A DNA stretch of 64,000 nucleotides, taken from IMG/VR virus record IMGVR_UViG_3300027295_000004; one strand, given 5' to 3'. The notes below the pieces were generated by a model. The model saw only the letters and a program-made list of their open reading frames with translations. It had not been told where the DNA came from and ran no database searches. The translations under genes were made by a program, and so were the position numbers. Each line of letters starts with the position of its first letter. The stretch's first letter is position 1. This stretch comes from a virus. Taxonomy: Duplodnaviria; Heunggongvirae; Uroviricota; Caudoviricetes. Positions 1 to 64,000 of this stretch are shown piece after piece.

Positions 1-1
1 T

Positions 2-2095
2 TGTGAGAAATGCTAAAGGTTTAGTAGTCAGAAGGTCGCCATTTCGGTCATATTTTTTAAATACCTTGTTACTGCTATACACGTAAAAATTGTTGTATTT
101 GTCATGTCTGGCATATTTGTATGTCGTTGCCGGGAGGTCAATAATATTCTCAAATACATTATTAATTGGATTATAGACAAATATTTTATTCTGATTATCG
201 TCCAATATCCAAGCACGTCCTTCGCCATCAACGCTCATATCTGTAACCGCTGCATTTGTGCCTGGAATTGCTTTATCAAAAAGATATCTTCCTTCTGTAT
301 TTGTTACGAAAATATGACCGTATGTGCTATCAGTATAAATCAAGAAATCATCTTTAATTCCTGTGTGATATGATAAACCATAACCACCATTATAATAATT
401 TCCAATTATTTGATCTGCTGCTGCATTTGACCAGTTGTCAAAATAAACCCACGCAGCCACGGTCAGGTTGTATTTTGCAAAGAATGATTCGCTTGCGGAA
501 TACGAAATATACTCACTGCCTGTAAATGTAAATTCCGAGTTATTAAACCTTGTATAGGTTATGTTATCTTCGGTACTATTTGTTGCGTTTTCAAGATTGG
601 CTTTAGTCCAATTTTTAATTTCAAGGACCTTGTCACAATTATTGAAATCAGCATCTTCAATTAGCTTTAAGCTATACTCTGCGCCGATATGAAAATATTT
701 GTACAAAACACCAGCCTCGAATGTCAATGTTGATGGCGCGTCTGAAATATACGGATTTGGTTCATCTGCAGTTAGTGCTAGCTTATATTCAATCTGTTGT
801 GGATTATACCATCTATCAACCCATATAGACTGACAATTATTGCCACTCAGCCAACTGCAAAGCCATGTGCCGTTTCGTGTTGTAGAATTGCCATTGTTTG
901 TGCTCGTTTCGTATCCGAATTGTGATTTCCAAATACGATCTGCTTTTATAGGAGATAGGCCAGCTATAGCACCAGCTTCAATCAAACCAGATGACGAAAT
1001 TGGTACCGTTGATGTACCATATGGATAATGGAAGTATGTCAGCTTATCTGGTTCTAAATTAAATTGTTTCGTTGATGCACTATATGATGTAGTGACTTTA
1101 TTATAAGCGTCATCGACAATATTATCACCTAGAGTAACTGTTTGGTAGTCCCGATTTAACACTACATCATTTCTTTTACTATATTTGTATTCTGGTGTGA
1201 AAAGATTCTTTAGAGATACCGCATTTGATTTTAGCTGTCCTGTATAGTCTGTGGTTGGTGTGTATGTGCCACTATCTTTGAACGATGTGGCGATTAAATA
1301 GTTATTAGGAAACGATTGACTCGATGCGATTTCCATGTCTCCGTAAATTGTGTCATTATTATCAATTACACTTTCATATTTTACATAGCGGCTCGAATTT
1401 AATGTATATGGCTTGATAGACAAATCTACATTTTTAAGCTTGAACAAATATGAATAGCAGCTATTGGCAGATAATGGGTTGTAGGTTTCAAAGGTCACCA
1501 ATGATGTTCCTGGTGTTGATTCGTCATATGAAACCACACGATACCCACTAGTGTCGCACGTGCTACAAAATAATACAAGAGTGTTTGTGTCTGTATTCAG
1601 AATATATTTGAATTTTTGAAGATGTTCTATGTCGGAGTTATATACATCAAAATAAGCACATGCTCCAGTGGCGTCGACTGTTAGATATAAGCGCTGATTT
1701 AAATCTTCCGAAACAATGCTTAGTGCATCATCGTTTGTGTCAAACTCTAATTGGAATATATTATTCGTAGATTCCGCAGATGTTGCGATATTTGCAGAAT
1801 CATACCGAGTTCTTGTTAAATAATACCCACTCGCTGAGGTCATAATACAGTTGCGTATTAAATTGTTTTGGTATTTGACCTCATCTCTTTTTGTTTCAAT
1901 GGTTGGTGCCTCTATAAGATCAGTTAAAAATACAAGACTATTTTCGTTAAAATCCAAACTACGAATACATGATGCAAGATTATTTTCTGAGAAAATTAAC
2001 CCATCGCTGGTACCAATAACGGCATCGCTTAAATCTAGCTTATTATTGATATAGCTAACGCTAACTGGTTTCCAGTCGATGTATTTTACTGCCAT
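2..2095 (-). CDS. Large putative virion protein, 3'-truncated by the window edge (>=698 aa), with a LamG/concanavalin-like domain followed by beta-propeller-like repeats
   Basis: Not in the ORF track because it has no stop inside the window. Hand translation from ATG 2095 (MAVKYIDWKPVS...) stays open to position 2. It contains LamG-like 'NLTVAAWVYFDNWSNAAADQIIGNYYNGGYGL' and NHL-like 'AVTDMSVDGEGRAWILDDNQNKIFVYNP'. TAAATA lies 5 nt upstream. Confidence 0.8.
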   Translation of the reverse strand, partial: MAVKYIDWKPVSVSYINNKLDLSDAVIGTSDGLIFSENNLASCIRSLDFNENSLVFLTDLIEAPTIETKRDEVKYQNNLIRNCIMTSASGYYLTRTRYDSANIATSAESTNNIFQLEFDTNDDALSIVSEDLNQRLYLTVDATGACAYFDVYNSDIEHLQKFKYILNTDTNTLVLFCSTCDTSGYRVVSYDESTPGTSLVTFETYNPLSANSCYSYLFKLKNVDLSIKPYTLNSSRYVKYESVIDNNDTIYGDMEIASSQSFPNNYLIATSFKDSGTYTPTTDYTGQLKSNAVSLKNLFTPEYKYSKRNDVVLNRDYQTVTLGDNIVDDAYNKVTTSYSASTKQFNLEPDKLTYFHYPYGTSTVPISSSGLIEAGAIAGLSPIKADRIWKSQFGYETSTNNGNSTTRNGTWLCSWLSGNNCQSIWVDRWYNPQQIEYKLALTADEPNPYISDAPSTLTFEAGVLYKYFHIGAEYSLKLIEDADFNNCDKVLEIKNWTKANLENATNSTEDNITYTRFNNSEFTFTGSEYISYSASESFFAKYNLTVAAWVYFDNWSNAAADQIIGNYYNGGYGLSYHTGIKDDFLIYTDSTYGHIFVTNTEGRYLFDKAIPGTNAAVTDMSVDGEGRAWILDDNQNKIFVYNPINNVFENIIDLPATTYKYARHDKYNNFYVYSSNKVFKKYDRNGDLLTTKPLAFLT

Positions 2096-2116
2096 AGATT
2101 TATTTAGGGGTATAGT

Positions 2117-2668
2117 TTAATCATTGAAATACTTTGCACATAAAGAGCGATATGTGCTGTCTGAAGTAATCGAACTGTCAAAATTTGGATCTGCTATTAC
2201 TGTATATATTTTCCCTGTTGTTTGATTTTCAAAAACTAAGAGCATTTCATTTTTGTTGATGTACCTTGTTTTGATTAGTCTTGTTGTGCTTCCATTGATA
2301 GATGATGCTGAATCTAGACGTATCGGGCCCACCGGCACGGCGTATGCGGTTGGTTGGAAAGTAGTGACGCTGTATGCAGAAATGCGGACCGTGAATGTTT
2401 TTTGATCTAATATGCTCTGTCTTGTATATGTTTTGGAAATATTATAATTACGCACATTCCCGGGATCTGCCGAAACTGGAAGTGCTGAGACGGCCGAAGC
2501 AGGTGCAGACGAAGCAAACCAAAAAACGGTCCTAGACGAACCATCCCCAAAATCAAAATATACCTTTGCAAGATTTGCGGGTGGAAGTGTGGACATTAAG
2601 AACGTTACAGTTATAGGCGACGTCCCACTGATTGCTGATATGCTTGTTAGATTGACATTTGCTGTCAT
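2117..2668 (-). CDS. Putative structural protein with a PKD/Ig-like domain
   Basis: Ser/Thr-rich beta protein with PKD signature 'VYFDFGDGSS'; late-promoter motif 5 nt upstream. Confidence 0.6.
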   Translation of the reverse strand: MTANVNLTSISAISGTSPITVTFLMSTLPPANLAKVYFDFGDGSSRTVFWFASSAPASAVSALPVSADPGNVRNYNISKTYTRQSILDQKTFTVRISAYSVTTFQPTAYAVPVGPIRLDSASSINGSTTRLIKTRYINKNEMLLVFENQTTGKIYTVIADPNFDSSITSDSTYRSLCAKYFND

Positions 2669-2681
2669 ACAAATATTTACG

Positions 2682-2710
2682 TTGCAAATCTTTTAAACAA
2701 AGATTATAAT
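2682..2710 (+). promoter_or_regulatory. sigma70-like early promoter of the dNMP kinase/RNase H operon
   Basis: TTGCAA-17 nt-TATAAT, with the ATG (2716) 5 nt downstream. Confidence 0.6.
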
Positions 2711-2715
2711 ATTGC

Positions 2716-3390
2716 ATGAAATATTTAATTTTAGGAATTGCGGGCAAAGCGACGTCAGGTAAAGATACTTTTTACGAAATATTGAAAAATTCTTTACCGG
2801 AATACCAAGTGCGGAGAGTCTCGATTGGTGATTATATTCGTATCGACATAAATCATCTTGGGTACTTTGCTAGTAACAATCTTAATGTTTTTAACTTTAC
2901 GCCTGCGGAAAAAGAGGAAATCCGGCCGCTAATGGTGGAATATGCCAACCTAGTTCGCAGCAAATCAAAGGGCACTTATTTCTTAGATATAATTGATAAA
3001 CAAATCGAGCACACCGTCACTCAGTCTGTAAATCGTTCGAAATACTATGATTCGGAACGAATTATAGGGTCGCAAACGAATCCCATCGATTCGACAAAAC
3101 CGTTAATTTTGTGTATTACAGATATTCGTTTTCAAGAATATGAAAATGACGAAGTTAATTGGTTGCAGCAGAGGCATAATGGTAAATTAATCTATATCGA
3201 TCGATACGATCTTGTTGATGGAAACAAAATGCCAATTTCCTTTATCAATGAGACTGAAAAGGAACAAATCCCTAAATTGATGAATCGAGCAGATATATGC
3301 ATTAGCTGGCCAACCACTCCAGATCTTAACCTTAAAAATTATGTCACACCAATCGCAGACGAAATCCGACAAAATTGGTTGCCTGTATAA
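2716..3390 (+). CDS. Deoxynucleoside monophosphate kinase (T4 gp1-like)
   Basis: P-loop 'GIAGKATSGKDT' and 'ITDIRF..E.DEV' motif typical of phage dNMP kinases. Confidence 0.75.
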   Translation: MKYLILGIAGKATSGKDTFYEILKNSLPEYQVRRVSIGDYIRIDINHLGYFASNNLNVFNFTPAEKEEIRPLMVEYANLVRSKSKGTYFLDIIDKQIEHTVTQSVNRSKYYDSERIIGSQTNPIDSTKPLILCITDIRFQEYENDEVNWLQQRHNGKLIYIDRYDLVDGNKMPISFINETEKEQIPKLMNRADICISWPTTPDLNLKNYVTPIADEIRQNWLPV

Positions 3391-3673
3391 AGCAACCTAC
3401 ATAGAAAGATTCTTTATTATCCTTGATGAATCTGAGCTGAGTTTGACATTACTGATTTACCCAACCTATTCCAAAGCTGTTGTGTCTAAAACAGAATTTT
3501 TAGCTAGCATTGCACAAAAACAAGTTGAGTATATTGCAACCCTGCCGCAAAGTGATATCACAGATCTACAGAAGTCATATTCTGGTGACAAATTAGAACC
3601 ATTCAAACAAGCATATGAAGATTATCATCGACGGAAACAATCTATTATTTCGAGCGAGCTTTGCGATTCCTGA
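3341..3673 (+). CDS. Hypothetical protein
   Basis: Fills the gap between kinase and RNase H with overlapping ends; start uncertain. Confidence 0.55.
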   Translation: MSHQSQTKSDKIGCLYKATYIERFFIILDESELSLTLLIYPTYSKAVVSKTEFLASIAQKQVEYIATLPQSDITDLQKSYSGDKLEPFKQAYEDYHRRKQSIISSELCDS

Positions 3674-4505
3674 ATTTCGGAATAGTGACGGCGTGAATAT
3701 TGCTGCAATCGCACAGAGTTTGAAAATGATTCGGTCGTATGCTATTGGATATGATACCAAGGATGTCATCGTTACATGGGACCAGAAGCTTGATTATGAT
3801 CCAGCAAGACCTTCGTTCCGCAGTGAGTTGAATGATAATTACAAGCAGAATCGAAGCGACAACACGGCAGTGTATCATACCGTTTCATATATTATTGAGT
3901 TTCTTAAATATATGGGCGTTCCTTCTATATATCCATATCGAATGGAGGCGGACGATGTTATTGCATGGCTTTGCCAAAAAGAATCTGGCGCGATCACAGT
4001 CATTTCCGGTGATAAAGATCTTTTGCAGTTAGTAAATGAACGGGTTAGTGTTTTTAATCCATACCAGAAGAAAACATACACACATTTGAATTTTGAAAAT
4101 GAAGTAGGACTTCCTATCGAACAATTTGTATTGTATAAATGTATTTTAGGGGATCCTTCCGATAACATCAAAGGGCTCGATAGGTATGGTGAAAAGAAAT
4201 CAAAGAAATTAGCTGTGGAGATTGGTGGCTTTGATAATTTGAGTAGTGTTTGCGATGCTCATCAGATTGAAGTCATTCTCACTAATCGAAAAATCATGGA
4301 TTTGGGTATGGGGTGGTCTTCAGAGCCAGACGAGATGAAATCGTATGAAGATCAATATGCTTGGTTAAATACTACACAGGATCCGGTGAAATTTGTCGAA
4401 CTCGCGAATAAATTAGAAATGACCAAACTTGCCAATGATAGTCACTACTGGCTTAATCCATTTACATCGAAATTGAGTGACGTCATGGCACAATGGTTTT
4501 CATAA
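3615..4505 (+). CDS. rnh: RNase H / 5'-3' flap exonuclease (T4 rnh-like)
   Basis: 'IIDGNNLLFRA', 'YKQNR', 'EADDVIA', 'ISGDKDLLQL', 'GDPSDNIKG'. Confidence 0.92.
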   Translation: MKIIIDGNNLLFRASFAIPEFRNSDGVNIAAIAQSLKMIRSYAIGYDTKDVIVTWDQKLDYDPARPSFRSELNDNYKQNRSDNTAVYHTVSYIIEFLKYMGVPSIYPYRMEADDVIAWLCQKESGAITVISGDKDLLQLVNERVSVFNPYQKKTYTHLNFENEVGLPIEQFVLYKCILGDPSDNIKGLDRYGEKKSKKLAVEIGGFDNLSSVCDAHQIEVILTNRKIMDLGMGWSSEPDEMKSYEDQYAWLNTTQDPVKFVELANKLEMTKLANDSHYWLNPFTSKLSDVMAQWFS

Positions 4506-4506
4506 T

Positions 4507-4695
4507 ATGGAAATACGTACGTATCCAATTAACGATTATAATCTTTATGCCTGCAATTTAAAATTGCACATATCAGAGATTCTAGCGTTGCACTATGATA
4601 GTGAAGCACTATTTGAAAAACAATTGATTCAGAAAATCAAAGAGCAAACTGCAGAAGTTGCTGAACGCATTAAAACCCAAAAAGAAAATGTTTAG
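4507..4695 (+). CDS. Small hypothetical protein
   Basis: ATG 2 nt after the rnh stop; operon packing. Confidence 0.5.
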   Translation: MEIRTYPINDYNLYACNLKLHISEILALHYDSEALFEKQLIQKIKEQTAEVAERIKTQKENV

Positions 4696-5098
4696 TTCAT
4701 TTTTTGTACCTCTCTTTAAATCGATTCTATTGCTGGTCGTAGTGGGGTCGAGTATATCTGGTGTATTCTCCTTATTCTTTGACTGGAGTCTGTTAAAATT
4801 CAGTATTGCGACGGCAATCGCGATAGTCTTGCAGATCACTGTTAAATGGTATGCGGATCTCTTTCGTTCCTCAAGAATTCAAGAATTAGTTGATACAATG
4901 CCATCACCAACAATCAAAATGAATATTGAGTGTGCGTTCTGCAAAAAGCCCAGTATCATTGATTATAATGTGTATGAAGAAGAATACGAATGTGTGCATT
5001 GCAAAAATATAAATGCCATTTACGGTAAATTTTATGCTGCTCGCAAGATCGTACCAGTAGATACTTTATTGACTAATCATGAATCCTCAATACAGTAA
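4688..5098 (+). CDS. Membrane protein with two predicted TM helices and a C-terminal zinc ribbon
   Basis: Hydrophobic 'SILLLVVVGSSISGVFSLFF' and 'FSIATAIAIVLQITV'; CAFC...CVHC pairs. Confidence 0.65.
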   Translation: MFSSFFVPLFKSILLLVVVGSSISGVFSLFFDWSLLKFSIATAIAIVLQITVKWYADLFRSSRIQELVDTMPSPTIKMNIECAFCKKPSIIDYNVYEEEYECVHCKNINAIYGKFYAARKIVPVDTLLTNHESSIQ

Positions 5099-5432
5099 CA
5101 TCGATACATCAAAATATAGCGAAATGCTTCGTTCAATGGATATTTTTAAATCTTCTTTGATCGACGAAACGCCTGCAGATAGAACCAAAAAACATCTAGT
5201 AGAGCTTACCTGCTTTGATAAAGACTGCTATACTGTGGGTGAGATGTTGAGTAAGCAAATATTAGATGCGAGAGACCTTGGCTCGTCGTTAAAGACATTA
5301 TTGCATTCGATGTTCACAAATGCAGATCCTATGGTTATTGATGAAATAGTATCCGCTGCAAAAATTGACGACCACAAAAAGAATCAAATAATCTCGTATA
5401 TTGGAGGATTTATTTCTGGCTTAATAAAATAA
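5079..5432 (+). CDS. Hypothetical protein
   Basis: 117 aa ORF overlapping its neighbours in an operon. Confidence 0.6.
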   Translation: MNPQYSNIDTSKYSEMLRSMDIFKSSLIDETPADRTKKHLVELTCFDKDCYTVGEMLSKQILDARDLGSSLKTLLHSMFTNADPMVIDEIVSAAKIDDHKKNQIISYIGGFISGLIK

Positions 5433-5435
5433 TAT

Positions 5436-5879
5436 ATGCTCACGTGCAAATGTATTAAATGCCACAAATACAAACAAAGATCGCAAATAAGCTGGAAACA
5501 GGCTACTATTGAGTATGGTGCTAGAGAGCTATTACGTGCAAATTTTATTTGCGGTGAATGTCAGAAAAATCAACGCCAGGAAAAATTCAAATACATGCTC
5601 GAGAGATCGAGTGATTATGTGCAGTTGATGCATAAAATCTCAAAAGAGAAACACAAATACGACACTACAAAATACGGATTGCCATTTCCTCAATGCATAC
5701 AAAAATTTAAAGAAACCATCGACAAATATCTTAGAGAATCGTATATACAAAATTATACTTTTATAGTTGAAAATAACAATTTAACAGGCATATTAGTTAA
5801 CAACATTCCTTTTATCAAACAAATAATTTTAAAAATCTATGAAAAAACTCCGCAAATACCAAAGGCCGAAACCGAATAA
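5436..5879 (+). CDS. Hypothetical protein with N-terminal Cys pairs (possible zinc finger)
   Basis: CIKC ... CGEC. Confidence 0.55.
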   Translation: MLTCKCIKCHKYKQRSQISWKQATIEYGARELLRANFICGECQKNQRQEKFKYMLERSSDYVQLMHKISKEKHKYDTTKYGLPFPQCIQKFKETIDKYLRESYIQNYTFIVENNNLTGILVNNIPFIKQIILKIYEKTPQIPKAETE

Positions 5880-6111
5880 GTTTGAAGATCAAGATGTGCA
5901 CGTCGTTTCACGATGGCTCGCGCTGATCCGTTCAGTAAATGTCATTTTTGATAAAGCCGATAAATTAGGAGTTCACGAAGATCTTGTTGATTTATCGCCA
6001 AACGACATTCAAGATTATATTGATGATATAAGCGGGGATATTTATTTTGAAATTATGGGATCTGGCAACGCCAATAAAATCCGACCATACGCATCTCGTT
6101 TGACTGCATGA
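5839..6111 (+). CDS. Hypothetical protein
   Basis: 90 aa ORF in the operon, ATGA overlap with the next gene. Confidence 0.55.
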   Translation: MKKLRKYQRPKPNKFEDQDVHVVSRWLALIRSVNVIFDKADKLGVHEDLVDLSPNDIQDYIDDISGDIYFEIMGSGNANKIRPYASRLTA

Positions 6112-6353
6112 ATTATATTCCTGGTGAAAAGCTTGAAGTGTTGAACGAACGATATTCATCCTTGGGATTTTCGCCTGGGGTATTTATCATACAAAATATC
6201 CGTCTCGATAGAGAGACACAAGAAATTGTCTATCGATTTACGAACGGCAAAACCATCAAATTTAAATCCATCCAAGAGGCGGAGGCGATTTTTGATAGAA
6301 TAAAGGGCGTAGTCCGTGAGATGACTACGCCCTTAGGTGGTGACGGGTATTAA
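6108..6353 (+). CDS. Hypothetical protein
   Basis: 81 aa, ATGA-coupled to the previous ORF. Confidence 0.55.
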   Translation: MNYIPGEKLEVLNERYSSLGFSPGVFIIQNIRLDRETQEIVYRFTNGKTIKFKSIQEAEAIFDRIKGVVREMTTPLGGDGY

Positions 6354-6366
6354 TTGAGGTTGAGTA

Positions 6367-7008
6367 TTAGCAGGCGTTTCCAGCACCAAGAGCAGGTGTA
6401 AGGCCAGTCGTTCTGTCGAAATCTGTAATGACTTGTGCCCCAGGAACTTTGGATTTATTGATACGGTAGTATTGATATGCCAATGTTGCATTGAATGTCA
6501 TGACTTCGGCATTGCCGGTCAATTCAAATGACAATCCATTAAACGCTACTGGATATACACCAATCAAATCATAGTATCTTACTGCTTCTCCCTTAATGTT
6601 TAACAAGGCTAGCGTAATGATATTTCTGCTATTAGGCACTCCATAGCAGCCCGTGGATGTTCCATCATCGAAGATATCGTAGCTCATTTGCTCGAATGCG
6701 TTTCGAATTGAAAGATCACCAGGCAATCTGAATGTAACTTGCCAGTTGTTGCTGTTATCATATTTGGCGTTGCCTGGTACATTAAAATCCAATCCCATAA
6801 ATGGTGCGGTAACGTTTTGGATAGTCCGGCCTGGCACTGTGGCTGTCGTTAGATATGCGTTTGAAATGCCACCATCTAGAGACGTTAACTCTGCCGCCAG
6901 TTTAGATAAAATGCCATCTCCATTGATCGCAGCAATGCGGAAGAGATTTCTTCGCTGAAATCCCTTTCTTTGGATTGTGTCGTAGTAGTCTTGAATACCT
7001 TGTGCCAT
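6367..7008 (-). CDS. gp19: Tail tube protein (T4 gp19-like)
   Basis: 'TATVPGRTI...PFMGLDFNVPG...WQVTF...YDLIGVYP...F..TLAYQY' tube pattern; downstream of sheath; TAAGTA 5 nt upstream. Confidence 0.85.
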   Translation of the reverse strand: MAQGIQDYYDTIQRKGFQRRNLFRIAAINGDGILSKLAAELTSLDGGISNAYLTTATVPGRTIQNVTAPFMGLDFNVPGNAKYDNSNNWQVTFRLPGDLSIRNAFEQMSYDIFDDGTSTGCYGVPNSRNIITLALLNIKGEAVRYYDLIGVYPVAFNGLSFELTGNAEVMTFNATLAYQYYRINKSKVPGAQVITDFDRTTGLTPALGAGNAC

Positions 7009-7023
7009 AAAAATACTTATGAT

Positions 7024-7374
7024 TTAACCTTGATTTTCTTTTAGGAACGCATACATATCTTCCAAAATCTCTTCGACTGCGTTGAATTGGTCCATTCTAT
7101 TTGTTTTAAAATAGCCTTCAAGGAACATAATCATACTTGAGTCTGTATTTTGATTTTTTTGATACTTTTCTCTCAATGATGTTTTCTGTGAGGCTTGGGG
7201 GGTATTAGATGCTGTTTTGACATGCATTCTCTCTGGCAAATATGTATTGATGACTGCTTCTCTCTCAGTCAGTTTTGCTGCTCTTGACGCTGGTGGTGCT
7301 TCAAACGGATCCATGTGAATAGAAGGTTTGCCAAATACTCTAGCGCCGTAAATTTCATCTAGTTTATTACTCAT
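7024..7374 (-). CDS. Hypothetical late protein
   Basis: 116 aa; its TAAGTA motif overlaps the stop codon of the endonuclease gene. Confidence 0.6.
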   Translation of the reverse strand: MSNKLDEIYGARVFGKPSIHMDPFEAPPASRAAKLTEREAVINTYLPERMHVKTASNTPQASQKTSLREKYQKNQNTDSSMIMFLEGYFKTNRMDQFNAVEEILEDMYAFLKENQG

Positions 7375-7388
7375 AGGTTTGAATGTAC

Positions 7389-9128
7389 TTATCTATCTTT
7401 GTATACAAAAACTGCATGACCACAATCCCAAATTCTGTCAAATCCATTATTCAACATGTTTTGATACTCCGATAGATTCTCATCATATTCTTTTAAGACC
7501 TTGTGTAATCTATGTTTCATAAATCCACTGCGGTGTTTGAGTGTATTGTTGATGACATACCAATAACCTGGTTTGCTGTCATGCTTATGTTTGAATCCTA
7601 ATTTGTGGTATAGATCACCATTCGAATATCTCAAGTCGGCATAAGTGATGATGTTTTGTGGGTTGTGTGTATTAATGAAATATTTTAGAAGCCTCGAAGC
7701 ACCACCAATGACAGTGTGGTTTAATTTATTACAAAACCGAATCATCTCCCAATCACTGTAATCACCTTTGACAATTTTACGATGACCAAAAGTCATCATA
7801 GATACCAATTGACTGTCATGGTATAGCCCATAAGAAATTTGGCTATTATCGTTTCCTTGTATATGGTTCTCGTCTAGGAATTTGACCTTCTCATGTCTAT
7901 CAGTTATTTGGTGGATGGTGCACTTTCTGCCAAATATCCTTTTCGAAATACCCAATTTACTATCTATAATAGATTTGACAATTTGTTGCTTTGTTTGCCA
8001 TTCAGATTCCCATATCTGGATTAATTGAATGTTTTTAGCTTTGCATTCCATATATTTATTACGATGGTAATTTTTGTCTTTTCCATTTGATTCATTGTGC
8101 CAATATATGCCATTGCATTCGATTGCTATGTTTTTTGATGGAATAAATATGTCTATTTCTTTTGGTGGTATAACGTCTCTTGAATTATTAATACACTCCA
8201 ACCCAAGGGTTTTTATGTATTGATATACCTCTAATTCGAATGCACTTGATCGAGGATTGCATTGAGGGCATATAAGTGTGTTTTGCCACTGACCACTCGA
8301 TATGGATCTGGTAAATTCGTGGCCACATGTCTGGTGCTTAATGTGATGTTTTCCTTCGTTTATGCCGTGGTTGGTAATCAATTCGTAGCCATTGTCTAAA
8401 AAATGTTCGGTCACTAATTTAATGCGATTTTTCTTTTTGGACTCTGCTACAAGTTGCTGGGAGCATCTTTTTGCATGGCATGATGAATAGCCAAATTTGC
8501 TATTTCGGAAGTTAAGGTGATTACCACATTTATGGCATTTTGGTGGTGTGTGTATGTTATGTATAAAGTTATAAAATACTTGTGACCATTTTATATCATC
8601 TCCATACTTAATATATCCGATTTTTAGCAGAGTAGATAGATGCGTACTATGTGTTCTTAGCAACGCTGTATTAAATGTTGAATTAGGTTGCTGAAGCCTT
8701 TCGAGGCAGAACGCCATTAAAGCATCATGTGATACTAATTCATGATTTGAATTTAAAATTTCAACAAATCCATTTTTTTTATTCTTCTCTGTGTTAATCT
8801 TTCCGTCTTTGCATGATTTCCATTTTGTAGATGCTCTCTTGCAAATGTTGTTTGAGCAAGTTTTTGAATATGGTTTGTTTTTATACCCCTTCCATTTTAA
8901 TGGCTTATTGCAAGCTTTACATCTTTGCTGAGATGTGGTCTTATTGACGATACAGTAAATTCGTTCAGAACAGCATGCTTGCTCGTCTAGAAATTTGGTC
9001 TTTTCTTTTATACTTTGATACAATTCACTAGAATCAAACCCGGGTTGTCTTAGCACAGCACTATTAATGTTACCTGTTTTGGTGTATAATTGTGCTTTTA
9101 TCTGTTCTATGAGTAATTCATCGTCCAT
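7389..9128 (-). mobile_element. Free-standing Hef-like homing endonuclease: Zn-finger repeats, PD-(D/E)xK/Vsr-like nuclease and a C-terminal GNAT/Mom-like domain
   Basis: Repeated CxxC units; 'KEIDIFIPSKNIAIECNGIYWH...YHRNKYMEC...IQLIQIWESEW'; C-terminal 'WEMIRFC..VIGGASRLLKYF..IITYADLRYSNGDLYHKLGF..RIWDCG'; lies between sheath and tube genes with its own extended -10 (TG-a-TATAAT, 9139-9147). Confidence 0.75.
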
Positions 9129-9154
9129 TATGAATATAATTATATCATCAACAT

Positions 9155-9189
9155 AAAATAAAAGCCAGTTTTTAGCTGGCTTTTATTTT
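9155..9189 (-). terminator. Rho-independent terminator after the tail sheath gene (potentially bidirectional)
   Basis: AAAATAAAAGCCAG-loop-CTGGCTTTTATTTT inverted repeat. Confidence 0.75.
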
Positions 9190-9201
9190 TGAATGTATTG
9201 A

Positions 9202-11532
9202 TTAGATCAATTCAGCGAAGTCTTGATTTGTTCTTGTTGCTACGAAGTTGACAAGGATGAACTCACTCGCTCTGACTGGCTTGAGATAAATGTCTACAAC
9301 CATCTCATTTCGATCGATTACAGAACCGGTGTTATTCCGTTCATCGCACACGATCAGATAATCATACAGACCTTCATTGCGTTTTGCATTCTCAAACAGC
9401 GGTGTCAATACGTTGATTACTTGCGTTCTTGTGAATACTGTATTAGGCTCGAACACGAAGTATTTAAGAACTCTAGCAGTTGGCTTCTCAAGAGCTAAGA
9501 ACAAGCGACGCACATTAATACGATCGAATGCACTTGGTTTTCTGAATAGAGTCTTCTGGCCCCAGATTACGTACCCATCGTTAGGGAAGTAGCACACAGG
9601 ATTTTGTCCGATGCGATAGAGAAGATCGCGTTCTTTTTGGTTAGGATTGATTGCAAGATCTACCACATTGCGTACAATGCCTCTTGTCAATCCAGCCGGT
9701 GCAATCCATGGGAAACGATCTCTATCAGTTTCAGCCAATGCGCGCCCTGCCCACCCAGAGAATGGAACCCAGCAATAACCATCAGCGGCGCTGTCGTATA
9801 CTCTCACCCAGTTTGCATATGATACTGAATATGATGTATTTGCAGCTTGATACAGATTGCGTAGCGGCCAGTATACTACTTTAGAGAATGGATTGGTTAC
9901 GCGATCGCATTTGGATTCAAATACTTTGTAGTTGGTACCATTAACAAGGAGCTGGCGGAGTGGATCACTAATATGGATGTGGTCTTTGCGTGTTGATTCT
10001 GCGAAGTTGTTGAACAGATTGAAGATTGTTTTGTGAGCATCGCCAATACCATTGTCCCCAGTGAAGCTACCGTCAAATGAAGCCAATTGGGTAAGTGCTG
10101 CATTCGGTACAAATACAGTATCGTCAAAGATTTCAGACCCTAATGTGGCAGATGTTGTTCTTGTCGTAGCCCAGATAGTGCTCAGCCCGCCATCGAGAGT
10201 TATGTCGATAGGAATCAAATCTGGATTCGATACACATGCAAAAATACGAGCCAATTTATCTGGAAGATTACCGATTAATTTATTTGCATCTGTAGTTGTC
10301 GCAAATGTGCTAGCTTCATAAAGACTTCTTGATTCTGAGATGTTAGTGGACGCAATTGTTTTGCCGTCTGGCAGAACGATAAATCCTGTGCCTGATACAC
10401 CAGTTGTTTTCCAGAAGCGAACCTTATTAGCTGGCTGACCGCTAGCGTCTGACCATGTAGTAGATTTCGAAATATATGGATTTACAAGTACTTTCAAATT
10501 AGAAGATGAATTATTTACAACATCTTCGATGAAGAATGATTTTGGTGGTCCTCCAAGCGGATCTGCAACTCTGCGTGACGAATCGAGCGAGCCGATATAT
10601 GTCTCTACTAGAACTTTGTCGAGTGTACTATTACTCGCCCCAGCATAAATGGATTTGCGTACTTTAAAGAGACCCAAGACAATTGTATCGTTGTATGATG
10701 TTGTGTCATATACAAAATTCGGTACAGTTTCAAGAATTTCTGAAACAGAACCGGCTACACCGGCGTAGGATGCACTTAGCGCAAACCCAACTCTGCTTGA
10801 ATCGACAGTGGCATATGTATTCGCACTGTTCACTGCTTTCAGATTCAGAATGTCTGTAAAATCTTGTGTAGGATTTGCTAATGCATTGTCTATAATCCCG
10901 ACATAATATCCTTCTTGGATGTTATTGGACATCGACTTTGTGGTATCAATCACAATCATACCTGCGGAACTTAGTTTATTAACTCCCGTGCCGGTCGCAA
11001 ATCTTGTTGCATTTGTTGCAGATAGTGCAGCAGCCGTAGCGCTCGCAGCCCATGAAATATTGTTGTTAATCAAGTCATAATACTCATCTTGTGTTAGTTC
11101 GACGTGATATGGTTCACCAAACACCAATGTATTAGAAATCAAGCTAAACGATGAAGTTGCTCCTGTTGCTGTTCCTACTGCTGCTGCACTATATGTCGAC
11201 GACGCAGGAATTACAGGATACACCAGTGCACCAAATTTTTCACCATAGCTGCTGCCAGTACCACTACCATATGGAATTCTTGTAGCGATAAGATTACCAC
11301 CGGAATTCAAATACTCGCGGCATGTGTGATAAAAATATCTTTCAGCTGCATTTGCCGGAGTACCATAAACAGATTCAAATTCTGAAAAACTTGTAACTGT
11401 AATTGGTTCTTCTGTAGGTCCTTGGCTTGCATATCCAAGAACCCATGTATTAGTGCCAACTGTTGGTTCAACGCGTAGGGTTAGATCGCGTTCTCTGATT
11501 TCTACGCCTGGTGATTCGATTGTACGTGCCAT
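9202..11532 (-). CDS. gp18: Contractile tail sheath protein (T4 gp18-like)
   Basis: 'SPGVEIRERDLT' N-terminus; 'WIAPAGLTRG', 'WGQKTL...SAFDRINVRRLFL', 'FVFEPNT..TR', 'VCDERNNT..VIDRNE..VDIYLKPVRASEFILVNFVAT'. Confidence 0.97.
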   Translation of the reverse strand: MARTIESPGVEIRERDLTLRVEPTVGTNTWVLGYASQGPTEEPITVTSFSEFESVYGTPANAAERYFYHTCREYLNSGGNLIATRIPYGSGTGSSYGEKFGALVYPVIPASSTYSAAAVGTATGATSSFSLISNTLVFGEPYHVELTQDEYYDLINNNISWAASATAAALSATNATRFATGTGVNKLSSAGMIVIDTTKSMSNNIQEGYYVGIIDNALANPTQDFTDILNLKAVNSANTYATVDSSRVGFALSASYAGVAGSVSEILETVPNFVYDTTSYNDTIVLGLFKVRKSIYAGASNSTLDKVLVETYIGSLDSSRRVADPLGGPPKSFFIEDVVNNSSSNLKVLVNPYISKSTTWSDASGQPANKVRFWKTTGVSGTGFIVLPDGKTIASTNISESRSLYEASTFATTTDANKLIGNLPDKLARIFACVSNPDLIPIDITLDGGLSTIWATTRTTSATLGSEIFDDTVFVPNAALTQLASFDGSFTGDNGIGDAHKTIFNLFNNFAESTRKDHIHISDPLRQLLVNGTNYKVFESKCDRVTNPFSKVVYWPLRNLYQAANTSYSVSYANWVRVYDSAADGYCWVPFSGWAGRALAETDRDRFPWIAPAGLTRGIVRNVVDLAINPNQKERDLLYRIGQNPVCYFPNDGYVIWGQKTLFRKPSAFDRINVRRLFLALEKPTARVLKYFVFEPNTVFTRTQVINVLTPLFENAKRNEGLYDYLIVCDERNNTGSVIDRNEMVVDIYLKPVRASEFILVNFVATRTNQDFAELI

Positions 11533-11574
11533 AATTACAATCTACTTACATTTTATCTTATGGCCGTTTTTGAT

Positions 11575-12207
11575 TTAACTACAAATTTGTACTGAATTAT
11601 TCGATGTTGGGTCTAATACGGATTCGAATTCTGTATCGCATAAAAGCTCTGCTCTGAATTGTGAATACATGAAACGAAACTCTCCGGCCATCGCTTTGCT
11701 GTCTTGATATGACCAATCAATACCACTTAGATAGACTGGGAATGCATTTGTATACGTAAATTTTATAGTCTTTGCTTTTTGGTATTCATCCAGAGCATAA
11801 ACTGTCAGATTTGTTTGATATCCAATTCCTGGCATCCCTGCAACTCCTCGTGAAATATTTTTACCATCATAAATGCCATGAACATCATCAGAAATGAAGT
11901 CAAGCCATTTATATATGAACCAATAATTGTTAAAATTATTATCTACATTAAATCTTACCGAAATTGGGTCGGGTGCTTGTTTATTATGTGTTGACACCGA
12001 TATTGATTGCCCTGCTAATCTTTCTGTCAGATATGGCACTGTGATTGACGGTATAACAGAGCCATATACAGTGAATTGCATCGAGTTCGAATTTAACAAT
12101 TGATTCGTCCGTGCATTTTTGGTTTTTAAATGCCTTAATGCTGGTGGCGTGTCGAGTACAAGTAAAAACCTATCGACTGTTTGTTTATTGAGTGGACTAG
12201 AAAGCAT
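11575..12207 (-). CDS. Tail completion / tube terminator (T4 gp3-like)
   Basis: Tube-fold pattern 'FNVDNNFNNYWFIYKWL...FTYTNAFPVYLSGIDWSY...F.F.YSQF'; start set to the ATG overlapping the terminase stop. Confidence 0.65.
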   Translation of the reverse strand: MLSSPLNKQTVDRFLLVLDTPPALRHLKTKNARTNQLLNSNSMQFTVYGSVIPSITVPYLTERLAGQSISVSTHNKQAPDPISVRFNVDNNFNNYWFIYKWLDFISDDVHGIYDGKNISRGVAGMPGIGYQTNLTVYALDEYQKAKTIKFTYTNAFPVYLSGIDWSYQDSKAMAGEFRFMYSQFRAELLCDTEFESVLDPTSNNSVQICS

Positions 12208-13885
12208 ATAGATAATTAATATCCTCTTGGCTGAATTCTGCTGCGCTTGGATCAAAATACACCGGCATCTGGCCTCTGAATATAGGCTCGACTGCCAATG
12301 TCAATTCACTGATCGGTGCATATTCATAAAACCCATACGGATCTACTAACTTAGAAACTTTACCATTGCGATCTCTTTCGTATACATCATAATATTTTTC
12401 AACGATGCCGTTTTCTAGTATAAAAAGAGCCCACACTGTTGCCATGACCCGATCATCCCATGTATTTCTCGAACCATTCTTTTTCCAAATGCCGTTTGAG
12501 TGTTTTACAAATGTACGAAATTCATCGATCAAGCCACCGCTTCTGACATCAACACATCTTAAGTGATTGACCCAATAACGCATATTTAATACACTATCAT
12601 GTCGAACATTAGTATGGCTGAAGATTCCTCTTTTGTTTCTATCACTTTGTTTAGACGGCAGGAAGTCTAATAATCTTGTATAATGATATGATGTAACTAA
12701 GGTATCGACAACAGTGCCGCCCATGTTATTTCTTTCGATTGCAAGCATTGGCGAGCCCCACTGTAGAGCTATTTGGTATAATTTTCTAGTAAATGTCAAC
12801 GGTTCAATTTGCCTATCATGGTATTCGGCGACTTGCTTAATGTTGCCAAGATCTGTAATGTCGTATATTTCCACAACTGACGCGGCTTCTCCTATGCCGT
12901 CAGATACATCGACTCCGATTGTATATACATGCGTTTTATCAGGCAAATCAAAGATCTTATAATGCCCATCGTCTAATTGCAATATAGGTTCGCGTGCTTT
13001 TTGACGCATATCATCAATGAATGCCTCATCGACAGATCCGCTACCAGTGCTGATAAATTTGTTGTCATATTCTTGAGCAAATGCTTCTTCGTCGCCGTTT
13101 AGGCTTGCAAGCATTGATTCTTTCCATTTTTTGCCTCTGCCCGGAACATCCGACCAGTGAATGGTCTCTGCGTGCCATTGATCCAAACCCTCTGTCGGGG
13201 CCACCGACGTTGCATTCTTATATATTTCATAAAACATATTGTCAGTACCATTTGCGGTACTAACTACAAATATCTGGGCCGTTTTAGAAGATGAAATTGT
13301 AGCTGACACGGATTTCCAAAATTGCGCCATGATGTTAGGTGCGATGAACGCCATCTCATCGACGATGATTAAGTTGGTTGCCTTACCACGGCCCGTATTC
13401 GGTGATGTGGTTTCGACTGATAGATATGATCCATTTTCTAGCTTCATCCCTGTTTCACCCCATTTCTCTACACCAGGCTTGAGCCAATTTGGTAATTGCT
13501 CATACGCCATTTTAACGCGGCTAAAAATTTCAATTGCGGTGTCTTCTCTGTTTGCAGCAATAACGATTCTTTGGTGTTTAATGAAACATGCTTTCCATAA
13601 TGAATAAACACACATCAAAGTACTTTTACCAACCTGTCTAGATGCTAGAGTCACTACGAAACGGTTTTTGCACAGTGACTTTAAAACGCGCTTCTGTGCG
13701 GGGTATAATTCTATCTTTTTTTCTCCATCATCAATGTTAATAATAGTAAAATAAGATTGTGCGAAATAAATGAGATCTTTTTTGCATTTCGCAATTTCCT
13801 CAATCATTTCCGATGTATAGTTGTGCTTTGTTGCCGGTAATGGTAGATTTTCGTTATTGAGATAATGCGTTCGTTTTGACTGCAT
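12197..13885 (-). CDS. gp17: Terminase large subunit (T4 gp17-like)
   Basis: Walker A 'SRQVGKST', Walker B 'LIIVDEMAF', 'VSTANG', nuclease 'IGVDVSDG' and 'DDRVMA'; no intein seen. Confidence 0.95.
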   Translation of the reverse strand: MQSKRTHYLNNENLPLPATKHNYTSEMIEEIAKCKKDLIYFAQSYFTIINIDDGEKKIELYPAQKRVLKSLCKNRFVVTLASRQVGKSTLMCVYSLWKACFIKHQRIVIAANREDTAIEIFSRVKMAYEQLPNWLKPGVEKWGETGMKLENGSYLSVETTSPNTGRGKATNLIIVDEMAFIAPNIMAQFWKSVSATISSSKTAQIFVVSTANGTDNMFYEIYKNATSVAPTEGLDQWHAETIHWSDVPGRGKKWKESMLASLNGDEEAFAQEYDNKFISTGSGSVDEAFIDDMRQKAREPILQLDDGHYKIFDLPDKTHVYTIGVDVSDGIGEAASVVEIYDITDLGNIKQVAEYHDRQIEPLTFTRKLYQIALQWGSPMLAIERNNMGGTVVDTLVTSYHYTRLLDFLPSKQSDRNKRGIFSHTNVRHDSVLNMRYWVNHLRCVDVRSGGLIDEFRTFVKHSNGIWKKNGSRNTWDDRVMATVWALFILENGIVEKYYDVYERDRNGKVSKLVDPYGFYEYAPISELTLAVEPIFRGQMPVYFDPSAAEFSQEDINYLYAF

Positions 13886-13971
13886 ATAATTTTATATACT
13901 TATATGCATTATCAATTTTTATTGTTGTGTGCGAAAATGGGGCTATTCTATATAAGTACAATCTATAATCT

Positions 13972-14709
13972 ATGAATGTCAAATTAAAACAACTTTTAGA
14001 GGCACGCAAGAAAGCAAAAGGCGCGAAGTTCAAACAAACGTCAGCTACTAAAGCTCCTGGCGATGCATTTAATGCGCCTAAAAAAGGGCTATCCGGTGCA
14101 GGCCCTGAGGGAGCAAAAACCCCAGTCAAACCAAAAAGTACCGTTAAAGAATCAAGAGTGCCTGCATTTGGTGCTAGATTCAATCGTCTATTCGAGCAAA
14201 CACTTACTGAGCATGAAAATATGCTCGCAGAAGAAGATGGTGAACTATACGCTGAATATGATATGATGTCAGACGACGATCAAGTCGATTCCGATCTTAT
14301 TGGTGCTGAAGGAGAAGATGTGACAATTACCCTTGATAAAGAGACGGCTAAAAAGCTTCATGCATTGCTGGCTGCAGTCATTGGTGGTGAAGAAGATGGC
14401 GGAGAGGGTGAAGAAGAAGGGGGAGAAGATTATGGATTAGGTGAGAGCAAAGATGAGGAAGAAGAAGACGATGAAGAAGTCGTTGAAGAAGAAGGTCATT
14501 ATAGCATGGGAGCTGCTAATCTCGCAGCCGGTGCTAAGCTTGCACAAACAAGTACAGACAAAGTTAAGTGCAAACAGGTGGCACGCCCAGGCAAAGCAAG
14601 CCCGACAAAATCATACGACAGTAGCGGCAAGCTTAGCGCCGTTGGTGCTGCTAAACCACAACCGTTTCAAGTGAAAAGCAGTGTTGCCGCTGGTAAGGAT
14701 CTTTTCTAA
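13972..14709 (+). CDS. Low-complexity late protein with basic ends and a very acidic core; possible head core/internal protein
   Basis: Lys-rich N- and C-termini, Glu/Asp/Gly-rich centre; TAAGTA at 13953-13958; strong terminator downstream. Confidence 0.6.
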   Translation: MNVKLKQLLEARKKAKGAKFKQTSATKAPGDAFNAPKKGLSGAGPEGAKTPVKPKSTVKESRVPAFGARFNRLFEQTLTEHENMLAEEDGELYAEYDMMSDDDQVDSDLIGAEGEDVTITLDKETAKKLHALLAAVIGGEEDGGEGEEEGGEDYGLGESKDEEEEDDEEVVEEEGHYSMGAANLAAGAKLAQTSTDKVKCKQVARPGKASPTKSYDSSGKLSAVGAAKPQPFQVKSSVAAGKDLF

Positions 14710-14731
14710 TAGGCAGTCATATTGATAAACT

Positions 14732-14762
14732 AAAAAAGGAGAGCGTAAAGCTCTCCTTTTTT
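14732..14762. terminator. Bidirectional rho-independent terminator between convergent genes
   Basis: AAAAAAGGAGAGC-GTAAA-GCTCTCCTTTTTT perfect 13-bp stem. Confidence 0.9.
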
Positions 14763-15105
14763 ATTCGAATGAAATCACCAATTTCTCGTTTAAGTATTTG
14801 CTTGTTTTATTCTTGCCAATATAAAACATTAGCTCTTGATATGGTTGCGTGTTTTTGACTGCTATCTTGTCTACGCTATAATCAAAAATTATCCCATTAT
14901 CTGTAATGAATATATCAAACGGAATAGGTATCGGCAGAATCTCAATAGATGGTTTGGATGTCTTGATGTAGAGGTCAAACGAAAACGCATTTATCTTTGA
15001 CAGCACAAATCTGCCTGTTTTGAATACGTTGGTTCCATTAATTGATAGCTTAATGGTTTTTTGGAAGTGCTGCTTTAACGCATTTTCGATTTTGTCTATT
15101 ATCAT
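14761..15105 (-). CDS. Hypothetical protein
   Basis: 114 aa, last gene of the minus-strand operon. Confidence 0.6.
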   Translation of the reverse strand: MIIDKIENALKQHFQKTIKLSINGTNVFKTGRFVLSKINAFSFDLYIKTSKPSIEILPIPIPFDIFITDNGIIFDYSVDKIAVKNTQPYQELMFYIGKNKTSKYLNEKLVISFE

Positions 15106-15494
15106 GAGTTCATGAATCTTAATTTATCTTCAGGGCTTAGCGGCAACATATTTGAGTCAAAATAGTCCCAAAATTTTGCAACTTCGTCTTCTGTCGTTAC
15201 TGGAATTTGTGTAATGATCGAAGATCCCTCTGCACCAAACAATCTATATTCTTGCCAGAGAATATCCCATGCAAGAATTAGATTGCGGGCTGCTGGTGTG
15301 AATTTTAATCCACCCCCACCACCACCTTCATATCGTAGTGTAATTTTACCTCGAGGGCTATTGAGTAGACTATTACTTGTTGTTATGAATGCTCTTCTAG
15401 TTGATGCTGCCCCTGGCTTTGGATTGCGCCTAATGAATTTGACCTCAAGTACATTAGTTTCCAGCAGATTGCTTAGTTCAGTGAGTGATGCCAT
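15102..15494 (-). CDS. Hypothetical protein, possibly SH3/WYL-like (DUF2693-type)
   Basis: 'LLETNVLEVKFIRR...TRRAFIT' resembles 'L..GVVEV.F.K.DG..R.M..T'; Gly6 loop. Confidence 0.45.
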   Translation of the reverse strand: MASLTELSNLLETNVLEVKFIRRNPKPGAASTRRAFITTSNSLLNSPRGKITLRYEGGGGGGLKFTPAARNLILAWDILWQEYRLFGAEGSSIITQIPVTTEDEVAKFWDYFDSNMLPLSPEDKLRFMNS

Positions 15495-15497
15495 ATT

Positions 15498-15839
15498 TTA
15501 TTGTTCCTCTTTGAGGCTTACTTTGCCGAATAGTCTATCCTCGTTAATATATCGAACTTCGACCCCCTTATGTTTGATGCCCGGAATCCCTCGATCATTA
15601 GGAAATAGAACCATATCTCCTACTTTGACATTGTCGCTGCATTTGGGTCCCTTGAGAATAATTTCTCCTACTCTCCACATGTTATAGGTAACACCTGGGT
15701 CTACCCACAGAGAGCCTCGCTTGACAAGACCTTCACCGTTATTATCTTTATAAGCAATTGCTAGTGTATCACCAAACAATTCACTGATTTCATAGTCTTC
15801 AGGAAGTGCGGAGCTACTGTATTTTTCTAAATTTTCCAT
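15498..15839 (-). CDS. groES: Co-chaperonin GroES/cpn10-like (T4 gp31 analogue)
   Basis: 'ELFGDTLAI...mobile loop...VGEIILKGP...VKVGDMVLFP...G......YINEDRLFG'. Confidence 0.8.
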   Translation of the reverse strand: MENLEKYSSSALPEDYEISELFGDTLAIAYKDNNGEGLVKRGSLWVDPGVTYNMWRVGEIILKGPKCSDNVKVGDMVLFPNDRGIPGIKHKGVEVRYINEDRLFGKVSLKEEQ

Positions 15840-15853
15840 ATGGGTGATTTATG

Positions 15854-16237
15854 TTACTTTTTGTAGATGTCAAGATCTTTTACCTTAAAATCAATTCTTT
15901 CCAAATACAACCGAACTTCTCTTTCAGAAATTTCCATATTTTTGGCAATTAATTTTACAGTATCGTCGTCTTTGCTATTTTCCGCTTTTGCTTTCTTGAT
16001 GTAGTTTAATTTACGAAATTTTACTCTCGGCAATGAGGTCATAAACGCATTATACCAATCTTGCTTATCAGCCAATGCCATCCAATATCTATTGGTAGTT
16101 TCGTTCAGAATGTATGTAACTTCTGGCGAATGCATTGATAGCCATCTTTGAATGAGAAACGGCACAAAGTCATTTTCTTCTTCGAGCAACTCTGGTTGTT
16201 TCGAATAAAGGATATTTTTAAGATAATCAAATAGCAT
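15854..16237 (-). CDS. gp62: Clamp loader small subunit (T4 gp62-like)
   Basis: 'FVPFLIQRWLS...LNE.N...KQDWY....LPRVKFRKLNYIKK...LIAKNMEISERE..LYL' follows the gp62 pattern. Confidence 0.65.
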   Translation of the reverse strand: MLFDYLKNILYSKQPELLEEENDFVPFLIQRWLSMHSPEVTYILNETTNRYWMALADKQDWYNAFMTSLPRVKFRKLNYIKKAKAENSKDDDTVKLIAKNMEISEREVRLYLERIDFKVKDLDIYKK

Positions 16238-16836
16238 TAGAGAATTGCCGTCTTTGAGGTTGCGACAAAAATGTCATCAATCATAACATAAAACTCATTA
16301 ATGACATTATTTGTAAATTTCGTTAATTTATCACTATCTCCTAATACATCTCGTGTCGAGTAAGCGAATGCTGGTGCCTTTGCTCCTGCACTGATATTCA
16401 CTGCTAAGTGTCCAAGACTTGCACCATTTACTTCATGACAAATAGAAACACTAGCCTTTCCTTTTGGAAGAACCAATGAATGATGGTCTGATACAAATTC
16501 GTTGTTAACCATAATGTCGTCTCCTTCGATAGATACTCCTGGCACTCCTTCTTCCCATAGAAGCTGTGCAACTTTCGCTGCGAACAATCGTTGGAAACTT
16601 ACTCCACCAAACCTGCAGACGTTTGGAAGTTCCCAAACAAACTGAATGGCGTCCTCACTGTAAATGTAATCATTCTTGAGAGCATCTTCAAGGTCAACGA
16701 GATTATCTGTTACTTCCATTGATCCTCGAAATGCCATGATATTGCCAAGCGGATGTACATTCTTGCCAAAATATCTATAAGCAAATCTTTGATGAATCAG
16801 CGAGCCGTCGTATTGTGTAATTTCTTTGTTAAACAT
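16237..16836 (-). CDS. DUF366-family protein (LplA/BPL, class II synthetase-like fold)
   Basis: 'YDGSLIH..FAY..FG......I.AFRG...V...LVDLED......I.SEDA.QF..E......G...QRL.......EGDDIMV....K.SVSI......GHLAVNI' recalls the DUF366 consensus. Confidence 0.7.
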   Translation of the reverse strand: MFNKEITQYDGSLIHQRFAYRYFGKNVHPLGNIMAFRGSMEVTDNLVDLEDALKNDYIYSEDAIQFVWELPNVCRFGGVSFQRLFAAKVAQLLWEEGVPGVSIEGDDIMVNNEFVSDHHSLVLPKGKASVSICHEVNGASLGHLAVNISAGAKAPAFAYSTRDVLGDSDKLTKFTNNVINEFYVMIDDIFVATSKTAIL

Positions 16837-17290
16837 AATATAGTGGTGATGTTGTTAATTTGTTAATATATAGCGGGATGTCTTTAGAATCAATATATAA
16901 TCCTTGATAGCGCCAAAATATTTTATCTCCTTTTGCCAAAATCTTTTCAGCAATTCGATTTTTGATTATTTCGACTGCATTATTGTGGGGTCTCCAATCG
17001 TTGAGCAATTCATCTGGATAGTCGTCGAGGATAAACTTCTTGTCTGTTACCTTATATCCCCTGCGAATAATTTCATCTTTTATTTCGACATGTCGCTTGT
17101 GCAGGTATAAAATCTTATCAGTCCAAAATAAAATATGTCCTTTCCCAAGCGTAAATTCGTTGGGTACTTTTGATTTCATTTTGAATTTATTTTTTCTCAA
17201 CATGCCATCCACAATAAGCAATTCAGATTGCTCTGCGATTAAATGCTGATCTAATAGCATATTAGGCTCAATGCCAGCATTGCATCTCAT
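16829..17290 (-). CDS. denV: Pyrimidine-dimer DNA glycosylase-like protein (T4 endonuclease V / DenV family)
   Basis: 'L.DQHLIAE..EL', 'FTLGKGHILFW.DK..YL.KR..EI..E..RRGY'. Confidence 0.85.
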   Translation of the reverse strand: MRCNAGIEPNMLLDQHLIAEQSELLIVDGMLRKNKFKMKSKVPNEFTLGKGHILFWTDKILYLHKRHVEIKDEIIRRGYKVTDKKFILDDYPDELLNDWRPHNNAVEIIKNRIAEKILAKGDKIFWRYQGLYIDSKDIPLYINKLTTSPLYYV

Positions 17291-17907
17291 GGAATAAAAT
17301 AAAGAGGCTTGGTTTGATAACTGTGGACTTCGATGAATTCATTATCTTTAATTTCGTATACTACTCTAGGGTTGATGCTCTGACTACATCTATTTGTAGC
17401 TGTTGAAGAAAAATCCCCAGTCTCTGGATCCATGAATAGAGTATTATCCGAACGTGTAACAAAAAGCTGATTGGTTAAAATATTATACATCCAACAAGCC
17501 CACGTTCCTTTAAATTTTTCAAAACATTGAAAGCCATGGATATGCAATTGAAACGGGATTACACTACTATCTATTTCATATGTATGATTGTCTCGAATGT
17601 GTTCGGGAATAAGCTCTTTGTGGTTTGTTAGGATGCCGTTGTGAGCAACCAACCAATTCCGATATTCAAAAGGATGGCATCTTATTGGTGTAAATGTATG
17701 ACCAATCCCAGTAGGCGCTCGCAGATGACCAAGATAAAGAGATGCATCATTCGCATTGAATCTGATATCCATGTCATCACTTTTGTATATAGTGTGTTTA
17801 TTATTTCTCCGAAATACTCCGCCAAAACTACTAAACCCTCTAACGGTATTTGCGTCGTATAATTCATTGAATCTTTCCAATTTAGTTGATTTAAAAATTC
17901 CGCACAT
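17287..17907 (-). CDS. Class II (Ntn) glutamine amidotransferase, stand-alone
   Basis: N-terminal 'MCGIF' nucleophile, 'GHLRAPT', 'HPF', 'AHNGILTN', 'IDS', 'GTWA'. Confidence 0.88.
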   Translation of the reverse strand: MCGIFKSTKLERFNELYDANTVRGFSSFGGVFRRNNKHTIYKSDDMDIRFNANDASLYLGHLRAPTGIGHTFTPIRCHPFEYRNWLVAHNGILTNHKELIPEHIRDNHTYEIDSSVIPFQLHIHGFQCFEKFKGTWACWMYNILTNQLFVTRSDNTLFMDPETGDFSSTATNRCSQSINPRVVYEIKDNEFIEVHSYQTKPLYFIP

Positions 17908-17911
17908 ATGA

Positions 17912-18592
17912 TTAACTATACTTTGCTAAAAACCTCTTTTCACTATTTTTCCATCTTTCATTATCTGTAGAACTCAGTCCGCCTGATGCGTGTGTGACAT
18001 GGATAGGAACTGTTGACATTTTCAACCCTGCTTTATTTGCGCGAAGACAAAAATCAATATCATAATGATGGAAATCGAATTGAGGATCAAAAAGCACACC
18101 ATTATCCATAAGTGCCTTTCTATTAGCAGCTAAAAACAGCCCATCCATAACGATGCATCTAGATGGGGAAGGTCCAAAAGATGTTGCGAAAGATTGGTTT
18201 GTATTTGGAATATAATGATTCACAAATCCCATCCATTGTTCTCTAGGTGACATTAAATGCCAAAGTGCCGGTGATTTGATTTCTGTATTAGAACTACCAG
18301 CAAGACCCAAGATGTCGTAATTTTCAAATCCTTCTTTCAATTTTTCAAACCAAAAAATATCTTCAATTACGACATCATCATGAACACACACTACATAATC
18401 ATGCTCACATTCCAAAATTGCATGGTTGTAAATTTCGGATAGGCCTTGCTTATTGTTATAAGCAACATATGTCTGGTCCGAGACTTTAGCCTTTCTCAAG
18501 AACTTTCCAAGATGGGAATTACACCAAAAATCGTAATGGTGCATTTTTGTCGCTGTGATGAAATAAATATCAGTACTTTTCATAATTCTCAT
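17912..18592 (-). CDS. GT-A fold glycosyltransferase (GT2-like)
   Basis: 'LSEIYNHAI...DYVVCVHDDV', 'MDGLFLA', 'FDFHHYDIDFCLRA'. Confidence 0.85.
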   Translation of the reverse strand: MRIMKSTDIYFITATKMHHYDFWCNSHLGKFLRKAKVSDQTYVAYNNKQGLSEIYNHAILECEHDYVVCVHDDVVIEDIFWFEKLKEGFENYDILGLAGSSNTEIKSPALWHLMSPREQWMGFVNHYIPNTNQSFATSFGPSPSRCIVMDGLFLAANRKALMDNGVLFDPQFDFHHYDIDFCLRANKAGLKMSTVPIHVTHASGGLSSTDNERWKNSEKRFLAKYS

Positions 18593-19326
18593 TGAATGCC
18601 GTATTTCTCATAGTCAATGGAAATTGCATATTCCATGGAATCTTTTAACCCGGCATTAATAAATCCTTGTAATCTATTGGCGCATGCGACACATTCGCCG
18701 CATGAAAGTGTTTTAACACCCGGAATATAAACCGGGTCGTAGCATGTCCATGTCAGTTCGAATGGTACGTTTAATTCTGCACCTCTTCTAATGATTTCTT
18801 CTTTATTCATCGTCATTAGAGGTGCTTTAATTTCAATGCTATTTTTACGATTAAGGCAAATAACTCTATTAATTGCTTCCAAAAACTCTGCAGAAGCGTC
18901 CCAATAACCCGACAGAGTATCTGCTTGTTGTGCTCCATAATATACTTCATTTGATTCTGTGCTTTCAGCGAAACCTACCGCAGTGCTCAGCATAATCATA
19001 TTACGATTAGGCACGTAACTTAGTGGCTGCGGATCTCCAAGAACATCTTTTGCTTTTGGTATGTCATATTCTCCGTTGAGCAATGCAGATGTTTGCAAGT
19101 AGTCAAAAACATGCTTCAACGAAATTTCATGTAAAATTACTTTGTTGTTCGAAAGCGCCGCCAAATGATCTACTACTGCAGCTGCTCTGGCACATTCAAT
19201 GGAATGCTTTTGGCCATAGAAGAAATTCAAACAATATAAAACTTCACCTTCTTCTAATTTTGAAGCGACGTCATACAACAGCACTGTGGAATCTAAGCCG
19301 CCGCTAAAGATAATAACCTTATTCAT
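18589..19326 (-). CDS. queC: 7-cyano-7-deazaguanine (preQ0) synthase
   Basis: 'FSGGLDST', 'YGQKH', 'YVPNRNMIML', 'TWTCYDP', 'CGECVAC..R..GF'; start reassigned to ATG 19326. Confidence 0.95.
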   Translation of the reverse strand: MNKVIIFSGGLDSTVLLYDVASKLEEGEVLYCLNFFYGQKHSIECARAAAVVDHLAALSNNKVILHEISLKHVFDYLQTSALLNGEYDIPKAKDVLGDPQPLSYVPNRNMIMLSTAVGFAESTESNEVYYGAQQADTLSGYWDASAEFLEAINRVICLNRKNSIEIKAPLMTMNKEEIIRRGAELNVPFELTWTCYDPVYIPGVKTLSCGECVACANRLQGFINAGLKDSMEYAISIDYEKYGIQ

Positions 19327-19378
19327 AAATAAATATAACATACGGAAATGATGGTTGCAACTAATAAATAAATATTGT

Positions 19379-20224
19379 ATGGCAAACCTCAAACAAATTT
19401 TCCTAAACACATTACTCGAACAGGAAGCTCCTGAATCTGAAACCAATTATGATGCACAACAAGATGAGGCACCTCTTCGTGATCGTCTTGCAAAAAATGA
19501 TGTGCCTGAAGATGCATTAGACGTAGAGCCTGGACCCCCTAACACTGGATACAAAGCCGAAGTTGCCGCAGCAGAGGATTGGATTCAAAATATTGATGAG
19601 TTTGTCAAATACCTAAATGATACTGCGACTGGATCTATTAACCGACAAGTCAACGTATTAGATAGAGATAATAGTGTGTTTAAGGGAATTGCATCACGTA
19701 TTTCGGATAAGGTTGCGCGTGTTTCAAGCGACTTAGCTGAACTTAAAGAAATTATTGCTGGGTTTGTTATCGCATCGGATCGCAAGGCTAAGAACATTAG
19801 AATGGCTGATTCTTTTGAAAGTGAATTAACTCCGTCTGAAATCGTGATTGAGAGATTATCACGTTGCGGGTTTGAGTATAAATCGTCATCGCCAGCATCG
19901 CATAGAATGGTGCTTGAAACAGCAGACGGTGAGTTATTTGCTGAAATCAATCAAGAAGGTCTCGTCAATGGCGAGAGCATTGATGAGTACATGGAACGTC
20001 TTAATGCAGAATACAACATCACTGAACTAATCGATGATGCCGATGAAACCATTATCGGTGAAGATGTTATCATGGATGAAAAAATCGTCAAGCAAATTAA
20101 AGAAATCGATGTAAAATTGGCTACAAAGTGGGACTACGATTTATACATCAAACGCCGCGAGCTTTTGTCTAAGATGGAAACTAACTACATTGATGTCGCC
20201 AAAAGCTTAGTCGAGGGTGATTAA
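19379..20224 (+). CDS. Acidic hypothetical late protein (possible head/internal protein)
   Basis: Overlapping TAAATA motifs 19365-19374 just before the ATG; 'MANLKQIFLNTLLEQE' leader. Confidence 0.65.
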   Translation: MANLKQIFLNTLLEQEAPESETNYDAQQDEAPLRDRLAKNDVPEDALDVEPGPPNTGYKAEVAAAEDWIQNIDEFVKYLNDTATGSINRQVNVLDRDNSVFKGIASRISDKVARVSSDLAELKEIIAGFVIASDRKAKNIRMADSFESELTPSEIVIERLSRCGFEYKSSSPASHRMVLETADGELFAEINQEGLVNGESIDEYMERLNAEYNITELIDDADETIIGEDVIMDEKIVKQIKEIDVKLATKWDYDLYIKRRELLSKMETNYIDVAKSLVEGD

Positions 20225-21255
20225 TTTATTTGCATGTATGATGCTTTTGCAGCAATGCCGTTCTTAGCATGCTTTAGTAGAATTTGATAAGGAAATTCAT
20301 TTATTTTCTTATCAATGCAAATATCATTGATATCTTTATATATAGATAACGCAGCCGGCCATACAAATACGGTTTCCCCTTTGTCTACTAATTCAATAAA
20401 TTTATCAGTAACATCTTCATTGCGATCTTGATATGGATTGTCCAAAACCCATACAATTTTATAAAACGCCTTTAGTGTTTCTAATTGGCTCTCTTGTTTT
20501 GGAGTGCATGCAATTCCCGCAACTGCTACTCCATTTTTGACAAAGCATGCGTCTACAGGGCCTTCAAAAATAAAGCAATAGTCAATGTCGTTATTTACAT
20601 TATTCAAATTGAATATGCTTTTGTCTGAATTGATTTTTGACAAATATTTTGGGCCATCGTCATTGTCATTTATTTTTCTAGATTGGTAAAAGCAGATTTT
20701 ATTACCAATATCGTAAAATGGGATGATAATACGATCTCCGTGGTATTTGTCCTTGTGTGAAAAATAAATCGCCTTTGGTCTGTTTATGGCAGTATCTAAT
20801 TTTCTCATTTTAAGATACTTAACTGCTTTCGTTACAGCAGGGTCACTTTTATAAAAATCGATTACATTATCATCTAGCAGATTGATTGCATCGGTGGGTA
20901 GGTCCGGAATTGTGTATGTCTGTGATGATGCCTCTAATTTCTTAAAAAATTTGCCACCGGTGCCCATATCAAATCCATAATTTTTCATGGCATCATTAAC
21001 AATTTGAGACGGGCTTTGTCCTGTGACCTCTTTAATCCACCACAGCGCCGTCCATGAGTTTTGACAATTATGGCAAAACATTGAATTTGAACCTGGGTAA
21101 TAGTAAAGCCTTTTTTTCTTTAACCAACTTTTACCTTCTCTGCATATTGGGCATGATGCGTTATATTTGTCCCCAACTCGCCGAGCTTTGCCTGCATGAA
21201 GGTAAAACTTCTCAAGCACATAATCAGCTGGTAAATTATTGTCAAATTCGCTCAT
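20221..21255 (-). CDS. gp61: DNA primase (T4 gp61-like)
   Basis: Zn-binding 'CPIC...CHNC', 'IIIPFYD', 'PKYL', TOPRIM 'FIFEGPVDACF', 'VWVLDN'. Confidence 0.92.
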   Translation of the reverse strand: MSEFDNNLPADYVLEKFYLHAGKARRVGDKYNASCPICREGKSWLKKKRLYYYPGSNSMFCHNCQNSWTALWWIKEVTGQSPSQIVNDAMKNYGFDMGTGGKFFKKLEASSQTYTIPDLPTDAINLLDDNVIDFYKSDPAVTKAVKYLKMRKLDTAINRPKAIYFSHKDKYHGDRIIIPFYDIGNKICFYQSRKINDNDDGPKYLSKINSDKSIFNLNNVNNDIDYCFIFEGPVDACFVKNGVAVAGIACTPKQESQLETLKAFYKIVWVLDNPYQDRNEDVTDKFIELVDKGETVFVWPAALSIYKDINDICIDKKINEFPYQILLKHAKNGIAAKASYMQIN

Positions 21256-21280
21256 CTCTCTAAGTATAAATAAGGACTAT

Positions 21281-21646
21281 ATGAATTATAACGAATTGGT
21301 TGCATATTATCAAGTGAAATTATTAGGTGAAAAGGATTATCGTGGGTACAATCCTGATAATTTCGACCGTAAACATCAGAACATCACTACAACCAAGGAC
21401 AAAAATCAATTTCGTCCTTACAACAAGGTATCACAGACACTAACGACATCTGCCGACCAAATGCTAAAGAATATAGATAAATCTGCTCCTGGCTCGATTA
21501 TGAAAGTAACAGACCCAATAGCACAAGAAATAATGACATTCTATAACGTACGGCCTACCGAAAAAGAACCCGAAAAGAGATTGAACTCTGCTAATGGGTT
21601 AATGCTCATTCTCATAAATGGTGCATACTCATTGAAAAAAGAATAA
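21281..21646 (+). CDS. Hypothetical late protein
   Basis: Full T4-type TATAAATA at 21265-21272 and AGGA before the ATG. Confidence 0.65.
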   Translation: MNYNELVAYYQVKLLGEKDYRGYNPDNFDRKHQNITTTKDKNQFRPYNKVSQTLTTSADQMLKNIDKSAPGSIMKVTDPIAQEIMTFYNVRPTEKEPEKRLNSANGLMLILINGAYSLKKE

Positions 21647-21654
21647 ACTCAATT

Positions 21655-22419
21655 ATGTATTGCCCAGAACCTCAACCATATAAATTTAATCTAGCAGCTG
21701 GTGCCGACGCCGACAAAGGACCAATACCTGCTTTTTTGGATTTGTTAGGAAAATGGCCTACGTCAATTCCTCTCAAGACTATGTGGTCTGTAGAACTGAC
21801 AGTGCCTCGAGTGATGAATACATATTTGTCTGAGCCTTTATCAAATCCATCAATATCATATGGCGTGAAGGGGGCCGACGCTGCAAAATCATGGGATGTA
21901 GATGATCAGCGTCAAGAGATTGTGACAGCAACTACAAAAGAAATAAATGGGTGGTATTTGGGAAATATGTTGGCTACGGGTGTTGATTTTATATCTGACG
22001 GGATTACAACTAAAAGGGCTGCTGTAGAAAAATCTGCTGGTTACTTGGGTGGTATCCTTACTGAGGGTCGTAATGAATTAGATGCGTTGCGTATATCTTT
22101 TCTCGAGACTAATATATCATATGTGGATACTGCAATTCGCCCATGGATGATCAATGTTGCTGCCGATAGTTTGGTTGCTTATAATCGCCGCGACAATTTG
22201 AAATTGCGGAGCGATATTATATGCAGCTTATATGCACTAACTGGCCCGGGTAAAGCACCTATCAAAAGAAAGACGTATTATTTTTATAATGCTTTTCCTT
22301 CAAGTATAGCCGGCGAAAAATATGCATCTGTGGGGGATTCGTCTATAATATCAACCACTGTTAATTTTTCCTATTCTCATTATTCGATTATATCTGGGAA
22401 AACATTTAGTGGATCTTGA
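21655..22419 (+). CDS. Baseplate-tail tube junction protein (gp54-like, tube fold)
   Basis: 'LRISFLET...RPWM...KTYYFYNAFPSSI.....VNFSYSHY' tube-like pattern at the head of the baseplate operon. Confidence 0.6.
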   Translation: MYCPEPQPYKFNLAAGADADKGPIPAFLDLLGKWPTSIPLKTMWSVELTVPRVMNTYLSEPLSNPSISYGVKGADAAKSWDVDDQRQEIVTATTKEINGWYLGNMLATGVDFISDGITTKRAAVEKSAGYLGGILTEGRNELDALRISFLETNISYVDTAIRPWMINVAADSLVAYNRRDNLKLRSDIICSLYALTGPGKAPIKRKTYYFYNAFPSSIAGEKYASVGDSSIISTTVNFSYSHYSIISGKTFSGS

Positions 22420-22445
22420 AACCCGTTCATAGTAATTAACTTTTA

Positions 22446-23351
22446 ATGATATTGCGGTCGTTTAATAAGATTTGGATACCAAGTGCTGAGAAAGAATTAT
22501 TCTTCGCTGAGATAACGCACGACCAAGAAAAAATTCTTGCAAAGGCTGCGAAGCAGACAACGCTAAATTCTTCGTCATTTTGTTTTGCTATTGACAAAAT
22601 CATGCAAGAAAATTGCATGGAATCTTATAATGATTTTAATATCATTGATCGATTATATTATGCCATATACACCCGAGGGTATTGCTTCGATAAAGAGTTA
22701 AAGTATTCCGTTGAATGTGATTGTGGTGATACTATGTCTTTTAATTTGGAGATTGATGAGGTACTCAGCAAAATTAAATATGCAGACACACATCTTAGTA
22801 TTGATTTTGGTAATGTATTGCGATATACTATCGGTTGGCCCCGGATTGTAAATGATCTTGAGTATAGAAGACTGTCAGACAAAAAAGGAACGCTAGATCA
22901 CAATTTATGGAGATCGTCGTTCATAAAAGAGATGTCTATTGAAGGTAATAATGTCCCTTCACATTTTCTTACCGTTGAAAATAATTTCAAGTTGTTAACT
23001 GAGTTGGGTGTGTCTGTAACGTCTAATTTTTATAAGACTATTGATGCTTTTATTGAGAAGGAAACCTATAAAGAAATCGCGTATTCTTATCGATGTTTCA
23101 ATTGTGGATCGTTGCTGTATCATCTCGATACATCTCTAGACTCATTGTTTAATTTTGTGATATCTATATACAATGCAAATCTCCAAGATTTATATACAAA
23201 GGAAATGAATTTCATGACTCTTTTCCCTGGGCAACCAATCAATCAATTAATTCCAATTGAAAGAGACCATCTCATTTCTCTGAAAATCAATTCGACACAA
23301 CAACAACGTGAGACATCGGATTATGAAGATCAATTTCTTGATATAATGTAA
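22446..23351 (+). CDS. Baseplate hub assembly protein, gp26-like with a possible C-terminal gp51-like segment
   Basis: 'IPSAEKELFF...QEKILAKA...IDRLYY.I..R....Y.VEC.CG...F.L.I.EV'; tail 'LQDLYTKEMNF......INQLIPIERD.L'. Confidence 0.6.
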   Translation: MILRSFNKIWIPSAEKELFFAEITHDQEKILAKAAKQTTLNSSSFCFAIDKIMQENCMESYNDFNIIDRLYYAIYTRGYCFDKELKYSVECDCGDTMSFNLEIDEVLSKIKYADTHLSIDFGNVLRYTIGWPRIVNDLEYRRLSDKKGTLDHNLWRSSFIKEMSIEGNNVPSHFLTVENNFKLLTELGVSVTSNFYKTIDAFIEKETYKEIAYSYRCFNCGSLLYHLDTSLDSLFNFVISIYNANLQDLYTKEMNFMTLFPGQPINQLIPIERDHLISLKINSTQQQRETSDYEDQFLDIM

Positions 23352-23352
23352 T

Positions 23353-24204
23353 TTGGACATAATTAAATGCATGCCAGAATCAATAAAAATCCTCGACTTT
23401 AATGACGCGTTAAATCTTATTAAGAAAAATACAATGTCTGCGGCAACTGCTGTATGGATTCCATCTCTATCTCGTTCGTTTAAATTCAGACAACTCACAA
23501 CACAGCAGCACAAAGAACTTTTAAAATGTGCCATTAATGCGTCTGTTTTGAAGTCCGAGATGAATATTGTTCTGTATAATATTTTGAAAGACTGCCTAGT
23601 TGACGATGCTAATGTGGATCAATTTACTATTTTGGATAAAATAGCCATATGCTATCAATTGCGTCGATTTAATTCTGGTAATTTTGTCAAATGCGAATTT
23701 AATGTTGATGGTGTCAAGCATTATAATAATTTTGATATTGATATTGCTATTGACAATTTTGAACAAAACTACTCATCAGTTGTATTAGATTCCGTTATCA
23801 ATTCAAGCAATCTTCAAGTACGAGTTAGCATCCCGACTCTAAAAACACAAAAGGAAATTGATGAATATGTGGTTAATAATCATATAGCAGATCTTCATAC
23901 TATATCAGATGAGGAGCCAAATTCTTTAAATAATTTCTTGGCTGAGATTATTATCTACAACATTATCCAATTCATTGATGAAATTGATATTAATGGCAGT
24001 ACTATTGCCTTTAATAAACTAACAGTAGATGAACGCATTCAATTAGTCAATCAGCTTGATAAGTCTACATTTGATAAAATTTCTAAATTCGTATCAGAAT
24101 TTAATCAATTAAAGGAAACACTCATCAATAATAAATTTGAATACAACGGCACCACTATTAATTTTCCATTAGATCTTAACTCGAATTTCTTTGTGACCGA
24201 ATAA
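23353..24204 (+). CDS. Second gp26-like baseplate hub protein
   Basis: 'WIPSLSRSFKFRQLTTQQHKELLK...FTILDKIAICYQLR'; ends in 'NFF'. Confidence 0.6.
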   Translation: MDIIKCMPESIKILDFNDALNLIKKNTMSAATAVWIPSLSRSFKFRQLTTQQHKELLKCAINASVLKSEMNIVLYNILKDCLVDDANVDQFTILDKIAICYQLRRFNSGNFVKCEFNVDGVKHYNNFDIDIAIDNFEQNYSSVVLDSVINSSNLQVRVSIPTLKTQKEIDEYVVNNHIADLHTISDEEPNSLNNFLAEIIIYNIIQFIDEIDINGSTIAFNKLTVDERIQLVNQLDKSTFDKISKFVSEFNQLKETLINNKFEYNGTTINFPLDLNSNFFVTE

Positions 24205-24231
24205 TAAGACACGTCGGCTGTAAATAATAAT

Positions 24232-26265
24232 ATGGCCGATGAATCCACACGCATTAATCTATCTGACGTACGTATCAATATGTCAGATCTGCAAGATTTG
24301 ATCGGAAGGCGTGAGACTGAAGAAATTTCGTATGCGCTAGCACGTGCAATTAAAGAAAAGGTATCAGCATCGATAACTAAATCTGATTTATTAATTGATC
24401 TAGGAGATAGGGTCAATAAAATTTTAGATTCTACAATGGATGATTCATTGGCAAATGCAATTCGCCCATCGATAATAGAATCTCTGAAGCTTAATTTATC
24501 TGACAATATCAAGAATACTAATTTCATTGATACTTCAAAGTCAGTCAATATATTCGACGAATTAAAAATACCTCTAGCTGAACAATATAGTACATTCGCT
24601 GCAGAATTATTTCAGCGCGCCTCATCTCAAACGTCAAATATAGATTTCAAAGCGTTAATTGAGGCTGGGTTTAATAATTCATTATTTGCACCTCAAAGTA
24701 TTCCTCAGATAAATATCGAGAGCATTAAAGCTGATTTATCAAAATTGGCTTCAAACAATGCTCAGCCCTCGGCGCCTACTGTGAATTATGCATCTAATGA
24801 TATGCTAAATGCATTGAAGGTGCAGAATACAACACAACAACAAAATGCAATATTTGATGCAGAGGTGACTGCTACTCCTGTTGTTCTTCAAGATGTCGGA
24901 GATAATGCTGTTAGTAAATTGAAGGGATTGTTCGCAGCTTCTGATCAAATTAGTGCAGGCAAACGGAATGAAGTATCTTCTGAAGAAATGGGAGGCGGGG
25001 GTCTATTAGGTGGCTTGGTAGATTCAGTTTCTGAATTATTTGGAGGGGGCGGATCTGCCAGATCTAGAAAACCATCTGGCGGGGGATCTCGTTCGGGTTC
25101 CGGCGGCGCGACCGGTTCTGGTTCCAGACCAAGAGGTTCGCGTGCAGCAAGAGCACCCAAACCCTCAAGAGGGGTTGTTTCGAGAGGAGCAGGTGCTGTT
25201 AGACGTGCTGCCACGAGAAGCGCTAAGACCGTTGCCAAAATAGGAGGCAAAGCGTTGCGAGCTGCCGGGGGTATTGCAAAGGGTGCTGGCGCAATGGCTT
25301 CATCAGCAGGTAAAATGCTAGGCCCTCTCGCACTTGCCGTAACTGCGGGGCAGGCTGTCGGGACTGTTCAAGACTTATTATCTGATGAAGGCAAGGAGCG
25401 TCTATTAATGGAATCTGAGCAAATGAGAAAGCGAAGTGGTGTTGGTGGATTCCTAGAAAATACTTTGGATTTAGTTTCGAACCCATCTGATTATCTTGCA
25501 AAGACTGGCATGGTTGCTGGTGGTGATATCGCCAAAAAAATCTACGGATCTGATCAGATAGATGCTAATTTAGTGGCAAGCAATAAGCAAAATACAGATT
25601 TAGCTCAAAGTGCACGTGCGTCTATTGAGAAAAGAAATGAGTTATTGGGTGCAACTAATGAAGGTAAAGAATTGCTACAAAATTTGAATATCGGAGCTTC
25701 GTTAATTAAAAGCAATGCTGCTGCTGTTAAAACAGATGCAGGTGAAATTCAGCGAATAAATCCTGGCATGGCTGCTGTTATTCTTGACAAGTATCAGGGA
25801 GACACACAAAAAACAATCGACGAGATGAGACGAATCAATTCGTTGCCTGGTGCTGATGCTGTTAAAGAAATTGAATTATTAAAGCAACAATTTAATAAAC
25901 TACAACAAAGTTCTTCTGAAAGAACAACACCAGTGCAAAGCACCCCAATAGTAAATCCGTCACCAATGCTCGCACCCCCACAGGACTATAGCACTCCGGC
26001 TGTTACTCGGAATACCGAAAGCATAACGCCTCTGGTTGCATCGAGCAGTGATATCAAGAACATGACATCAGTCATTTCGTCAAAATTAGACACACTAAAC
26101 AATATGATCCCACAACTTGCACCACCAGATAGCGGCAGTGATACATCTGTTGTTGTTAGTACCGGTGGTGAATCTGGTGGTGGATTTGGGGGATCTAGAG
26201 ATCCAGCATATGAATTTAGAATTTCATCATGGAATCGTATTCGAGGCAATTCAATCGTACATTAA
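24232..26265 (+). CDS. Putative tape measure / hub protein (gp29-like)
   Basis: Helical protein with Gly/Ala/Arg-rich centre and 'KMLGPLALAVTAG' segment; between gp26-like and gp48-like genes; TAAATA 5 nt upstream. Confidence 0.6.
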   Translation: MADESTRINLSDVRINMSDLQDLIGRRETEEISYALARAIKEKVSASITKSDLLIDLGDRVNKILDSTMDDSLANAIRPSIIESLKLNLSDNIKNTNFIDTSKSVNIFDELKIPLAEQYSTFAAELFQRASSQTSNIDFKALIEAGFNNSLFAPQSIPQINIESIKADLSKLASNNAQPSAPTVNYASNDMLNALKVQNTTQQQNAIFDAEVTATPVVLQDVGDNAVSKLKGLFAASDQISAGKRNEVSSEEMGGGGLLGGLVDSVSELFGGGGSARSRKPSGGGSRSGSGGATGSGSRPRGSRAARAPKPSRGVVSRGAGAVRRAATRSAKTVAKIGGKALRAAGGIAKGAGAMASSAGKMLGPLALAVTAGQAVGTVQDLLSDEGKERLLMESEQMRKRSGVGGFLENTLDLVSNPSDYLAKTGMVAGGDIAKKIYGSDQIDANLVASNKQNTDLAQSARASIEKRNELLGATNEGKELLQNLNIGASLIKSNAAAVKTDAGEIQRINPGMAAVILDKYQGDTQKTIDEMRRINSLPGADAVKEIELLKQQFNKLQQSSSERTTPVQSTPIVNPSPMLAPPQDYSTPAVTRNTESITPLVASSSDIKNMTSVISSKLDTLNNMIPQLAPPDSGSDTSVVVSTGGESGGGFGGSRDPAYEFRISSWNRIRGNSIVH

Positions 26266-26268
26266 TAT

Positions 26269-27342
26269 ATGCAAAATAAATCATTACACAATAGAATTCT
26301 AAGCCAATTAAGAACTCCATCTGATTCTGTTTATCAATATATGGGCGAATTGGGTGAAATTGATGTAGTCAAAGACTTTCATTGGGCTGTATTTGATGGT
26401 TCAAAAGAAATCCCGCGCAATAGGGTGCCAAGTATACGACTAACTGAATATCAGCCAACTGGAAGTCAAACTATAGCAGGCATTGAAAAACTAATTGCAA
26501 ATGCATTTGGCTCATTTAGGTCTATTGGTGAGTCACTTGATTACTATAAATCTTTATACAACGCAAAGCCAACAGGTAATACATATATCCTACCATATTT
26601 TACATCTTCATTGCGAACTAAATCTAACAATTGGCAAGTTAATAATTTGAATAATAAGGCAAAACAACTATCTGATTTTTTTACTTCAAGTAAAGGCCAG
26701 GGGGCTGATGTTAATAAGAAGCAAACCAATAAAATCAAGCAAATCGGCGCGGCTTCAAAAGTAGTTGGTGTCGCTGCTGGTATTTTTACTGGCAGTCAAT
26801 TGGGAGTAGAGTATCCAAAACAATGGGACGGTTCCCATGGTGTTGCGGAGTACTCATTTAGTATTATACTTCATAATACAATGAGCCTGCAGAGTACTCA
26901 ACAAAATTGGGCACTTGTTACTTTACTAACTTATAATAATTCTTATAATCGACGAAATCTCGCCCTTCAAGATGCTCCCGTTCTTTATAAAGTTGAAATA
27001 CCTGGTGTTAGATACTCCCCCGCATCTTTCATGAAAAAAATCGACATTAGAATGCTAGGGCAAATGCGTAAATATTCGCCTCAAGAGCTTTTGGGGTCAT
27101 CTGGTGGGCAAATAATAATGCCAGAAGCTTATCAAATAGATATCACGATGCAAGATCTATTTGCCGAGTCAAGACAATTATTGTCTTGGATTACAGAGGC
27201 AGATAAAAGAGTTGAGGTTTTTTCAAAAAACACCCGCGAAATCGTTAATGAAAATCTTCAAAATGGTGCTAGAGCAAACGACGGCAGTGCTGGTGCTCGT
27301 GGCGTCCCAAATCAATATATCAGAGACTATGGTGGTTTTTAA
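26269..27342 (+). CDS. Baseplate tail-tube cap (gp48-like)
   Basis: 'EYPKQW...EYSFSIIL.N...P.LYKVEIPG...P.SFMKKIDI...G...MPEAYQIDITMQDL'; synteny. Confidence 0.55.
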   Translation: MQNKSLHNRILSQLRTPSDSVYQYMGELGEIDVVKDFHWAVFDGSKEIPRNRVPSIRLTEYQPTGSQTIAGIEKLIANAFGSFRSIGESLDYYKSLYNAKPTGNTYILPYFTSSLRTKSNNWQVNNLNNKAKQLSDFFTSSKGQGADVNKKQTNKIKQIGAASKVVGVAAGIFTGSQLGVEYPKQWDGSHGVAEYSFSIILHNTMSLQSTQQNWALVTLLTYNNSYNRRNLALQDAPVLYKVEIPGVRYSPASFMKKIDIRMLGQMRKYSPQELLGSSGGQIIMPEAYQIDITMQDLFAESRQLLSWITEADKRVEVFSKNTREIVNENLQNGARANDGSAGARGVPNQYIRDYGGF

Positions 27343-27356
27343 AATATATTTGTACA

Positions 27357-27707
27357 ATGAAAAAATTAACCAAAACAAATATTGATATATACAAAATGTC
27401 TTCCTTGTTCAACAAGTATGAAGATAATGATGGTTTTGTGTTTTTTAATATTCTTAAAAGAATCAATCTCAATGCTGATAATCTAAATGACTTTGAAATA
27501 TTTGAGCCATATGTAATAAAGCCAGGAGATTCGTATACAAATATTGCATATAAATATTATGGCAATCTTAATGTGTGGTGGGTTATATGCACATTAAATA
27601 AAATTGACAATCCCTTTATTAAACCTGCAATAGGCGCTCGCATATATTTGTTGCGGCTCAATTATATGTCTCAGCTATTAGATCAATTATCATTTGCCAA
27701 TGGATAA
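27357..27707 (+). CDS. LysM-containing baseplate wedge protein (gp53-like)
   Basis: 'YVIKPGDSYTNIAYKYYGN..VWWVIC.LNKIDNPF'. Confidence 0.75.
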   Translation: MKKLTKTNIDIYKMSSLFNKYEDNDGFVFFNILKRINLNADNLNDFEIFEPYVIKPGDSYTNIAYKYYGNLNVWWVICTLNKIDNPFIKPAIGARIYLLRLNYMSQLLDQLSFANG

Positions 27708-29241
27708 TAAATATTATAACAAAGGGGGCAAGGAGTATACCTTCAGGGTCATTTTATTGAATAAAAATGATTCAGAAACTATTGTCCATGAATTTAATCC
27801 TAATTTAATCGAAGAGCTTGTCATTGAGGATAATTTCTTTCAATGGTATTCTAACGGATATCTCGTGTATGCTAACCACGATGAAGTATTTGAAAGAGGC
27901 TCTGCCCCCGCCGATGGAAGAGGCAATCCTATTGATCCTGTATTCTTTTACAAATATCGTTTTGATTGCTACGACCAGCTTGTTGTTTCCATCAAGCCTA
28001 AAGATACTTCTGATGACTTTCTAATCGAGCATAAGTTTGTTGTGTATGATGTTGAAGACATTGCGTCTAATAACAATCAGCTCAAAGTTAAAAAATTGTA
28101 TTTCTGGGATCTCGAATATCAAATGATGCTTGATAAAAATTTAGCGTGGTCAAGTGGAATGCATTCTAAATTTACTGGAATGACTAAAGAGCAAAAGTTC
28201 AAATTGACCAATTATGAAAGATCTTTAAGAGCAGATGAAAATCTTGAATTGTTTTTAGAAGATCCAAATATATGTAACTTCGCAGGTCGTATTGATCGTG
28301 ATCTGTGGAGACAGACCAGTAAAGAACATCTATTCTTTTACACTTCTCCTAGTCAAAACTTTTTAGCAGATGATTTGGAGTATCTGATCAGTAATTCTGT
28401 AGGCGATGAAGATACAGATTTTTCTCCAATGATTTTTCGCAAAGAAGGTGTCTTGGGGTCTAAGCAAAATGGCAAATTTAGTTTCCTACCTTTGTCTGAA
28501 TATTACGAAAAAGCACAAACCGATTTCTTCATGGAGAACTTTTTCCTGCAATACAAAGGACACCAGGATAAACAAATGCTCACACTGAAGTCTCCTGATT
28601 ATTTTAATACCAAGTCATATACCGAAAGTGTGATCTTTAATTATCAATATTCACAATCTAGTGGTATTGATAACTCTCGTGCATATCTAATCAAGCCACA
28701 GCTGTATTACAGTCATGGGTCTGGTCAATTCAATTGGGATATTACGTGGAACACACCATCGGTTGCTAAAAAATATGTTGCTAGTAAAATGACTAAGCAT
28801 CTGAAGCAATTGGGTGACACCGAAACCAATACATTAGTGTTGCTTAACAAATATAAGAAGTCAAAATCATATACAGTAGAGCCTGAGTATAATATGAACC
28901 CTACCCGAAATGGCCGGCTTATTTCGGGTAGGAATAAGCTAGTAGAGTCGATGATTCAATTGAACGATAGTATTACGTTTACTGCAAGAGGTCTGACTTC
29001 GAGAGGATCTGGGCGATTTATTGGTATTGATTTAATGGCTGGATTTCCTAATATAGACTTTGATAATCGTTTGCTTGGACAATGGTTTGTGGTTAAAATT
29101 AGCCATATCTTTTTCAAGACTGGTTATATGAATGAGCTGACATGTGTCAAGACACACTCATATCAGAATTTAAAACCACTTGCACAAGATTTTGATCCTG
29201 ATGAATTAAATACAGAGGGTTGGCCAGAGCCTACGCCATAA
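27694..29241 (+). CDS. Baseplate hub protein (gp27-like)
   Basis: 'ELVIEDNFFQWYSNGYL' N-terminus and 'LLGQWFVVKISHIF...YMNELTCVK' C-terminus; precedes gp5. Confidence 0.6.
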   Translation: MPMDNKYYNKGGKEYTFRVILLNKNDSETIVHEFNPNLIEELVIEDNFFQWYSNGYLVYANHDEVFERGSAPADGRGNPIDPVFFYKYRFDCYDQLVVSIKPKDTSDDFLIEHKFVVYDVEDIASNNNQLKVKKLYFWDLEYQMMLDKNLAWSSGMHSKFTGMTKEQKFKLTNYERSLRADENLELFLEDPNICNFAGRIDRDLWRQTSKEHLFFYTSPSQNFLADDLEYLISNSVGDEDTDFSPMIFRKEGVLGSKQNGKFSFLPLSEYYEKAQTDFFMENFFLQYKGHQDKQMLTLKSPDYFNTKSYTESVIFNYQYSQSSGIDNSRAYLIKPQLYYSHGSGQFNWDITWNTPSVAKKYVASKMTKHLKQLGDTETNTLVLLNKYKKSKSYTVEPEYNMNPTRNGRLISGRNKLVESMIQLNDSITFTARGLTSRGSGRFIGIDLMAGFPNIDFDNRLLGQWFVVKISHIFFKTGYMNELTCVKTHSYQNLKPLAQDFDPDELNTEGWPEPTP

Positions 29242-29249
29242 TTAAATGT

Positions 29250-30221
29250 ATGGCATTTACGGTTGCATCCACATATGATGGCGAATATCTACAAGACGAA
29301 GAATTTTACGTCTATGTAAGCTCTGATCCTAATATCACACGTCAAGAAGCTCGAGTCATTGATGAGATACGATGGTTCCTACAGACACAAAATAGTATTG
29401 ATCTAATTGCATGCTATGACAAAAAGCTGCATACGGAAGAGGGCAATCCAGATGCAAACGAAAGATACTGCGAAAATGTGAGAGCCAATACAAGACCTTG
29501 CAAACTTATCTACCCAAAAATGTCGGCAGCACAGCTGCGTTACTTTGTACGCAAAATTGAGAACATTCATCCGGAGATAGCAAGCTTGGTGTCTGTCAAT
29601 GAAATGCATCAACCTATTTCCCCCTCTGTGGCAACCATTGCAATGTTCTCATCAGATGCGTCTTCTACTGAGTTACAAAATCAATCCAAGACTCATACTT
29701 TTACTACTCGGGAGCAATTCAATGGATTAGTATACGGCACAGATCCAACTATACCGGCAGTTATGCCCTTGAATGTAATCCAGCAACAATTACCACAGGT
29801 TAATGAGTGGGTCGATAAATTAAATGCTTCTGTTAATGCTTTGTTCATCGAGACTCTGCCAGAAAAAACATACGGCAAGGTTAAATCTTCTTATAATCCC
29901 GGTGACGCACATGGGTTGGTGTTGAACAACGATGCACTAAAAGCAACTCGAGTGTCTGCTGCTATAAGCAGTATTCTTAGTAATACTAAAAAACGATATA
30001 AAAATCGATTTAAGATGATGGATCATTTGACACCATTGGTATCTCGTATGGATCAAAGTAAAGTGACTCTTCTTTATAAATTCGATATTGAAGGAATTTT
30101 AACTGAAGTCGATCCTAATGGATCCAAAAAAGGAAGTAATTTGGTTAGCAATAAAATATTATACGCATATTTGGAGCGATTTAATGATGACAACGTAAGT
30201 GGTAAATATATTCAATCATAA
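29250..30221 (+). CDS. Hypothetical protein in the baseplate operon
   Basis: ~323 aa between the gp27-like and gp5-like genes; no motif recognised. Confidence 0.6.
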   Translation: MAFTVASTYDGEYLQDEEFYVYVSSDPNITRQEARVIDEIRWFLQTQNSIDLIACYDKKLHTEEGNPDANERYCENVRANTRPCKLIYPKMSAAQLRYFVRKIENIHPEIASLVSVNEMHQPISPSVATIAMFSSDASSTELQNQSKTHTFTTREQFNGLVYGTDPTIPAVMPLNVIQQQLPQVNEWVDKLNASVNALFIETLPEKTYGKVKSSYNPGDAHGLVLNNDALKATRVSAAISSILSNTKKRYKNRFKMMDHLTPLVSRMDQSKVTLLYKFDIEGILTEVDPNGSKKGSNLVSNKILYAYLERFNDDNVSGKYIQS

Positions 30222-32830
30222 TGAAAAAACAGTATATTAGAAACTATCTTGGAATAGTCGTACAAAACAATGACCCACTTAAAAGAGGTCGTGTTAAGGT
30301 ATGGGTTCCTCATGTTGATATGACTGTATATGATGGTTGGAATAATAGCCAGAAGAATAAGCAGTTTAATTTTGTTGGTAAAAATACTTTTACGGATCTC
30401 AATGCAAATATTATAGAACAATTAAGATTATTTTTACCGTGGGCTGAAATGGCCATGCCAGTAGTTGGTTCTGGTAATACATCTGGTGTCTACAATTCTG
30501 TGCTTGATCGTGGATCTATATCTGATAAATCTGAATATTTGTCAGAAGGATTAGATTTTGTTAGTGACCGAAGCGCTGAGGAACAAAATGATGCTCGCAA
30601 AGAAGTTGGTGAATGGAAAGACATCTTGCCGACAACACTTGACAACTTATCAAGAACGGACGGATTGCCTAAAACTAAAGGCAAATCATATCCGACGTTG
30701 GTAGATGACAAATATGTTCTTGGGAATAAGCCTGCCAAGTTATACCAAGACAAACCCATTTTCGATGCCTTTGCAACGAGTGGTCCTACTCAATTAAATC
30801 GATATACAAATCCTTATAGCAATTCGTATAGACCGATGCCATATTCCAATACTGCTGCTGGGTCGTTTGCCATTCCTAATGTGGGTGCTCACGTATGGGT
30901 TTTCTTTGAAAATGGCGATCCTATGAAGCCGGTGATCTTTGCTGTATCATATGGTCAAGAAGACTGGAAGGGCATATATGATAGTCATAACGATACTACT
31001 TCTGTCGGTGCGTCACCTGATTATCCTGGTAAATTTGAGAATGGAATAGGCAGAGAGGATAAAGAATACGCAGCAAGCAAGGATGATATGATTTATCGAA
31101 GCAAGTACTCTTTAGTGCAAAGAGGAGGTGCACTGACATTCGTCAATACAGTTGAACGAGAGATCCTCAATTTAACGCATTTTAGCGGTTCATATAAAGA
31201 ATTCAATAACTACACTACTGTTGAGTTTGCTGCGAATAACGATCAGCGTCTTGTGTTAAATGACGCGTTCTATACAGTCAATGGCCATCGCTCTGAGTAT
31301 GTCGGTGGTGATTACGATTTAATTATCAAAGGAGCTTATAGGGTTACGTTTGGTGATCCCAAAAATCACAAAGCCCCTGCTGCGTCTATCAAGAGATTGA
31401 TGGAAGAATTCCATAAAAAGTATAATCTCCCTTTTGAAATACAGCGTTCAATTATTGATAGTGCCGGAGGGCAATCCGGCACATTTGCTGCATGTCCTAC
31501 TTGTAATCTAGCAGCATACGCAGCTCTTGAAAATGTTGCAGATGAAGTGGCCCAATCGATGTTCGATATCAAGTGTCCAACAGAGACTAGCCTAAAATCA
31601 TTTCCAAAAGGATATGGCGTTGCTACTATACCAACAGAGATCTGTTTAACTTGTGGTGGTACGGGCAAGAGCCCTTCGACACAAGATGGTTCATGGGCAA
31701 GAAATTCTGATAAAGCAGATATGACGAGTGCGTTAGTTTCGCTCCAGACCCAAATGTATCCATATGAAGAGCAATTAGGAAATACTGCAGACGCCGTTAT
31801 CAACTATGGAAAGAATCATGCTGTTGTCGTTGGTTCTGAGATGCATGATTTCCAATCATATCGAGTAGATCCTATTGGTAAGTTATCTCCGGCTGGTGTC
31901 AAAATTTCCCCTGGCACTGCTTACCAAAGATTAGCAGCTACTCCATTGGTAGAAAAAGTTCATGTAGATGCGCCTCCTACTGGATCATTCAATTTAACCT
32001 GTGGCTATAAATGTTCCATGCTTGTGGGATCTGGTGGTGTTTCCATTAAGACTACAGGTGCTGTCGATATCGGTGGTTCTGTCACAACTATAACCGGCAA
32101 GCAATTGGTTCTGTCTTCTGATAATGAAGTATATGTTGATGGTGGACGCCGCGCACATATTACTGCAGACAACATTAGCCTGGTTCCTAAAGGCAAAGAT
32201 GGTGTTGCTGCTGTTTATGTGGGTGGGAACTTAGAGGTAGATAAAAATATCATCACCAAAGGTGGTGCGTACGTAGAAGGTGAATTATATGTCCAACACA
32301 TTAGTGCTCCTATCGAATATCAATCGACTGAAACAGAGGTGACCGCTGCACATATTGTTCCTGAAATTGAAATTGGTTACATTCGAAAGGGTACAAAATT
32401 TGGTTATGATCTATTTGGTGTAGAGATTGTTACTGAAGAAGATATTCCTATCTATGGTAAAACCTCAGAAGAACCTCAAGTCTACACAAGACCTCACTTC
32501 CACTTATTCAAAAACGTACCATTGCAGCTTTATGGTACTAGCGCAGAGATGAGAACAGATGCAGTTGGAATGAATGCTTCCCAAGCAAAGCTAGCTAAAC
32601 CTGCAGCGTATGTTCCTGACATTACCAAAAAGTTCAAAGGGGTTGATTTTAGTTCTTTGACTGTAGGAGATCCAGTTCTATCCACAGCAAACTCTGATGT
32701 GTCACTTGATGCTGTACTATCGCTTGGTGATATCGTTGCACCCGATATCGTTATGGAGTCTGTAGAAAAATTACCACTATGTCCTGCTGAACACGATCTC
32801 AAGACTGGATTGACTCCAGTAATGGATTAA
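30221..32830 (+). CDS. gp5: Baseplate central spike (gp5/VgrG-like OB fold plus beta-helix), no lysozyme domain recognised
   Basis: 'YLGIVVQNNDPLKRGRVKVWVP', 'IPNVGAHVWVFFENGDPMKPV', beta-helix repeats, CPTC/CLTC pairs, 'PHFH'. Confidence 0.85.
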   Translation: MKKQYIRNYLGIVVQNNDPLKRGRVKVWVPHVDMTVYDGWNNSQKNKQFNFVGKNTFTDLNANIIEQLRLFLPWAEMAMPVVGSGNTSGVYNSVLDRGSISDKSEYLSEGLDFVSDRSAEEQNDARKEVGEWKDILPTTLDNLSRTDGLPKTKGKSYPTLVDDKYVLGNKPAKLYQDKPIFDAFATSGPTQLNRYTNPYSNSYRPMPYSNTAAGSFAIPNVGAHVWVFFENGDPMKPVIFAVSYGQEDWKGIYDSHNDTTSVGASPDYPGKFENGIGREDKEYAASKDDMIYRSKYSLVQRGGALTFVNTVEREILNLTHFSGSYKEFNNYTTVEFAANNDQRLVLNDAFYTVNGHRSEYVGGDYDLIIKGAYRVTFGDPKNHKAPAASIKRLMEEFHKKYNLPFEIQRSIIDSAGGQSGTFAACPTCNLAAYAALENVADEVAQSMFDIKCPTETSLKSFPKGYGVATIPTEICLTCGGTGKSPSTQDGSWARNSDKADMTSALVSLQTQMYPYEEQLGNTADAVINYGKNHAVVVGSEMHDFQSYRVDPIGKLSPAGVKISPGTAYQRLAATPLVEKVHVDAPPTGSFNLTCGYKCSMLVGSGGVSIKTTGAVDIGGSVTTITGKQLVLSSDNEVYVDGGRRAHITADNISLVPKGKDGVAAVYVGGNLEVDKNIITKGGAYVEGELYVQHISAPIEYQSTETEVTAAHIVPEIEIGYIRKGTKFGYDLFGVEIVTEEDIPIYGKTSEEPQVYTRPHFHLFKNVPLQLYGTSAEMRTDAVGMNASQAKLAKPAAYVPDITKKFKGVDFSSLTVGDPVLSTANSDVSLDAVLSLGDIVAPDIVMESVEKLPLCPAEHDLKTGLTPVMD

Positions 32831-33141
32831 TCGAGGTAACTATTCAGAATACCTTCAATGGTTCTATAATTGGAATCACTAAAAGGTTCTTCTGCCAAAC
32901 GAGATAGTGTAGCCTTGTCTGTTTCTGATACATGTGTAGGATCAAATAAAAGACCCATTGCTGCTACTTGCAAAGCATTGTATACTCCTCTCTTTTCTTG
33001 ATCTGCTGTGTCTGGAGGTAATTCAACTCCTTGTGTTGTTCCAGGAGGCATTCCAGGCAATGCAGTGTCTTCCTGTTCTGCGTAAATCTTGTTTACATTT
33101 TCAATGCAAAGTTGTCTTAGAGTTTTGTAGAAAGTAGACAT
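32827..33141 (-). CDS. Hypothetical protein
   Basis: 104 aa, convergent with gp5. Confidence 0.55.
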   Translation of the reverse strand: MSTFYKTLRQLCIENVNKIYAEQEDTALPGMPPGTTQGVELPPDTADQEKRGVYNALQVAAMGLLFDPTHVSETDKATLSRLAEEPFSDSNYRTIEGILNSYLD

Positions 33142-33145
33142 GATG

Positions 33146-33370
33146 TTATATTGGTGTGCTGCTTAGCTTCTGTTTAACAATTTCTGCTTTCTTTTTAGCA
33201 TCTGCTGCTTCTAGTTCCTTTTGTTTTACCTTTGCATCGGCTGCTGCTGCTTCGAGCTCTGAAGCTTTTTTCTTCGCAGACGTCACTTCTGGGGATTCAA
33301 GTGCGGAACCTAGTTCTTCATTAAGGGTATTTAAAATTTCCTCTATAAGAGAATTGAATTTGAAACTCAT
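33146..33370 (-). CDS. Small late coiled-coil protein (Ala/Lys/Glu-rich)
   Basis: TAAATA 5 nt upstream; 'AKKKASELEAAAADAKVKQKELEAADAKKK'. Confidence 0.65.
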   Translation of the reverse strand: MSFKFNSLIEEILNTLNEELGSALESPEVTSAKKKASELEAAAADAKVKQKELEAADAKKKAEIVKQKLSSTPI

Positions 33371-33536
33371 AAAAATATTTATCCAAATTGAGCAGAGTAT
33401 GCCTTAAATGCTTTGAAATCTTTTTTGGCTCTCTTTTCTTTGTCTCTTTTTTAAATCCTATTTTTCAATTTAATCCAGATAAGCACTTATCCATTAGCTA
33501 TTTCTAACTACGCAAGCGCGTTTTTAAATGCAAGGT

Positions 33537-33564
33537 AATTTTAAAAAATAAATTTTAAAAAATA
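33537..33564. repeat. 14-bp tandem repeat (AATTTTAAAAAATA x2) in the largest non-coding gap
   Basis: Read directly from the sequence. Confidence 0.7.
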
Positions 33565-33618
33565 AAAATAATTGCAAAGAGAGCACAATTTCACAAACTT
33601 TTAATGAATACTTCATTA

Positions 33619-34149
33619 TTATTTACTAAATGATGTGGACAGGGAACATCTCACACTCAAATTGTCGTTCACCTTTCGCTTTAGGCCAGAAAGGGAAAGA
33701 CTATCAAAAAATTCAATTAATATTTTGAAATTAAATTTTTTATTGATTTGGAGTCGCTCAATAATTTCCCCTGGAATATCATTTAAAGATATTTCTCCTT
33801 CATACGCAATATACTTGGTCTTAAAAATTTTCTGTAATGCCTTCTTTAATTGGTCAAGACATTTGTCGGCTTTGGAATCACCTATGATATTAGCAATGCT
33901 TTCATTATTGAAAGGCCCATTATCCACGATCAATGTTGTGGTACTAGTTTTTAATAAATCTATGATAGTTTCAAAGCAGCAATGAAGAACAATCTTTTTA
34001 ATATCACCTTGAAGACTTTTTTCATTAATCCCATAGTCGTCTAAAAAATTAAGTATTTTGTTCTGGCTTTTGCAGACTAGCTCCTTGACTGTTATTATCT
34101 GAAGTCCTCGATATAAGCCGTAGGAGGGTTTCGAATTCAATGCATGCAT
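33619..34149 (-). CDS. Hypothetical protein (start uncertain)
   Basis: 176 aa ORF overlapping the resolvase 3' end by ~100 nt. Confidence 0.5.
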   Translation of the reverse strand: MHALNSKPSYGLYRGLQIITVKELVCKSQNKILNFLDDYGINEKSLQGDIKKIVLHCCFETIIDLLKTSTTTLIVDNGPFNNESIANIIGDSKADKCLDQLKKALQKIFKTKYIAYEGEISLNDIPGEIIERLQINKKFNFKILIEFFDSLSLSGLKRKVNDNLSVRCSLSTSFSK

Positions 34150-34453
34150 AGGGTTTTGTATGGTTTCGCTTGAATACTAATAGCGGAATGCGGTCTTTAT
34201 TGCAATTGGTTTCGCATTGTTTAATGGAAGCCCATACATTCATCTTCTCTTGATTTTTGCATTCAATGTCAAACGGAATCAATTTCCTTGCTGCTGGAGA
34301 CATTTTGATGTCTGTTCCACTCTCACCCATGATCGCACATTTAATGTCATCATCTTCAAGCTCTTTATGTATCGCGCGGAATGAATCGCGAACATAATCT
34401 TGCAAGCGCCGGCCTTTTGCTTTCGCAGCACTAGTTGAAATCTTCTTTGGCAT
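34049..34453 (-). CDS. Holliday junction resolvase (PD-(D/E)xK, Hjc-like)
   Basis: 'AKAKGRRLQ', 'MGESGTDI', 'FDIECKNQEKMNVW', 'PLLVFKRN'. Confidence 0.85.
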   Translation of the reverse strand: MPKKISTSAAKAKGRRLQDYVRDSFRAIHKELEDDDIKCAIMGESGTDIKMSPAARKLIPFDIECKNQEKMNVWASIKQCETNCNKDRIPLLVFKRNHTKPYACIEFETLLRLISRTSDNNSQGASLQKPEQNT

Positions 34454-34463
34454 ACCCAAAGAC

Positions 34464-34670
34464 TTACATCTTTTTAGGTTCTAATACACCCTTAATTTTC
34501 TGGCGTCGGAACATTTTACCCTTAAAGAGTGCTTTTGGCATTCTCGCATCGCCTGGTGCATAATCACCTTTAACACCAACACCCGCAGTTGAAGTTGTAT
34601 TGCCATCTTCGCTAATAATATTTGCATTTGCGATGATAGTGTTGTATACTAAATAGAATTTCGATCCCAC
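34464..34670 (-). CDS. Small late protein (GTG start)
   Basis: GTG lies exactly 5 nt after TAAGTA; 'GDYAPGDARMPK' motif; the longer ORF-track version overlaps uvsY. Confidence 0.5.
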   Translation of the reverse strand: MGSKFYLVYNTIIANANIISEDGNTTSTAGVGVKGDYAPGDARMPKALFKGKMFRRQKIKGVLEPKKM

Positions 34671-34680
34671 GTTTATACTT

Positions 34681-35076
34681 ATGGATATTATTGCAAAATA
34701 TGATGAAGAAATAGCAAGAGATGCACACGTTGATGAACTCAACGTCAAAGATGTCGCAATGAGGTTGCCGGCAATTAAACACAAATGGGTATCAAGACTC
34801 ATTGCTCATAAGAGAAGCTTATATCAATTAGAGCAGCAAAAAGAACAATTAGTAGAAGCAGCGTTAAAGCGTATGAAAGAAAAGACTGACATACAGCTAA
34901 GCAATAATGCAATGAAAACCAAAATAGATTCGTCGCCTCAAATGAAACAGATTAACGACGATATCGCAGACCAAAAAAGCATAATCGACTACCTTGAGCA
35001 TGTTGAATCTATTTTCCGCTATATGACTAACGACATCAAAAATGTTACAGAGATAATGAAACTTGAACTCACCTAA
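34681..35076 (+). CDS. uvsY: Recombination mediator UvsY
   Basis: Helical 131 aa protein 'DAHVDELNV...LPAIKHKW...YLE.V..I..M...IKN..E.MK' directly upstream of UvsW, as in T4. Confidence 0.75.
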   Translation: MDIIAKYDEEIARDAHVDELNVKDVAMRLPAIKHKWVSRLIAHKRSLYQLEQQKEQLVEAALKRMKEKTDIQLSNNAMKTKIDSSPQMKQINDDIADQKSIIDYLEHVESIFRYMTNDIKNVTEIMKLELT

Positions 35077-36545
35077 TGGCTTATTTGAATTTTACATTCC
35101 AAAAGAATAACAAAGCAGTATTGCACTCGGATGCCTTTGATATTATAAGAGAACAACTATCGGTTGAGACTGAATTGTTTCTTCGACGTGGTGGCAAATT
35201 TCAAAGAAAGAAAACAAGAACGTATGCAATAACCTCAGCAGGAGTCGTTGATATCGGACTAGTTCCTGAACTAGTTAAATTGGCTTCTCAGTTGGGATTC
35301 CCTGTTAGTGTATCTCTAGATGATAAAGTAAAGAGCATTCTTAAACCTTCATTTAAATTTGAAGAAAATAAACAAGCATTAGCATTTGATCAATTCGAAC
35401 TGAGACCATATCAAAAAGAATCTGTTGAATTGGCGGTACCAAGAGGACGAGGAATTATTGTCTTGCCGACTGCCACAGGAAAGACTTTAACAATGGCATC
35501 GTTAATCAAGACGATACTGAATGAAAATCCTCTAGATGGCAAGCATATTCTAATATTAGTACCAGATATTGGGTTAGTCAATCAAACACATGCAGACTTT
35601 CTTAAATACGGTTTGGAGTATTCATGCAGCAAATGGTCTGGTAGTTTTGAATTTGATTCAACAAGCAAGGTCATAGTTTGCAATCAAGCAATTCTTCGTT
35701 CTGAAAGCCAACAAGAGATAGTGCAGTACCTGAAAAAGAATACAGGCTTGATCATCGTTGATGAAGTGCATACGTTAAAAAAAGATAATGCATCCACGAA
35801 GATCATCGATGAATTTGAGACTATACACAGATATGGCTTTACTGGGACACTACCTGATGCACAGCTAGACTATTGGACATTACTTGGTAAAATAGGTCCT
35901 GTGCTATCTAAAGTCGAAGCACACGAAATGAGAAGCGATGAATGGATTGCCGATGTGATCGCTAAGATCATTTTCATTAAGCACCAAAATCCACCTCATA
36001 TCGTCGTAGATATTAAAGAACCAAACAAAGCATATCTTGAAGAAACTGAATGGCTAATCCAAAACCATTTCAGAAATACATTGATGTGTAACTTTGCAAA
36101 CAAGCTAAAGAAAAATAGCTTGTTGCTTGTCAATCGCAAAGAGCATGGTAGACAAATGTTAGAGATAGCAAAGTCTTTAGATGTTAATAACGAGAAAGAA
36201 ATTTACTTCATTGAAGGTGAAGTCGATGTCGAAGAAAGAGAAAAGGTGCAAAAGATGATGGAAGAGAAAGACAACATAATTTGCATTGCAATGTCGTCTA
36301 TTTTTAGCACAGGGATCAGTATCAATAACTTACATTATGTATTTTTCTGCTCCGGAGGTAAATCAAGAATTCGCATCATTCAATCGATTGGTAGAGGTAG
36401 TCGTTTACATCATAGCAAAGAAAAAATGATTTTATTTGATTTTGCAGACAATACCCGCTATAGTTTTAAACATCTGCAACAGAGAATATCCCTCTATAAG
36501 CAGGAAAAAATTAGCCATGAAAAAATTGAAATCAAAGAAGTCTGA
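35076..36545 (+). CDS. uvsW: SF2 DNA helicase UvsW
   Basis: 'LRPYQ', 'LPTATGKT', 'VDEVH', 'GFTGT', 'STGISI', 'IQSIGRGSR'. Confidence 0.95.
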   Translation: MAYLNFTFQKNNKAVLHSDAFDIIREQLSVETELFLRRGGKFQRKKTRTYAITSAGVVDIGLVPELVKLASQLGFPVSVSLDDKVKSILKPSFKFEENKQALAFDQFELRPYQKESVELAVPRGRGIIVLPTATGKTLTMASLIKTILNENPLDGKHILILVPDIGLVNQTHADFLKYGLEYSCSKWSGSFEFDSTSKVIVCNQAILRSESQQEIVQYLKKNTGLIIVDEVHTLKKDNASTKIIDEFETIHRYGFTGTLPDAQLDYWTLLGKIGPVLSKVEAHEMRSDEWIADVIAKIIFIKHQNPPHIVVDIKEPNKAYLEETEWLIQNHFRNTLMCNFANKLKKNSLLLVNRKEHGRQMLEIAKSLDVNNEKEIYFIEGEVDVEEREKVQKMMEEKDNIICIAMSSIFSTGISINNLHYVFFCSGGKSRIRIIQSIGRGSRLHHSKEKMILFDFADNTRYSFKHLQQRISLYKQEKISHEKIEIKEV

Positions 36546-37071
36546 AGATGAAACATCAGAGAAGAAACCAGCAAAAAAGAACAAAGAGTTCTACGTAAAA
36601 CCGGAAGAGTTTCATGATGCAATCTTGGCGTACTACCAAGACGAAACAAATGAGATTCCGCATATCCTTGGCGATATGGTTCAAAAGATTGCTACTAAAA
36701 TTGGGTTTCTTCCCAACTTCAAAGACTATTCATATAAAGAAGAAATGATTGGCGATGCTGTTGTTCGAATGATATCAGCTCTCTCAAAAAAGAAATATGA
36801 TATCAAAATTGGTAACCCATTTTCATACTTCACCAAGATTGCTATCAATACTTTTATTGGCAGAATTAAAAAAGAGAAACAAAATCAAAATACGCTCAAG
36901 GCATACCGCGAAGAACAGTTTGCAAATTTGGCAAACGATGAAGCTTGGTATCAAACACGACGCCAGCGGATTGCAGAATCGGATAGCAATGAATTCTATT
37001 ACGAGAATGATACGGCTAGCTTTTACGATGATAGCAAAGACACTAGACTAGAGAATGATGATGAAATTTAA
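36517..37071 (+). CDS. gp55: Late-transcription sigma factor (T4 gp55-like)
   Basis: 'YVKPEEF', 'PNFKDYSYKEEMIGDAV', 'NPFSYFTKIAINTF..RIKKEK'. Confidence 0.92.
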   Translation: MKKLKSKKSEDETSEKKPAKKNKEFYVKPEEFHDAILAYYQDETNEIPHILGDMVQKIATKIGFLPNFKDYSYKEEMIGDAVVRMISALSKKKYDIKIGNPFSYFTKIAINTFIGRIKKEKQNQNTLKAYREEQFANLANDEAWYQTRRQRIAESDSNEFYYENDTASFYDDSKDTRLENDDEI

Positions 37072-38098
37072 TTCTGATCGGATCGGTGTCATTGCAGATT
37101 TGCATTTAGGTGTTTATCGAGACAGCACTTTATGGCATACATTGGCATTAGAATTTGCCAGATGGATGTCCAAGACGTATAAGCTTCTAGATATCAAAGA
37201 CATTGTTATTAGCGGTGATATCTTTCACAATAGAAAAGAAGTGTGTGTCAATACAATGCACACCGCATCTGAATTTTTCAAGATTCTTGAAGATTTTAAT
37301 ATTATCCTAGTTACAGGGAATCATGATGCATTTTATCGGGATCGGTCTGATGTCAACTCATTGAATATCCTCACCGGGTGGCAGAATATCCATGTCGTAT
37401 CGGAAGCCACATCTATCACACACAACGACAAAAAAATAACATTTGTCCCATGGGCTACCAATATGGATACGGTAGACAAGTGTGACATCATGTTCGGCCA
37501 TTTTGAAATAACTAGCTTTACCATATCCGAAGGACAAGTGTGTGAACATGGTGAGTCTGCTTCTAAACTTTTGTCATTATGTCCTCTTGTATTAACAGGT
37601 CATTTTCACATGGCTGATATGAGGAAGTATGATAACGGACGCATCATATACGTGGGATCTCCAATGGAATTGAGCTGGGGAGAGGCATACACACCAAAGT
37701 ATATTTGGGTGCTTGATATCAATGAAAGCAAAGCAAGAGCGATAGAAAATAAAATATCACCAAAGCATCTGAAATTTAAAAGTTCGGCTATACGCGAGAA
37801 TGTTGCTGAATATCGCTCAGCGATAGCAAATAACTTCATTCGTATACAGATAGATGAAGAACTTTCTGTTTCAGATATTGAGTTGATGCAATCGCAAATA
37901 TCAGCACTGAAACCTATTGAATTGAATTTTGAGTATCAATCATCTGGAACTATTACGCTCGATGATATCGATGAAGATTTTGATCCTATTGATATTGAAA
38001 AGACCTTCAAAGAAATAGTTGATAAGCTATCAGAGGAAGCACCAAAGAAACAAAGAATACTTCAAACACTAGTTGAAATATATAGACAAGTTAGTTAA
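37055..38098 (+). CDS. gp47: Mre11/SbcD-like recombination nuclease (T4 gp47)
   Basis: 'ADLHLG', 'GDIFH', 'GNHD', 'FGHFE', 'TGHFH', 'YVGSP'. Confidence 0.93.
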   Translation: MMMKFNSDRIGVIADLHLGVYRDSTLWHTLALEFARWMSKTYKLLDIKDIVISGDIFHNRKEVCVNTMHTASEFFKILEDFNIILVTGNHDAFYRDRSDVNSLNILTGWQNIHVVSEATSITHNDKKITFVPWATNMDTVDKCDIMFGHFEITSFTISEGQVCEHGESASKLLSLCPLVLTGHFHMADMRKYDNGRIIYVGSPMELSWGEAYTPKYIWVLDINESKARAIENKISPKHLKFKSSAIRENVAEYRSAIANNFIRIQIDEELSVSDIELMQSQISALKPIELNFEYQSSGTITLDDIDEDFDPIDIEKTFKEIVDKLSEEAPKKQRILQTLVEIYRQVS

Positions 38099-38109
38099 TT
38101 TTACAAAAC

Positions 38110-38439
38110 ATGAATACAAACTTATTGCAGCCCGACGCCGACGTTGTTAAAACAGGCTTAGAAATACCACAGTCATTAGACGGCATCCTTGTTGATAATG
38201 ATGACACATGCATTTCGGTACAGACATCTGATGCGATGTTCAAATCATTTGAAAATGACCCAGACAATATAAACATATCAAATCTCTATACACCACAAGA
38301 GTCAATTGACTTGACGGATCTTTTTAATGCTTTATCTCCTTATAAGTCACAGACCAACGGGATACCAACATTGGACTTTGATGACATTATGAAAAGTATT
38401 GACGATGATATAAAAAGCAGAATGAATGATGAAGGCTGA
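38110..38439 (+). CDS. Acidic hypothetical protein
   Basis: 109 aa at the left edge of the glycan island. Confidence 0.55.
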   Translation: MNTNLLQPDADVVKTGLEIPQSLDGILVDNDDTCISVQTSDAMFKSFENDPDNINISNLYTPQESIDLTDLFNALSPYKSQTNGIPTLDFDDIMKSIDDDIKSRMNDEG

Positions 38440-38445
38440 TCAATT

Positions 38446-39228
38446 ATGAAAATAGGAATAGGAATCATTACATGTAATCGTCCAGAGTTTTTAAAAAAAT
38501 TATGGGCGACCATGCCAGACTATATTGATGATATAGTCATCGTCAATGATGGGAATAAAATCGATAATATAGAAGGAGCACATATTATAAACAACCCCAA
38601 AAAAATACAAGTTGGTGGATCAAAAAATGTCGCGATGAAATATCTTATCGAACAAAAATGTGATTACATCTTCACCTTAGAAGATGACATTTTAATCGAG
38701 GATCCGATGGTGTTTTTGAATTACATCAATGCGAGCAAGTCAACAGGAATTTGTCATTTTAATTTTGGATTTTCGAATCGTGAAAATTTAGATGCATCTT
38801 TACAACCGGTTTATAAAAAAGTTATCGAATACCCAGACGGAACGAAAATTATATTAACACCAAACATACTCGGTGCTCTTTCTTTTTATACAAGAGATGC
38901 GTTGATGGAAATTGGGCTACATAATCGTGTATTCAACAAAGGACACGGAGATCATCCAGAGCTAACGTATAGAGCATACAAGCACGGGTATACAACGCCG
39001 TTTTGGTGGTTTGCTGACATATATAATAGTTGGAGCATGATTAAAAATCAATCAAATATGTCAACAGATAGTACGATTAGAAATAACAATTTTTGGCAGT
39101 CATTCAACGAGGCGAACGATTCATTTAAAGTGCTGCACGGTTACAAAATGACTGAAGTACCATATGAGGGCGAAGAAAAAACAATCGAAGTGCTCAAACA
39201 ATTAAAAAATAACAAACAATTAAAATGA
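38446..39228 (+). CDS. GT2-like glycosyltransferase
   Basis: 'IGIITCNRP', 'IVIVNDG', 'YIFTLEDD', 'WWFAD'. Confidence 0.85.
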   Translation: MKIGIGIITCNRPEFLKKLWATMPDYIDDIVIVNDGNKIDNIEGAHIINNPKKIQVGGSKNVAMKYLIEQKCDYIFTLEDDILIEDPMVFLNYINASKSTGICHFNFGFSNRENLDASLQPVYKKVIEYPDGTKIILTPNILGALSFYTRDALMEIGLHNRVFNKGHGDHPELTYRAYKHGYTTPFWWFADIYNSWSMIKNQSNMSTDSTIRNNNFWQSFNEANDSFKVLHGYKMTEVPYEGEEKTIEVLKQLKNNKQLK

Positions 39229-39896
39229 AAATAAAAAAAGCTTTAAACCATTATTTCACATATCCTGATAACGTAAAAGTACATCTTCCATGGTCACCTA
39301 CAGGTCTTGGAGATGCCATTGATTGGCCAGAAGAAGTATTGAAATTATTTAATTATTCTCCAGGTTCTGGCCGCAATTTGTATATCTATCAATATTTTCA
39401 AAATCTAAAAAAACAATCAATTAAAAGCATTGATTATTTAGAAGTGGGGACGTTTATTGGCAGTAGCGTTATCGACATCTACAAATTTTCAACACTATTT
39501 GATATTAATGTAAATATTACAGTTGTTGATACATTTGAAGGGACTACAAATGAGGACATGAGCGGCTTCATGAGTCACTGGGATGAAACTAATAAATTCA
39601 AAAATAAATTTCTAGAAAATTTAAAGGAAAATAACATCACAAATGTTAACATATACGAGGGTTACAGCGATGATTTTTTCAAGACAAATAAAAAAACATA
39701 TGACTTAATATATATCGACGCAGATCATTCATATGAAGCAGTTGTTCGTGATATTAATAATTCACTACAAATTTTAAATAAAAATGGTAAACTTACCGGC
39801 GACGACTATCATCCTATATGGGGTGTGTTTAATGCTGTAAATTCATTTGCAAATAGATTCAATGTAAACATTATCGGTGAGATGTGGTATATTTAA
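39225..39896 (+). CDS. Class I SAM-dependent methyltransferase (Methyltransf_24-like)
   Basis: 'YLEVGTFIGSS', 'VVDTF', 'YDLIYIDADHSYEAV..D', 'GDDY'. Confidence 0.85.
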   Translation: MKIKKALNHYFTYPDNVKVHLPWSPTGLGDAIDWPEEVLKLFNYSPGSGRNLYIYQYFQNLKKQSIKSIDYLEVGTFIGSSVIDIYKFSTLFDINVNITVVDTFEGTTNEDMSGFMSHWDETNKFKNKFLENLKENNITNVNIYEGYSDDFFKTNKKTYDLIYIDADHSYEAVVRDINNSLQILNKNGKLTGDDYHPIWGVFNAVNSFANRFNVNIIGEMWYI

Positions 39897-39939
39897 CAGA
39901 CTTAAGTAACATAATAGTAATAGTTAAATTATTGAAATA

Positions 39940-40722
39940 ATGAAAGATAAAATCGGCGTTGGAATCACAACATATAATTCGGAATCATACTATAAGGCTT
40001 TGTATGAATCTTTGCCCCTTGATAGAATTGATTGTCTAGTAACAGTAAACGGAGGTGACAAATATCAAAATAATTATTCAGGCAAGTGGATTCAGCATAC
40101 TCAAAATAAATATCCATCTGTGTGTCGGAATGAATGTGTGGAATATTTACTCGAACAAGGATGTGAGCATATCTTTATTATTGAGGATGATATGATTATT
40201 TTAAATCCAAGCATATTCGATGAATATATTAGGGTTTCAAAAGGAACTGGATTAAAGTATTTTTGCTTTGTAAGCACAGGGGCTGGTTCAGGAGATGCGC
40301 ATCACCGAACACCAAAAACGATAATTGATTATCCTAATAACTTGCAAGTTGCATTTTATCAAAATATGTGCAATGAATTTACGTACCACCATAGATCGGC
40401 TTTTCTAGATACAGGTAAATATGATGAAAATATGCGCGATGGTTTTGATGTCGACATGGTATATAGAGAATCAAAAAAAGATTATAGCTCATTATTTTGG
40501 TGGTTTGCTGACATAGTTAATTCAGATGGGTTTATAATGAATAACCCAATCGCAACGAGTCGCTTACAAACCAATAGAGCTGATGGAAGCAGAGCGGATA
40601 TTATAGATAAAATATGGGAGTATTTTTATAATAAACACCAAATCCGTGTTAATAATATCCCACAGCCAAGTCTTAGAGATTTGAAATTTAAACTTATGCA
40701 AGCATATGAATCAAAAGATTGA
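39940..40722 (+). CDS. GT2-like glycosyltransferase, paralog of 38446..39228
   Basis: 'IGVGITTYN', 'HIFIIEDDM', 'WWFADIVNS' shared with the paralog. Confidence 0.8.
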   Translation: MKDKIGVGITTYNSESYYKALYESLPLDRIDCLVTVNGGDKYQNNYSGKWIQHTQNKYPSVCRNECVEYLLEQGCEHIFIIEDDMIILNPSIFDEYIRVSKGTGLKYFCFVSTGAGSGDAHHRTPKTIIDYPNNLQVAFYQNMCNEFTYHHRSAFLDTGKYDENMRDGFDVDMVYRESKKDYSSLFWWFADIVNSDGFIMNNPIATSRLQTNRADGSRADIIDKIWEYFYNKHQIRVNNIPQPSLRDLKFKLMQAYESKD

Positions 40723-41488
40723 CGTATTTTTACCAATAGCACCAAAAGATCTTTTCAGGTCTAGACTCGTCATTAAATATCTTTTACGAAATGTGCCTGA
40801 TATTGCAACGATTCATATTTGTACACCCACACCAATTTCACCAATATTTGAAACAGGCGAGCATGATATCTGTTATCATTTGGATCGAGAGATTCTACCA
40901 TATGCCACTCCACAAAAATGGAAATTTAGACCGAATTGGATTCTGCAGCAATTTTTGAAACTCTTCCAAAACGTTACAAAAACAGAATATTACATGACAA
41001 TTGATTGCGACGCTATTGTTACAAATCGTCTGGAATTATTTGAAGAAAATAGACCAATATGGTATTACGGATATGATCAATGTGAGCCCCAATATTTTGA
41101 ATTCAATAAAAAAATGTTCAATTTAGATAGAAAAGCAACACATACATATATTGGCGATATCGGTTTCTTTAACAAAAATATTATTCAACACCTAGTAAAT
41201 TATGTAAATTTAACACCACAACAAATAATTGAAAAGAGCTATGATATAATTTCATATAATTGTCACCCGTCTGAATTTGAATTATATGGCAATTTTGTTG
41301 AAATGTTTTACCCCGAGCTATATATATCAAAAAGGTTAAAAGATTTAAGAACTGGCAAACTCCAATCAGATCCGTACGATACTAACTGGAGTCTTGATGA
41401 AACCCTACAATTAATTCAAAGAGGCATATCAGAAAAATACGATGTAGTTAATATGCATTCTTGGTGCATACCTTCCCATGCGTGGTAA
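40706..41488 (+). CDS. Nucleotide-diphospho-sugar transferase-like protein (DUF6492-like)
   Basis: 'WILQQFLKL', 'YMTIDCD', 'SEFELYGNF'. Confidence 0.7.
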   Translation: MNQKIDVFLPIAPKDLFRSRLVIKYLLRNVPDIATIHICTPTPISPIFETGEHDICYHLDREILPYATPQKWKFRPNWILQQFLKLFQNVTKTEYYMTIDCDAIVTNRLELFEENRPIWYYGYDQCEPQYFEFNKKMFNLDRKATHTYIGDIGFFNKNIIQHLVNYVNLTPQQIIEKSYDIISYNCHPSEFELYGNFVEMFYPELYISKRLKDLRTGKLQSDPYDTNWSLDETLQLIQRGISEKYDVVNMHSWCIPSHAW

Positions 41489-41501
41489 TAATTAAAAGCA
41501 A

Positions 41502-42374
41502 ATGAAAGTAATTTTAATACATTTATCGCCACATAAATTGCCGATTAATGACAAAATGATATATGACTATACGTACGACGAGTTGCCTCCTTATGCAGAT
41601 ATCTGTATCAAACAATGCAAGCATTATCTATGCGACCCGATTGTCGTTGATGATCAATACGTCATGAAATACATGCAGCATGACATACAAAAATTATATA
41701 CAATCTGCAAAGAAAAATATCCATCACAATCAACAAATGCGTTTTGGTTCACAACGATGATACGTTTATTTGTACTGTATCATTTTTGTAAGAATAATAA
41801 TATTAACGAATTTATTCACATGGAGTATGATAATTTAATATACTCCGACATGACGATGCTTAAAAAATTACAGCCATCGGTGTACTTCACTAGAGTCGAT
41901 CAATATAAAAGCTCTGCAGGGTTTGTTTATTGCAATTCCTTGATTCACTTAGAACAATTTATCTCGAAAATGATAAAATTGCTGAACATTGGCGAACAAT
42001 CATTATACGCCAATAATGTTATTCCATATTTTACACCAATATCAGAAATGGTAATGATTGATTTAATATATAAGGGAACACAAAATATAATAGATTATCT
42101 TCCCGCATTGCCGTTCGAACCAGCAGACGACAATTTTAATAATTTAGGGATATTATTTGACGGGGCTTCTTATGGGCAGTACATAGGAGGCACAAATAAC
42201 GGACATACTAAGGGATTCTGTGATCCGAATCATTATGTTGGCAAATGCATTATTGATAATAAGCTAGATGTTATATTCGATAACCAAAAGCCCTACGCTG
42301 TACATGATAACAAACTAATACCAATTGCAAATCTTCACATCCATAGCAAACAACTAGAGCTGTATGTGAGTTAA
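41502..42374 (+). CDS. Putative glycosyltransferase-fold protein
   Basis: 'FIHMEYDNLIY' DxD-like motif, 'LFDGASYGQYIGG', 'NLHIHSK'. Confidence 0.6.
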   Translation: MKVILIHLSPHKLPINDKMIYDYTYDELPPYADICIKQCKHYLCDPIVVDDQYVMKYMQHDIQKLYTICKEKYPSQSTNAFWFTTMIRLFVLYHFCKNNNINEFIHMEYDNLIYSDMTMLKKLQPSVYFTRVDQYKSSAGFVYCNSLIHLEQFISKMIKLLNIGEQSLYANNVIPYFTPISEMVMIDLIYKGTQNIIDYLPALPFEPADDNFNNLGILFDGASYGQYIGGTNNGHTKGFCDPNHYVGKCIIDNKLDVIFDNQKPYAVHDNKLIPIANLHIHSKQLELYVS

Positions 42375-42405
42375 TTCGGCCAAATAATAGATTAATGAAA
42401 AAGTA

Positions 42406-42432
42406 TAGTATAATAAATAGTATAATAAATAG
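42406..42432 (+). repeat. 12-bp tandem duplication (TAGTATAATAAA x2) creating two TAAATA motifs
   Basis: Read directly from the sequence; intergenic, upstream of 42448. Confidence 0.6.
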
Positions 42433-42447
42433 ATTATAGTTCAGCTC

Positions 42448-43557
42448 ATGAAGAAAGAAAGAAATAAGTGCATTTTGTGTGATAATACACTTTACAATAT
42501 ATTAGAATTTAAACTCCCATGTTTTATGGGTGTCGTAAAAGAAGCATCTCACACAGAAGATTTTAAATTATCTTTAACACAATGTCAAGAGTGTGGAGAG
42601 ATACAAACAAAAGAGCTATTTGATGTAAATATTGTATACCAAAACAACCATAACATAAACACAGTTGGTAGTATTTGGGAAAATCATTATATAGAATTTG
42701 CGAGGTTTATAAAAAATGATATCATCAATAAATCTATATTAGAAATAAGTGATCCTTCGGCCAAAATAGCAAAATTGTCTACAGAATTTGCATCATGGGA
42801 TATAATAGAACCAAATCCAGAAAATATAAAAATTGAAAACGTAAAATTCACACGAGGATTTTTCGATGAAAATTTCAAGACACAAAAAAAAGATATTATA
42901 ATCCATTCGCATTTGCTGGAACATATGCACGACCCAATATCTTTTTTAAAGCAGTGTCATGATATCTTGAAGGATGATGGTATAATGGTATTTTCAATTC
43001 CAGATATGGATTTCTTGCTAAACGCCGGATACTCGCCTGGTAATATACTTCATTTCGAGCACACATATTTTATAAATAAAGATGTAGTTCACTATATAGC
43101 AAAAAAAACAGGATTTGAAGTAAGCGAATTCTTTTTTTATAAAAATCATTCTGTGTTTTTTAAATTAAAAAAAATTACACCCACTAACGAAAATATAAAA
43201 CCAATTAAATTGGAATTAGGCAATAAATTTACAAATAATTTTACACACCACCTATCTAACATAAAAGACATAAACAAAATCACAAATGTTAGCACAGACG
43301 AAATATATCTATTCGGAGCTCATGTATCGTCGCAATTTTATATATCAAATGGGCTAGATACATCAAAAATCACTACCATAATAGATAACGCACCTAGTAA
43401 ATCTGGTAAATTTTTATTTGGCACGGAACTGCGAGTCGAACAACCCGAAATCTTGACAAACAAAAAATGCACAATAATATGTAGTCATGTTGGCGTATAT
43501 TTTGACGAAATAGTATCAAAATTAAGAAGCATTAATCAGACAATTAATATAATATGA
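42448..43557 (+). CDS. SAM methyltransferase resembling NDP-sugar C-methyltransferases (Zn-binding N-terminus)
   Basis: 'CILC...LTQCQECGEIQ', 'IIHSHLLEHMHDP', 'HFEHTYF', C-terminal 'LFGA....IIDNAPSKSGKFLFGT'. Confidence 0.75.
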   Translation: MKKERNKCILCDNTLYNILEFKLPCFMGVVKEASHTEDFKLSLTQCQECGEIQTKELFDVNIVYQNNHNINTVGSIWENHYIEFARFIKNDIINKSILEISDPSAKIAKLSTEFASWDIIEPNPENIKIENVKFTRGFFDENFKTQKKDIIIHSHLLEHMHDPISFLKQCHDILKDDGIMVFSIPDMDFLLNAGYSPGNILHFEHTYFINKDVVHYIAKKTGFEVSEFFFYKNHSVFFKLKKITPTNENIKPIKLELGNKFTNNFTHHLSNIKDINKITNVSTDEIYLFGAHVSSQFYISNGLDTSKITTIIDNAPSKSGKFLFGTELRVEQPEILTNKKCTIICSHVGVYFDEIVSKLRSINQTINII

Positions 43558-44303
43558 AAACGGGATTCATCATAACAGCATATAAACAAATCGATCTATG
43601 CACCAACACTATTAATATGATAAGAAAAGACTATGGTATATTAAAGACCTCACCTATTATAATAGTAACAACATCAGAAGAAGATATCGGTTTTAAAGAG
43701 TTAGAAAATATAAATGACAATATATTCGTAATTGAAAATAAAGATGTACCTAGGTGCACGCCAGTCAATTACCTAGGAATAGAACATTACGGATTCAACT
43801 TAAGCAAGAGAATATTAATTTCATTGCAGAAGGGGTTAGATAAAGCGATCGAACTAAATTTAGATGTTATAATACATTTACATTCAGACACTTACTGGCA
43901 ATCTAATAAAATTGATATTTTGACAGAATATTTAAAAGATGTTTACGAAAATAAATTACTATTCAGTGGTGATTTATCTTTGATCGATGTGGATTCGCCA
44001 ATAACAAGAGATATCCATTTTGAACCAGAAGGATTAATTATAAACATAAAAGAATCTGTAAAATGCGGGTTTGCAAAATTTGAAAATATTTGGGCTGGTG
44101 ATTTTAATTCACACAATTATGGAAGTATAGAAGCCATGATAGGACAATTTGCAGTGTGGTGTCTATCAAAACAGACAATATTATCAAACGAACCACTGCC
44201 AAAGATATATAGAGAAAAGGTAAAAATACGCCAGACAAGACCATGTCATGGCATATTCGAAGATGGCCTCGTAAATCAAAAAATAATCCAACCATACGAC
44301 TAA
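43554..44303 (+). CDS. Putative GT-A fold glycosyltransferase
   Basis: 'FIITAYKQ', 'IIHLHSDTYW'; context. Confidence 0.5.
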   Translation: MKTGFIITAYKQIDLCTNTINMIRKDYGILKTSPIIIVTTSEEDIGFKELENINDNIFVIENKDVPRCTPVNYLGIEHYGFNLSKRILISLQKGLDKAIELNLDVIIHLHSDTYWQSNKIDILTEYLKDVYENKLLFSGDLSLIDVDSPITRDIHFEPEGLIINIKESVKCGFAKFENIWAGDFNSHNYGSIEAMIGQFAVWCLSKQTILSNEPLPKIYREKVKIRQTRPCHGIFEDGLVNQKIIQPYD

Positions 44304-44406
44304 AACATTCAGAATAGTCACAAATAGAAACGGATGGATTTATAACATATAGGTGTTCATGATTGCAAAAATGTTTAGTGATAATAAATAATATTTAAAA
44401 TACAAC

Positions 44407-45108
44407 ATGCTAGAAGAATTAAATAATTTAGCTATAGTAGTACAAGGCCCCAGTGCTAATGTAGATAAAATCAAAGAAGCATATGGGGAGTACAATTTAA
44501 TAATATCTACGTGGGAAGGATCTGAAACATTATATGATGCAAACGATAACGTTATCTTTAATAAGATACCAGAGGATAGAGGATTTATGAATTTTAATTT
44601 ACAGATATTGTCAACATTAAAAGGCATAGAAGAGGCTAGTAATAGGGGATATAAATACGTATTAAAAATAAGATCAGATATAATCCCAACCAATTTTACA
44701 AGGTTTATTTCCAATCTTGATAAAAATAAATTAAACATGTTTTCATGGAAAAATCATGTCTGTTACACAACCTGCCCTGGATATTTAACGGATCATTTAA
44801 TGCTCGGGACGGTAGAGGATATGTACACGTTATGGGACATAAAAGACACAACATGGATTGAAGTACCTGAAATACAATTAACACAACAGTATATAACAAA
44901 ACTACAAGGAAAAAGAGATATTCGTTTTTTTATAAACGACCTAGGAATTGAAAATGATTTTTATTGGATAAAGCGTAATATATATTTATCATGGTTTAGG
45001 GAAATGTCACAAGATGGAGTTCGAGGCATGCACTTGTGCAACGATACCAAAGAATACATACATAGCGAGTATATTAATTTTTTACCACCCGAAAGGAGAA
45101 TCAAATAA
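44407..45108 (+). CDS. WavE-like LPS synthesis protein
   Basis: 'AIVVQGP', 'IISTW', 'NLQILSTLKGI', 'YVLKIRSD', 'TDHLMLG'. Confidence 0.7.
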   Translation: MLEELNNLAIVVQGPSANVDKIKEAYGEYNLIISTWEGSETLYDANDNVIFNKIPEDRGFMNFNLQILSTLKGIEEASNRGYKYVLKIRSDIIPTNFTRFISNLDKNKLNMFSWKNHVCYTTCPGYLTDHLMLGTVEDMYTLWDIKDTTWIEVPEIQLTQQYITKLQGKRDIRFFINDLGIENDFYWIKRNIYLSWFREMSQDGVRGMHLCNDTKEYIHSEYINFLPPERRIK

Positions 45109-46478
45109 TGATAAAATTAATTATCTTTGATTTAGACGGAGTCTTGATAGATACCAAAGCTCTACATTATCAATGTCTAAATACTGCATTAGAATCAATT
45201 GACCCAAAATATACAATATCATTTAACGAGCATCTTATAAAATACGACGGATTAAAAACAGGCGAAAAATTAAAATTGTTATCAAAGGAAAAGAATCTAC
45301 CAGAACACCTACATAGGCAAATATGGATAGAAAAACAACGACTGACTCTTAATTCATTAGATGATATAAAAGAATCTGATAAGTTAAAACACCTACTTGA
45401 TAATTTATCCCAAGATGGTTATAAGATTGCATGTTGTACTAATTCTATTCGAAAAACAGTAAATACTATTCTCTCAAATTTAGGAATAATATCGCATTTT
45501 GATTTGATATTATCTAATGATGATGTTGAAAATAGCAAACCACATCCGGAGATATACTGGACCGCGATGAGTAAGCTAAAGATGATGCCAGGCGAAACAT
45601 TGATAGTCGAAGATTCACCAAATGGTTTGATTGCCGCATGCAGAAGCAATGCAAATGTTTTTAGAGTAAATTCACCAAATGACTTGACACATGGATCATT
45701 ATACGATAAGATAAATACCAATAAAAATAACATGAAAATACCAAAATGGAAAGGCGAAAATCTTAATGTTTTAATTCCGATGGCAGGAGCAGGCAGTAGA
45801 TTCCAAAGTGCAGGGTATACATTTCCAAAACCACTAATCGATGTCCGCGGAGACCCGATGATACAGCGCGTAGTTGATAGTTTGAATATCGATGCAAATT
45901 ATATATATATTATCCAAAAAGAGCATAGGCAGAAATATAATCTAGATACTTTACTAAAATTAATAACACCAAAATGTAGTATAGTCGAAGTTGATGGTAT
46001 AACCGAAGGTGCTGCATGCACTACGCTCATTGCGAAGGAATTAATCGATAATGATGTGCCGTTATTAATTGCAAATTCTGATCAATTTATCGAATGGGAT
46101 AGCAGCGAGTTCTTCTATAAAATGATCGAACAAAAAGCAGATGGTGGTATGCTAACGTTTAAATCTACACACCCAAAATGGTCGTTTGCCAAAGTCGACG
46201 AAAGTAATAATATCACTGAAGTTGCAGAAAAGAACCCAATATCCGACATAGCATCTGTCGGTATATATTACTGGCAAAAAGGCAGCGACTATGTCAAATA
46301 CGCAGAACAGATGATTGAGAAGAATATTCGTGTTAATAATGAATTTTATATCTGCCCAGTTTTTAACGAAGCGATTTGTGGCGGCAAAACAATCAAAATA
46401 CATAATATCGAAAAGATGTGGGGATTGGGTACACCAGAAGATCTCGAGTACTTTATTAAAAATTACACAACCAATTAA
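45108..46478 (+). CDS. Fusion of a HAD phosphatase and a sugar-1-phosphate nucleotidyltransferase
   Basis: N-terminal 'IFDLDGVL.D', 'SKPHPEIY', 'VEDS..G'; C-terminal 'LIPMAGAGSRF...PKPLIDV', 'EVAEKNPIS', 'WGLGTPEDL'. Confidence 0.9.
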   Translation: MIKLIIFDLDGVLIDTKALHYQCLNTALESIDPKYTISFNEHLIKYDGLKTGEKLKLLSKEKNLPEHLHRQIWIEKQRLTLNSLDDIKESDKLKHLLDNLSQDGYKIACCTNSIRKTVNTILSNLGIISHFDLILSNDDVENSKPHPEIYWTAMSKLKMMPGETLIVEDSPNGLIAACRSNANVFRVNSPNDLTHGSLYDKINTNKNNMKIPKWKGENLNVLIPMAGAGSRFQSAGYTFPKPLIDVRGDPMIQRVVDSLNIDANYIYIIQKEHRQKYNLDTLLKLITPKCSIVEVDGITEGAACTTLIAKELIDNDVPLLIANSDQFIEWDSSEFFYKMIEQKADGGMLTFKSTHPKWSFAKVDESNNITEVAEKNPISDIASVGIYYWQKGSDYVKYAEQMIEKNIRVNNEFYICPVFNEAICGGKTIKIHNIEKMWGLGTPEDLEYFIKNYTTN

Positions 46479-46490
46479 CCAACAAAAAAT

Positions 46491-47156
46491 ATGAATAAAG
46501 AAGATGCAGATCTGCTCTCAGTATTAATTGGGTCATGTGATAAATATCGCCACCTTTGGGAAAATTTTGACATTCTGTTTAAAAGATATTGGCAATTAAA
46601 AACAAAAAATATTTTTGTAAGCGAAACGATTAAGATACAATATAAAGATTATATTAGTGTAACTCCTGGGGCTAATTTACAATGGACTGATATCATGTTA
46701 AAAGGTCTTAATGAAATTAAGACACCATATGTTTGTCTTATTCTTGAAGATTATTATTTGACAGAGCCGATTACGTCGAAATTTATAAGAGAGCATATTC
46801 AAATGTTAGAGCATCATAATGCGGATAAAATATTATTTGATAGGTTATACCCACCAGGCATATATGAATTAAAACATCTTGAAAATAATTTGTATATATT
46901 CAATCAACATAGTGATTATTTAAATTCCGTACAACCTGCAATTTGGAAAACCGAGTATTTGAAACATTTACTAGAATCACATTCTTGCAATCCGTGGCAA
47001 TTTGAAGTAGATTGCAACAGATATACCCAACAACTTAATCCAAAAATTCTCTTAAATGCAAGAGATCATTCTATGTATTTTAACTACACGAGATCCGGTG
47101 GAATAATAGCAGATGGATGGCAGGATGTTTTTGCTAAAGAAGATTTGACACCATAA
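46491..47156 (+). CDS. Putative glycosyltransferase-fold protein
   Basis: 'SCDKY..LW', 'YVCLILEDYYL', 'QPAIWK', 'PWQFE'. Confidence 0.6.
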   Translation: MNKEDADLLSVLIGSCDKYRHLWENFDILFKRYWQLKTKNIFVSETIKIQYKDYISVTPGANLQWTDIMLKGLNEIKTPYVCLILEDYYLTEPITSKFIREHIQMLEHHNADKILFDRLYPPGIYELKHLENNLYIFNQHSDYLNSVQPAIWKTEYLKHLLESHSCNPWQFEVDCNRYTQQLNPKILLNARDHSMYFNYTRSGGIIADGWQDVFAKEDLTP

Positions 47157-47191
47157 TCTGGACGGAGATAATATATAAAATAGAACATTAC

Positions 47192-47779
47192 ATGAACACA
47201 CTTATTATTAATCTAAAGCATAGGCAAGATAGGTTTGAGCATATTACTAATGAGATTAAAAAATTAAGCAATGTTATTAGCAATGTATATAGGGTTGAGG
47301 CAATTATCGACGAGACAAGAACTGCATTCAAATCACACAAACAATGCATCAGAATAGCAAAAGAACGCAAATGGCCGTATGTTTTAATTCTCGAAGATGA
47401 CGCAATGTTTGAAGACAACGCGAATGATATTTTGCTGAGATCAGTAAACGAGATACAAAATCATAATTGGGATGTACTATATCTTGGTGCATCTTTGCTT
47501 GCGCATACTACAAGAGTATCCGACTGCTTAATAAAATTAACGCACGCATATGCACTACATGCATATATTGTAAATTCGCAAATGTATGATACTATTTTAA
47601 ACTTACCACAAATATATGAAATGGATGTTCACTATAACCTGATTATGCCTCAACATAATATGTATATGTGTGATCCTATGATAGCGTATCAAATGCCAAA
47701 TTATTCTGATTTACAAAACGGATATAGGGATTACAACGCAGCGATGAAAGAAGCCTATAGTGAATTAAAACCGCGATAA
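47192..47779 (+). CDS. GT25-like glycosyltransferase
   Basis: 'IINLKHRQDR', 'SHKQCI', 'YVLILEDDA', 'WDVLYLG', 'LHAYIVN'. Confidence 0.85.
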   Translation: MNTLIINLKHRQDRFEHITNEIKKLSNVISNVYRVEAIIDETRTAFKSHKQCIRIAKERKWPYVLILEDDAMFEDNANDILLRSVNEIQNHNWDVLYLGASLLAHTTRVSDCLIKLTHAYALHAYIVNSQMYDTILNLPQIYEMDVHYNLIMPQHNMYMCDPMIAYQMPNYSDLQNGYRDYNAAMKEAYSELKPR

Positions 47780-47868
47780 AATTCATTTGAATACGAGCTT
47801 TTTTGCAATAAATACAAATGATATGATTTGATTTGTAAAGAGTCGGTTGTAATTTTTATAGATATTTT

Positions 47869-48399
47869 ATGATAAAAGTTCTCGGAGACGATATAATTAT
47901 AGATGAAGATATTTTTATAAAACAGGATTTAATTATCAATGGTTCACATGTAGCCATTGATAAGGGATTTTATTGTACAACCAACACTACTATTGGTAGT
48001 TATGTGCATGTCGGCCCTTATGTAACAATAATAGGAGGTAAAGATGGCTCATTTACTTCAAAGGGATTTAATAATATAATGGCGGGTGCTAGGATTATAT
48101 GTGGGTCTGATAGGTTTGATGGTAGTGGTTTATTTGGTGCAATGATACCAAAGGATTTAAAAGGAACACAAATTATAAAACCCATTGTGATGGAAGAGTT
48201 TTCTAATATAGGTACAAATTCTATCGTATTGCCCGGATCTATACTAAGAAAAGGTGTTTTACTAGCAGCAGGTAGTTTATTGATGGGAGATACAGAAGAA
48301 TGGGGCGTTTATAAAGGAAATCCGGCAGTGTTAGTTAAAAAAATTAATCCTGAAAAAATAATCAAAAATGCTAAAAAATTAGGCTATGATGAATTTTAA
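47869..48399 (+). CDS. Left-handed beta-helix (hexapeptide) acyltransferase
   Basis: Hexapeptide repeats 'TTIGSYVHVGPYVTI', 'IGTNSIVLPG', 'VYKGNPA'. Confidence 0.85.
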   Translation: MIKVLGDDIIIDEDIFIKQDLIINGSHVAIDKGFYCTTNTTIGSYVHVGPYVTIIGGKDGSFTSKGFNNIMAGARIICGSDRFDGSGLFGAMIPKDLKGTQIIKPIVMEEFSNIGTNSIVLPGSILRKGVLLAAGSLLMGDTEEWGVYKGNPAVLVKKINPEKIIKNAKKLGYDEF

Positions 48400-49213
48400 A
48401 AAAGTTAAAATCAATATGATTGCTGGCGGGTTTCAACACAGTATATCATCAAACGACCTGCCTCCAAAATTTATTGAATGGACCAAAGACGGCTCGGCAT
48501 CGATTTCTGTTTATATAGATCATGGAATATATCATCAAACAACACCACATACAAAAAACTATGGATGGATATGTGAATCTAAAACAATTATACCCGATAT
48601 TTATTCATGGGCCGAAAATAATTCTGATTTACTGAAGACAAAATTCATAAAAGTTTTTACACATGATGCACAATTAGCCAAAACGTCAGATATATTTCAA
48701 TTAACACAATGTAGTGGCAAATCATATTTTAAGCAGGGCGAAATATATCCAAAAACTAAATTAATATCAATGATCGCATCAAATAAAATAATGTGTGCAG
48801 ACCATCAATATAGACAGCACATAATTCAAAAATTTTCAAGTAAATGTGATCATTTCGGCAGAGGTTACAATGAAATACAAAACAAAGAAAGTGGTTTAAA
48901 AGATTATTGCTTTTCAATAGCAATGGAAAATGCAACGTATTCCAACATGTTTACCGAAAAAATAACAGACTGCTTTATGACAGGCACAATCCCGATTTAC
49001 TACGGTATGCCAAATATTAGTGATTACTTTGATACTGATGGTATAATAATATTGGATGATAATTTTAAAGTCGAAGATCTGTCTTTTGAACTGTATTATT
49101 CTAAAATAAAATCAGTTGAAAAAAATCTTCAATTAGCCGTTGACTTGTTGATGGCGGAAGATTATATTTATAAAAACTTTATTGAAAATAGATACATAAA
49201 ATATGTCATTTGA
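48386..49213 (+). CDS. GT10 (fucosyltransferase-like) glycosyltransferase
   Basis: 'KDYCFSIAMEN....FTEKITDCF.TGTIPIYYG'. Confidence 0.8.
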   Translation: MMNFKKVKINMIAGGFQHSISSNDLPPKFIEWTKDGSASISVYIDHGIYHQTTPHTKNYGWICESKTIIPDIYSWAENNSDLLKTKFIKVFTHDAQLAKTSDIFQLTQCSGKSYFKQGEIYPKTKLISMIASNKIMCADHQYRQHIIQKFSSKCDHFGRGYNEIQNKESGLKDYCFSIAMENATYSNMFTEKITDCFMTGTIPIYYGMPNISDYFDTDGIIILDDNFKVEDLSFELYYSKIKSVEKNLQLAVDLLMAEDYIYKNFIENRYIKYVI

Positions 49214-49799
49214 AACCGTTAATGAATTTGAAAAGGCTGTAGCTAATTTTTTTGGTTCACCATATGCTGTCGCAGTAGATAGTTGTACTCATGGCATTGA
49301 ATTATGCTTAAGATATACAAAGGAGACAAAAATAAATGTACCTAAAAGAACGTATTTATCAGTGCCTTTTTTAGCGGAAAAAATGGGACTACAAAGAGTG
49401 TGGAGAGATGAAGAATGGGAAGACTACTATGTACTTAACTACAGTAGTAAGAAGATAATAGACGCTGCGGTTCTTTGGAGAAAGGATAGCTATATACCAA
49501 ATACATTTATGTGTATTAGCTTTCAATATCAAAAGCATCTTTCACTGGGTCGTGGTGGAATGATTTTGATTGACAATAAAAATGATTACGCTATACTTAA
49601 AAAAATGTCTTACGATGGTAGGTTACCAAATATACCATGGAGAGAACAAAATATTGATACAGTTGGATATCACTACTATATGACACCAGAGGTAGCCGAT
49701 TTAGGATTAAAAAAAATAAAACAGGCAATTGATACTGCACCTAAGAAATGGCTAGTTACTGATTGGCCCGACCTGACAAAAATGGAAATTTTTAAATAA
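49203..49799 (+). CDS. Short DegT/DnrJ/EryC1/StrS PLP-dependent sugar aminotransferase-like protein
   Basis: 'FEKAVANFFGSPYAVAVDSCTHGIEL', PLP-Lys motif 'SFQYQKHL..GRGGMI', 'GYHYYM'; only 198 aa. Confidence 0.8.
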   Translation: MSFETVNEFEKAVANFFGSPYAVAVDSCTHGIELCLRYTKETKINVPKRTYLSVPFLAEKMGLQRVWRDEEWEDYYVLNYSSKKIIDAAVLWRKDSYIPNTFMCISFQYQKHLSLGRGGMILIDNKNDYAILKKMSYDGRLPNIPWREQNIDTVGYHYYMTPEVADLGLKKIKQAIDTAPKKWLVTDWPDLTKMEIFK

Positions 49800-49803
49800 A
49801 ATT

Positions 49804-50841
49804 ATGGAAAAAGAAAAAATTAATTATAAAGGCCGCCGGGCGTTTCTGACGGGTACTAACGGACAGGACGGAAGCTACCTGGTCGAATATTTACTGGATT
49901 TGGGTTATGAAGTTCACGGCATTATAAGAAGAAATTCAACTGTAGAATCACAACAAAGCAGATTTAGTGAAGATGTCAGACATAAAGTTAATATTCATTA
50001 CGGAGATTTACTAGATCAGGGTGGTTTAGAAAAATTATTGGATCAAATACAACCGGATGAGATTTATAACCTTGCAGCCCAAAGCCATGTCAGGATTAGT
50101 TTTGACATTCCACAATTTACAATTCAAACAAACGCTATTGGTGTTCTTAATATTTTAGAAGCATATAGACGTTCTTGCCCAAGTGCTAGATTTTATCAAG
50201 CGAGTTCGTCTGAAATGTTTGGAAATTCTGTAGATATAGATGGGTTTCAGAGAGAAACAACCCCCATGAATCCTGTTAGTCCTTATGGCTGTTCTAAAGT
50301 TTTTGGTTATAATATCGTCAGAAATTATCGCAACGCATATAAATTGCATGCGTGCAATGGAATATTATTTAACCACGAATCACCAAGAAGAGGGTCAAAT
50401 TTTGTAACCAATAAAGTAGTCAAAACGGCAGTTGAAATAAAATTAGGATTAACTGATAATTTAGTATTGGGTAATATGGATTCTTATCGCGATTGGGGCC
50501 ACTCAAAAGATTATGTAAAAGCAATGCACATGATAGTAAATCATGATATTCCAGATGATTTTGTTGTGTCAACAATGACAACACATTCAGTTAGAGAAAT
50601 GGTTGAATATGTTTTTAAAAAATTAGATTTAGATTATACTAAATACGTGTCGCAAGATCAAAAATTTTTAAGAGCAGAGGAATTAAAATACTTAAAAGGC
50701 GATTCTACAAAAATAAGAAAAACACTAGGATGGGAACCAGAATATAATTTCGAAACGCTCATGGATGATATGATAGGTGAGTGGACGGCTAAGTTAGAAA
50801 AAAACTATGAAAAAAATATATTCAAAAGTTGTGCCAGATAA
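49804..50841 (+). CDS. gmd: GDP-mannose 4,6-dehydratase
   Basis: 'TGTNGQDGSYL', 'YNLAAQSHV', 'FYQASSSEMFG', 'PVSPYGCSK', 'LFNHESPRRG..FVT', 'RDWGH'. Confidence 0.96.
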   Translation: MEKEKINYKGRRAFLTGTNGQDGSYLVEYLLDLGYEVHGIIRRNSTVESQQSRFSEDVRHKVNIHYGDLLDQGGLEKLLDQIQPDEIYNLAAQSHVRISFDIPQFTIQTNAIGVLNILEAYRRSCPSARFYQASSSEMFGNSVDIDGFQRETTPMNPVSPYGCSKVFGYNIVRNYRNAYKLHACNGILFNHESPRRGSNFVTNKVVKTAVEIKLGLTDNLVLGNMDSYRDWGHSKDYVKAMHMIVNHDIPDDFVVSTMTTHSVREMVEYVFKKLDLDYTKYVSQDQKFLRAEELKYLKGDSTKIRKTLGWEPEYNFETLMDDMIGEWTAKLEKNYEKNIFKSCAR

Positions 50842-51220
50842 ACTACTTCACATAATAAACAGATTAAGTGAAATAGAATCAAGAACCGAAATAGTGCCGG
50901 AAAATAATTTTATTCAATGTGCATCATTAAATATGCCAAAAAATAAAACATTCCCCCCTCATAAACATATAACAAAAAAAAGAACCCATGAGAATCAGAT
51001 AGCGCAGGAATCTTGGATTGTAATAAAGGGCAGTGTTAAGTGTTTTTTATATGATCTAGACGATACTATCATCGCTGAGGAAGTTCTTCTACCAGGTGAC
51101 GCAAGTTTCACTCTTTATGGAGGCCATACATATCTAATATTAGAAGACGATACAATAGTTTACGAATATAAAACTGGCCCATACGAAGGCGCAAATTTAG
51201 ATAAAGAATTTATATCTTAG
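50807..51220 (+). CDS. WbuC-like cupin-fold protein
   Basis: 'FPPHKH', 'QESWIVIKG', 'GGHTY', 'EYKTGPY'. Confidence 0.75.
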   Translation: MKKIYSKVVPDKLLHIINRLSEIESRTEIVPENNFIQCASLNMPKNKTFPPHKHITKKRTHENQIAQESWIVIKGSVKCFLYDLDDTIIAEEVLLPGDASFTLYGGHTYLILEDDTIVYEYKTGPYEGANLDKEFIS

Positions 51221-51223
51221 TTC

Positions 51224-51252
51224 TTGATTTTTTTAACATAGTGCTTTATAGT
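51224..51252 (+). promoter_or_regulatory. sigma70-like promoter for gp46
   Basis: TTGATT-17 nt-TATAGT, 8 nt before the ATG. Confidence 0.5.
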
Positions 51253-51260
51253 AATTCACA

Positions 51261-53072
51261 ATGAAGCGAGTTGTCTTAAAAAAATTAAAGATCAAAAATT
51301 TTCTAAGCATTGGAGATGAATGGGTCGAACTGGATATCAAACCAGGTCTAACTTTCATTACAGGATATAATCACGACAAAAATAGCTCAAACGGAGTCGG
51401 TAAATCTGCATTGTTTACCGACTCCTTTTTCTTTTCTCTTTATGGCAATACTCTCCGAAAGCTAAACAAAAAAGAAATAGCTAATAACATTACAGGCAAG
51501 CCCTGCAAATCAGTTATTACATTTGACGTATACGACAACCACAACAAGGATGAATATATTCTTATGAGGCAGTTGTCGCCTTCAAAAATGCAGCTGTATA
51601 AAAACGGTATTGATATAACCCAAAATATCCGTGAGACTGACAACGTAATCGAGAACACCATAAATGCTACTGCAGATGTATTCAAATACGCGGTTATTAT
51701 GACGCTCAATGATTCTATCGGATTTATGAATCAGAATAAAAATGACCGCAGAAAATTCATTGAAAGCATATTGCATCTAGGTGTCTTTACTGACATGGCA
51801 AAGGTTCATTCAAAGATTATTTCCGAAACCAAGAAAGATTTTGAAGTAGCGTCGAGTAGATTAGATGACTCGAAAAAAACTCTTGCTCAGTATGAAGAGC
51901 AGGCACAAAAGAGCATTGAAAGAAGACAAAGCAAAGTCACAGAGTTACAGGAACGTATTCAATCAAATGCAACAGAAATTGGTAGATTAACGGAAAAATT
52001 AAATTCAATCGTAATACCTGATGCAGAAAAGTTGGCAATCAATAAACAACTCATTGAGCAAAAACAAGACGAACTTCGAAAAACTAAAGATGTTGTTTTG
52101 ACTAATAAAACACGCATTAGCTTTGAAATAAAGATACACAAACAAAGGATATCACATATTAGCAATCACGGCCCTTCATGTGATAAATGTCTGCGTGTTT
52201 TTACCGAATCCGACATTAAAAACCAAGATGATGAAATTGAAAAATTAAAACAATCAATAGAAGAACATACGCTCCAAATAACAAAATGGACTAATGTGCA
52301 TAATGAAATTGAATCAAGATTAATAAAATGTAGCGATGCATTGAATGAAATTAATCAAAAGCTGGTCTATGGAGAAACAAAGAAAAGCGAAAAATCAAGC
52401 ATAGAGTCACGCATTAACCAACTAAGAAATTGGACAGCCACTATTGAAAGTGATTTGGCTAATCTAAATCTAGAAGATGATGATTTTACGAAAATAATCA
52501 ATACAGCAGTCAGCCATCTTAACACCATCGAAATTAAAGTCAAAGAAGAGGCAGATAAAATTGAAATTCTTGAAATAGTTAAGTTCTTATTATCTGAAGA
52601 AGGCATTAAGAAATTTATTGTCAAAAAAATTCTCAAGCTGCTTAATTCAAGACTTGCACATTATCTAAAGGCATTAAACGCCCCATGTACATGCACATTT
52701 GATGATGTGTTCGAAGAGAAAATTAACAATGATAAAGGAATTGAATGTTCTTATGAATCGTTTTCTGGCGGCGAAAGAAAAAGAATCGATCTTGCAATGT
52801 TATTCACATTCCAAGACATTCGCCGGTTACAGTCTAATACAACTATTAACATTAGTGTGTATGATGAATTAATTGATTCTGCTTTATCCAGCGAAGGTGT
52901 TACTAGTGTTCTAGATATGCTTAAAGAAAGATCGGTGAAGTACAGTGAAGCAATGTATATCATCACACACCGAAAGGAAAATGCAACACTTATGAACGAC
53001 GCCAATGTAATCTTTTTAGAGAAAAAAAATGGCATAACCGAATTGACATTGAGGGAAACTGCTACTATTTAA
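51261..53072 (+). CDS. gp46: Rad50/SbcC-like ATPase (T4 gp46)
   Basis: 'NGVGKS', zinc hook 'CDKC', 'FSGGERKRIDLA', 'YDELID', 'IITH'. Confidence 0.95.
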   Translation: MKRVVLKKLKIKNFLSIGDEWVELDIKPGLTFITGYNHDKNSSNGVGKSALFTDSFFFSLYGNTLRKLNKKEIANNITGKPCKSVITFDVYDNHNKDEYILMRQLSPSKMQLYKNGIDITQNIRETDNVIENTINATADVFKYAVIMTLNDSIGFMNQNKNDRRKFIESILHLGVFTDMAKVHSKIISETKKDFEVASSRLDDSKKTLAQYEEQAQKSIERRQSKVTELQERIQSNATEIGRLTEKLNSIVIPDAEKLAINKQLIEQKQDELRKTKDVVLTNKTRISFEIKIHKQRISHISNHGPSCDKCLRVFTESDIKNQDDEIEKLKQSIEEHTLQITKWTNVHNEIESRLIKCSDALNEINQKLVYGETKKSEKSSIESRINQLRNWTATIESDLANLNLEDDDFTKIINTAVSHLNTIEIKVKEEADKIEILEIVKFLLSEEGIKKFIVKKILKLLNSRLAHYLKALNAPCTCTFDDVFEEKINNDKGIECSYESFSGGERKRIDLAMLFTFQDIRRLQSNTTINISVYDELIDSALSSEGVTSVLDMLKERSVKYSEAMYIITHRKENATLMNDANVIFLEKKNGITELTLRETATI

Positions 53073-53084
53073 TTTCTAAATTAT

Positions 53085-54341
53085 ATGCATTTTAATACCC
53101 AGCCACATATTCATGGTAGTGTTTTCGGCAAGCCCGCATTTGGAAATTATAATCCAGAATTCTTCCGCCATAGGATGGATCAACAAACAGAGCAGTTGAG
53201 AAATTCTCAACAGGTTGTCAATACTACTGAACCTCCAGGTGCGGGCCTCAAGAGAGCTATTCATTTCTATGCTGATTATGGTGGGTGTGGATTATGGAGA
53301 ATGTCATGGCCAGAATTGCTAATGAATGGGTATAATAAAACAGTAGTCAATGGGTTGACACAAATGAATACGGATCCCAATTTTTACAGACCAGTAAATG
53401 CTATCAAATTACAAAGACAAGCAACTAACGAACAACTCATGTTTGTTAAATTCTTGAAATCAATGCAAAAAGAGTTTGGATTTAAATTGATCTACGAAGT
53501 GGATGATGTTGTATTCTCCGAAGATATCCCCCTATACAACACAAGCAGACCTGCATTTACAGATCCCCAAATTAGAAGTAATATTATAGAAATTATTAAT
53601 CTATGTGATGAAATGTGTGTAGTCTCTCCATACATGAGAGATTACTATAAGAAAAAATCAGGCAAGCAAGAAATCAACGTCATTCCAAACTATGCCCCTA
53701 AATTCTGGCTTCATGATTTTTATGACCCGATTAAGATTGACAAGAATTACGTCAAAAATAAAAAGAAACCAATAATCGGGTATATGGGATCTGGCACTCA
53801 TTTTGACCCGGCTAATACTGCGAATCAACAAGATGACTTTGCACATGTTATTGAAGCAATTATCAAAACGCGGAATAAGTTTCAGTGGGTATTTATGGGT
53901 GGCATTCCGATGAGATTGCTGCCCTTTGTAAATCGAAAAGAAATTATTCACGTGCCGTGGGTAAACATTTACGAAATGCCAAGAACATTTGGATCTCTTA
54001 ATATCAATGCCGTAATCGCACCACTCGCACGTAATGAATTCAATCGTGCAAAATCGGATATCAAAATGCTTGAGGCTGGTGCATTAGGTATTCCCGGAGT
54101 ATATCAAGACATGGAACCATACCAAGAGGCGCCGTTCAAATTCAAAACAGGCGATGAAATGATTTCTAAATTAGAAACACTGCTTAAAGATAGAAATGAA
54201 TACCTTAAGCAATCAGTGAAGGCGCGCAAATTTGCAGAGAAGAGATGGCTAGATGACCATCTTGATGAACATGTTGAGATGCTGTTCAAGATGCCAACCG
54301 AAAATAGACCAGCCATCGCTAATAATGGATTCAATGTATAA
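53085..54341 (+). CDS. GT-B fold glycosyltransferase (GT4-like)
   Basis: 'GCGLWRM.WP', 'IYEVDDV', 'VIPNY.P', 'IGYMGSGTH', 'IAPL..NEFNRAKSDIKMLEAGALGIP'. Confidence 0.8.
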   Translation: MHFNTQPHIHGSVFGKPAFGNYNPEFFRHRMDQQTEQLRNSQQVVNTTEPPGAGLKRAIHFYADYGGCGLWRMSWPELLMNGYNKTVVNGLTQMNTDPNFYRPVNAIKLQRQATNEQLMFVKFLKSMQKEFGFKLIYEVDDVVFSEDIPLYNTSRPAFTDPQIRSNIIEIINLCDEMCVVSPYMRDYYKKKSGKQEINVIPNYAPKFWLHDFYDPIKIDKNYVKNKKKPIIGYMGSGTHFDPANTANQQDDFAHVIEAIIKTRNKFQWVFMGGIPMRLLPFVNRKEIIHVPWVNIYEMPRTFGSLNINAVIAPLARNEFNRAKSDIKMLEAGALGIPGVYQDMEPYQEAPFKFKTGDEMISKLETLLKDRNEYLKQSVKARKFAEKRWLDDHLDEHVEMLFKMPTENRPAIANNGFNV

Positions 54342-54346
54342 TTTGC

Positions 54347-54375
54347 TTGATTAATGAGCCACCACATGTTATGAT
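54347..54375 (+). promoter_or_regulatory. sigma70-like promoter for the polymerase N-fragment
   Basis: TTGATT-17 nt-TATGAT with TG extension; ATG 5 nt downstream. Confidence 0.6.
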
Positions 54376-54380
54376 ATCTC

Positions 54381-54806
54381 ATGTGGAGAAATGTTTACTA
54401 TGACAATAGCCGCAAGAAGATTTTCTTGTGGAGTTGGGATAAAAATGGCAAACGCAAAATGTATGATTTTGAGTATGAGCCATTCTTGTATGTAGAGACA
54501 AACAGTGCTCAGTATGATGCAAAAAGTCTTTTCAATACCAACCTTAAAAAGATTGTATTCAAAAACGAATCAGCAAGAAATCAATATGTAAAGGATGCAG
54601 GCATTCGTCGTGTGTTCTATAACTTGAGAGCAGAGCAACAATTTTTACTTGATCTTTATCGCGATAAAGAATTTGATTGGTCTCATTTGCCATTCAAAAC
54701 ATTTTATTTGGATATTGAAGTTTATACTGCAAAGTATAAAAATGATAAAAAAGTCAAAATACGCAAAAAGATAGACACACAAAAAACGCGGGGAAGCAAT
54801 ATCTAA
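54381..54806 (+). CDS. gp43: Family B DNA polymerase, N-terminal fragment (N-domain to Exo I 'DIE')
   Basis: 'MWRNVYYD...LW.WD..G.R....F..EPFLYVE', 'QQFL.D.Y', ends 'YLDIEVYTAKYKNDKKVKIRKK...'. Confidence 0.85.
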   Translation: MWRNVYYDNSRKKIFLWSWDKNGKRKMYDFEYEPFLYVETNSAQYDAKSLFNTNLKKIVFKNESARNQYVKDAGIRRVFYNLRAEQQFLLDLYRDKEFDWSHLPFKTFYLDIEVYTAKYKNDKKVKIRKKIDTQKTRGSNI

Positions 54807-54951
54807 AGCAAAAAAAGGAGTCAAAACAAACCAAAAACAATTAACATCGTCAAGACTTAAAAAAATGTCAGACGAAGAATTTGAAATCTATTTATCGAAA
54901 ATTAATCCATGCACAAGAAAACGCATGATACACTACCGAAACAATGAATGA
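54775..54951 (+). pseudogene. Start-less remnant resembling the C-terminus of a homing endonuclease (NUMOD3-like)
   Basis: Third frame, opened by TAG at 54772, reads 'THKKRGEAISKAKKGVKTNQKQLTSSRLKKMSDEEFEIYLSKINPCTRKRMIHYRNNE*'; its stop overlaps the start of the PolB C-fragment. Confidence 0.45.
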
Positions 54952-57301
54952 AGTAATTGAAACAACATTGGGTGAAATCCGTGGAAATCCGCAACTACTT
55001 GAGCAATATGAAATCTGGGACGAAGAGACAAAGGAATGGACTTCATATCATAATTCATGCTATACTCATCAGTCAGAATTTCCAGAAGCAGACGAAGCAA
55101 AACATCCAATCAACGTAATCACAATTTATGATAACATATCTGAAAGCTTTTATAGTTGGGGTTTACATCCGTACGAAAAATCTGGCATCAACGCCGCGTT
55201 CGCATCGCAAGGAATTAAAGAGTTGGATGTTCAGAGAATCCATTATACCTATTGTAGAACCGAAACGGAGTTGCTCCAAAAATTTCTAGAGTTTTGGTCT
55301 AAAGATTATCCAGATGCAGTAACCGGATGGAATATTGAAGGGTTTGATATTCCATATATCATTAATCGGATTTCTTATGTTTTGGGAGAGGATGAAGCAA
55401 AGATGCTCTCTCCTGTGCGCAAGCTTTATGTTCGACAAGGAATTGCTACAAAGTTTGGCAGAGAAATTAATAAGTGGTATATTCGAGGAATGACTTGTCT
55501 TGATTATATGGACTTGTACAAGACCTTTAGTAGAGGAGAACAAGATTCATATTCTCTTAACAACATTGCAGCAGCAGAGCTTGAAATTGGTAAATTGGCC
55601 CACAATGCGTCGGATTTGGCAGCGCTTGCTGAAAGCGATTGGAATTCATTTGTTCATTACAATATTCATGACGTAAACCTTGTCAGATTGTTGGACGAAA
55701 AATTGAATTATGTTACTATTGCGAGATTCTTAGCTTATAAAGGATTTACCAAAATCGAAGACTCATTGGGTAAAATTATGATAGTGACTGGTGCGATGTG
55801 CAAGGAAGCTAATCGCATGAATAAAATCATTCCGACATTCAATGCAGTTGCAACACAAGAGGATTATGTTGGTGGATATGTCCGAGAACCGCAGCGTGGG
55901 TTGAATGAAGCAGTTGTATCATTTGACGCCAACTCCCTATATCCAAATACGATCATCACCCTGAATCTTTCACCGGAAACAAAAATCGGTAAAATCATTT
56001 ACAGGGATGACACCGAATGCAAAGTAAGATTTATCAACAAAAAAGAACAAGTATTTACCATAGACCAGCTTGAGGAATTTTGTACAAAAGGAAGGCTTGC
56101 ATTATCACAAGCAGGTGTTTTGTATCGTCAAGATGTCAAAGGCATTTGTCCGACTTTTATTGATTCACTTTATCAAGAACGGGTTGTTATCCAAAACCAA
56201 ATTGAACAGCTTGAATCACAGCAAGTAACACCAGAAATTAAACATAAGATTAAGCATTTGGATCAGATGCAGTACACAATCAAGATTTTCTTGAATTCTG
56301 CGTATGGTACTTATGCGAACAAATACAGTCCGTTCTATGATATTGATATGGCTGCAAGTATTACGGAAACAGGGCAGGCGGTTATTAAACAAGCAGCATC
56401 GATTGTTAATAAATTCTTTGTCGAGGAAAATGGTTTGCCGGATAAGGATTATATCGTATATGGAGACACAGATTCGGTTTATTTAACTATTAAAGATTAC
56501 CTCACAAAACATAATATTCCGATCTTAAAGGAAAACGGAGACGTTACAGAAGAATGCGTTGCAGCAACGGATACACTACAGTCATTCATCAATGATAAAA
56601 TTAATCATTGGGCGCGCAATACATTACATTCAGTAGATCCGCGATACTTCTTCAAGAGAGAATCAATTTGTGATGTTGGTCTTTTCTTGGAAAAGAAACG
56701 GTATATTCTTAGTGTGAGGTATGATGGCAAAAGAAACAAACACAAATACAAATATGTTGGTGTTGAAGTTCAGCGCAGTACATATTCAAATGCTGTTAAG
56801 AAGTTGATGAAGGATATCATTACGACCGCGTTTAAATCAAAAGATCGTGCGATTACTGACGCAAAGTATAGAGAGTGTTATGAGAGTTTCAAGACCTTAC
56901 CAATTGATGATATTGCATTGCGTTCCTCTATTAAAGATTATGAGAAATATGCTTCACAGTCGAACGGATTCAATATTGCATTGCATACTCCTATTCATGT
57001 CAAATCGGCGATTTATTTCAATACATTAATTAATACATTGAATTTGAAATCAAAATACATGCCAATCATTTCGGGCACAAAGATTCGGTATGTATACACA
57101 GCCCAAAACAAATACGGGCTCAAATGTATTGGATTTAATGACACAATCCCACCAGAGTTCGACATTAAAATCGACACAGAAAAAATGTTTGAGAAGCTAG
57201 TTGCACCTTGCATTGAAAGAGTGTATAGTTGTATCGGCTGGCAAATTCCAGACATGAGCAGACAATATCAATGTGATTTTTTAGATCTTTTTGCCTTATG
57301 A
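54944..57301 (+). CDS. gp43: Family B DNA polymerase, C-terminal fragment (rest of exonuclease plus polymerase)
   Basis: Exo II 'TGWNIEGFDIPYI', Exo III 'YNIHDV', 'SFDANSLYP', 'KIFLNSAYG', 'YGDTDS'. Confidence 0.95.
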   Translation: MNEVIETTLGEIRGNPQLLEQYEIWDEETKEWTSYHNSCYTHQSEFPEADEAKHPINVITIYDNISESFYSWGLHPYEKSGINAAFASQGIKELDVQRIHYTYCRTETELLQKFLEFWSKDYPDAVTGWNIEGFDIPYIINRISYVLGEDEAKMLSPVRKLYVRQGIATKFGREINKWYIRGMTCLDYMDLYKTFSRGEQDSYSLNNIAAAELEIGKLAHNASDLAALAESDWNSFVHYNIHDVNLVRLLDEKLNYVTIARFLAYKGFTKIEDSLGKIMIVTGAMCKEANRMNKIIPTFNAVATQEDYVGGYVREPQRGLNEAVVSFDANSLYPNTIITLNLSPETKIGKIIYRDDTECKVRFINKKEQVFTIDQLEEFCTKGRLALSQAGVLYRQDVKGICPTFIDSLYQERVVIQNQIEQLESQQVTPEIKHKIKHLDQMQYTIKIFLNSAYGTYANKYSPFYDIDMAASITETGQAVIKQAASIVNKFFVEENGLPDKDYIVYGDTDSVYLTIKDYLTKHNIPILKENGDVTEECVAATDTLQSFINDKINHWARNTLHSVDPRYFFKRESICDVGLFLEKKRYILSVRYDGKRNKHKYKYVGVEVQRSTYSNAVKKLMKDIITTAFKSKDRAITDAKYRECYESFKTLPIDDIALRSSIKDYEKYASQSNGFNIALHTPIHVKSAIYFNTLINTLNLKSKYMPIISGTKIRYVYTAQNKYGLKCIGFNDTIPPEFDIKIDTEKMFEKLVAPCIERVYSCIGWQIPDMSRQYQCDFLDLFAL

Positions 57302-58092
57302 AAATAGCACACGAAGCACCAATAGCAATATTAAAACAAGTACAGAAAGTAACGCACTATGAATATGTTCTAGTTCATCTTTTAGATGAATCACAAGAAT
57401 ATAAAGACCATTTCTACAGCAAAAGCAAGATTCCAGTCAATCAGCTAATACTTGATAACAGTATATTTGAACTAGGGCATGCTTTTGATTGGGATAAATA
57501 TGCAGTACATGTGCAGGGATTGAATCCTACTAGGTACATCTTGCCAGATGTTCTGGGAGATAAAGAAGACAGTATTCATAATGCGAGGGTTTGGATGTCG
57601 ACATATCATGACAAATTCAACAGGTCTCCACGTAATTTGTTACCAATGGCAGTTGTGCAAGGCCAATCAATGGATGAGCTGACCGAGTGTTATGTAGCAT
57701 ATTACAAAAATGGCATTAGAAATATCGCCATCGGATTCAATCATGATTTCTTTGTTAAAGATTCAGAGACTAGAGACTGGGATCAAGCAAATGGCAGAAT
57801 TCAATTTGTGAAACATCTCAAAGAAACAGGAGTATGGAAATCGGATTGCTATCATCATTTGCTCGGATGTTCTTTGCCAATTGAATTGGGATATCGAGGA
57901 TATAATGATATTAATTCTGTAGACACATCAAGCCCAATTCTACACGGATTGCTTGGTATTAAATATGACGCATTGGGAATTTATCAGAAGAAGAAAATCA
58001 AAATGAATGATTTGATTCATAGCGAGGTTTCTGATGAACAACTGCAAATTATACTTGATAACATAAAAACCTTTAGATATATTACTGAATGA
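57298..58092 (+). CDS. dpdA: DpdA-like DNA 7-deazaguanine transglycosylase (TGT-like TIM barrel)
   Basis: 'LILDNSIFELG', 'ILPDVLGD', 'MAVVQG', 'IAIG', 'HLLG', 'SVDTSSP' match my recollection of phage DpdA/TGT-like proteins; ATGA-coupled to PolB; queC in the same genome. Confidence 0.8.
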   Translation: MKIAHEAPIAILKQVQKVTHYEYVLVHLLDESQEYKDHFYSKSKIPVNQLILDNSIFELGHAFDWDKYAVHVQGLNPTRYILPDVLGDKEDSIHNARVWMSTYHDKFNRSPRNLLPMAVVQGQSMDELTECYVAYYKNGIRNIAIGFNHDFFVKDSETRDWDQANGRIQFVKHLKETGVWKSDCYHHLLGCSLPIELGYRGYNDINSVDTSSPILHGLLGIKYDALGIYQKKKIKMNDLIHSEVSDEQLQIILDNIKTFRYITE

Positions 58093-58652
58093 AAATTTGT
58101 ATTAGCGGACCCCAATGTGCGGGTAAAAGTACTCTAATGCGCAAACTTAAAGAGTGCGGTAATTTTGACCAGTATCATTTTATTGATGAGCCTGTAAGAA
58201 GGCTGGTGAAAGAAAAGAATATTAAAATCAATCAAGATTCGAATTATGAATCTCAGATGACTATTCTTGAGGAGCATCATCGTAATATCTATAGACATCC
58301 GAAGTTCATCACCGACAGGGGTGCATTAGATGCGTTTACGTACGCTACGCATGATTATCTCATTGGAAAATATTCATTCAAGGAATGGAAAACATTCTAT
58401 GAAATTTATGCGGAGACTATGCATCAATATGATCATATTTTCGTATTACCACCTCTTGAAATGAAAGATGACGGATTTCGGTCATTGGATGTTCAATGGC
58501 AGGAGCAGATCTACAATCTAATGTCAGATATTGGCTATCGGTGGCTAGATATTACAAGCACTCTTTCTACGCCTATTTGGCAAGTTCCGCAAGGTAACCC
58601 CGATAGTTATGTTGAATATATTTTAGCTAAACTAGATCAGGAGCTCTGGTAA
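58089..58652 (+). CDS. P-loop nucleoside/nucleotide kinase-like protein (AAA_28/thymidylate kinase-like)
   Basis: 'ISGPQCAGKST', 'FITDRGALD', 'DDGFR'. Confidence 0.75.
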   Translation: MKICISGPQCAGKSTLMRKLKECGNFDQYHFIDEPVRRLVKEKNIKINQDSNYESQMTILEEHHRNIYRHPKFITDRGALDAFTYATHDYLIGKYSFKEWKTFYEIYAETMHQYDHIFVLPPLEMKDDGFRSLDVQWQEQIYNLMSDIGYRWLDITSTLSTPIWQVPQGNPDSYVEYILAKLDQELW

Positions 58653-58654
58653 CA

Positions 58655-59125
58655 ATGAAGACTTATCTATCTTGGGATTACGTAGAGGAAAGTACTGAAT
58701 CATTAGCACAAACGCTCGTTACAGATTATTCAGATAAGCTAAATGATTTTGTAATTTTGGCACCATATTATGGAGGGTGGCCTGTAGCCACAATGACAGT
58801 CAATGCGATACGAAATTTGACATCCACCGAATTCAAACCACCAGCAATTAATGAAACAGATCTAATTCGTCTTAATCTTCTTTCATTGTTTAATTCTCAA
58901 AGGTACTTGGTTATATTTGATGATGTCCTGGATACCGGAAAAGTCATTAATAATATTATCTGGAGAATTGATCATGAGTGCAGATCGTTTATCAATACAG
59001 ATAAAATCCATGAACGAATCATTGTCGCCACGATTGGTCGTAAAAGAAAGTGCGAATGGCCATGTCGGCATATTTTCAACACAGAATGGAAGTTAGATGA
59101 ATGGATTGTATTTCCATGGGAATAA
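58655..59125 (+). CDS. Type I phosphoribosyltransferase (purine PRTase-like)
   Basis: 'YLSWD' N-terminus, PRPP loop 'LVIFDDVLDTGKV', C-terminal 'WIVFPWE' typical of XGPRT-like enzymes. Confidence 0.8.
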   Translation: MKTYLSWDYVEESTESLAQTLVTDYSDKLNDFVILAPYYGGWPVATMTVNAIRNLTSTEFKPPAINETDLIRLNLLSLFNSQRYLVIFDDVLDTGKVINNIIWRIDHECRSFINTDKIHERIIVATIGRKRKCEWPCRHIFNTEWKLDEWIVFPWE

Positions 59126-59133
59126 ATTATTAT

Positions 59134-59607
59134 ATGAATACATTTTTAGAATACATCAACACGGCGGAACAAGAATCAATTTTAAGAGAGTCGAAACAAA
59201 CCAATAAATTTGACATCAAATGGCAGATTGTTCGAACAGACGCTAGAGACATCAAAGACCCGAGCAAAAAACTGTCATTCGTTCTGAATTTCCTTGAAAA
59301 GAATCCATCAAAACAAAACTATGATAGAGTAGCCAATTGGGTTAAAATGACGGGTGTTTCCTATAAAGGAAATGATCGTGAAAAATTTGAAAAAGCCCAC
59401 GATAAACTAAAACAAGACAAAGAGGAATACAAAGAATCTAATGACGAAGATAATGACCTCAGCAAAATCAATACATCAGAATTACAAAAGGTATACAAAG
59501 ACCTCAGCAAGAGAAAATATGGATTTCAATTTAAATCAGTACCAAAAGCACACACTGAATTTATCAATGCAGTTGAAAAAGAGTTAAAATCAAGAAATAA
59601 TAGTTGA
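59134..59607 (+). CDS. Hypothetical highly charged protein, possibly late/internal
   Basis: TAAATT 5 nt before the ATG; 'MNTFLEYI...LRE' leader. Confidence 0.6.
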   Translation: MNTFLEYINTAEQESILRESKQTNKFDIKWQIVRTDARDIKDPSKKLSFVLNFLEKNPSKQNYDRVANWVKMTGVSYKGNDREKFEKAHDKLKQDKEEYKESNDEDNDLSKINTSELQKVYKDLSKRKYGFQFKSVPKAHTEFINAVEKELKSRNNS

Positions 59608-59647
59608 ATACACAACAACCACAATATAACATATAACATATAAATTT

Positions 59648-60031
59648 ATGAGTAACGAAACACCAAACATCCGCACATTCGTCAAGGAAAACCTTATCGC
59701 ATTTATCGATCCAGCAGGACGCACTGGATTCGGTGAATTGGTTCCACATCTCGATACAGATACTACAGTAGCAATCAAGAATCCAGTAGTAGTTCATGTT
59801 GTTCCCCAAGGACAGAACATGGCACTACAACTCTTGCCTGCATTCTTCCGCGAATTCGGCGCAAGCCTCGAAGAACCAATTGTCTTCAATTATCCAAAGA
59901 GTTCAATTGCACTTACCAATGGCGCCACCTTTGACTTCAAGTTGTACGGCCAATATGAAGCAATGTTTGCACCGCCGCCTTTGGTGCAGCCGATTTCAGA
60001 CCCAAAGGTTGTCAAGCTTTTTGACGAATAA
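59648..60031 (+). CDS. Hypothetical protein
   Basis: 127 aa followed by a strong terminator. Confidence 0.65.
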   Translation: MSNETPNIRTFVKENLIAFIDPAGRTGFGELVPHLDTDTTVAIKNPVVVHVVPQGQNMALQLLPAFFREFGASLEEPIVFNYPKSSIALTNGATFDFKLYGQYEAMFAPPPLVQPISDPKVVKLFDE

Positions 60032-60048
60032 TCAAACCAAACTAAACC

Positions 60049-60076
60049 AAAAGCCCCTCTTCGGAGGGGCTTTTTT
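60049..60076 (+). terminator. Rho-independent terminator with a cUUCGg tetraloop
   Basis: AAAAGCCCCTC-TTCG-GAGGGGCTTTTTT. Confidence 0.92.
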
Positions 60077-60126
60077 ATTGCACAATACATGTGATTTAAC
60101 ACACACCGCCTCTTATATTGATATAC

Positions 60127-61227
60127 ATGAAAAAGAATCCGATTTTAGAAAAGGCTTTCAAGAGTTTAAAGAAGATTAATCCGGACGCTGAGTTCCTTAA
60201 TAACAGTACACTATCGACTATTACAGGCTTCATTGATACAGGAAGCTATGCACTGAATGCTATCATCAGTGGCAAGATCAAAGATGGTGGGGTACCAAAG
60301 GGTCGTATTACAGGATTTTCTGGTCCATCCGGATGTGGCAAGACTCTTATTATCAATAAGATTTTTGGGAATGCACAAAAACAAGGAATGATTCCAGTCA
60401 TCTGGGATACAGAGGGTGCGGTTGATCGCAGAGCAGCTGAGGGTGTTGGGTGTGATGTCAACAATTATATTTGGAACTCGGCAGATACGATCGAGCAATG
60501 TCGTAATGATATGGTTAAGTTTCTGGATGAAATTATCGCAGATCCAGAAATGAAAGGTAAATTTATTTTTGCAATTGATTCTCTTGGCAACCTTATCAAT
60601 GCAAAAGAGTTGCAAGACATTTCCAAAGACAAAGAATCTGCGGATATGGGTCTTCGTGCAAGGGCGATGAAAAGCCTTATGCGAACATTGAGCAATAAAG
60701 CATCGAAAGCACAGGTTCCAATTTTATTCACAAACCATATCTATGATGACCCATCTGCGATGTTTCCATCATTGATTAAGAATCAAGGTGGTGGTAAGGG
60801 ACCAATTTATCTTTCAACTGTTTTAGTTCAGATGTCAATGACACAAAATAAAGACGAGGACGATGATGATAAAAAAATCGCCATTGCAAATAAAGTTAGC
60901 GGCATTACTATGTCTGCAATGACTGTTAAAAATCGTGTAGTTCCGCCATTCTTGAAGACTGAACTAGAGCTTAACTTTAAAACAGGTCTCGATAAATTTT
61001 CGGGCCTTGAGGTGATGGCAATTGCATATGAAGTTGTTAAGCAAACTGGTGCAACATATCAGTTGCCAGATGGCACTAAGCTCGGATATTTTAAACAGTG
61101 GCGCAAGAATGAAGATCTTTGGGAGAATACCATTATTCCTAATCTTCAAAAGAAACTCGACACTGAACTGATGTATTCAACCACCGACCTAGACACCAAT
61201 GACGAAGAAGACAACGAAGAAGCTTGA
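60127..61227 (+). CDS. uvsX: RecA-like recombinase UvsX
   Basis: 'DTGSYALNAIISG', 'GPSGCGKT', 'IDSLGNL', 'DMGLRA', 'FTNHIY', 'GGGKG..Y', 'KNR..PPF'. Confidence 0.93.
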   Translation: MKKNPILEKAFKSLKKINPDAEFLNNSTLSTITGFIDTGSYALNAIISGKIKDGGVPKGRITGFSGPSGCGKTLIINKIFGNAQKQGMIPVIWDTEGAVDRRAAEGVGCDVNNYIWNSADTIEQCRNDMVKFLDEIIADPEMKGKFIFAIDSLGNLINAKELQDISKDKESADMGLRARAMKSLMRTLSNKASKAQVPILFTNHIYDDPSAMFPSLIKNQGGGKGPIYLSTVLVQMSMTQNKDEDDDDKKIAIANKVSGITMSAMTVKNRVVPPFLKTELELNFKTGLDKFSGLEVMAIAYEVVKQTGATYQLPDGTKLGYFKQWRKNEDLWENTIIPNLQKKLDTELMYSTTDLDTNDEEDNEEA

Positions 61228-62566
61228 TTTAAATCTTTTTGAATCGGTAATTGCATACCATGCTCTGTTTAATTCAGAGTATCTCGCAAGCATTATCGAC
61301 CATCTTAAACCTGAGTTATTTCATCGACCGGAGACAAAGGCTGCGATCTTTCCTATCGTTGACTTTTTCAATGAGCACAATGAAATTCCGTCTATCACGG
61401 AAATCAAAGTAAGACTCAAAGAGTCAACCGAAAGAGAGTTGTTTGCAAAGCTTTTAAAAGAGTTCACAGCGATCGACAAGACATTTAACTTAAAAGAATT
61501 GCTCACGAATACAGAGCAGTTTTTGAAAGAAAGATCGCTTGTTGCATTCTTGAGTAAGACCGCAACGCAGCTAGCAAAAGAAGGCAGTGTAGATTACACT
61601 GCAGCATATGCAGAGCTTGAGACTGCGGTGACAATGTCGCTGATTGATGATGTTGGTCTTGAGTATTTCAAGGACTTTGAAAAGCATTTGGATTACCTTG
61701 ATCGAAAAGAATCTCGTCTCAAGACAGGGTGGAATTGGCTTGATGAGAAGCTTGGTGGTGGGCTTTTGGAAGAAGGAAGAGCACTGTATATTTTCTGCGG
61801 TACTACGAATGTAGGCAAATCAATCTTCTTAGGCAATATAGCTAATAACATTGTGGCACAAGGTAAGTGTGCGGTGATTATTAGTTTGGAAATGCCTGAG
61901 CAGATTTATGCTAAGCGTATTTCTGCACAGCTATCTCGGATTCCTATCAATACACTTGCAGAGAAGAAAGAAGAACTCCGTGATTGGATGAATGAGTACA
62001 CCTCAAATCATATGGATTCAAAGCTCTTCATTAAAGAGTTTCCGCCATCGTCGATTAGTGCAAATCATATTAGAGCGTACTTAACAAAGCTCGTACGTAA
62101 AGGAATTAAGATTGATGCCATCATTTTGGATTATTTGAATTTGATGATTCCATGCAGAGGCTCTGGTGATGGCAATTCTTATGAAAAAATTAAGAAAATT
62201 GCAGAAGAAGTGCGTGCCTTGTCGTATGTGTTCAATGCACCTGTTATTAGTGCCACTCAATTAAATAGGTCGGCATATGATCAAGCAAATCCTGGATTAG
62301 AGACGACAGGTGAATCGATGGGGTTGCCTATGACAGCAGACGCTCAGTTCGGTATCTGGTGTACAGATGAAGATCGGGAAGCTGGGATTTTGCATCTTAA
62401 CTTGATGAAGAACCGTTTTGGACCTAATCATGGCAATACAGCGTTTCAAATTGATTATGATACTTTGCATCTTTCGGAATATGATGCGGAGACATTATCA
62501 TCGGGAGAAACCAATTTCGATGATGATGATTTTAACAATGCAATGAAAGACCTGAAGTTGACATAA
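61199..62566 (+). CDS. gp41: Replicative DnaB-like helicase (T4 gp41)
   Basis: 'TGW.WLD..LGGG', 'GTTNVGKS', 'SLEM', 'IKEFP', 'LDYLNL', 'SATQLNR', 'ESMGLPMTAD', 'KNRFG'. Confidence 0.95.
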   Translation: MTKKTTKKLDLNLFESVIAYHALFNSEYLASIIDHLKPELFHRPETKAAIFPIVDFFNEHNEIPSITEIKVRLKESTERELFAKLLKEFTAIDKTFNLKELLTNTEQFLKERSLVAFLSKTATQLAKEGSVDYTAAYAELETAVTMSLIDDVGLEYFKDFEKHLDYLDRKESRLKTGWNWLDEKLGGGLLEEGRALYIFCGTTNVGKSIFLGNIANNIVAQGKCAVIISLEMPEQIYAKRISAQLSRIPINTLAEKKEELRDWMNEYTSNHMDSKLFIKEFPPSSISANHIRAYLTKLVRKGIKIDAIILDYLNLMIPCRGSGDGNSYEKIKKIAEEVRALSYVFNAPVISATQLNRSAYDQANPGLETTGESMGLPMTADAQFGIWCTDEDREAGILHLNLMKNRFGPNHGNTAFQIDYDTLHLSEYDAETLSSGETNFDDDDFNNAMKDLKLT

Positions 62567-62590
62567 TTCTTTGTATGTCTAAATACAGGC

Positions 62591-62902
62591 ATGGAATTTG
62601 AAACAAAAAAGGATTATGAATCAACAGAATTTTTAGGCGAAAATGAAATCGACGAACATTATATCAAATCTTGCTCTTTGATCTGTCTTTTATCAAATAA
62701 GAATTTAAGTCCTACATCGATTATTATTTCTTTCATACAAAATCAGGAATTGCGTAAAATAATGTGTGATATCATGGATATTACATATTATGATTTTGTG
62801 AGAAAGATGTCGTACAATTACGATATTGTCAATAGATCAAAGAAAATATTATATGCACTAAATCAAAGTAATGACAGAAAACGAAAAACAGATTTACAAT
62901 AA
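62591..62902 (+). CDS. Hypothetical protein
   Basis: 103 aa; TAAATA 5 nt upstream. Confidence 0.6.
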   Translation: MEFETKKDYESTEFLGENEIDEHYIKSCSLICLLSNKNLSPTSIIISFIQNQELRKIMCDIMDITYYDFVRKMSYNYDIVNRSKKILYALNQSNDRKRKTDLQ

Positions 62903-63527
62903 ATGGCTTGCTACTACTTCTGGACAAATTAATAAGCCATTTAGATTAAGAGAAAATTGGCTGAATTTTGATTGTAGAGAGGATTATCCATATCTACAAA
63001 GACTGAGCCATTTCTTTGGTAAGCACCCGCATATTAAATGGGAAGATTATTTTGCGGCTCCATACAAAATCCACAAATCACAAAAAAACAACGGCAGGAT
63101 AGCACTTGAGTATTACATATCACCAAAAGCAATTAAAGACTATACGTCATATATGAAGTATTTGTCATTGCTGGAACCAGATGATCCACAACAAGCAGCA
63201 CTCACCATACAATCATTTAAGTTCATCCGTGATTTTTGTGTTGAGAATAAAATTAGAGCATCACAATACTGCCAGTTTAAGCAAGGATATACATCTACCT
63301 TTCTTAAGCATATCAAACAACACCAAGTATCATTGTATGCCATCTTTGCATTTCCAGATGCATTTTCTATTATGAACGGGCTGCACCCAGAAGAATTTGG
63401 TTTGTTTCTTGGAGATGTGAATTTGTACTCACACAAGACTAAATACGATAGATCAGATATCAAACCAAAAACACAACAACTATACCAAGCACTACAAAAC
63501 TACACTAAAAAAATTCTTGAATCCTAA
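62871..63527 (+). CDS. Possible helicase loader (T4 gp59-like)
   Basis: Size (218 aa), position directly before gp32 as in T4, weak 'F..RED..YLQRLS..F' similarity. Confidence 0.4.
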   Translation: MTENEKQIYNKWLATTSGQINKPFRLRENWLNFDCREDYPYLQRLSHFFGKHPHIKWEDYFAAPYKIHKSQKNNGRIALEYYISPKAIKDYTSYMKYLSLLEPDDPQQAALTIQSFKFIRDFCVENKIRASQYCQFKQGYTSTFLKHIKQHQVSLYAIFAFPDAFSIMNGLHPEEFGLFLGDVNLYSHKTKYDRSDIKPKTQQLYQALQNYTKKILES

Positions 63528-63568
63528 ACAACCAACAATTATAATAAAATACACAACCAAATAACACT

Positions 63569-64000
63569 ATGTCTATTCTCGACGAAATCTTCAGCAAAAT
63601 TCAAACCTCACAAACACCACAAAGTGCATCACCGAAAAACGATAATCTCTTTAAACCAGAAATTGACAAGACGTATATCGTACGCTTTGTTCCATATCTT
63701 CCCAATCCCAGCAACTCAATGTTGTCGTTTATGAATCACGGATGGGAGTCGAGACAGAATGGTCGTTACATCTCTGTGCCGTGTCTCAAATCATGGGGCA
63801 AGTCAGAAATTTGCCCTTGCTGTGAAACCAGATTCGCAGAGCTTAAAATTGGCACAGATGCCGCGAAAAATAAAGCACGACTGCTTCGTCAGAAGACAAT
63901 GAATTACGCCAATATTTACATTATCGAATCTCCAAATGAAAAGGATATTGGTCAGGTTAAGCCATGGCGCTATGGTGCCGAAATCGGCAAGATTTTGAGT
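63569..64000 (+). CDS. gp32: Single-stranded DNA-binding protein (T4 gp32-like), 3'-truncated by the window edge
   Basis: Not in the ORF track. Hand translation 'MSILDEIF...YIVRFVPY...HGW...ISVPCLKSWGKSEICPCCE...YANIYII..P...GQVKPWRYG..I..IL' carries the gp32 His/Cys zinc ligands. Confidence 0.9.
   Translation, partial: MSILDEIFSKIQTSQTPQSASPKNDNLFKPEIDKTYIVRFVPYLPNPSNSMLSFMNHGWESRQNGRYISVPCLKSWGKSEICPCCETRFAELKIGTDAAKNKARLLRQKTMNYANIYIIESPNEKDIGQVKPWRYGAEIGKILS

What the first reader, a model, noticed from the sequence alone, without database searches (positions are those of the whole stretch)
16237..19326. queC - glycosyltransferase - amidotransferase - DenV-like - DUF366 operon: candidate pathway to an undescribed hypermodified 7-deazaguanine
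Seen: five overlapping or abutting genes on one strand. Known: QueC makes preQ0; QueC with a class II glutamine amidotransferase (Gat-QueC) yields archaeosine (G+); phage DpdA inserts such bases into DNA to block restriction. A DpdA-like gene lies at 57298. Unusual: Gat and QueC are separate genes with a GT2 glycosyltransferase between them, followed by a DUF366-like protein of ligase-like fold and unknown function. Inference: the amidino or amino group of dG+/dPreQ1 may be further glycosylated and/or acylated, giving a new DNA base and a first function for DUF366. FolE, QueD and QueE are not in this window. Alternative: QueC homologues in type IV CBASS and Qat systems conjugate deazaguanine to proteins, but this QueC and Gat look canonical.
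Basis: partly seen in the sequence, partly recalled or inferred. Interest (0 to 1): 0.88.

Follow-up and report, generated by a model that had tools for sequence, protein, structure and literature searches.

The report
Phage deazaguanine genes with DUF366 partner
An uncultured T4-like phage carries a complete kit for swapping guanine in its DNA for a 7-deazaguanine. Of the five neighbouring genes flagged, three (QueC, a stand-alone glutaminase and the uncharacterised DUF366 protein) belong to that kit, while the sugar transferase and the UV-repair gene are probably only neighbours, so a sugar-bearing new DNA base is unlikely.

Summary
Five co-directional, overlapping or abutting minus-strand genes encode QueC, a GT2 glycosyltransferase, a class II glutaminase (Gat), a DenV-like glycosylase and a DUF366 protein. 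The gene at 57298 is a DpdA3-family DNA transglycosylase. FolE, QueD and QueE lie elsewhere in the 195.9-kb genome.

- **DUF366:** it has a biotin/lipoate-ligase fold and follows the pathway. It is present in three complete phage genomes with QueC and DpdA3 and absent from three without. It overlaps QueC in an unrelated phage. In bacteria it sits inside queD-queC-DUF366-queE-folE operons, with a que or folE gene next door in 30 of 30 loci. This ties it to core preQ0 synthesis, not to a phage-specific decoration.
- **GT2:** relatives that lack the whole pathway keep it, including three complete genomes.
- **DenV:** it occurs only in the closest relatives.
- **Split Gat next to QueC:** it also occurs in Vibrio phage VH7D, which makes preQ1-derived bases, so it is not diagnostic of archaeosine.

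Most likely this is a DpdA3-type system yielding dPreQ0, dADG or dG+, with DUF366 as an unrecognised accessory of the CDG-to-preQ0 step. The scan reached similar readings before on other genomes.

The parts
18589..19326 (-). QueC (7-cyano-7-deazaguanine synthase). It has the PP-loop SGGLDS and the C-terminal CxxCxxC zinc motif.
   Evidence: PF06508 8.6e-54. TIGR00364 equivalog scores 160.4 bits against a cut-off of 150.3, while QatC scores only 20.6 against 280. Invariant S8, G9, G10, D12, S13, C209, C212 and C215 in 20 phage homologues.
17912..18592 (-). Small GT-A (GT2) glycosyltransferase with an unknown acceptor. It is probably a resident backbone gene and not part of the deazaguanine pathway.
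   Evidence: PF13712 1.2e-10. Invariant HDD and HHYD motifs. AF2 model pLDDT 95; nearest structures are majastridin 2NXV (Z 20) and STIV A197 (Z 14.8). Relatives and three complete genomes without QueC, DpdA3 or DUF366 retain it.
17287..17907 (-). Stand-alone class II (Ntn) glutamine amidotransferase domain with an MCGI N-terminus. It is the likely nitrogen donor for QueC.
   Evidence: PF13522 6.2e-9; phrog_12378 5e-16. It was found only in loci that also carry QueC or are cut before it. MCG/MCA is kept in 23 of 27 homologues. A homologue directly follows QueC in VH7D and KVP40-type phages.
16829..17290 (-). DenV-like pyrimidine-dimer DNA glycosylase. It is a passenger.
   Evidence: PF03013 8.5e-9; phrog_1183 3.4e-28. 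It is present only in the closest relatives (L016-L020, L100, L102, L103) and absent from all other arrangements.
16237..16836 (-). DUF366 protein with a biotin/lipoate-protein-ligase fold. It is a candidate accessory enzyme of preQ0 synthesis.
   Evidence: PF04017 8.2e-23. AF2 pLDDT 90.9; 2DDZ Z 23.1, LipB Z 12.0, BPL Z 11.9. Its presence and absence match QueC and DpdA3 in six complete genomes. It sits in bacterial queD-queC-DUF366-queE-folE operons.
15854..16237 (-). Clamp-loader-like (gp62-like) gene. It is the backbone anchor directly downstream of DUF366.
   Evidence: phrog_225 1.1e-9. It follows DUF366, directly or within about 1.5 kb, in nearly all of the 80 related loci.
57298..58092 (+). 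DpdA3-family DNA guanine transglycosylase. Its start overlaps the stop of the DNA polymerase gene.
   Evidence: 38% identity and 100% coverage to immuto26A_65 'DNA guanine transglycosylase'; 36% to CP220-group proteins. phrog_19058 4.7e-41. Family defined in PMC10516641.
58089..58652 (+). P-loop nucleoside/nucleotide-kinase-like gene coupled to dpdA3.
   Evidence: PF13521 AAA_28 5.7e-15; phrog_2107 4.8e-17. A homologue also lies next to DpdA3 in G011 and near it in G012 and immuto.
58655..59125 (+). Weak phosphoribosyltransferase-like gene.
   Evidence: phrog_8995 8.5e-5; PF00156 only 0.079. Immuto has an annotated PRTase beside FolE.

Best explanation
The five genes are real, but they are not one pathway. 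QueC, the stand-alone glutaminase (Gat) and DUF366 are three parts of a 7-deazaguanine DNA-modification system whose genes are scattered over at least five loci of this 196-kb T4-like phage: FolE, QueD, QueE, QueC/Gat/DUF366 and DpdA3.

Proposed mechanism:
1. FolE, QueD and QueE turn GTP into 7-carboxy-7-deazaguanine (CDG). This follows from the established pathway.
2. QueC amidates and dehydrates CDG to preQ0. Nitrogen comes from glutamine through Gat, by analogy with asparagine synthetase B (inference). DUF366, a biotin/lipoate-ligase-fold protein that keeps the family's conserved lysine, helps at this carboxylate-activation stage (inference from gene neighbourhood and fold).
3. DpdA3 exchanges guanine in phage DNA for the product. 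In studied DpdA3 phages this replaces all G.

The final base is most likely a known one (dPreQ0, dADG or dG+).

The GT2 glycosyltransferase is a backbone gene of this phage clade with an unknown acceptor. The que genes were inserted, lost or moved around it. DenV is an ordinary UV-repair passenger.
For: **Complete pathway in one DTR-bounded genome.** FolE, QueD, QueE-like, QueC above the TIGR00364 cut-off and DpdA3 are all present. No QueF and no TGT-family hit were found.

**DUF366 follows the pathway.**
- It is present in G000, G011 and G012, which have QueC, Gat, QueD, QueE and DpdA3. It is absent from G001-G003, which have none of them.
- QueC and DUF366 overlap in a phage that does not share this clade's backbone (L218).
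- It lies in queD-queC-DUF366-queE(-folE) operons in Desulfuribacillus and in a subsurface MAG.
- 41 of 401 genomes of that phylum carry it. In 30 of 30 fetched loci a que or folE gene is adjacent, and in 24 of 30 all four are.
- Fold: 2DDZ Z 23; LipB, BirA and LplA Z 10.8-12. hhalign places KLSVSI on BirA's KKLAGILVE (weak).

**GT2 is independent of the pathway.** Of 63 distinct GT2 loci, 34 are primase-GT2-gp62 without que genes and 6 lack que genes in another arrangement. Three complete genomes keep GT2 but lack QueC, DpdA3 and DUF366. In the GT2 tree the que-less forms nest among the que-linked forms.

**Gat.** VH7D has QueC directly followed by a Gat homologue together with QueF, and its pathway yields preQ1 derivatives (PMC10516641).

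**DenV.** It is found only in the closest relatives.
Against: - QueC and Gat flank or adjoin GT2 in three different arrangements: QueC-GT2-Gat, QueC-Gat-x-x-GT2 and QueC-..-Gat-GT2 at a second genomic site. The trio appears to have moved together once. This is more linkage than a pure bystander would be expected to show.
- No biochemical datum exists for DUF366, Gat or GT2, and the final base cannot be inferred from sequence.
- DUF366 is not needed by the studied DpdA3 phages: tblastn found no homologue in the CP220 group or in immuto. Its role is therefore accessory at most.
- Sequence-level support for the catalytic lysine is weak (E 0.043).
- The phyletic pattern rests on six complete genomes.
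Confidence: 0.58

Rival explanations
1. The amidine, amide or nitrile-derived side chain of the deazaguanine is further glycosylated by GT2 and/or acylated by DUF366, which gives an undescribed hypermodified DNA base.
For: GT2 is physically next to QueC and Gat in three arrangements and in both main GT2 clades. GT2 keeps its HDD and HHYD motifs. DUF366 has an acyl-adenylate-ligase fold. Studied DpdA3 and DpdA2 phages do carry decorated bases such as fdPreQ1 and mdPreQ1 (PMC10516641).
Against: Phages that have lost every que and dpdA gene keep GT2, including three complete genomes. DUF366 sits in bacterial core preQ0 operons, where no DNA hypermodification is expected. There is no QueF, so there is no aminomethyl handle. 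No ThyA-type hydroxymethylase is present either.
Confidence: 0.12
2. Gat with QueC acts as a split archaeosine synthase, as the fused Gat-QueC of phage 9g does, so the product is dG+. DUF366 and GT2 are irrelevant to the chemistry.
For: Fused Gat-QueC plus DpdA gives dG+ in E. coli (PMC6884629). The Gat nucleophile cysteine is conserved. In this clade Gat is never seen without QueC.
Against: VH7D carries the same split pair next to QueF and makes preQ1-derived bases, which need preQ0 as the output. Gat did not match the fused Gat-QueC PHROG (phrog_10428) at E 0.01, whereas QueC did. The DUF366 co-occurrence would remain unexplained.
Confidence: 0.2
3. DUF366 is only a syntenic neighbour of the clamp-loader-like gene in T4-like phages and has nothing to do with deazaguanine.
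For: In all 80 phage loci it lies upstream of the gp62-like gene, directly or within about 1.5 kb. In many of them no que gene lies within 10 kb.
Against: Complete genomes of that type have the que genes elsewhere, and genomes lacking the que genes also lack DUF366. The bacterial operons and the phage L218, which does not share this clade's backbone, place it between or beside que genes.
Confidence: 0.04
4. The pathway serves the phage's own large tRNA set (queuosine or archaeosine in tRNA) and not its DNA.
For: According to earlier notes of this scan, the genome carries about 31 tRNA genes. In bacteria, preQ0 is a tRNA-modification precursor.
Against: No TGT-family hit was found in the genome and no QueF. 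A DpdA3 homologue of proven DNA-modifying phages is present and is translationally coupled to the DNA polymerase gene.
Confidence: 0.04

Closest known systems
[quoted passage not shown] 2023, PMC10516641
   Same: The DpdA3 homologue is 36-38% identical over its full length. FolE, QueD, QueE and QueC are encoded by the phage. It is a large myovirus-type genome. As in immuto, a P-loop kinase lies next to dpdA3 and a PRTase-like gene lies nearby.
   Different: There is no QueF, DpdN, DpdM or DpdL. Instead there is a stand-alone Gat and a DUF366 protein, which tblastn (E 1e-3) found in no record of the isolate-phage collection other than the bacterial-looking MaAM05. The final base has not been determined.
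Gat-QueC of Enterobacteria phage 9g and of Crenarchaeota (dG+ / archaeosine); Hutinet et al. 2019, PMC6884629
   Same: A class II glutaminase and a QueC PP-loop ATPase are encoded together alongside a DpdA.
   Different: Here they are two polypeptides separated by another gene. The DpdA belongs to family 3, not family 1. The same split pair in VH7D coexists with a preQ1 route.
PH0223 of Pyrococcus horikoshii (PDB 2DDZ), Pfam DUF366 / PF04017
   Same: Same family: 81 bits against a cut-off of 29.9; profile against the 2DDZ sequence E 1.9e-10; structural match Z 23.1, rmsd 2.1 Å over 179 residues.
   Different: It is a phage copy with a roughly 10-residue insertion before the conserved GK-SVSI strand. 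No member has a known function.
Biotin protein ligase, lipoate protein ligase and octanoyltransferase (BirA/BPL, LplA, LipB; Pfam PF03099)
   Same: Same core fold (Z 10.8-12, about 150-170 aligned residues). The conserved Lys in GK-SVSI falls on the BirA KKLAGILVE lysine in a weak profile alignment.
   Different: No PF03099 hit at E 0.1. No glycine-rich GRGRxGR loop is recognisable. There is no C-terminal domain. Its genomic partners are que genes, not biotin or lipoate acceptor proteins.
Canonical bacterial preQ0 operon (queC-queD-queE(-queF) of Bacillus subtilis type)
   Same: Same enzymes. In the sampled phylum, DUF366-negative genomes have queC-queD-queE.
   Different: About 10% of the genomes sampled from that phylum insert DUF366 between queC and queE. 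The phage disperses the genes over the genome.

Membership tests
DpdA3-type phage 7-deazaguanine DNA modification system | A DpdA3-subfamily transglycosylase homologue | tested here: met
   tblastn: 38% identity and 100% coverage (E 7e-43) to immuto 'DNA guanine transglycosylase'; 36% (E about 1e-37) to CP220-group proteins. phrog_19058 4.7e-41.
DpdA3-type phage 7-deazaguanine DNA modification system | Phage-encoded CDG/preQ0 synthesis genes (FolE, QueD, QueE, with or without QueC) | tested here: met
   PF01227 5e-49; PF01242 6.7e-16. The QueE-like 281-aa ORF carries the QxEG...GCNLxC motif but matches Radical_SAM only at E 0.012, below the Pfam cut-off. QueC passes TIGR00364.
DpdA3-type phage 7-deazaguanine DNA modification system | 7-deazaguanine actually present in virion DNA | not testable with these tools
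   The phage is uncultured and known only as a metagenomic contig.
Gat-QueC archaeosine/dG+ synthase | Glutaminase domain fused N-terminally to QueC in one polypeptide | tested here: not met
   The two are separate ORFs with GT2 between them. Gat gave no match to the fused phrog_10428 at E 0.01.
Gat-QueC archaeosine/dG+ synthase | Class II (Ntn) glutaminase with an N-terminal Cys nucleophile | tested here: met
   The protein starts MCGIF. PF13522 scores 36.4 bits against a cut-off of 27. MCG/MCA is kept in 23 of 27 homologues.
QueC (TIGR00364 equivalog) | Score above the curated equivalog cut-off, PP-loop and Zn-Cys motif | tested here: met
   160.4 bits against 150.3. SGGxDS and CxxCxxC are invariant in alignment A5.
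QatC / CBASS type IV QueC-like protein-conjugating enzymes | Match to the QatC model above its cut-off | tested here: not met
   NF041925 scores 20.6 bits against a cut-off of 280.
DUF366 (PF04017) | HMM score above the gathering cut-off and the fold of 2DDZ | tested here: met
   81.3 bits against 29.9. Z 23.1, rmsd 2.1 Å, 179 aligned residues.
Biotin/lipoate protein ligase superfamily (BPL_LplA_LipB) | Shared catalytic-domain fold | tested here: met
   LipB 2QHT Z 12.0; BPL 1WNL Z 11.9; LplA 2ARS Z 10.8. Foldseek E 3e-5 to 1e-4.
Biotin/lipoate protein ligase superfamily (BPL_LplA_LipB) | Sequence membership in PF03099 and a conserved catalytic lysine | tested here: inconclusive
   No PF03099 hit at E 0.1. 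hhalign against a BirA aligns KLSVSI with KKLAGILVE, but at E 0.043 and probability 1.2%. No alignment was obtained to an LplA-like protein.
GT2 / GT-A glycosyltransferases | Pfam GT2-clan hit above cut-off, DxD-type motif and GT-A fold | tested here: met
   PF13712 scores 41.9 bits against 27. H71-D72-D73 are invariant or nearly so. GT-A structures match at Z 12-20.
DNA-base glycosyltransferases of phages | The acceptor is a modified DNA base, and the gene co-occurs with the base-modifying pathway | tested here: not met
   The co-occurrence part was tested. GT2 persists in three complete genomes without QueC, DpdA3 or DUF366 and without a ThyA-type hydroxymethylase. The acceptor itself cannot be tested here.
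T4 endonuclease V (DenV) family | Pyr_excise domain above the cut-off | tested here: met
   PF03013 scores 36.1 bits against 23; phrog_1183 3.4e-28.

The most novel reading that the evidence does not exclude
The phage's DNA carries an undescribed 7-deazaguanine. One route is DUF366 using its ligase fold to couple the CDG carboxylate, or the G+/ADG nitrogen, to a group other than ammonia. The other is GT2 adding a sugar. A milder and much more probable novelty (about 0.5) is that DUF366 is an unrecognised fifth component of preQ0 biosynthesis shared by bacteria, archaea and phages.
Probability: 0.12. Interest if true: 0.85.

Novelty: new variant of a known kind. Interest (0 to 1): 0.55.

Why it matters
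7-deazaguanine replacement is one of the strongest known ways for a phage to hide its DNA from restriction enzymes, and DpdA3 systems replace every G.

This locus adds an uncultured T4-like clade to that group. It also links two uncharacterised partners to the pathway:
- **A stand-alone glutaminase.** It is present but unannotated in the studied phage VH7D.
- **DUF366.** This structurally solved family has no described function in the libraries searched. Here it tracks QueC from Bacillota-type operons to phages. If DUF366 is a fifth preQ0-pathway component, the textbook FolE-QueD-QueE-QueC scheme is incomplete for a tenth of one bacterial phylum, for methanogens and for thousands of phages. 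The phage and bacterial operons offer simple genetic tests.

The negative result also matters. The glycosyltransferase that made the locus look like a route to a sugar-bearing base is most likely a bystander.

Tried and rejected
- **Complex prediction (QueC alignment A5 with DUF366 alignment A2).** The machine was unreachable. The job never ran, so there is no result of any kind.
- **blastn of the locus against isolate phages.** No match.
- **tblastn of GT2 against isolate phages.** No match.
- **tblastn of DUF366 against isolate phages.** The only hit is 'Microcystis phage MaAM05', whose neighbourhood looks bacterial (secF, glyS, mtgA, fliM). I did not use it.
- **The search for related loci in genome contigs with distant DUF366 alignments A3 and A4.** I replaced it with a family search over 401 genomes.
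- **Literature.** The terms DUF366, PF04017, COG2029, PH0223 and IPR007162 gave no functional statement. DpdA3 appears in only one relevant paper.
- **NCBIfam and PHROGs.** Neither has a model or family for DUF366.
- **Promoter and terminator scan of 14500-21500.** Counts were at the shuffled expectation (30 against 26.4; 4 against 4.4), so no transcript boundaries can be claimed.
- **Pfam on the small ORFs between Gat and GT2 in relatives, and on the neighbours of distant DUF366 copies.** Nothing was found.
- **GT2 as a glycosylase of hydroxymethyl-pyrimidines.** No ThyA-family gene was found in any of the six complete genomes.
- **QueC as a QatC/CBASS-type conjugating enzyme.** Rejected: 20.6 bits against a cut-off of 280.
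- **Archaeal contexts of DUF366.** I could not fetch these.

Full report
**1. What is there**

The window is bases 61047-125046 of a 195,888-bp IMG/VR phage genome. The genome has direct terminal repeats and is estimated to be 100% complete. It is T4-like: it has a primase (20221-21255), a split or long family B polymerase ending at 57301, and clamp-loader-like and GroES-like genes.

- QueC, PF06508, 8.6e-54
- GT2, PF13712, 1.2e-10
- class II glutaminase, PF13522, 6.2e-9
- DenV-like, PF03013, 8.5e-9 (phrog_1183 3.4e-28)
- DUF366, PF04017, 8.2e-23

QueC passes NCBI's equivalog model (160.4 bits against 150.3) and fails the QatC model (20.6 against 280). The Gat protein begins MCGIF.

The overlaps are as stated. 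However, the same overlapping, co-directional packing continues for four more genes down to 14761. A promoter and terminator scan is at chance level. Tight packing is therefore not evidence of a five-gene unit.

**2. The rest of the pathway**

The gene at 57298 has no TGT Pfam hit. It is 38% identical over its full length to the 'DNA guanine transglycosylase' of Flavobacterium phage immuto_2-6A and 36% identical to proteins of Campylobacter CP220-group phages. This is the DpdA3 subfamily. In the phages studied, DpdA3 goes with complete replacement of G (PMC10516641).

FolE (genome 125577-126185), QueD (147775-148326) and a QueE-like radical-SAM protein (166977-167822) are encoded elsewhere in the genome. 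QueF was not found. The pathway genes therefore sit at five or more separate loci, so adjacency is neither necessary nor sufficient for membership in this genome.

**3. GT2**

Homologues are abundant in uncultured T4-like phages (205 proteins at E<=1e-5). I fetched 80 IMG/VR loci plus several assembly loci and classified the neighbours with phmmer. Among 63 distinct GT2 sequences:
- 34 lie in primase-GT2-gp62like-GroESlike with no que gene.
- 10 lie in QueC-GT2-Gat-(DenV)-DUF366-gp62like.
- 13 lie in QueC-..-Gat-GT2 at another site, upstream of the gp41-type helicase.
- 6 lack que genes in another arrangement, five of them at that second site.

Three 100%-complete genomes of the first kind (211, 203 and 226 kb) have no QueC, no DpdA3 and no DUF366. 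For one of them I fetched the whole sequence and found none of QueC, Gat, DUF366, QueD, QueE, FolE or DpdA3. As a positive control, fragments of the QueC-containing kind do contain DpdA3.

In the GT2 tree the que-less forms nest inside both main clades, next to que-linked forms. The simplest reading is repeated loss of the pathway with GT2 retained. None of the six complete genomes has a ThyA-type enzyme that could supply hydroxymethyl-pyrimidines.

The model (pLDDT 95) is a minimal GT-A fold. Its nearest structures are majastridin (Z 20) and STIV A197 (Z 14.8). The acceptor is unknown.

GT2 is thus a backbone gene of this clade. One observation still speaks for a link: QueC and Gat adjoin GT2 in three arrangements, and the trio seems to have moved together once. 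I therefore leave about 0.1 for a role of GT2 in the pathway.

**4. DenV**

DenV homologues appear only in the closest relatives (those with GT2 identity of 66% or more) and in no other arrangement. DenV is a passenger.

**5. DUF366 in phages**

- In 80 further phage loci it always lies upstream of the gp62-like gene, directly or within about 1.5 kb. Often no QueC lies within 10 kb, although QueD and QueE frequently lie 5-8 kb upstream.
- Two complete genomes of that type (209 and 201 kb) do carry QueC-..-Gat-GT2, QueD, QueE, DpdA3 and a kinase elsewhere.
- Across six complete genomes, DUF366 is present exactly where QueC and DpdA3 are: three with all, three with none.
- Outside this backbone, a 71-kb contig of a phage that does not share this clade's backbone has QueC overlapping DUF366.

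**6. DUF366 in bacteria**

In bacteria the gene sits inside the core preQ0 operon:
- Desulfuribacillus alkaliarsenatis has queD-queC-DUF366-queE.
- A subsurface MAG has queD-queC-DUF366-queE-folE.
- In a sample of 401 genomes of that phylum, 41 carry DUF366.
- In 30 of 30 fetched loci a que or folE gene is adjacent, and in 24 of 30 all four are, usually with overlapping stops and starts.
- Of 20 DUF366-negative genomes from the same sample, only two have a true QueC. Both show queC-queD-queE without the extra gene.

DUF366 is therefore an optional but frequent member of the core preQ0 operon, in organisms where preQ0 presumably feeds tRNA (inference). That argues against a phage-specific decorating role and for a role in making preQ0 itself.

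**7. What DUF366 may do**

The AF2 model (pLDDT 90.9) matches PH0223/2DDZ at Z 23. It then matches LipB, BirA/BPL and LplA at Z 10.8-12 over about 150-170 residues, well above the class II aaRS matches at Z 6-8. Invariant residues include GDD and GK-SVSI. A weak profile alignment (E 0.043) puts these on BirA's WPND and KKLAGILVE, that is, on the adenylate-binding lysine.

Enzymes of this fold activate a carboxylic acid with ATP and pass it to an amine. The only carboxylic acid in the pathway is CDG, the substrate of QueC. My working model, which is inference, is that DUF366 assists or partly substitutes for the first, amide-forming half-reaction of QueC, or hands CDG from QueE to QueC. No paper in the searchable library and no NCBIfam model gives the family a function. 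In the ESM Atlas the largest DUF366 cluster (2,368 members) is 75% viral.

**8. Gat**

The stand-alone glutaminase keeps its Cys nucleophile in nearly all homologues. In this clade it is never seen without QueC.

The split arrangement is not new in sequence space. KVP40-type Vibrio phages have an unannotated homologue (27-28% identity, 93% coverage) directly after QueC. In VH7D the order is FolE-x-QueF-QueC-Gat. The VH7D pathway gives preQ1-derived bases, which need preQ0 as the QueC product.

The split pair is therefore compatible with a simple glutamine-dependent nitrogen supply to QueC, using the logic of asparagine synthetase B. It is not diagnostic of archaeosine, although dG+ remains possible (fused Gat-QueC gives dG+; PMC6884629).

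**9. Verdict**

The locus belongs to a DpdA3-type 7-deazaguanine DNA modification system and is a new variant of a known kind. Its novelty lies in the conserved DUF366 partner and the split Gat, not in a glycosylated base.

The scan has reached similar conclusions on other genomes. I tested the two claims that matter here myself:
- DUF366 lies in preQ0 operons.
- GT2 is retained after loss of the pathway.

The final base, the reaction of DUF366 and the acceptor of GT2 remain undetermined.

Noticed in passing
window 57298-59125; L005 (immuto) 7998-10002; G011 159722-161151: dpdA3 is directly followed by a P-loop nucleoside/nucleotide-kinase-like gene in this phage and in G011. The kinase lies close by in G012 and in Flavobacterium phage immuto. 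A weak PRTase-like gene follows here, and immuto has an annotated PRTase beside FolE. A base-to-nucleotide salvage or a pre-replicative route alongside DpdA3 is worth testing, given that DpdA3 phages replace 100% of G.
   Followed up: partly
L274 (Vibrio phage VH7D, KC131129.1) 4001-4609: The 'hypothetical protein' that starts at the stop of VH7D QueC is a homologue of this window's stand-alone class II glutaminase (27.9% identity, 93% coverage). It appears to be an unannotated member of the que cluster in the KVP40/VH7D group.
   Followed up: partly
L004 (MW495066.1, 'Microcystis phage MaAM05'): The only isolate-'phage' record with a DUF366 hit has secF, glyS, mtgA, gatD, fabI, engB and fliM around it. 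This stretch looks like bacterial DNA, so it may be contamination, a mis-binned record or a very unusual jumbo phage.
   Followed up: no
L015 (GCA_902566555.1 contig CACFJM010000003.1) 1229-5708: In this relative an IMPDH/GMP-reductase-like gene and a Methyltransf_24 gene lie between QueC and Gat-GT2. They might act in guanine-nucleotide depletion or in a further base modification.
   Followed up: no
L216/L217 (Logan ERR14949499/ERR14949489): A distant T4-like phage has primase-like-GT2-DUF366 and, 1 kb downstream, a FolE2-type GTP cyclohydrolase (PF02649) in place of FolE.
   Followed up: no
L220 (ENA ERZ27249388 k141_179478): The contig carries the queD-queC-DUF366-queE-folE operon and its flanks twice, as a perfect inverted duplication. 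This is most likely a palindromic assembly artefact.
   Followed up: no
window 19355-20224 (+): A 289-aa, very acidic ORF on the opposite strand separates the primase from QueC. It is 93% conserved in the nearest relative (L006). It was not scanned against any family library.
   Followed up: no
genome 128215-128919 (outside the window, +): A second AAA_28-type kinase paralogue lies here. In relatives its homologue sits just upstream of the primase-GT2 block, so hits labelled 'kinase' in the locus tables are a mixture of two paralogues.
   Followed up: no

Follow-up and report, generated by a model that had tools for sequence, protein, structure and literature searches.

A T4-type DNA polymerase gene split in its Exo I loop by a decayed homing endonuclease cassette, with oppositely charged tails that may help to reassemble the halves

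The nrdA gene of Aeromonas phage Aeh1 reportedly has the arrangement nrdA-a/mobE/nrdA-b, and the work of Friedrich et al. in 2007 is said to concern it. In this phage, NrdA is split by mobE, and tails on the fragments reassemble them without splicing (Crona et al. 2011, PMC3045599). The tails are essential for activity; the NrdA-a/NrdA-b heterodimer forms without them, whereas higher-order assembly depends on them (PMC3045599). The same authors expected further genes broken up by mobile endonucleases to bear tail-like sequences as well (PMC3045599). In T4, the insertion in gp39/gp60 has been termed an 'assembly bracket' (PMC11461880). Gene 43 is split (43A/43B) in Aeromonas phages 25, 31 and 44RR; as Petrov et al. 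(2006) are cited in two later papers, the products co-purify and are active (PMC2988022, PMC2677866).

The DNA analysed here is a stretch of 64,000 nucleotides of a Caudoviricetes virus (IMG/VR record IMGVR_UViG_3300027295_000004), referred to as the window. Its family-B DNA polymerase (PolB) is encoded by two plus-strand open reading frames, 54381-54806 and 54944-57301, which lie in different frames and 137 nt apart; the break falls between DIEVY and EFPE of Exo I. The upstream frame (141 aa, with stop) ends in ...FYLDIEVY-TAKYKNDKKVKIRKK-IDTQKTRGSNI, and the 785-aa product of the downstream frame begins with MNEVIETTLGEIRGNPQLLEQYEIWDEETKEWTSYHNSCYTHQS-EFPEADEAKHPINVITIYD. Stops block the frames of both halves across the gap (54807-54943), while the third frame is open for 58 codons (54775-54948). 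Apart from the open third frame, this is the layout given in the original prediction, which was made from the window alone. The features are listed in Table 1.

Table 1. Features of the split polymerase gene and of the cassette in the window
Feature	Position	Strand	Description
PolB N-half core	54381..54725	+	N-terminal domain to Exo I strand ...FYLDIEVY; aligned with 80 related PolB N-termini
Basic N-tail TAKYKNDKKVKIRKK	54726..54770	+	15 codons, cassette-borne; not in empty-site relatives
11-codon extension IDTQKTRGSNI and TAA	54771..54806	+	N-half frame continued across the deletion junction and the endonuclease remnant, out of frame with the latter
MobE-like HNH homing endonuclease, 3' remnant	54775..54951	+	Last ~58 codons and TGA; no usable 5' part or start
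Start codon and acidic C-tail MNEVIETTLGEIRG...WTSYHNSCYTHQS	54944..55075	+	44 codons, cassette-borne
Whole decayed cassette	54726..55075	+	350 nt, replacing 9 nt (three codons, SPY-type) of empty-site relatives
Remainder of PolB, EFPEADEAKHPINVITIYD...	55076..57301	+	Continued exonuclease domain and polymerase domain; Pfam hits

The polymerase is a T4/RB69 gp43-type family-B enzyme, with about 31% identity to cyanophage g43. The D-I-E motif of Exo I is located in the N-half; the C-half matches DNA_pol_B_exo1 (PF03104, 7.4e-18) and DNA_pol_B (PF00136, 4.3e-34) in Pfam. Measured against L005, a related locus, dN/dS is 0.04 for the N-half core and 0.06 for the PolB part of the C-half, and the split gene is the sole PolB in the complete 195.9-kb genome. 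On these grounds, it is judged to be functional.

The tails on either side of the break are missing from unsplit homologues in the alignment. They are conserved and oppositely charged, as had been proposed: in nine lineages each, the pI of the whole N-half tail (54726-54803 in the window) is 9.5-10.7 and that of the C-tail is 4.1-4.7. Among PolBs that carry the cassette and share 42-50% identity with the window, the N-tail follows the consensus x-x-[YF]-[KR]-D-D-x-K-I-K-I-R-K-K; in the C-tail, E3, L9, G10, R13, Y22, E23, W32, Y35, S38 and Y40 are invariant in the alignment. The original prediction had the N-half ending in this basic stretch; the basic tail is present, but the half does not end at ...KIRKK, as the 11 residues IDTQKTRGSNI follow. 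This extension has no counterpart in other lineages, whose N-halves stop directly after ...KIRKK[ST]. Neither PHROGs nor Pfam contains a match for the tails. Among L040, L084 and L093, tail dN/dS is 0.08-0.19; judged by these ratios and those of the two halves, the tails and both halves are under purifying selection.

The open frame between the halves aligns to the C-termini of intact endonucleases encoded at the same site in L084, L093 and L050. When the L084 endonuclease was searched against the window's genome, it gave one match (E 3.9e-11), with aa 197-264 aligning to window positions 54742-54942. A tblastn search of phage records with the 58-aa remnant and the fused tails gave chance-level matches only, and a word-based protein search with C-half residues 1-60 recovered no sequence, its own query included. 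The alignment identifies the gap as the 3' end, 58 codons long, of a gene for a MobE-like HNH homing endonuclease. The ATG of the C-half overlaps the stop of this remnant (ATGAATGA); the endonuclease 3' end likewise overlaps the start of the downstream half in L050, L084 and L093. The cassette endonuclease matches phrog_655 'homing endonuclease' (1.7e-37), is 41% identical to T4 mobE over aa 1-121 and is 33% identical to Aeh1 MobE (E 1e-13). Its Pfam HNH match is under the cut-off; an HH..N..H motif is visible.

Alignment of relatives, a check suggested in the original prediction, found the break and both tails conserved and, in some loci, an intact endonuclease between the tails. The site is empty, reading DIETYSPxxFP, in 53 of the 60 distinct PolB rows of the tree; an unbroken DIE[VT]YSPxxFP is found in L003, L004 and L007 (76-81% identity), where the site spacing is 9 nt vs 350 nt in the window, and in about 65 other loci. 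The gene is split at the same site, with an intact endonuclease of ~270 aa, in L050, L084, L093, L100, L101/L102, L106 and L014. In L040 and L104 it is split and the endonuclease is lost. The tails are fused in frame in L005 (99% identity), L090-L092 and L105. The halves are separated by 137 nt in the window, by about 16 nt in L040 and, where the endonuclease is present, by about 830 nt.

In its intact form, the cassette consists of a basic tail of 15-16 codons, a stop, a short spacer, the endonuclease gene (~270 aa) and an acidic tail of ~42 codons. RNA hairpins lie over the endonuclease ATG in L084 (-25.8 kcal/mol), L093 (-22.6) and L050 (-14.1); this region is deleted in the window. The cassette boundaries were set on a pair of loci, L093 (DIETYS-[cassette]-FPEP) and L094 (DIETYS-PES-FPEP), which are filled and empty, respectively, and 0.016 apart on the PolB tree. 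At least six gains or losses of the insertion are needed on this 60-row tree. Both tails and the endonuclease move together as a cassette of ~1 kb, and every cassette found has both tails. These comparisons show, at the sequence level, a cassette that is mobile together with its tails.

The locus resembles Aeh1 nrdA-a/mobE/nrdA-b in several respects. In both, a Mob-type HNH endonuclease gene is placed between adjacent beta-strands at an active site; the upstream fragment has a basic tail (pI 10.4 in Aeh1) and the downstream fragment an acidic one (pI 3.8 in Aeh1); the 3' end of the endonuclease gene runs into the start of the downstream half; an RNA structure encloses the endonuclease start; and reassembly is without splicing in Aeh1 and probably so here. 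Unlike in Aeh1, the host gene is PolB, at the Exo I loop, rather than NrdA, and the window endonuclease has decayed to a 58-codon remnant. Whereas Aeh1 is explained by a single transposition-like event, tails and endonuclease here form a recurrent homing cassette in many lineages. The Aeh1 NrdA tails and the PolB tails align with an hhalign probability below 1%; the only match is the 7-residue YEV[WY].[DE]E, which is not significant. The Aeh1 tails have been characterised biochemically, whereas the PolB tails are known from sequence and predicted structure.

T4 gp39/mobA/gp60, with its TOPRIM insertion of ~70 aa, is similar in that a free-standing HNH endonuclease splits an essential replication enzyme. 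Fusion of the halves leaves function intact, whether made artificially, as in T4 gp39/gp60, or occurring naturally, as in L005, L090 and L105. Unlike T4 gp39/gp60, the window has no visible 50-nt translational bypass element, and the enzyme and fold context are different, with a structure that is only predicted. As with Aeromonas 43A/43B, a T4-type family-B polymerase is encoded by two cistrons, and in phage 25 an endonuclease gene is described between them; as these phages are described in the citing papers, the phage 25 endonuclease differs in being a GIY-YIG enzyme of the seg type, and 44RR has an untranslated spacer. The window break lies in the Exo I loop and has conserved, cassette-borne tails. 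The order half-gene, tail, endonuclease gene, tail, half-gene also occurs in fractured split-intein genes of phage-like metagenomic DNA, again with tails complementary in charge (Dassa et al. 2009, PMC2677866). In that case, the tails are genuine halves of a Hint domain with splicing blocks; the element described here is too short, and its nucleophile, block B and terminal HN are either absent or not conserved. The original prediction regarded this kind of rescue as undescribed, a view that gives way to the precedents of Aeh1 NrdA/mobE (PMC3045599) and the T4 gp39/gp60 'assembly bracket' (PMC11461880). By analogy, the PolB tails would be the same type of solution as the Aeh1 tails and the TOPRIM bracket, and the kind is already described.

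An AF2 model of the fused L005 form has a mean pLDDT of 86.9, with 59-77 in the insertion, which is thus modelled with moderate confidence. The insertion has strands at residues 124-129, 136-140, 154-158 and 163-166, and the break falls inside the hairpin loop 130-135. Folded alone, the insertion has the same topology as in the L005 model (pLDDT 72.6). The rest of the L005 model aligns to RB69 gp43 with TM 0.77 (E 4e-32). According to these models, the tails make up a small beta module, and the break sits at the tip of a hairpin. Complex prediction for the N-half with C-half residues 1-330 gave a score of 0.92; the best of three controls gave 0.00. This mark is reached by 58 of 80 solved complexes and by 2 of 110 mismatched pairs, counts that apply only roughly, the alignments here being our own. 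Between runs, at least 86% of contacts agree, and the partner's pLDDT is 83 or more. The predicted interface takes in C-tail residues 2-47 and N-half residues 104-130; expected error is lowest where residues 59-64 and 123-127 of the C-half meet residues 106-112 of the N-half. The high score may stem from solved gp43 structures that the model has memorised. Pairing of the tails strand against strand at the break is predicted, which is in line with the zipper originally proposed.

The overall explanation, to which we assign a rough probability of 0.8, is that a decayed endonuclease cassette lies in the Exo I loop, that the gene is split, and that the halves reassemble non-covalently. A mobile cassette of ~1 kb would home into T4-type genes for family-B DNA polymerases, at the Exo I loop; in the intact cassette, the spacer hairpin would cover the endonuclease start. 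In the window phage, the first ~210 endonuclease codons would have been deleted, with the gene staying split. PolB is a monomeric enzyme; here, its halves would be co-transcribed and translated separately, and would come together into a single working polymerase. In this assembly, the strand of the basic tail and the first strand of the acidic tail would pair and close the beta-hairpin of a small module beside the Exo I strand; the two tails would thus probably hold the halves together like a clip. Upstream of the C-half ATG, there is neither a Shine-Dalgarno nor a promoter-like signal; the N-half likewise is without a Shine-Dalgarno sequence, and no promoter or terminator stands out between the halves. 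We infer separate translation and non-covalent assembly. The non-splicing zipper of the original prediction is plausible to this extent, non-covalent reassembly being the best reading; that assembly needs the tails is something we infer, and lean towards by a small margin. More tentatively, each tail could be one half of a beta module, self-contained and portable, which has co-evolved with endonucleases of the MobE type. This module would be the cassette's own protein clip, required to rebuild the Exo I site and able to make invasion of a catalytic loop harmless, and would amount to a third general strategy in addition to introns and inteins; it may even descend from part of a Hint domain. This wider proposal is somewhat less likely than not.

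The tails could instead be a tolerated passenger loop of the same decayed cassette, with the halves rejoining through the large native interface between the N-terminal and exonuclease domains; tails would then persist because they adjoin the active site and cannot be cleanly removed. Continuous genes that carry the segment as a plain insertion, a finding that the original prediction had set against itself, do occur: the fused forms L005, L090 and L105 hold the tails as an ordinary loop insertion. Because these genes are continuous with the insertion in place, the tails are tolerated as a loop and may not be needed for assembly. Most of the predicted contacts are native, and the Aeh1 tails are dispensable for heterodimer formation (PMC3045599). 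However, the tails evolve under the constraint given above (dN/dS 0.08-0.19), opposite charges are kept in every lineage, both tails are present in every cassette found, the confidently predicted part of the interface includes the tail strands, and the tails of Aeh1 are essential for activity (PMC3045599). A passive role for the tails is considered less likely than not; it is the most serious competitor. An artefact of assembly or sequencing, or a dead pseudogene, is hardly credible. There are A-runs in the gap, but L012 (ENA) is 100% identical to the window over 7.3 kb and L013 (JGI) over 6.3 kb, so that the assembly error allowed for in the original prediction is not borne out; 76 index blocks of the assembly collection contain the exact N-half product, independent lineages are broken at the same position, and the gene is the only PolB of a complete genome and under strong purifying selection.

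Restoration of a single polypeptide would be a different outcome from the non-covalent assembly favoured here. A Hint domain requires about 130 aa and blocks A, B, F and G. The tails could be an atypical, very small split intein that ligates the halves by protein trans-splicing, but the element has 54-61 aa and no TxxH block (block B); its first residue is T, G, I or S across lineages, with no conserved nucleophile, and the L040 and L050 tails have no candidate nucleophile except the last residue. The 'HN-S' noted before the polymerase resumes is present in the window and its Ser is conserved in alignments; the HN is not, reading SS, SV, FN, KD, YI, DN, DD, LT or KK in relatives. The fused forms retain the element as a constrained part of the protein. 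No Hint match to the tails was found in Pfam or the PDB profile search, the latter returning a beta-hairpin motif, the Kelch repeat (1.8e-5); in hhalign, an intein family of 29 members, its profile built from a library search, scored a probability of 0.5%. For the isolated insertion, Foldseek found nothing below E 3, weakly listing the intein chains 8cpo and 8cpn (E 4-5), and VIA-align found nothing above Z 3.6, with three intein chains among 35 rows (6owu, Z 2.9; 5oxx, Z 2.7; 6vgw, Z 2.2). This likeness is a lead, not a match. A degenerate-intein origin was raised for the analogous Aeh1 tails (Crona et al., PMC3045599). Given the hallmarks that are not conserved, neither the suggested intein-derived origin nor the alternative of atypical trans-splicing is upheld, and trans-splicing is very improbable. 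At least as remote is repair by a group I intron, by ribosomal bypassing or by two +1 frameshifts through the open middle frame. Bypassing of the T4 gene 60 type involves a gap of ~50 nt, take-off and landing codons that match, a stem-loop at take-off and a downstream part that lacks a start of its own. It was rejected here: the gap is 137 nt, its RNA folds no better than shuffles (z = 0.04), and the C-half ATG is conserved, so that the bypassing alternative of the original prediction is left with no signal. A group I intron was also rejected; Rfam has no intron or other RNA family in the window gap or in the L084, L050 and L040 loci, and the flanks are read in frame, with dN/dS <0.2, and are fused in frame in L005 and L090. 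The 58 open codons between the halves, which a frameshift could use, are accounted for as the endonuclease remnant; in relatives, the gap contains an independent endonuclease ORF or shrinks to ~16 nt. Every split C-half keeps its own ATG, and selection on the tails is at the protein level. T4 mobA does travel with a bypass element, as cited from Bonocora 2011 in PMC11461880.

The case fits the expectation of Crona et al. that tails would occur on other endonuclease-fragmented genes. Where Aeh1 and T4 are single cases, one site here offers a natural series, from empty site to intact cassette, endonuclease-free split and in-frame fusion. The series shows that tails and endonuclease form one homing unit, that selection on the tails continues after the death of the endonuclease, that a split can persist or heal, and that an essential polymerase tolerates a break directly after a metal-binding motif of its proofreading site. 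Such polymerases should not be annotated as pseudogenes, introns or inteins. If the role of the tails is confirmed, they offer a small, natural, complementary pair for split-protein engineering.

L084, L093 and L050 have the T4 late-promoter consensus, TATAAATA, in their endonuclease spacers. With 5 occurrences found vs 9.5 expected, this motif shows no enrichment in the window; therefore, no promoter is claimed. The L005 PolB has an intein at motif C, the sole intein among the relative loci examined.

The phage record holding the window is complete (195,888 bp, with terminal repeats present), and its family-B polymerase (PolB), which is ~31% identical to cyanophage g43, marks it as a distant T4-like phage. 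As the original prediction stated, PolB is broken into two ORFs (N-half and C-half) in different frames 137 nt apart; both frames are closed by stop codons across the gap. The layout recurs in L012 (ENA) and L013 (JGI), which are 100% identical to the window along 7.3 and 6.3 kb, and the exact N-half product is present in 76 index blocks of the assembly collection; an assembly slip is therefore ruled out. We take the split polymerase to be functional because it is the only PolB in the complete genome, its core has a dN/dS of 0.04-0.06 relative to sister strain L005, and several lineages show the same split.

Features of the split polymerase gene and of related loci
Feature	Locus	Position	Details
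PolB N-half ORF	window	54381-54806	141 aa; ends ...FYLDIEVY, then TAKYKNDKKVKIRKK, then IDTQKTRGSNI and stop
PolB C-half ORF	window	54944-57301	785 aa; 44 extra N-terminal residues, then EFPEADEAKHPINVITIYD
Open third frame	window	54775-54948	spans PolB gap
Second DIEV copy	window	54768-54776	retains ...KKID
Second DIEV copy	L106	440-472	...KIRKKKDLDIEV-stop
Second DIEV copy	L014	4400-4419	KIDIEV-stop, other frame
Second DIEV copy	L101	2130-2150	
Endonuclease spacer	L084	2877-2945	hairpin -25.8 kcal/mol
Endonuclease spacer	L093	581-650	hairpin -22.6 kcal/mol
Endonuclease spacer	L050	4896-4975	hairpin -14.1 kcal/mol
Acidic C-tail motif	window	55004-55030	YE[VI]WDEE in PolB C-tails
Aeh1 NrdA-b acidic tail	L096	42400-42460	YEVYEDEE
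Mini-intein	L005	5531-6025	165 aa; C...VHN, then S; insertion point about window 56476, after YGDTDS
Further PolB interruption	L006, L021	about 956-2361	~1.4 kb
LAGLIDADG-type ORF	L014	1991-2896, minus strand	
AAA/SMC-like gene	L014	3187-3960	between glycosyltransferase and PolB

The third frame in the gap aligns to the C-terminal ~60 residues of ~270-aa ORFs found intact at the same site in relatives. The intact copy from L084 has a single match in the window's own genome, at the gap (E 3.9e-11, residues 197-264). These ORFs match phrog_655 (1.7e-37) and Aeh1 MobE (E 1e-13) and are 41% identical to T4 mobE (aa 1-121); they are Mob-type HNH homing endonucleases. The 11 residues past ...KIRKK in the N-half are the polymerase frame reading out of frame into the endonuclease remnant. 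The best explanation is a decayed endonuclease cassette which left PolB split, with halves that would reassemble non-covalently (probability about 0.8).

Among 80 related PolB loci, plus 10 recovered by a C-tail profile, all states occur at one site, after DIE[VT]x. The site is empty (DIETYSPxxFP) in the majority, including L003, L004 and L007 (76-81% identity). An intact endonuclease lies between the halves, an arrangement the original prediction had suggested looking for, in L050, L084, L093, L100, L101/L102, L106 and L014/L015; it has been lost in L040 (only ~16 nt from stop to ATG) and in L104, from a different PolB lineage. The window retains a 58-codon stub. The tails, extra peptides flanking the break, are joined in frame as a 54-61-aa insertion in L005 (99% identical to the window), L090-L092 and L105. 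Relatives with a continuous gene carrying the segment as a plain insertion were named in the original prediction as refuting it, and these loci have such a gene. The insertion must have been gained or lost at least six times across a PolB tree of 60 rows. Filled L093 and empty L094 are 0.016 apart, and their DNA has clean boundaries (DIETYS-[cassette]-FPEP versus DIETYS-PES-FPEP); together this marks the cassette, along with its tails, as a homing unit. Several cassettes have a degenerate second copy of the DIEV codons directly 3' of the N-tail, which may be a target-site duplication from the founding insertion.

The tails can be aligned between PolBs of only 42-50% identity (alignments A4 and A6). 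The N-tail consensus is ..[YF][KR]DD.KIKIRKK[ST]-stop; that of the C-tail is M.ES.I[TS]LGE[FI]RNN...[ED].YEVWDEE...W[TV].Y..SCY. Tail dN/dS is 0.08-0.19 (L040, L084, L093), which indicates that the tails are translated and constrained and excludes an intron. The opposite charges noted originally are borne out, with pI values of 9.5-10.7 for N-tails and 4.1-4.7 for C-tails.

The original prediction regarded the tails as intein-derived, pointing to an HN-S before the polymerase resumes, and offered atypical trans-splicing as an alternative. HN is present in the window; however, it is replaced elsewhere by SS, SV, FN, KD, YI, DN, DD, LT or KK. The position-1 nucleophile is not conserved (G and I occur), block B is absent and the element is 54-61 aa; trans-splicing is thus unlikely. 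Profile searches of the tails against Pfam and PDB gave no Hint signal (sole PDB match: a Kelch-type hairpin motif), nor did hhalign against a 29-member intein family (library matches to the L005 motif-C intein). Structure searches with the isolated insertion gave no significant match. Since some of the weak matches are intein chains (8cpo and 8cpn, E 4-5, in one search; 6owu, 5oxx and 6vgw, Z 2.2-2.9, among the 35 rows of another), a distant Hint relic is conceivable; an intein origin is nevertheless very doubtful. Intron, bypass and frameshift readings also fail: no Rfam intron was found in the window or intact cassettes, gap RNA has no excess structure, gap length differs widely among lineages and every C-half has its own ATG. 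The same observations count against the gene 60-type ribosomal bypassing raised originally.

Structure prediction bears on how the halves of a PolB split by the decayed cassette might pair. The AlphaFold2 model of residues 1-440 of L005 PolB, a natural fusion (mean pLDDT 86.9), matches the RB69 gp43 fold (TM 0.77). Its insertion (pLDDT 59-77) is modelled as four short strands and two helical turns, with unchanged topology in isolation; the endonuclease site is the hairpin tip between strands 124-129 (N-tail) and 136-140 (C-tail start). Complex prediction for the window N-half and C-half residues 1-330 scored 0.92 (best of three controls, 0.00), a mark attained by 58/80 solved complexes and 2/110 mismatched pairs, counts which are only rough because the author's own alignments were used. 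Contact agreement between runs was at least 86% and partner pLDDT at least 83. The predicted interface takes in C-tail residues 2-47 and N-half residues 104-130; the out-of-frame extension lies outside. As solved gp43 structures exist, this pass may be memory of the fold, and the prediction is evidence of likeness, not binding. The balance tips slightly towards the tails being needed for assembly.

The rescue was originally thought undescribed, but precedents exist. In Aeh1, mobE insertion divides nrdA between two active-site strands; basic and acidic tails arrived with mobE, are essential for activity and were put forward as a general means of neutralising fragmentation (Crona et al. 2011, PMC3045599). 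Their reported pI values (10.4 and 3.8) are matched by those of the PolB tails. T4 topoisomerase II is likewise split, by mobA; its gp39 C-terminus and gp60 N-terminus form a ~70-aa insertion termed an 'assembly bracket' on the basis of cryo-EM, and the same study fused the halves for expression (PMC11461880). A gene 43 split is also recorded for Aeromonas phages (PMC2988022, PMC2677866). The present case shares the architecture of known endonuclease-split genes; the host gene and the site are new, and the set of decay stages is rich.

Both in Aeh1 and in PolB relatives, the endonuclease gene overlaps the start of the downstream half and the endonuclease ATG lies within a strong hairpin. The spacers of L084, L093 and L050 contain TATAAATA, the T4 late-promoter consensus, as well as the long hairpin, an arrangement that resembles the reported mobE control. 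The window itself shows no enrichment of TATAAATA. The Aeh1 and PolB acidic tails share a YEV[WY]-type motif, which may have arisen by convergence towards a charged beta-hairpin; hhalign of the two tail sets gave only a non-significant 7-residue match.

Other interruptions are found in and near PolB. L005 has a mini-intein in polymerase motif C (Pfam Intein_splicing, 3.8e-08) which is absent from the window; this one gene thus differs between sister strains by two mobile elements that are independent of each other. L006 and L021 have a further interruption in the exonuclease-domain region, downstream of an Exo I loop 18 nt longer (DIEVYTRKADGSRGEFP). In Synechococcus phage ACG-2014f (KJ019091, KJ019144; matches H37-H44), PolB matches in two pieces, and the annotation places 'hypothetical protein' genes between a pair of 'DNA polymerase' CDSs, probably a further gp43 split in a different place. 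The PolB neighbourhood seems to accumulate mobile endonucleases. The Logan relative L014 has a LAGLIDADG-type ORF and an extra AAA/SMC-like gene.
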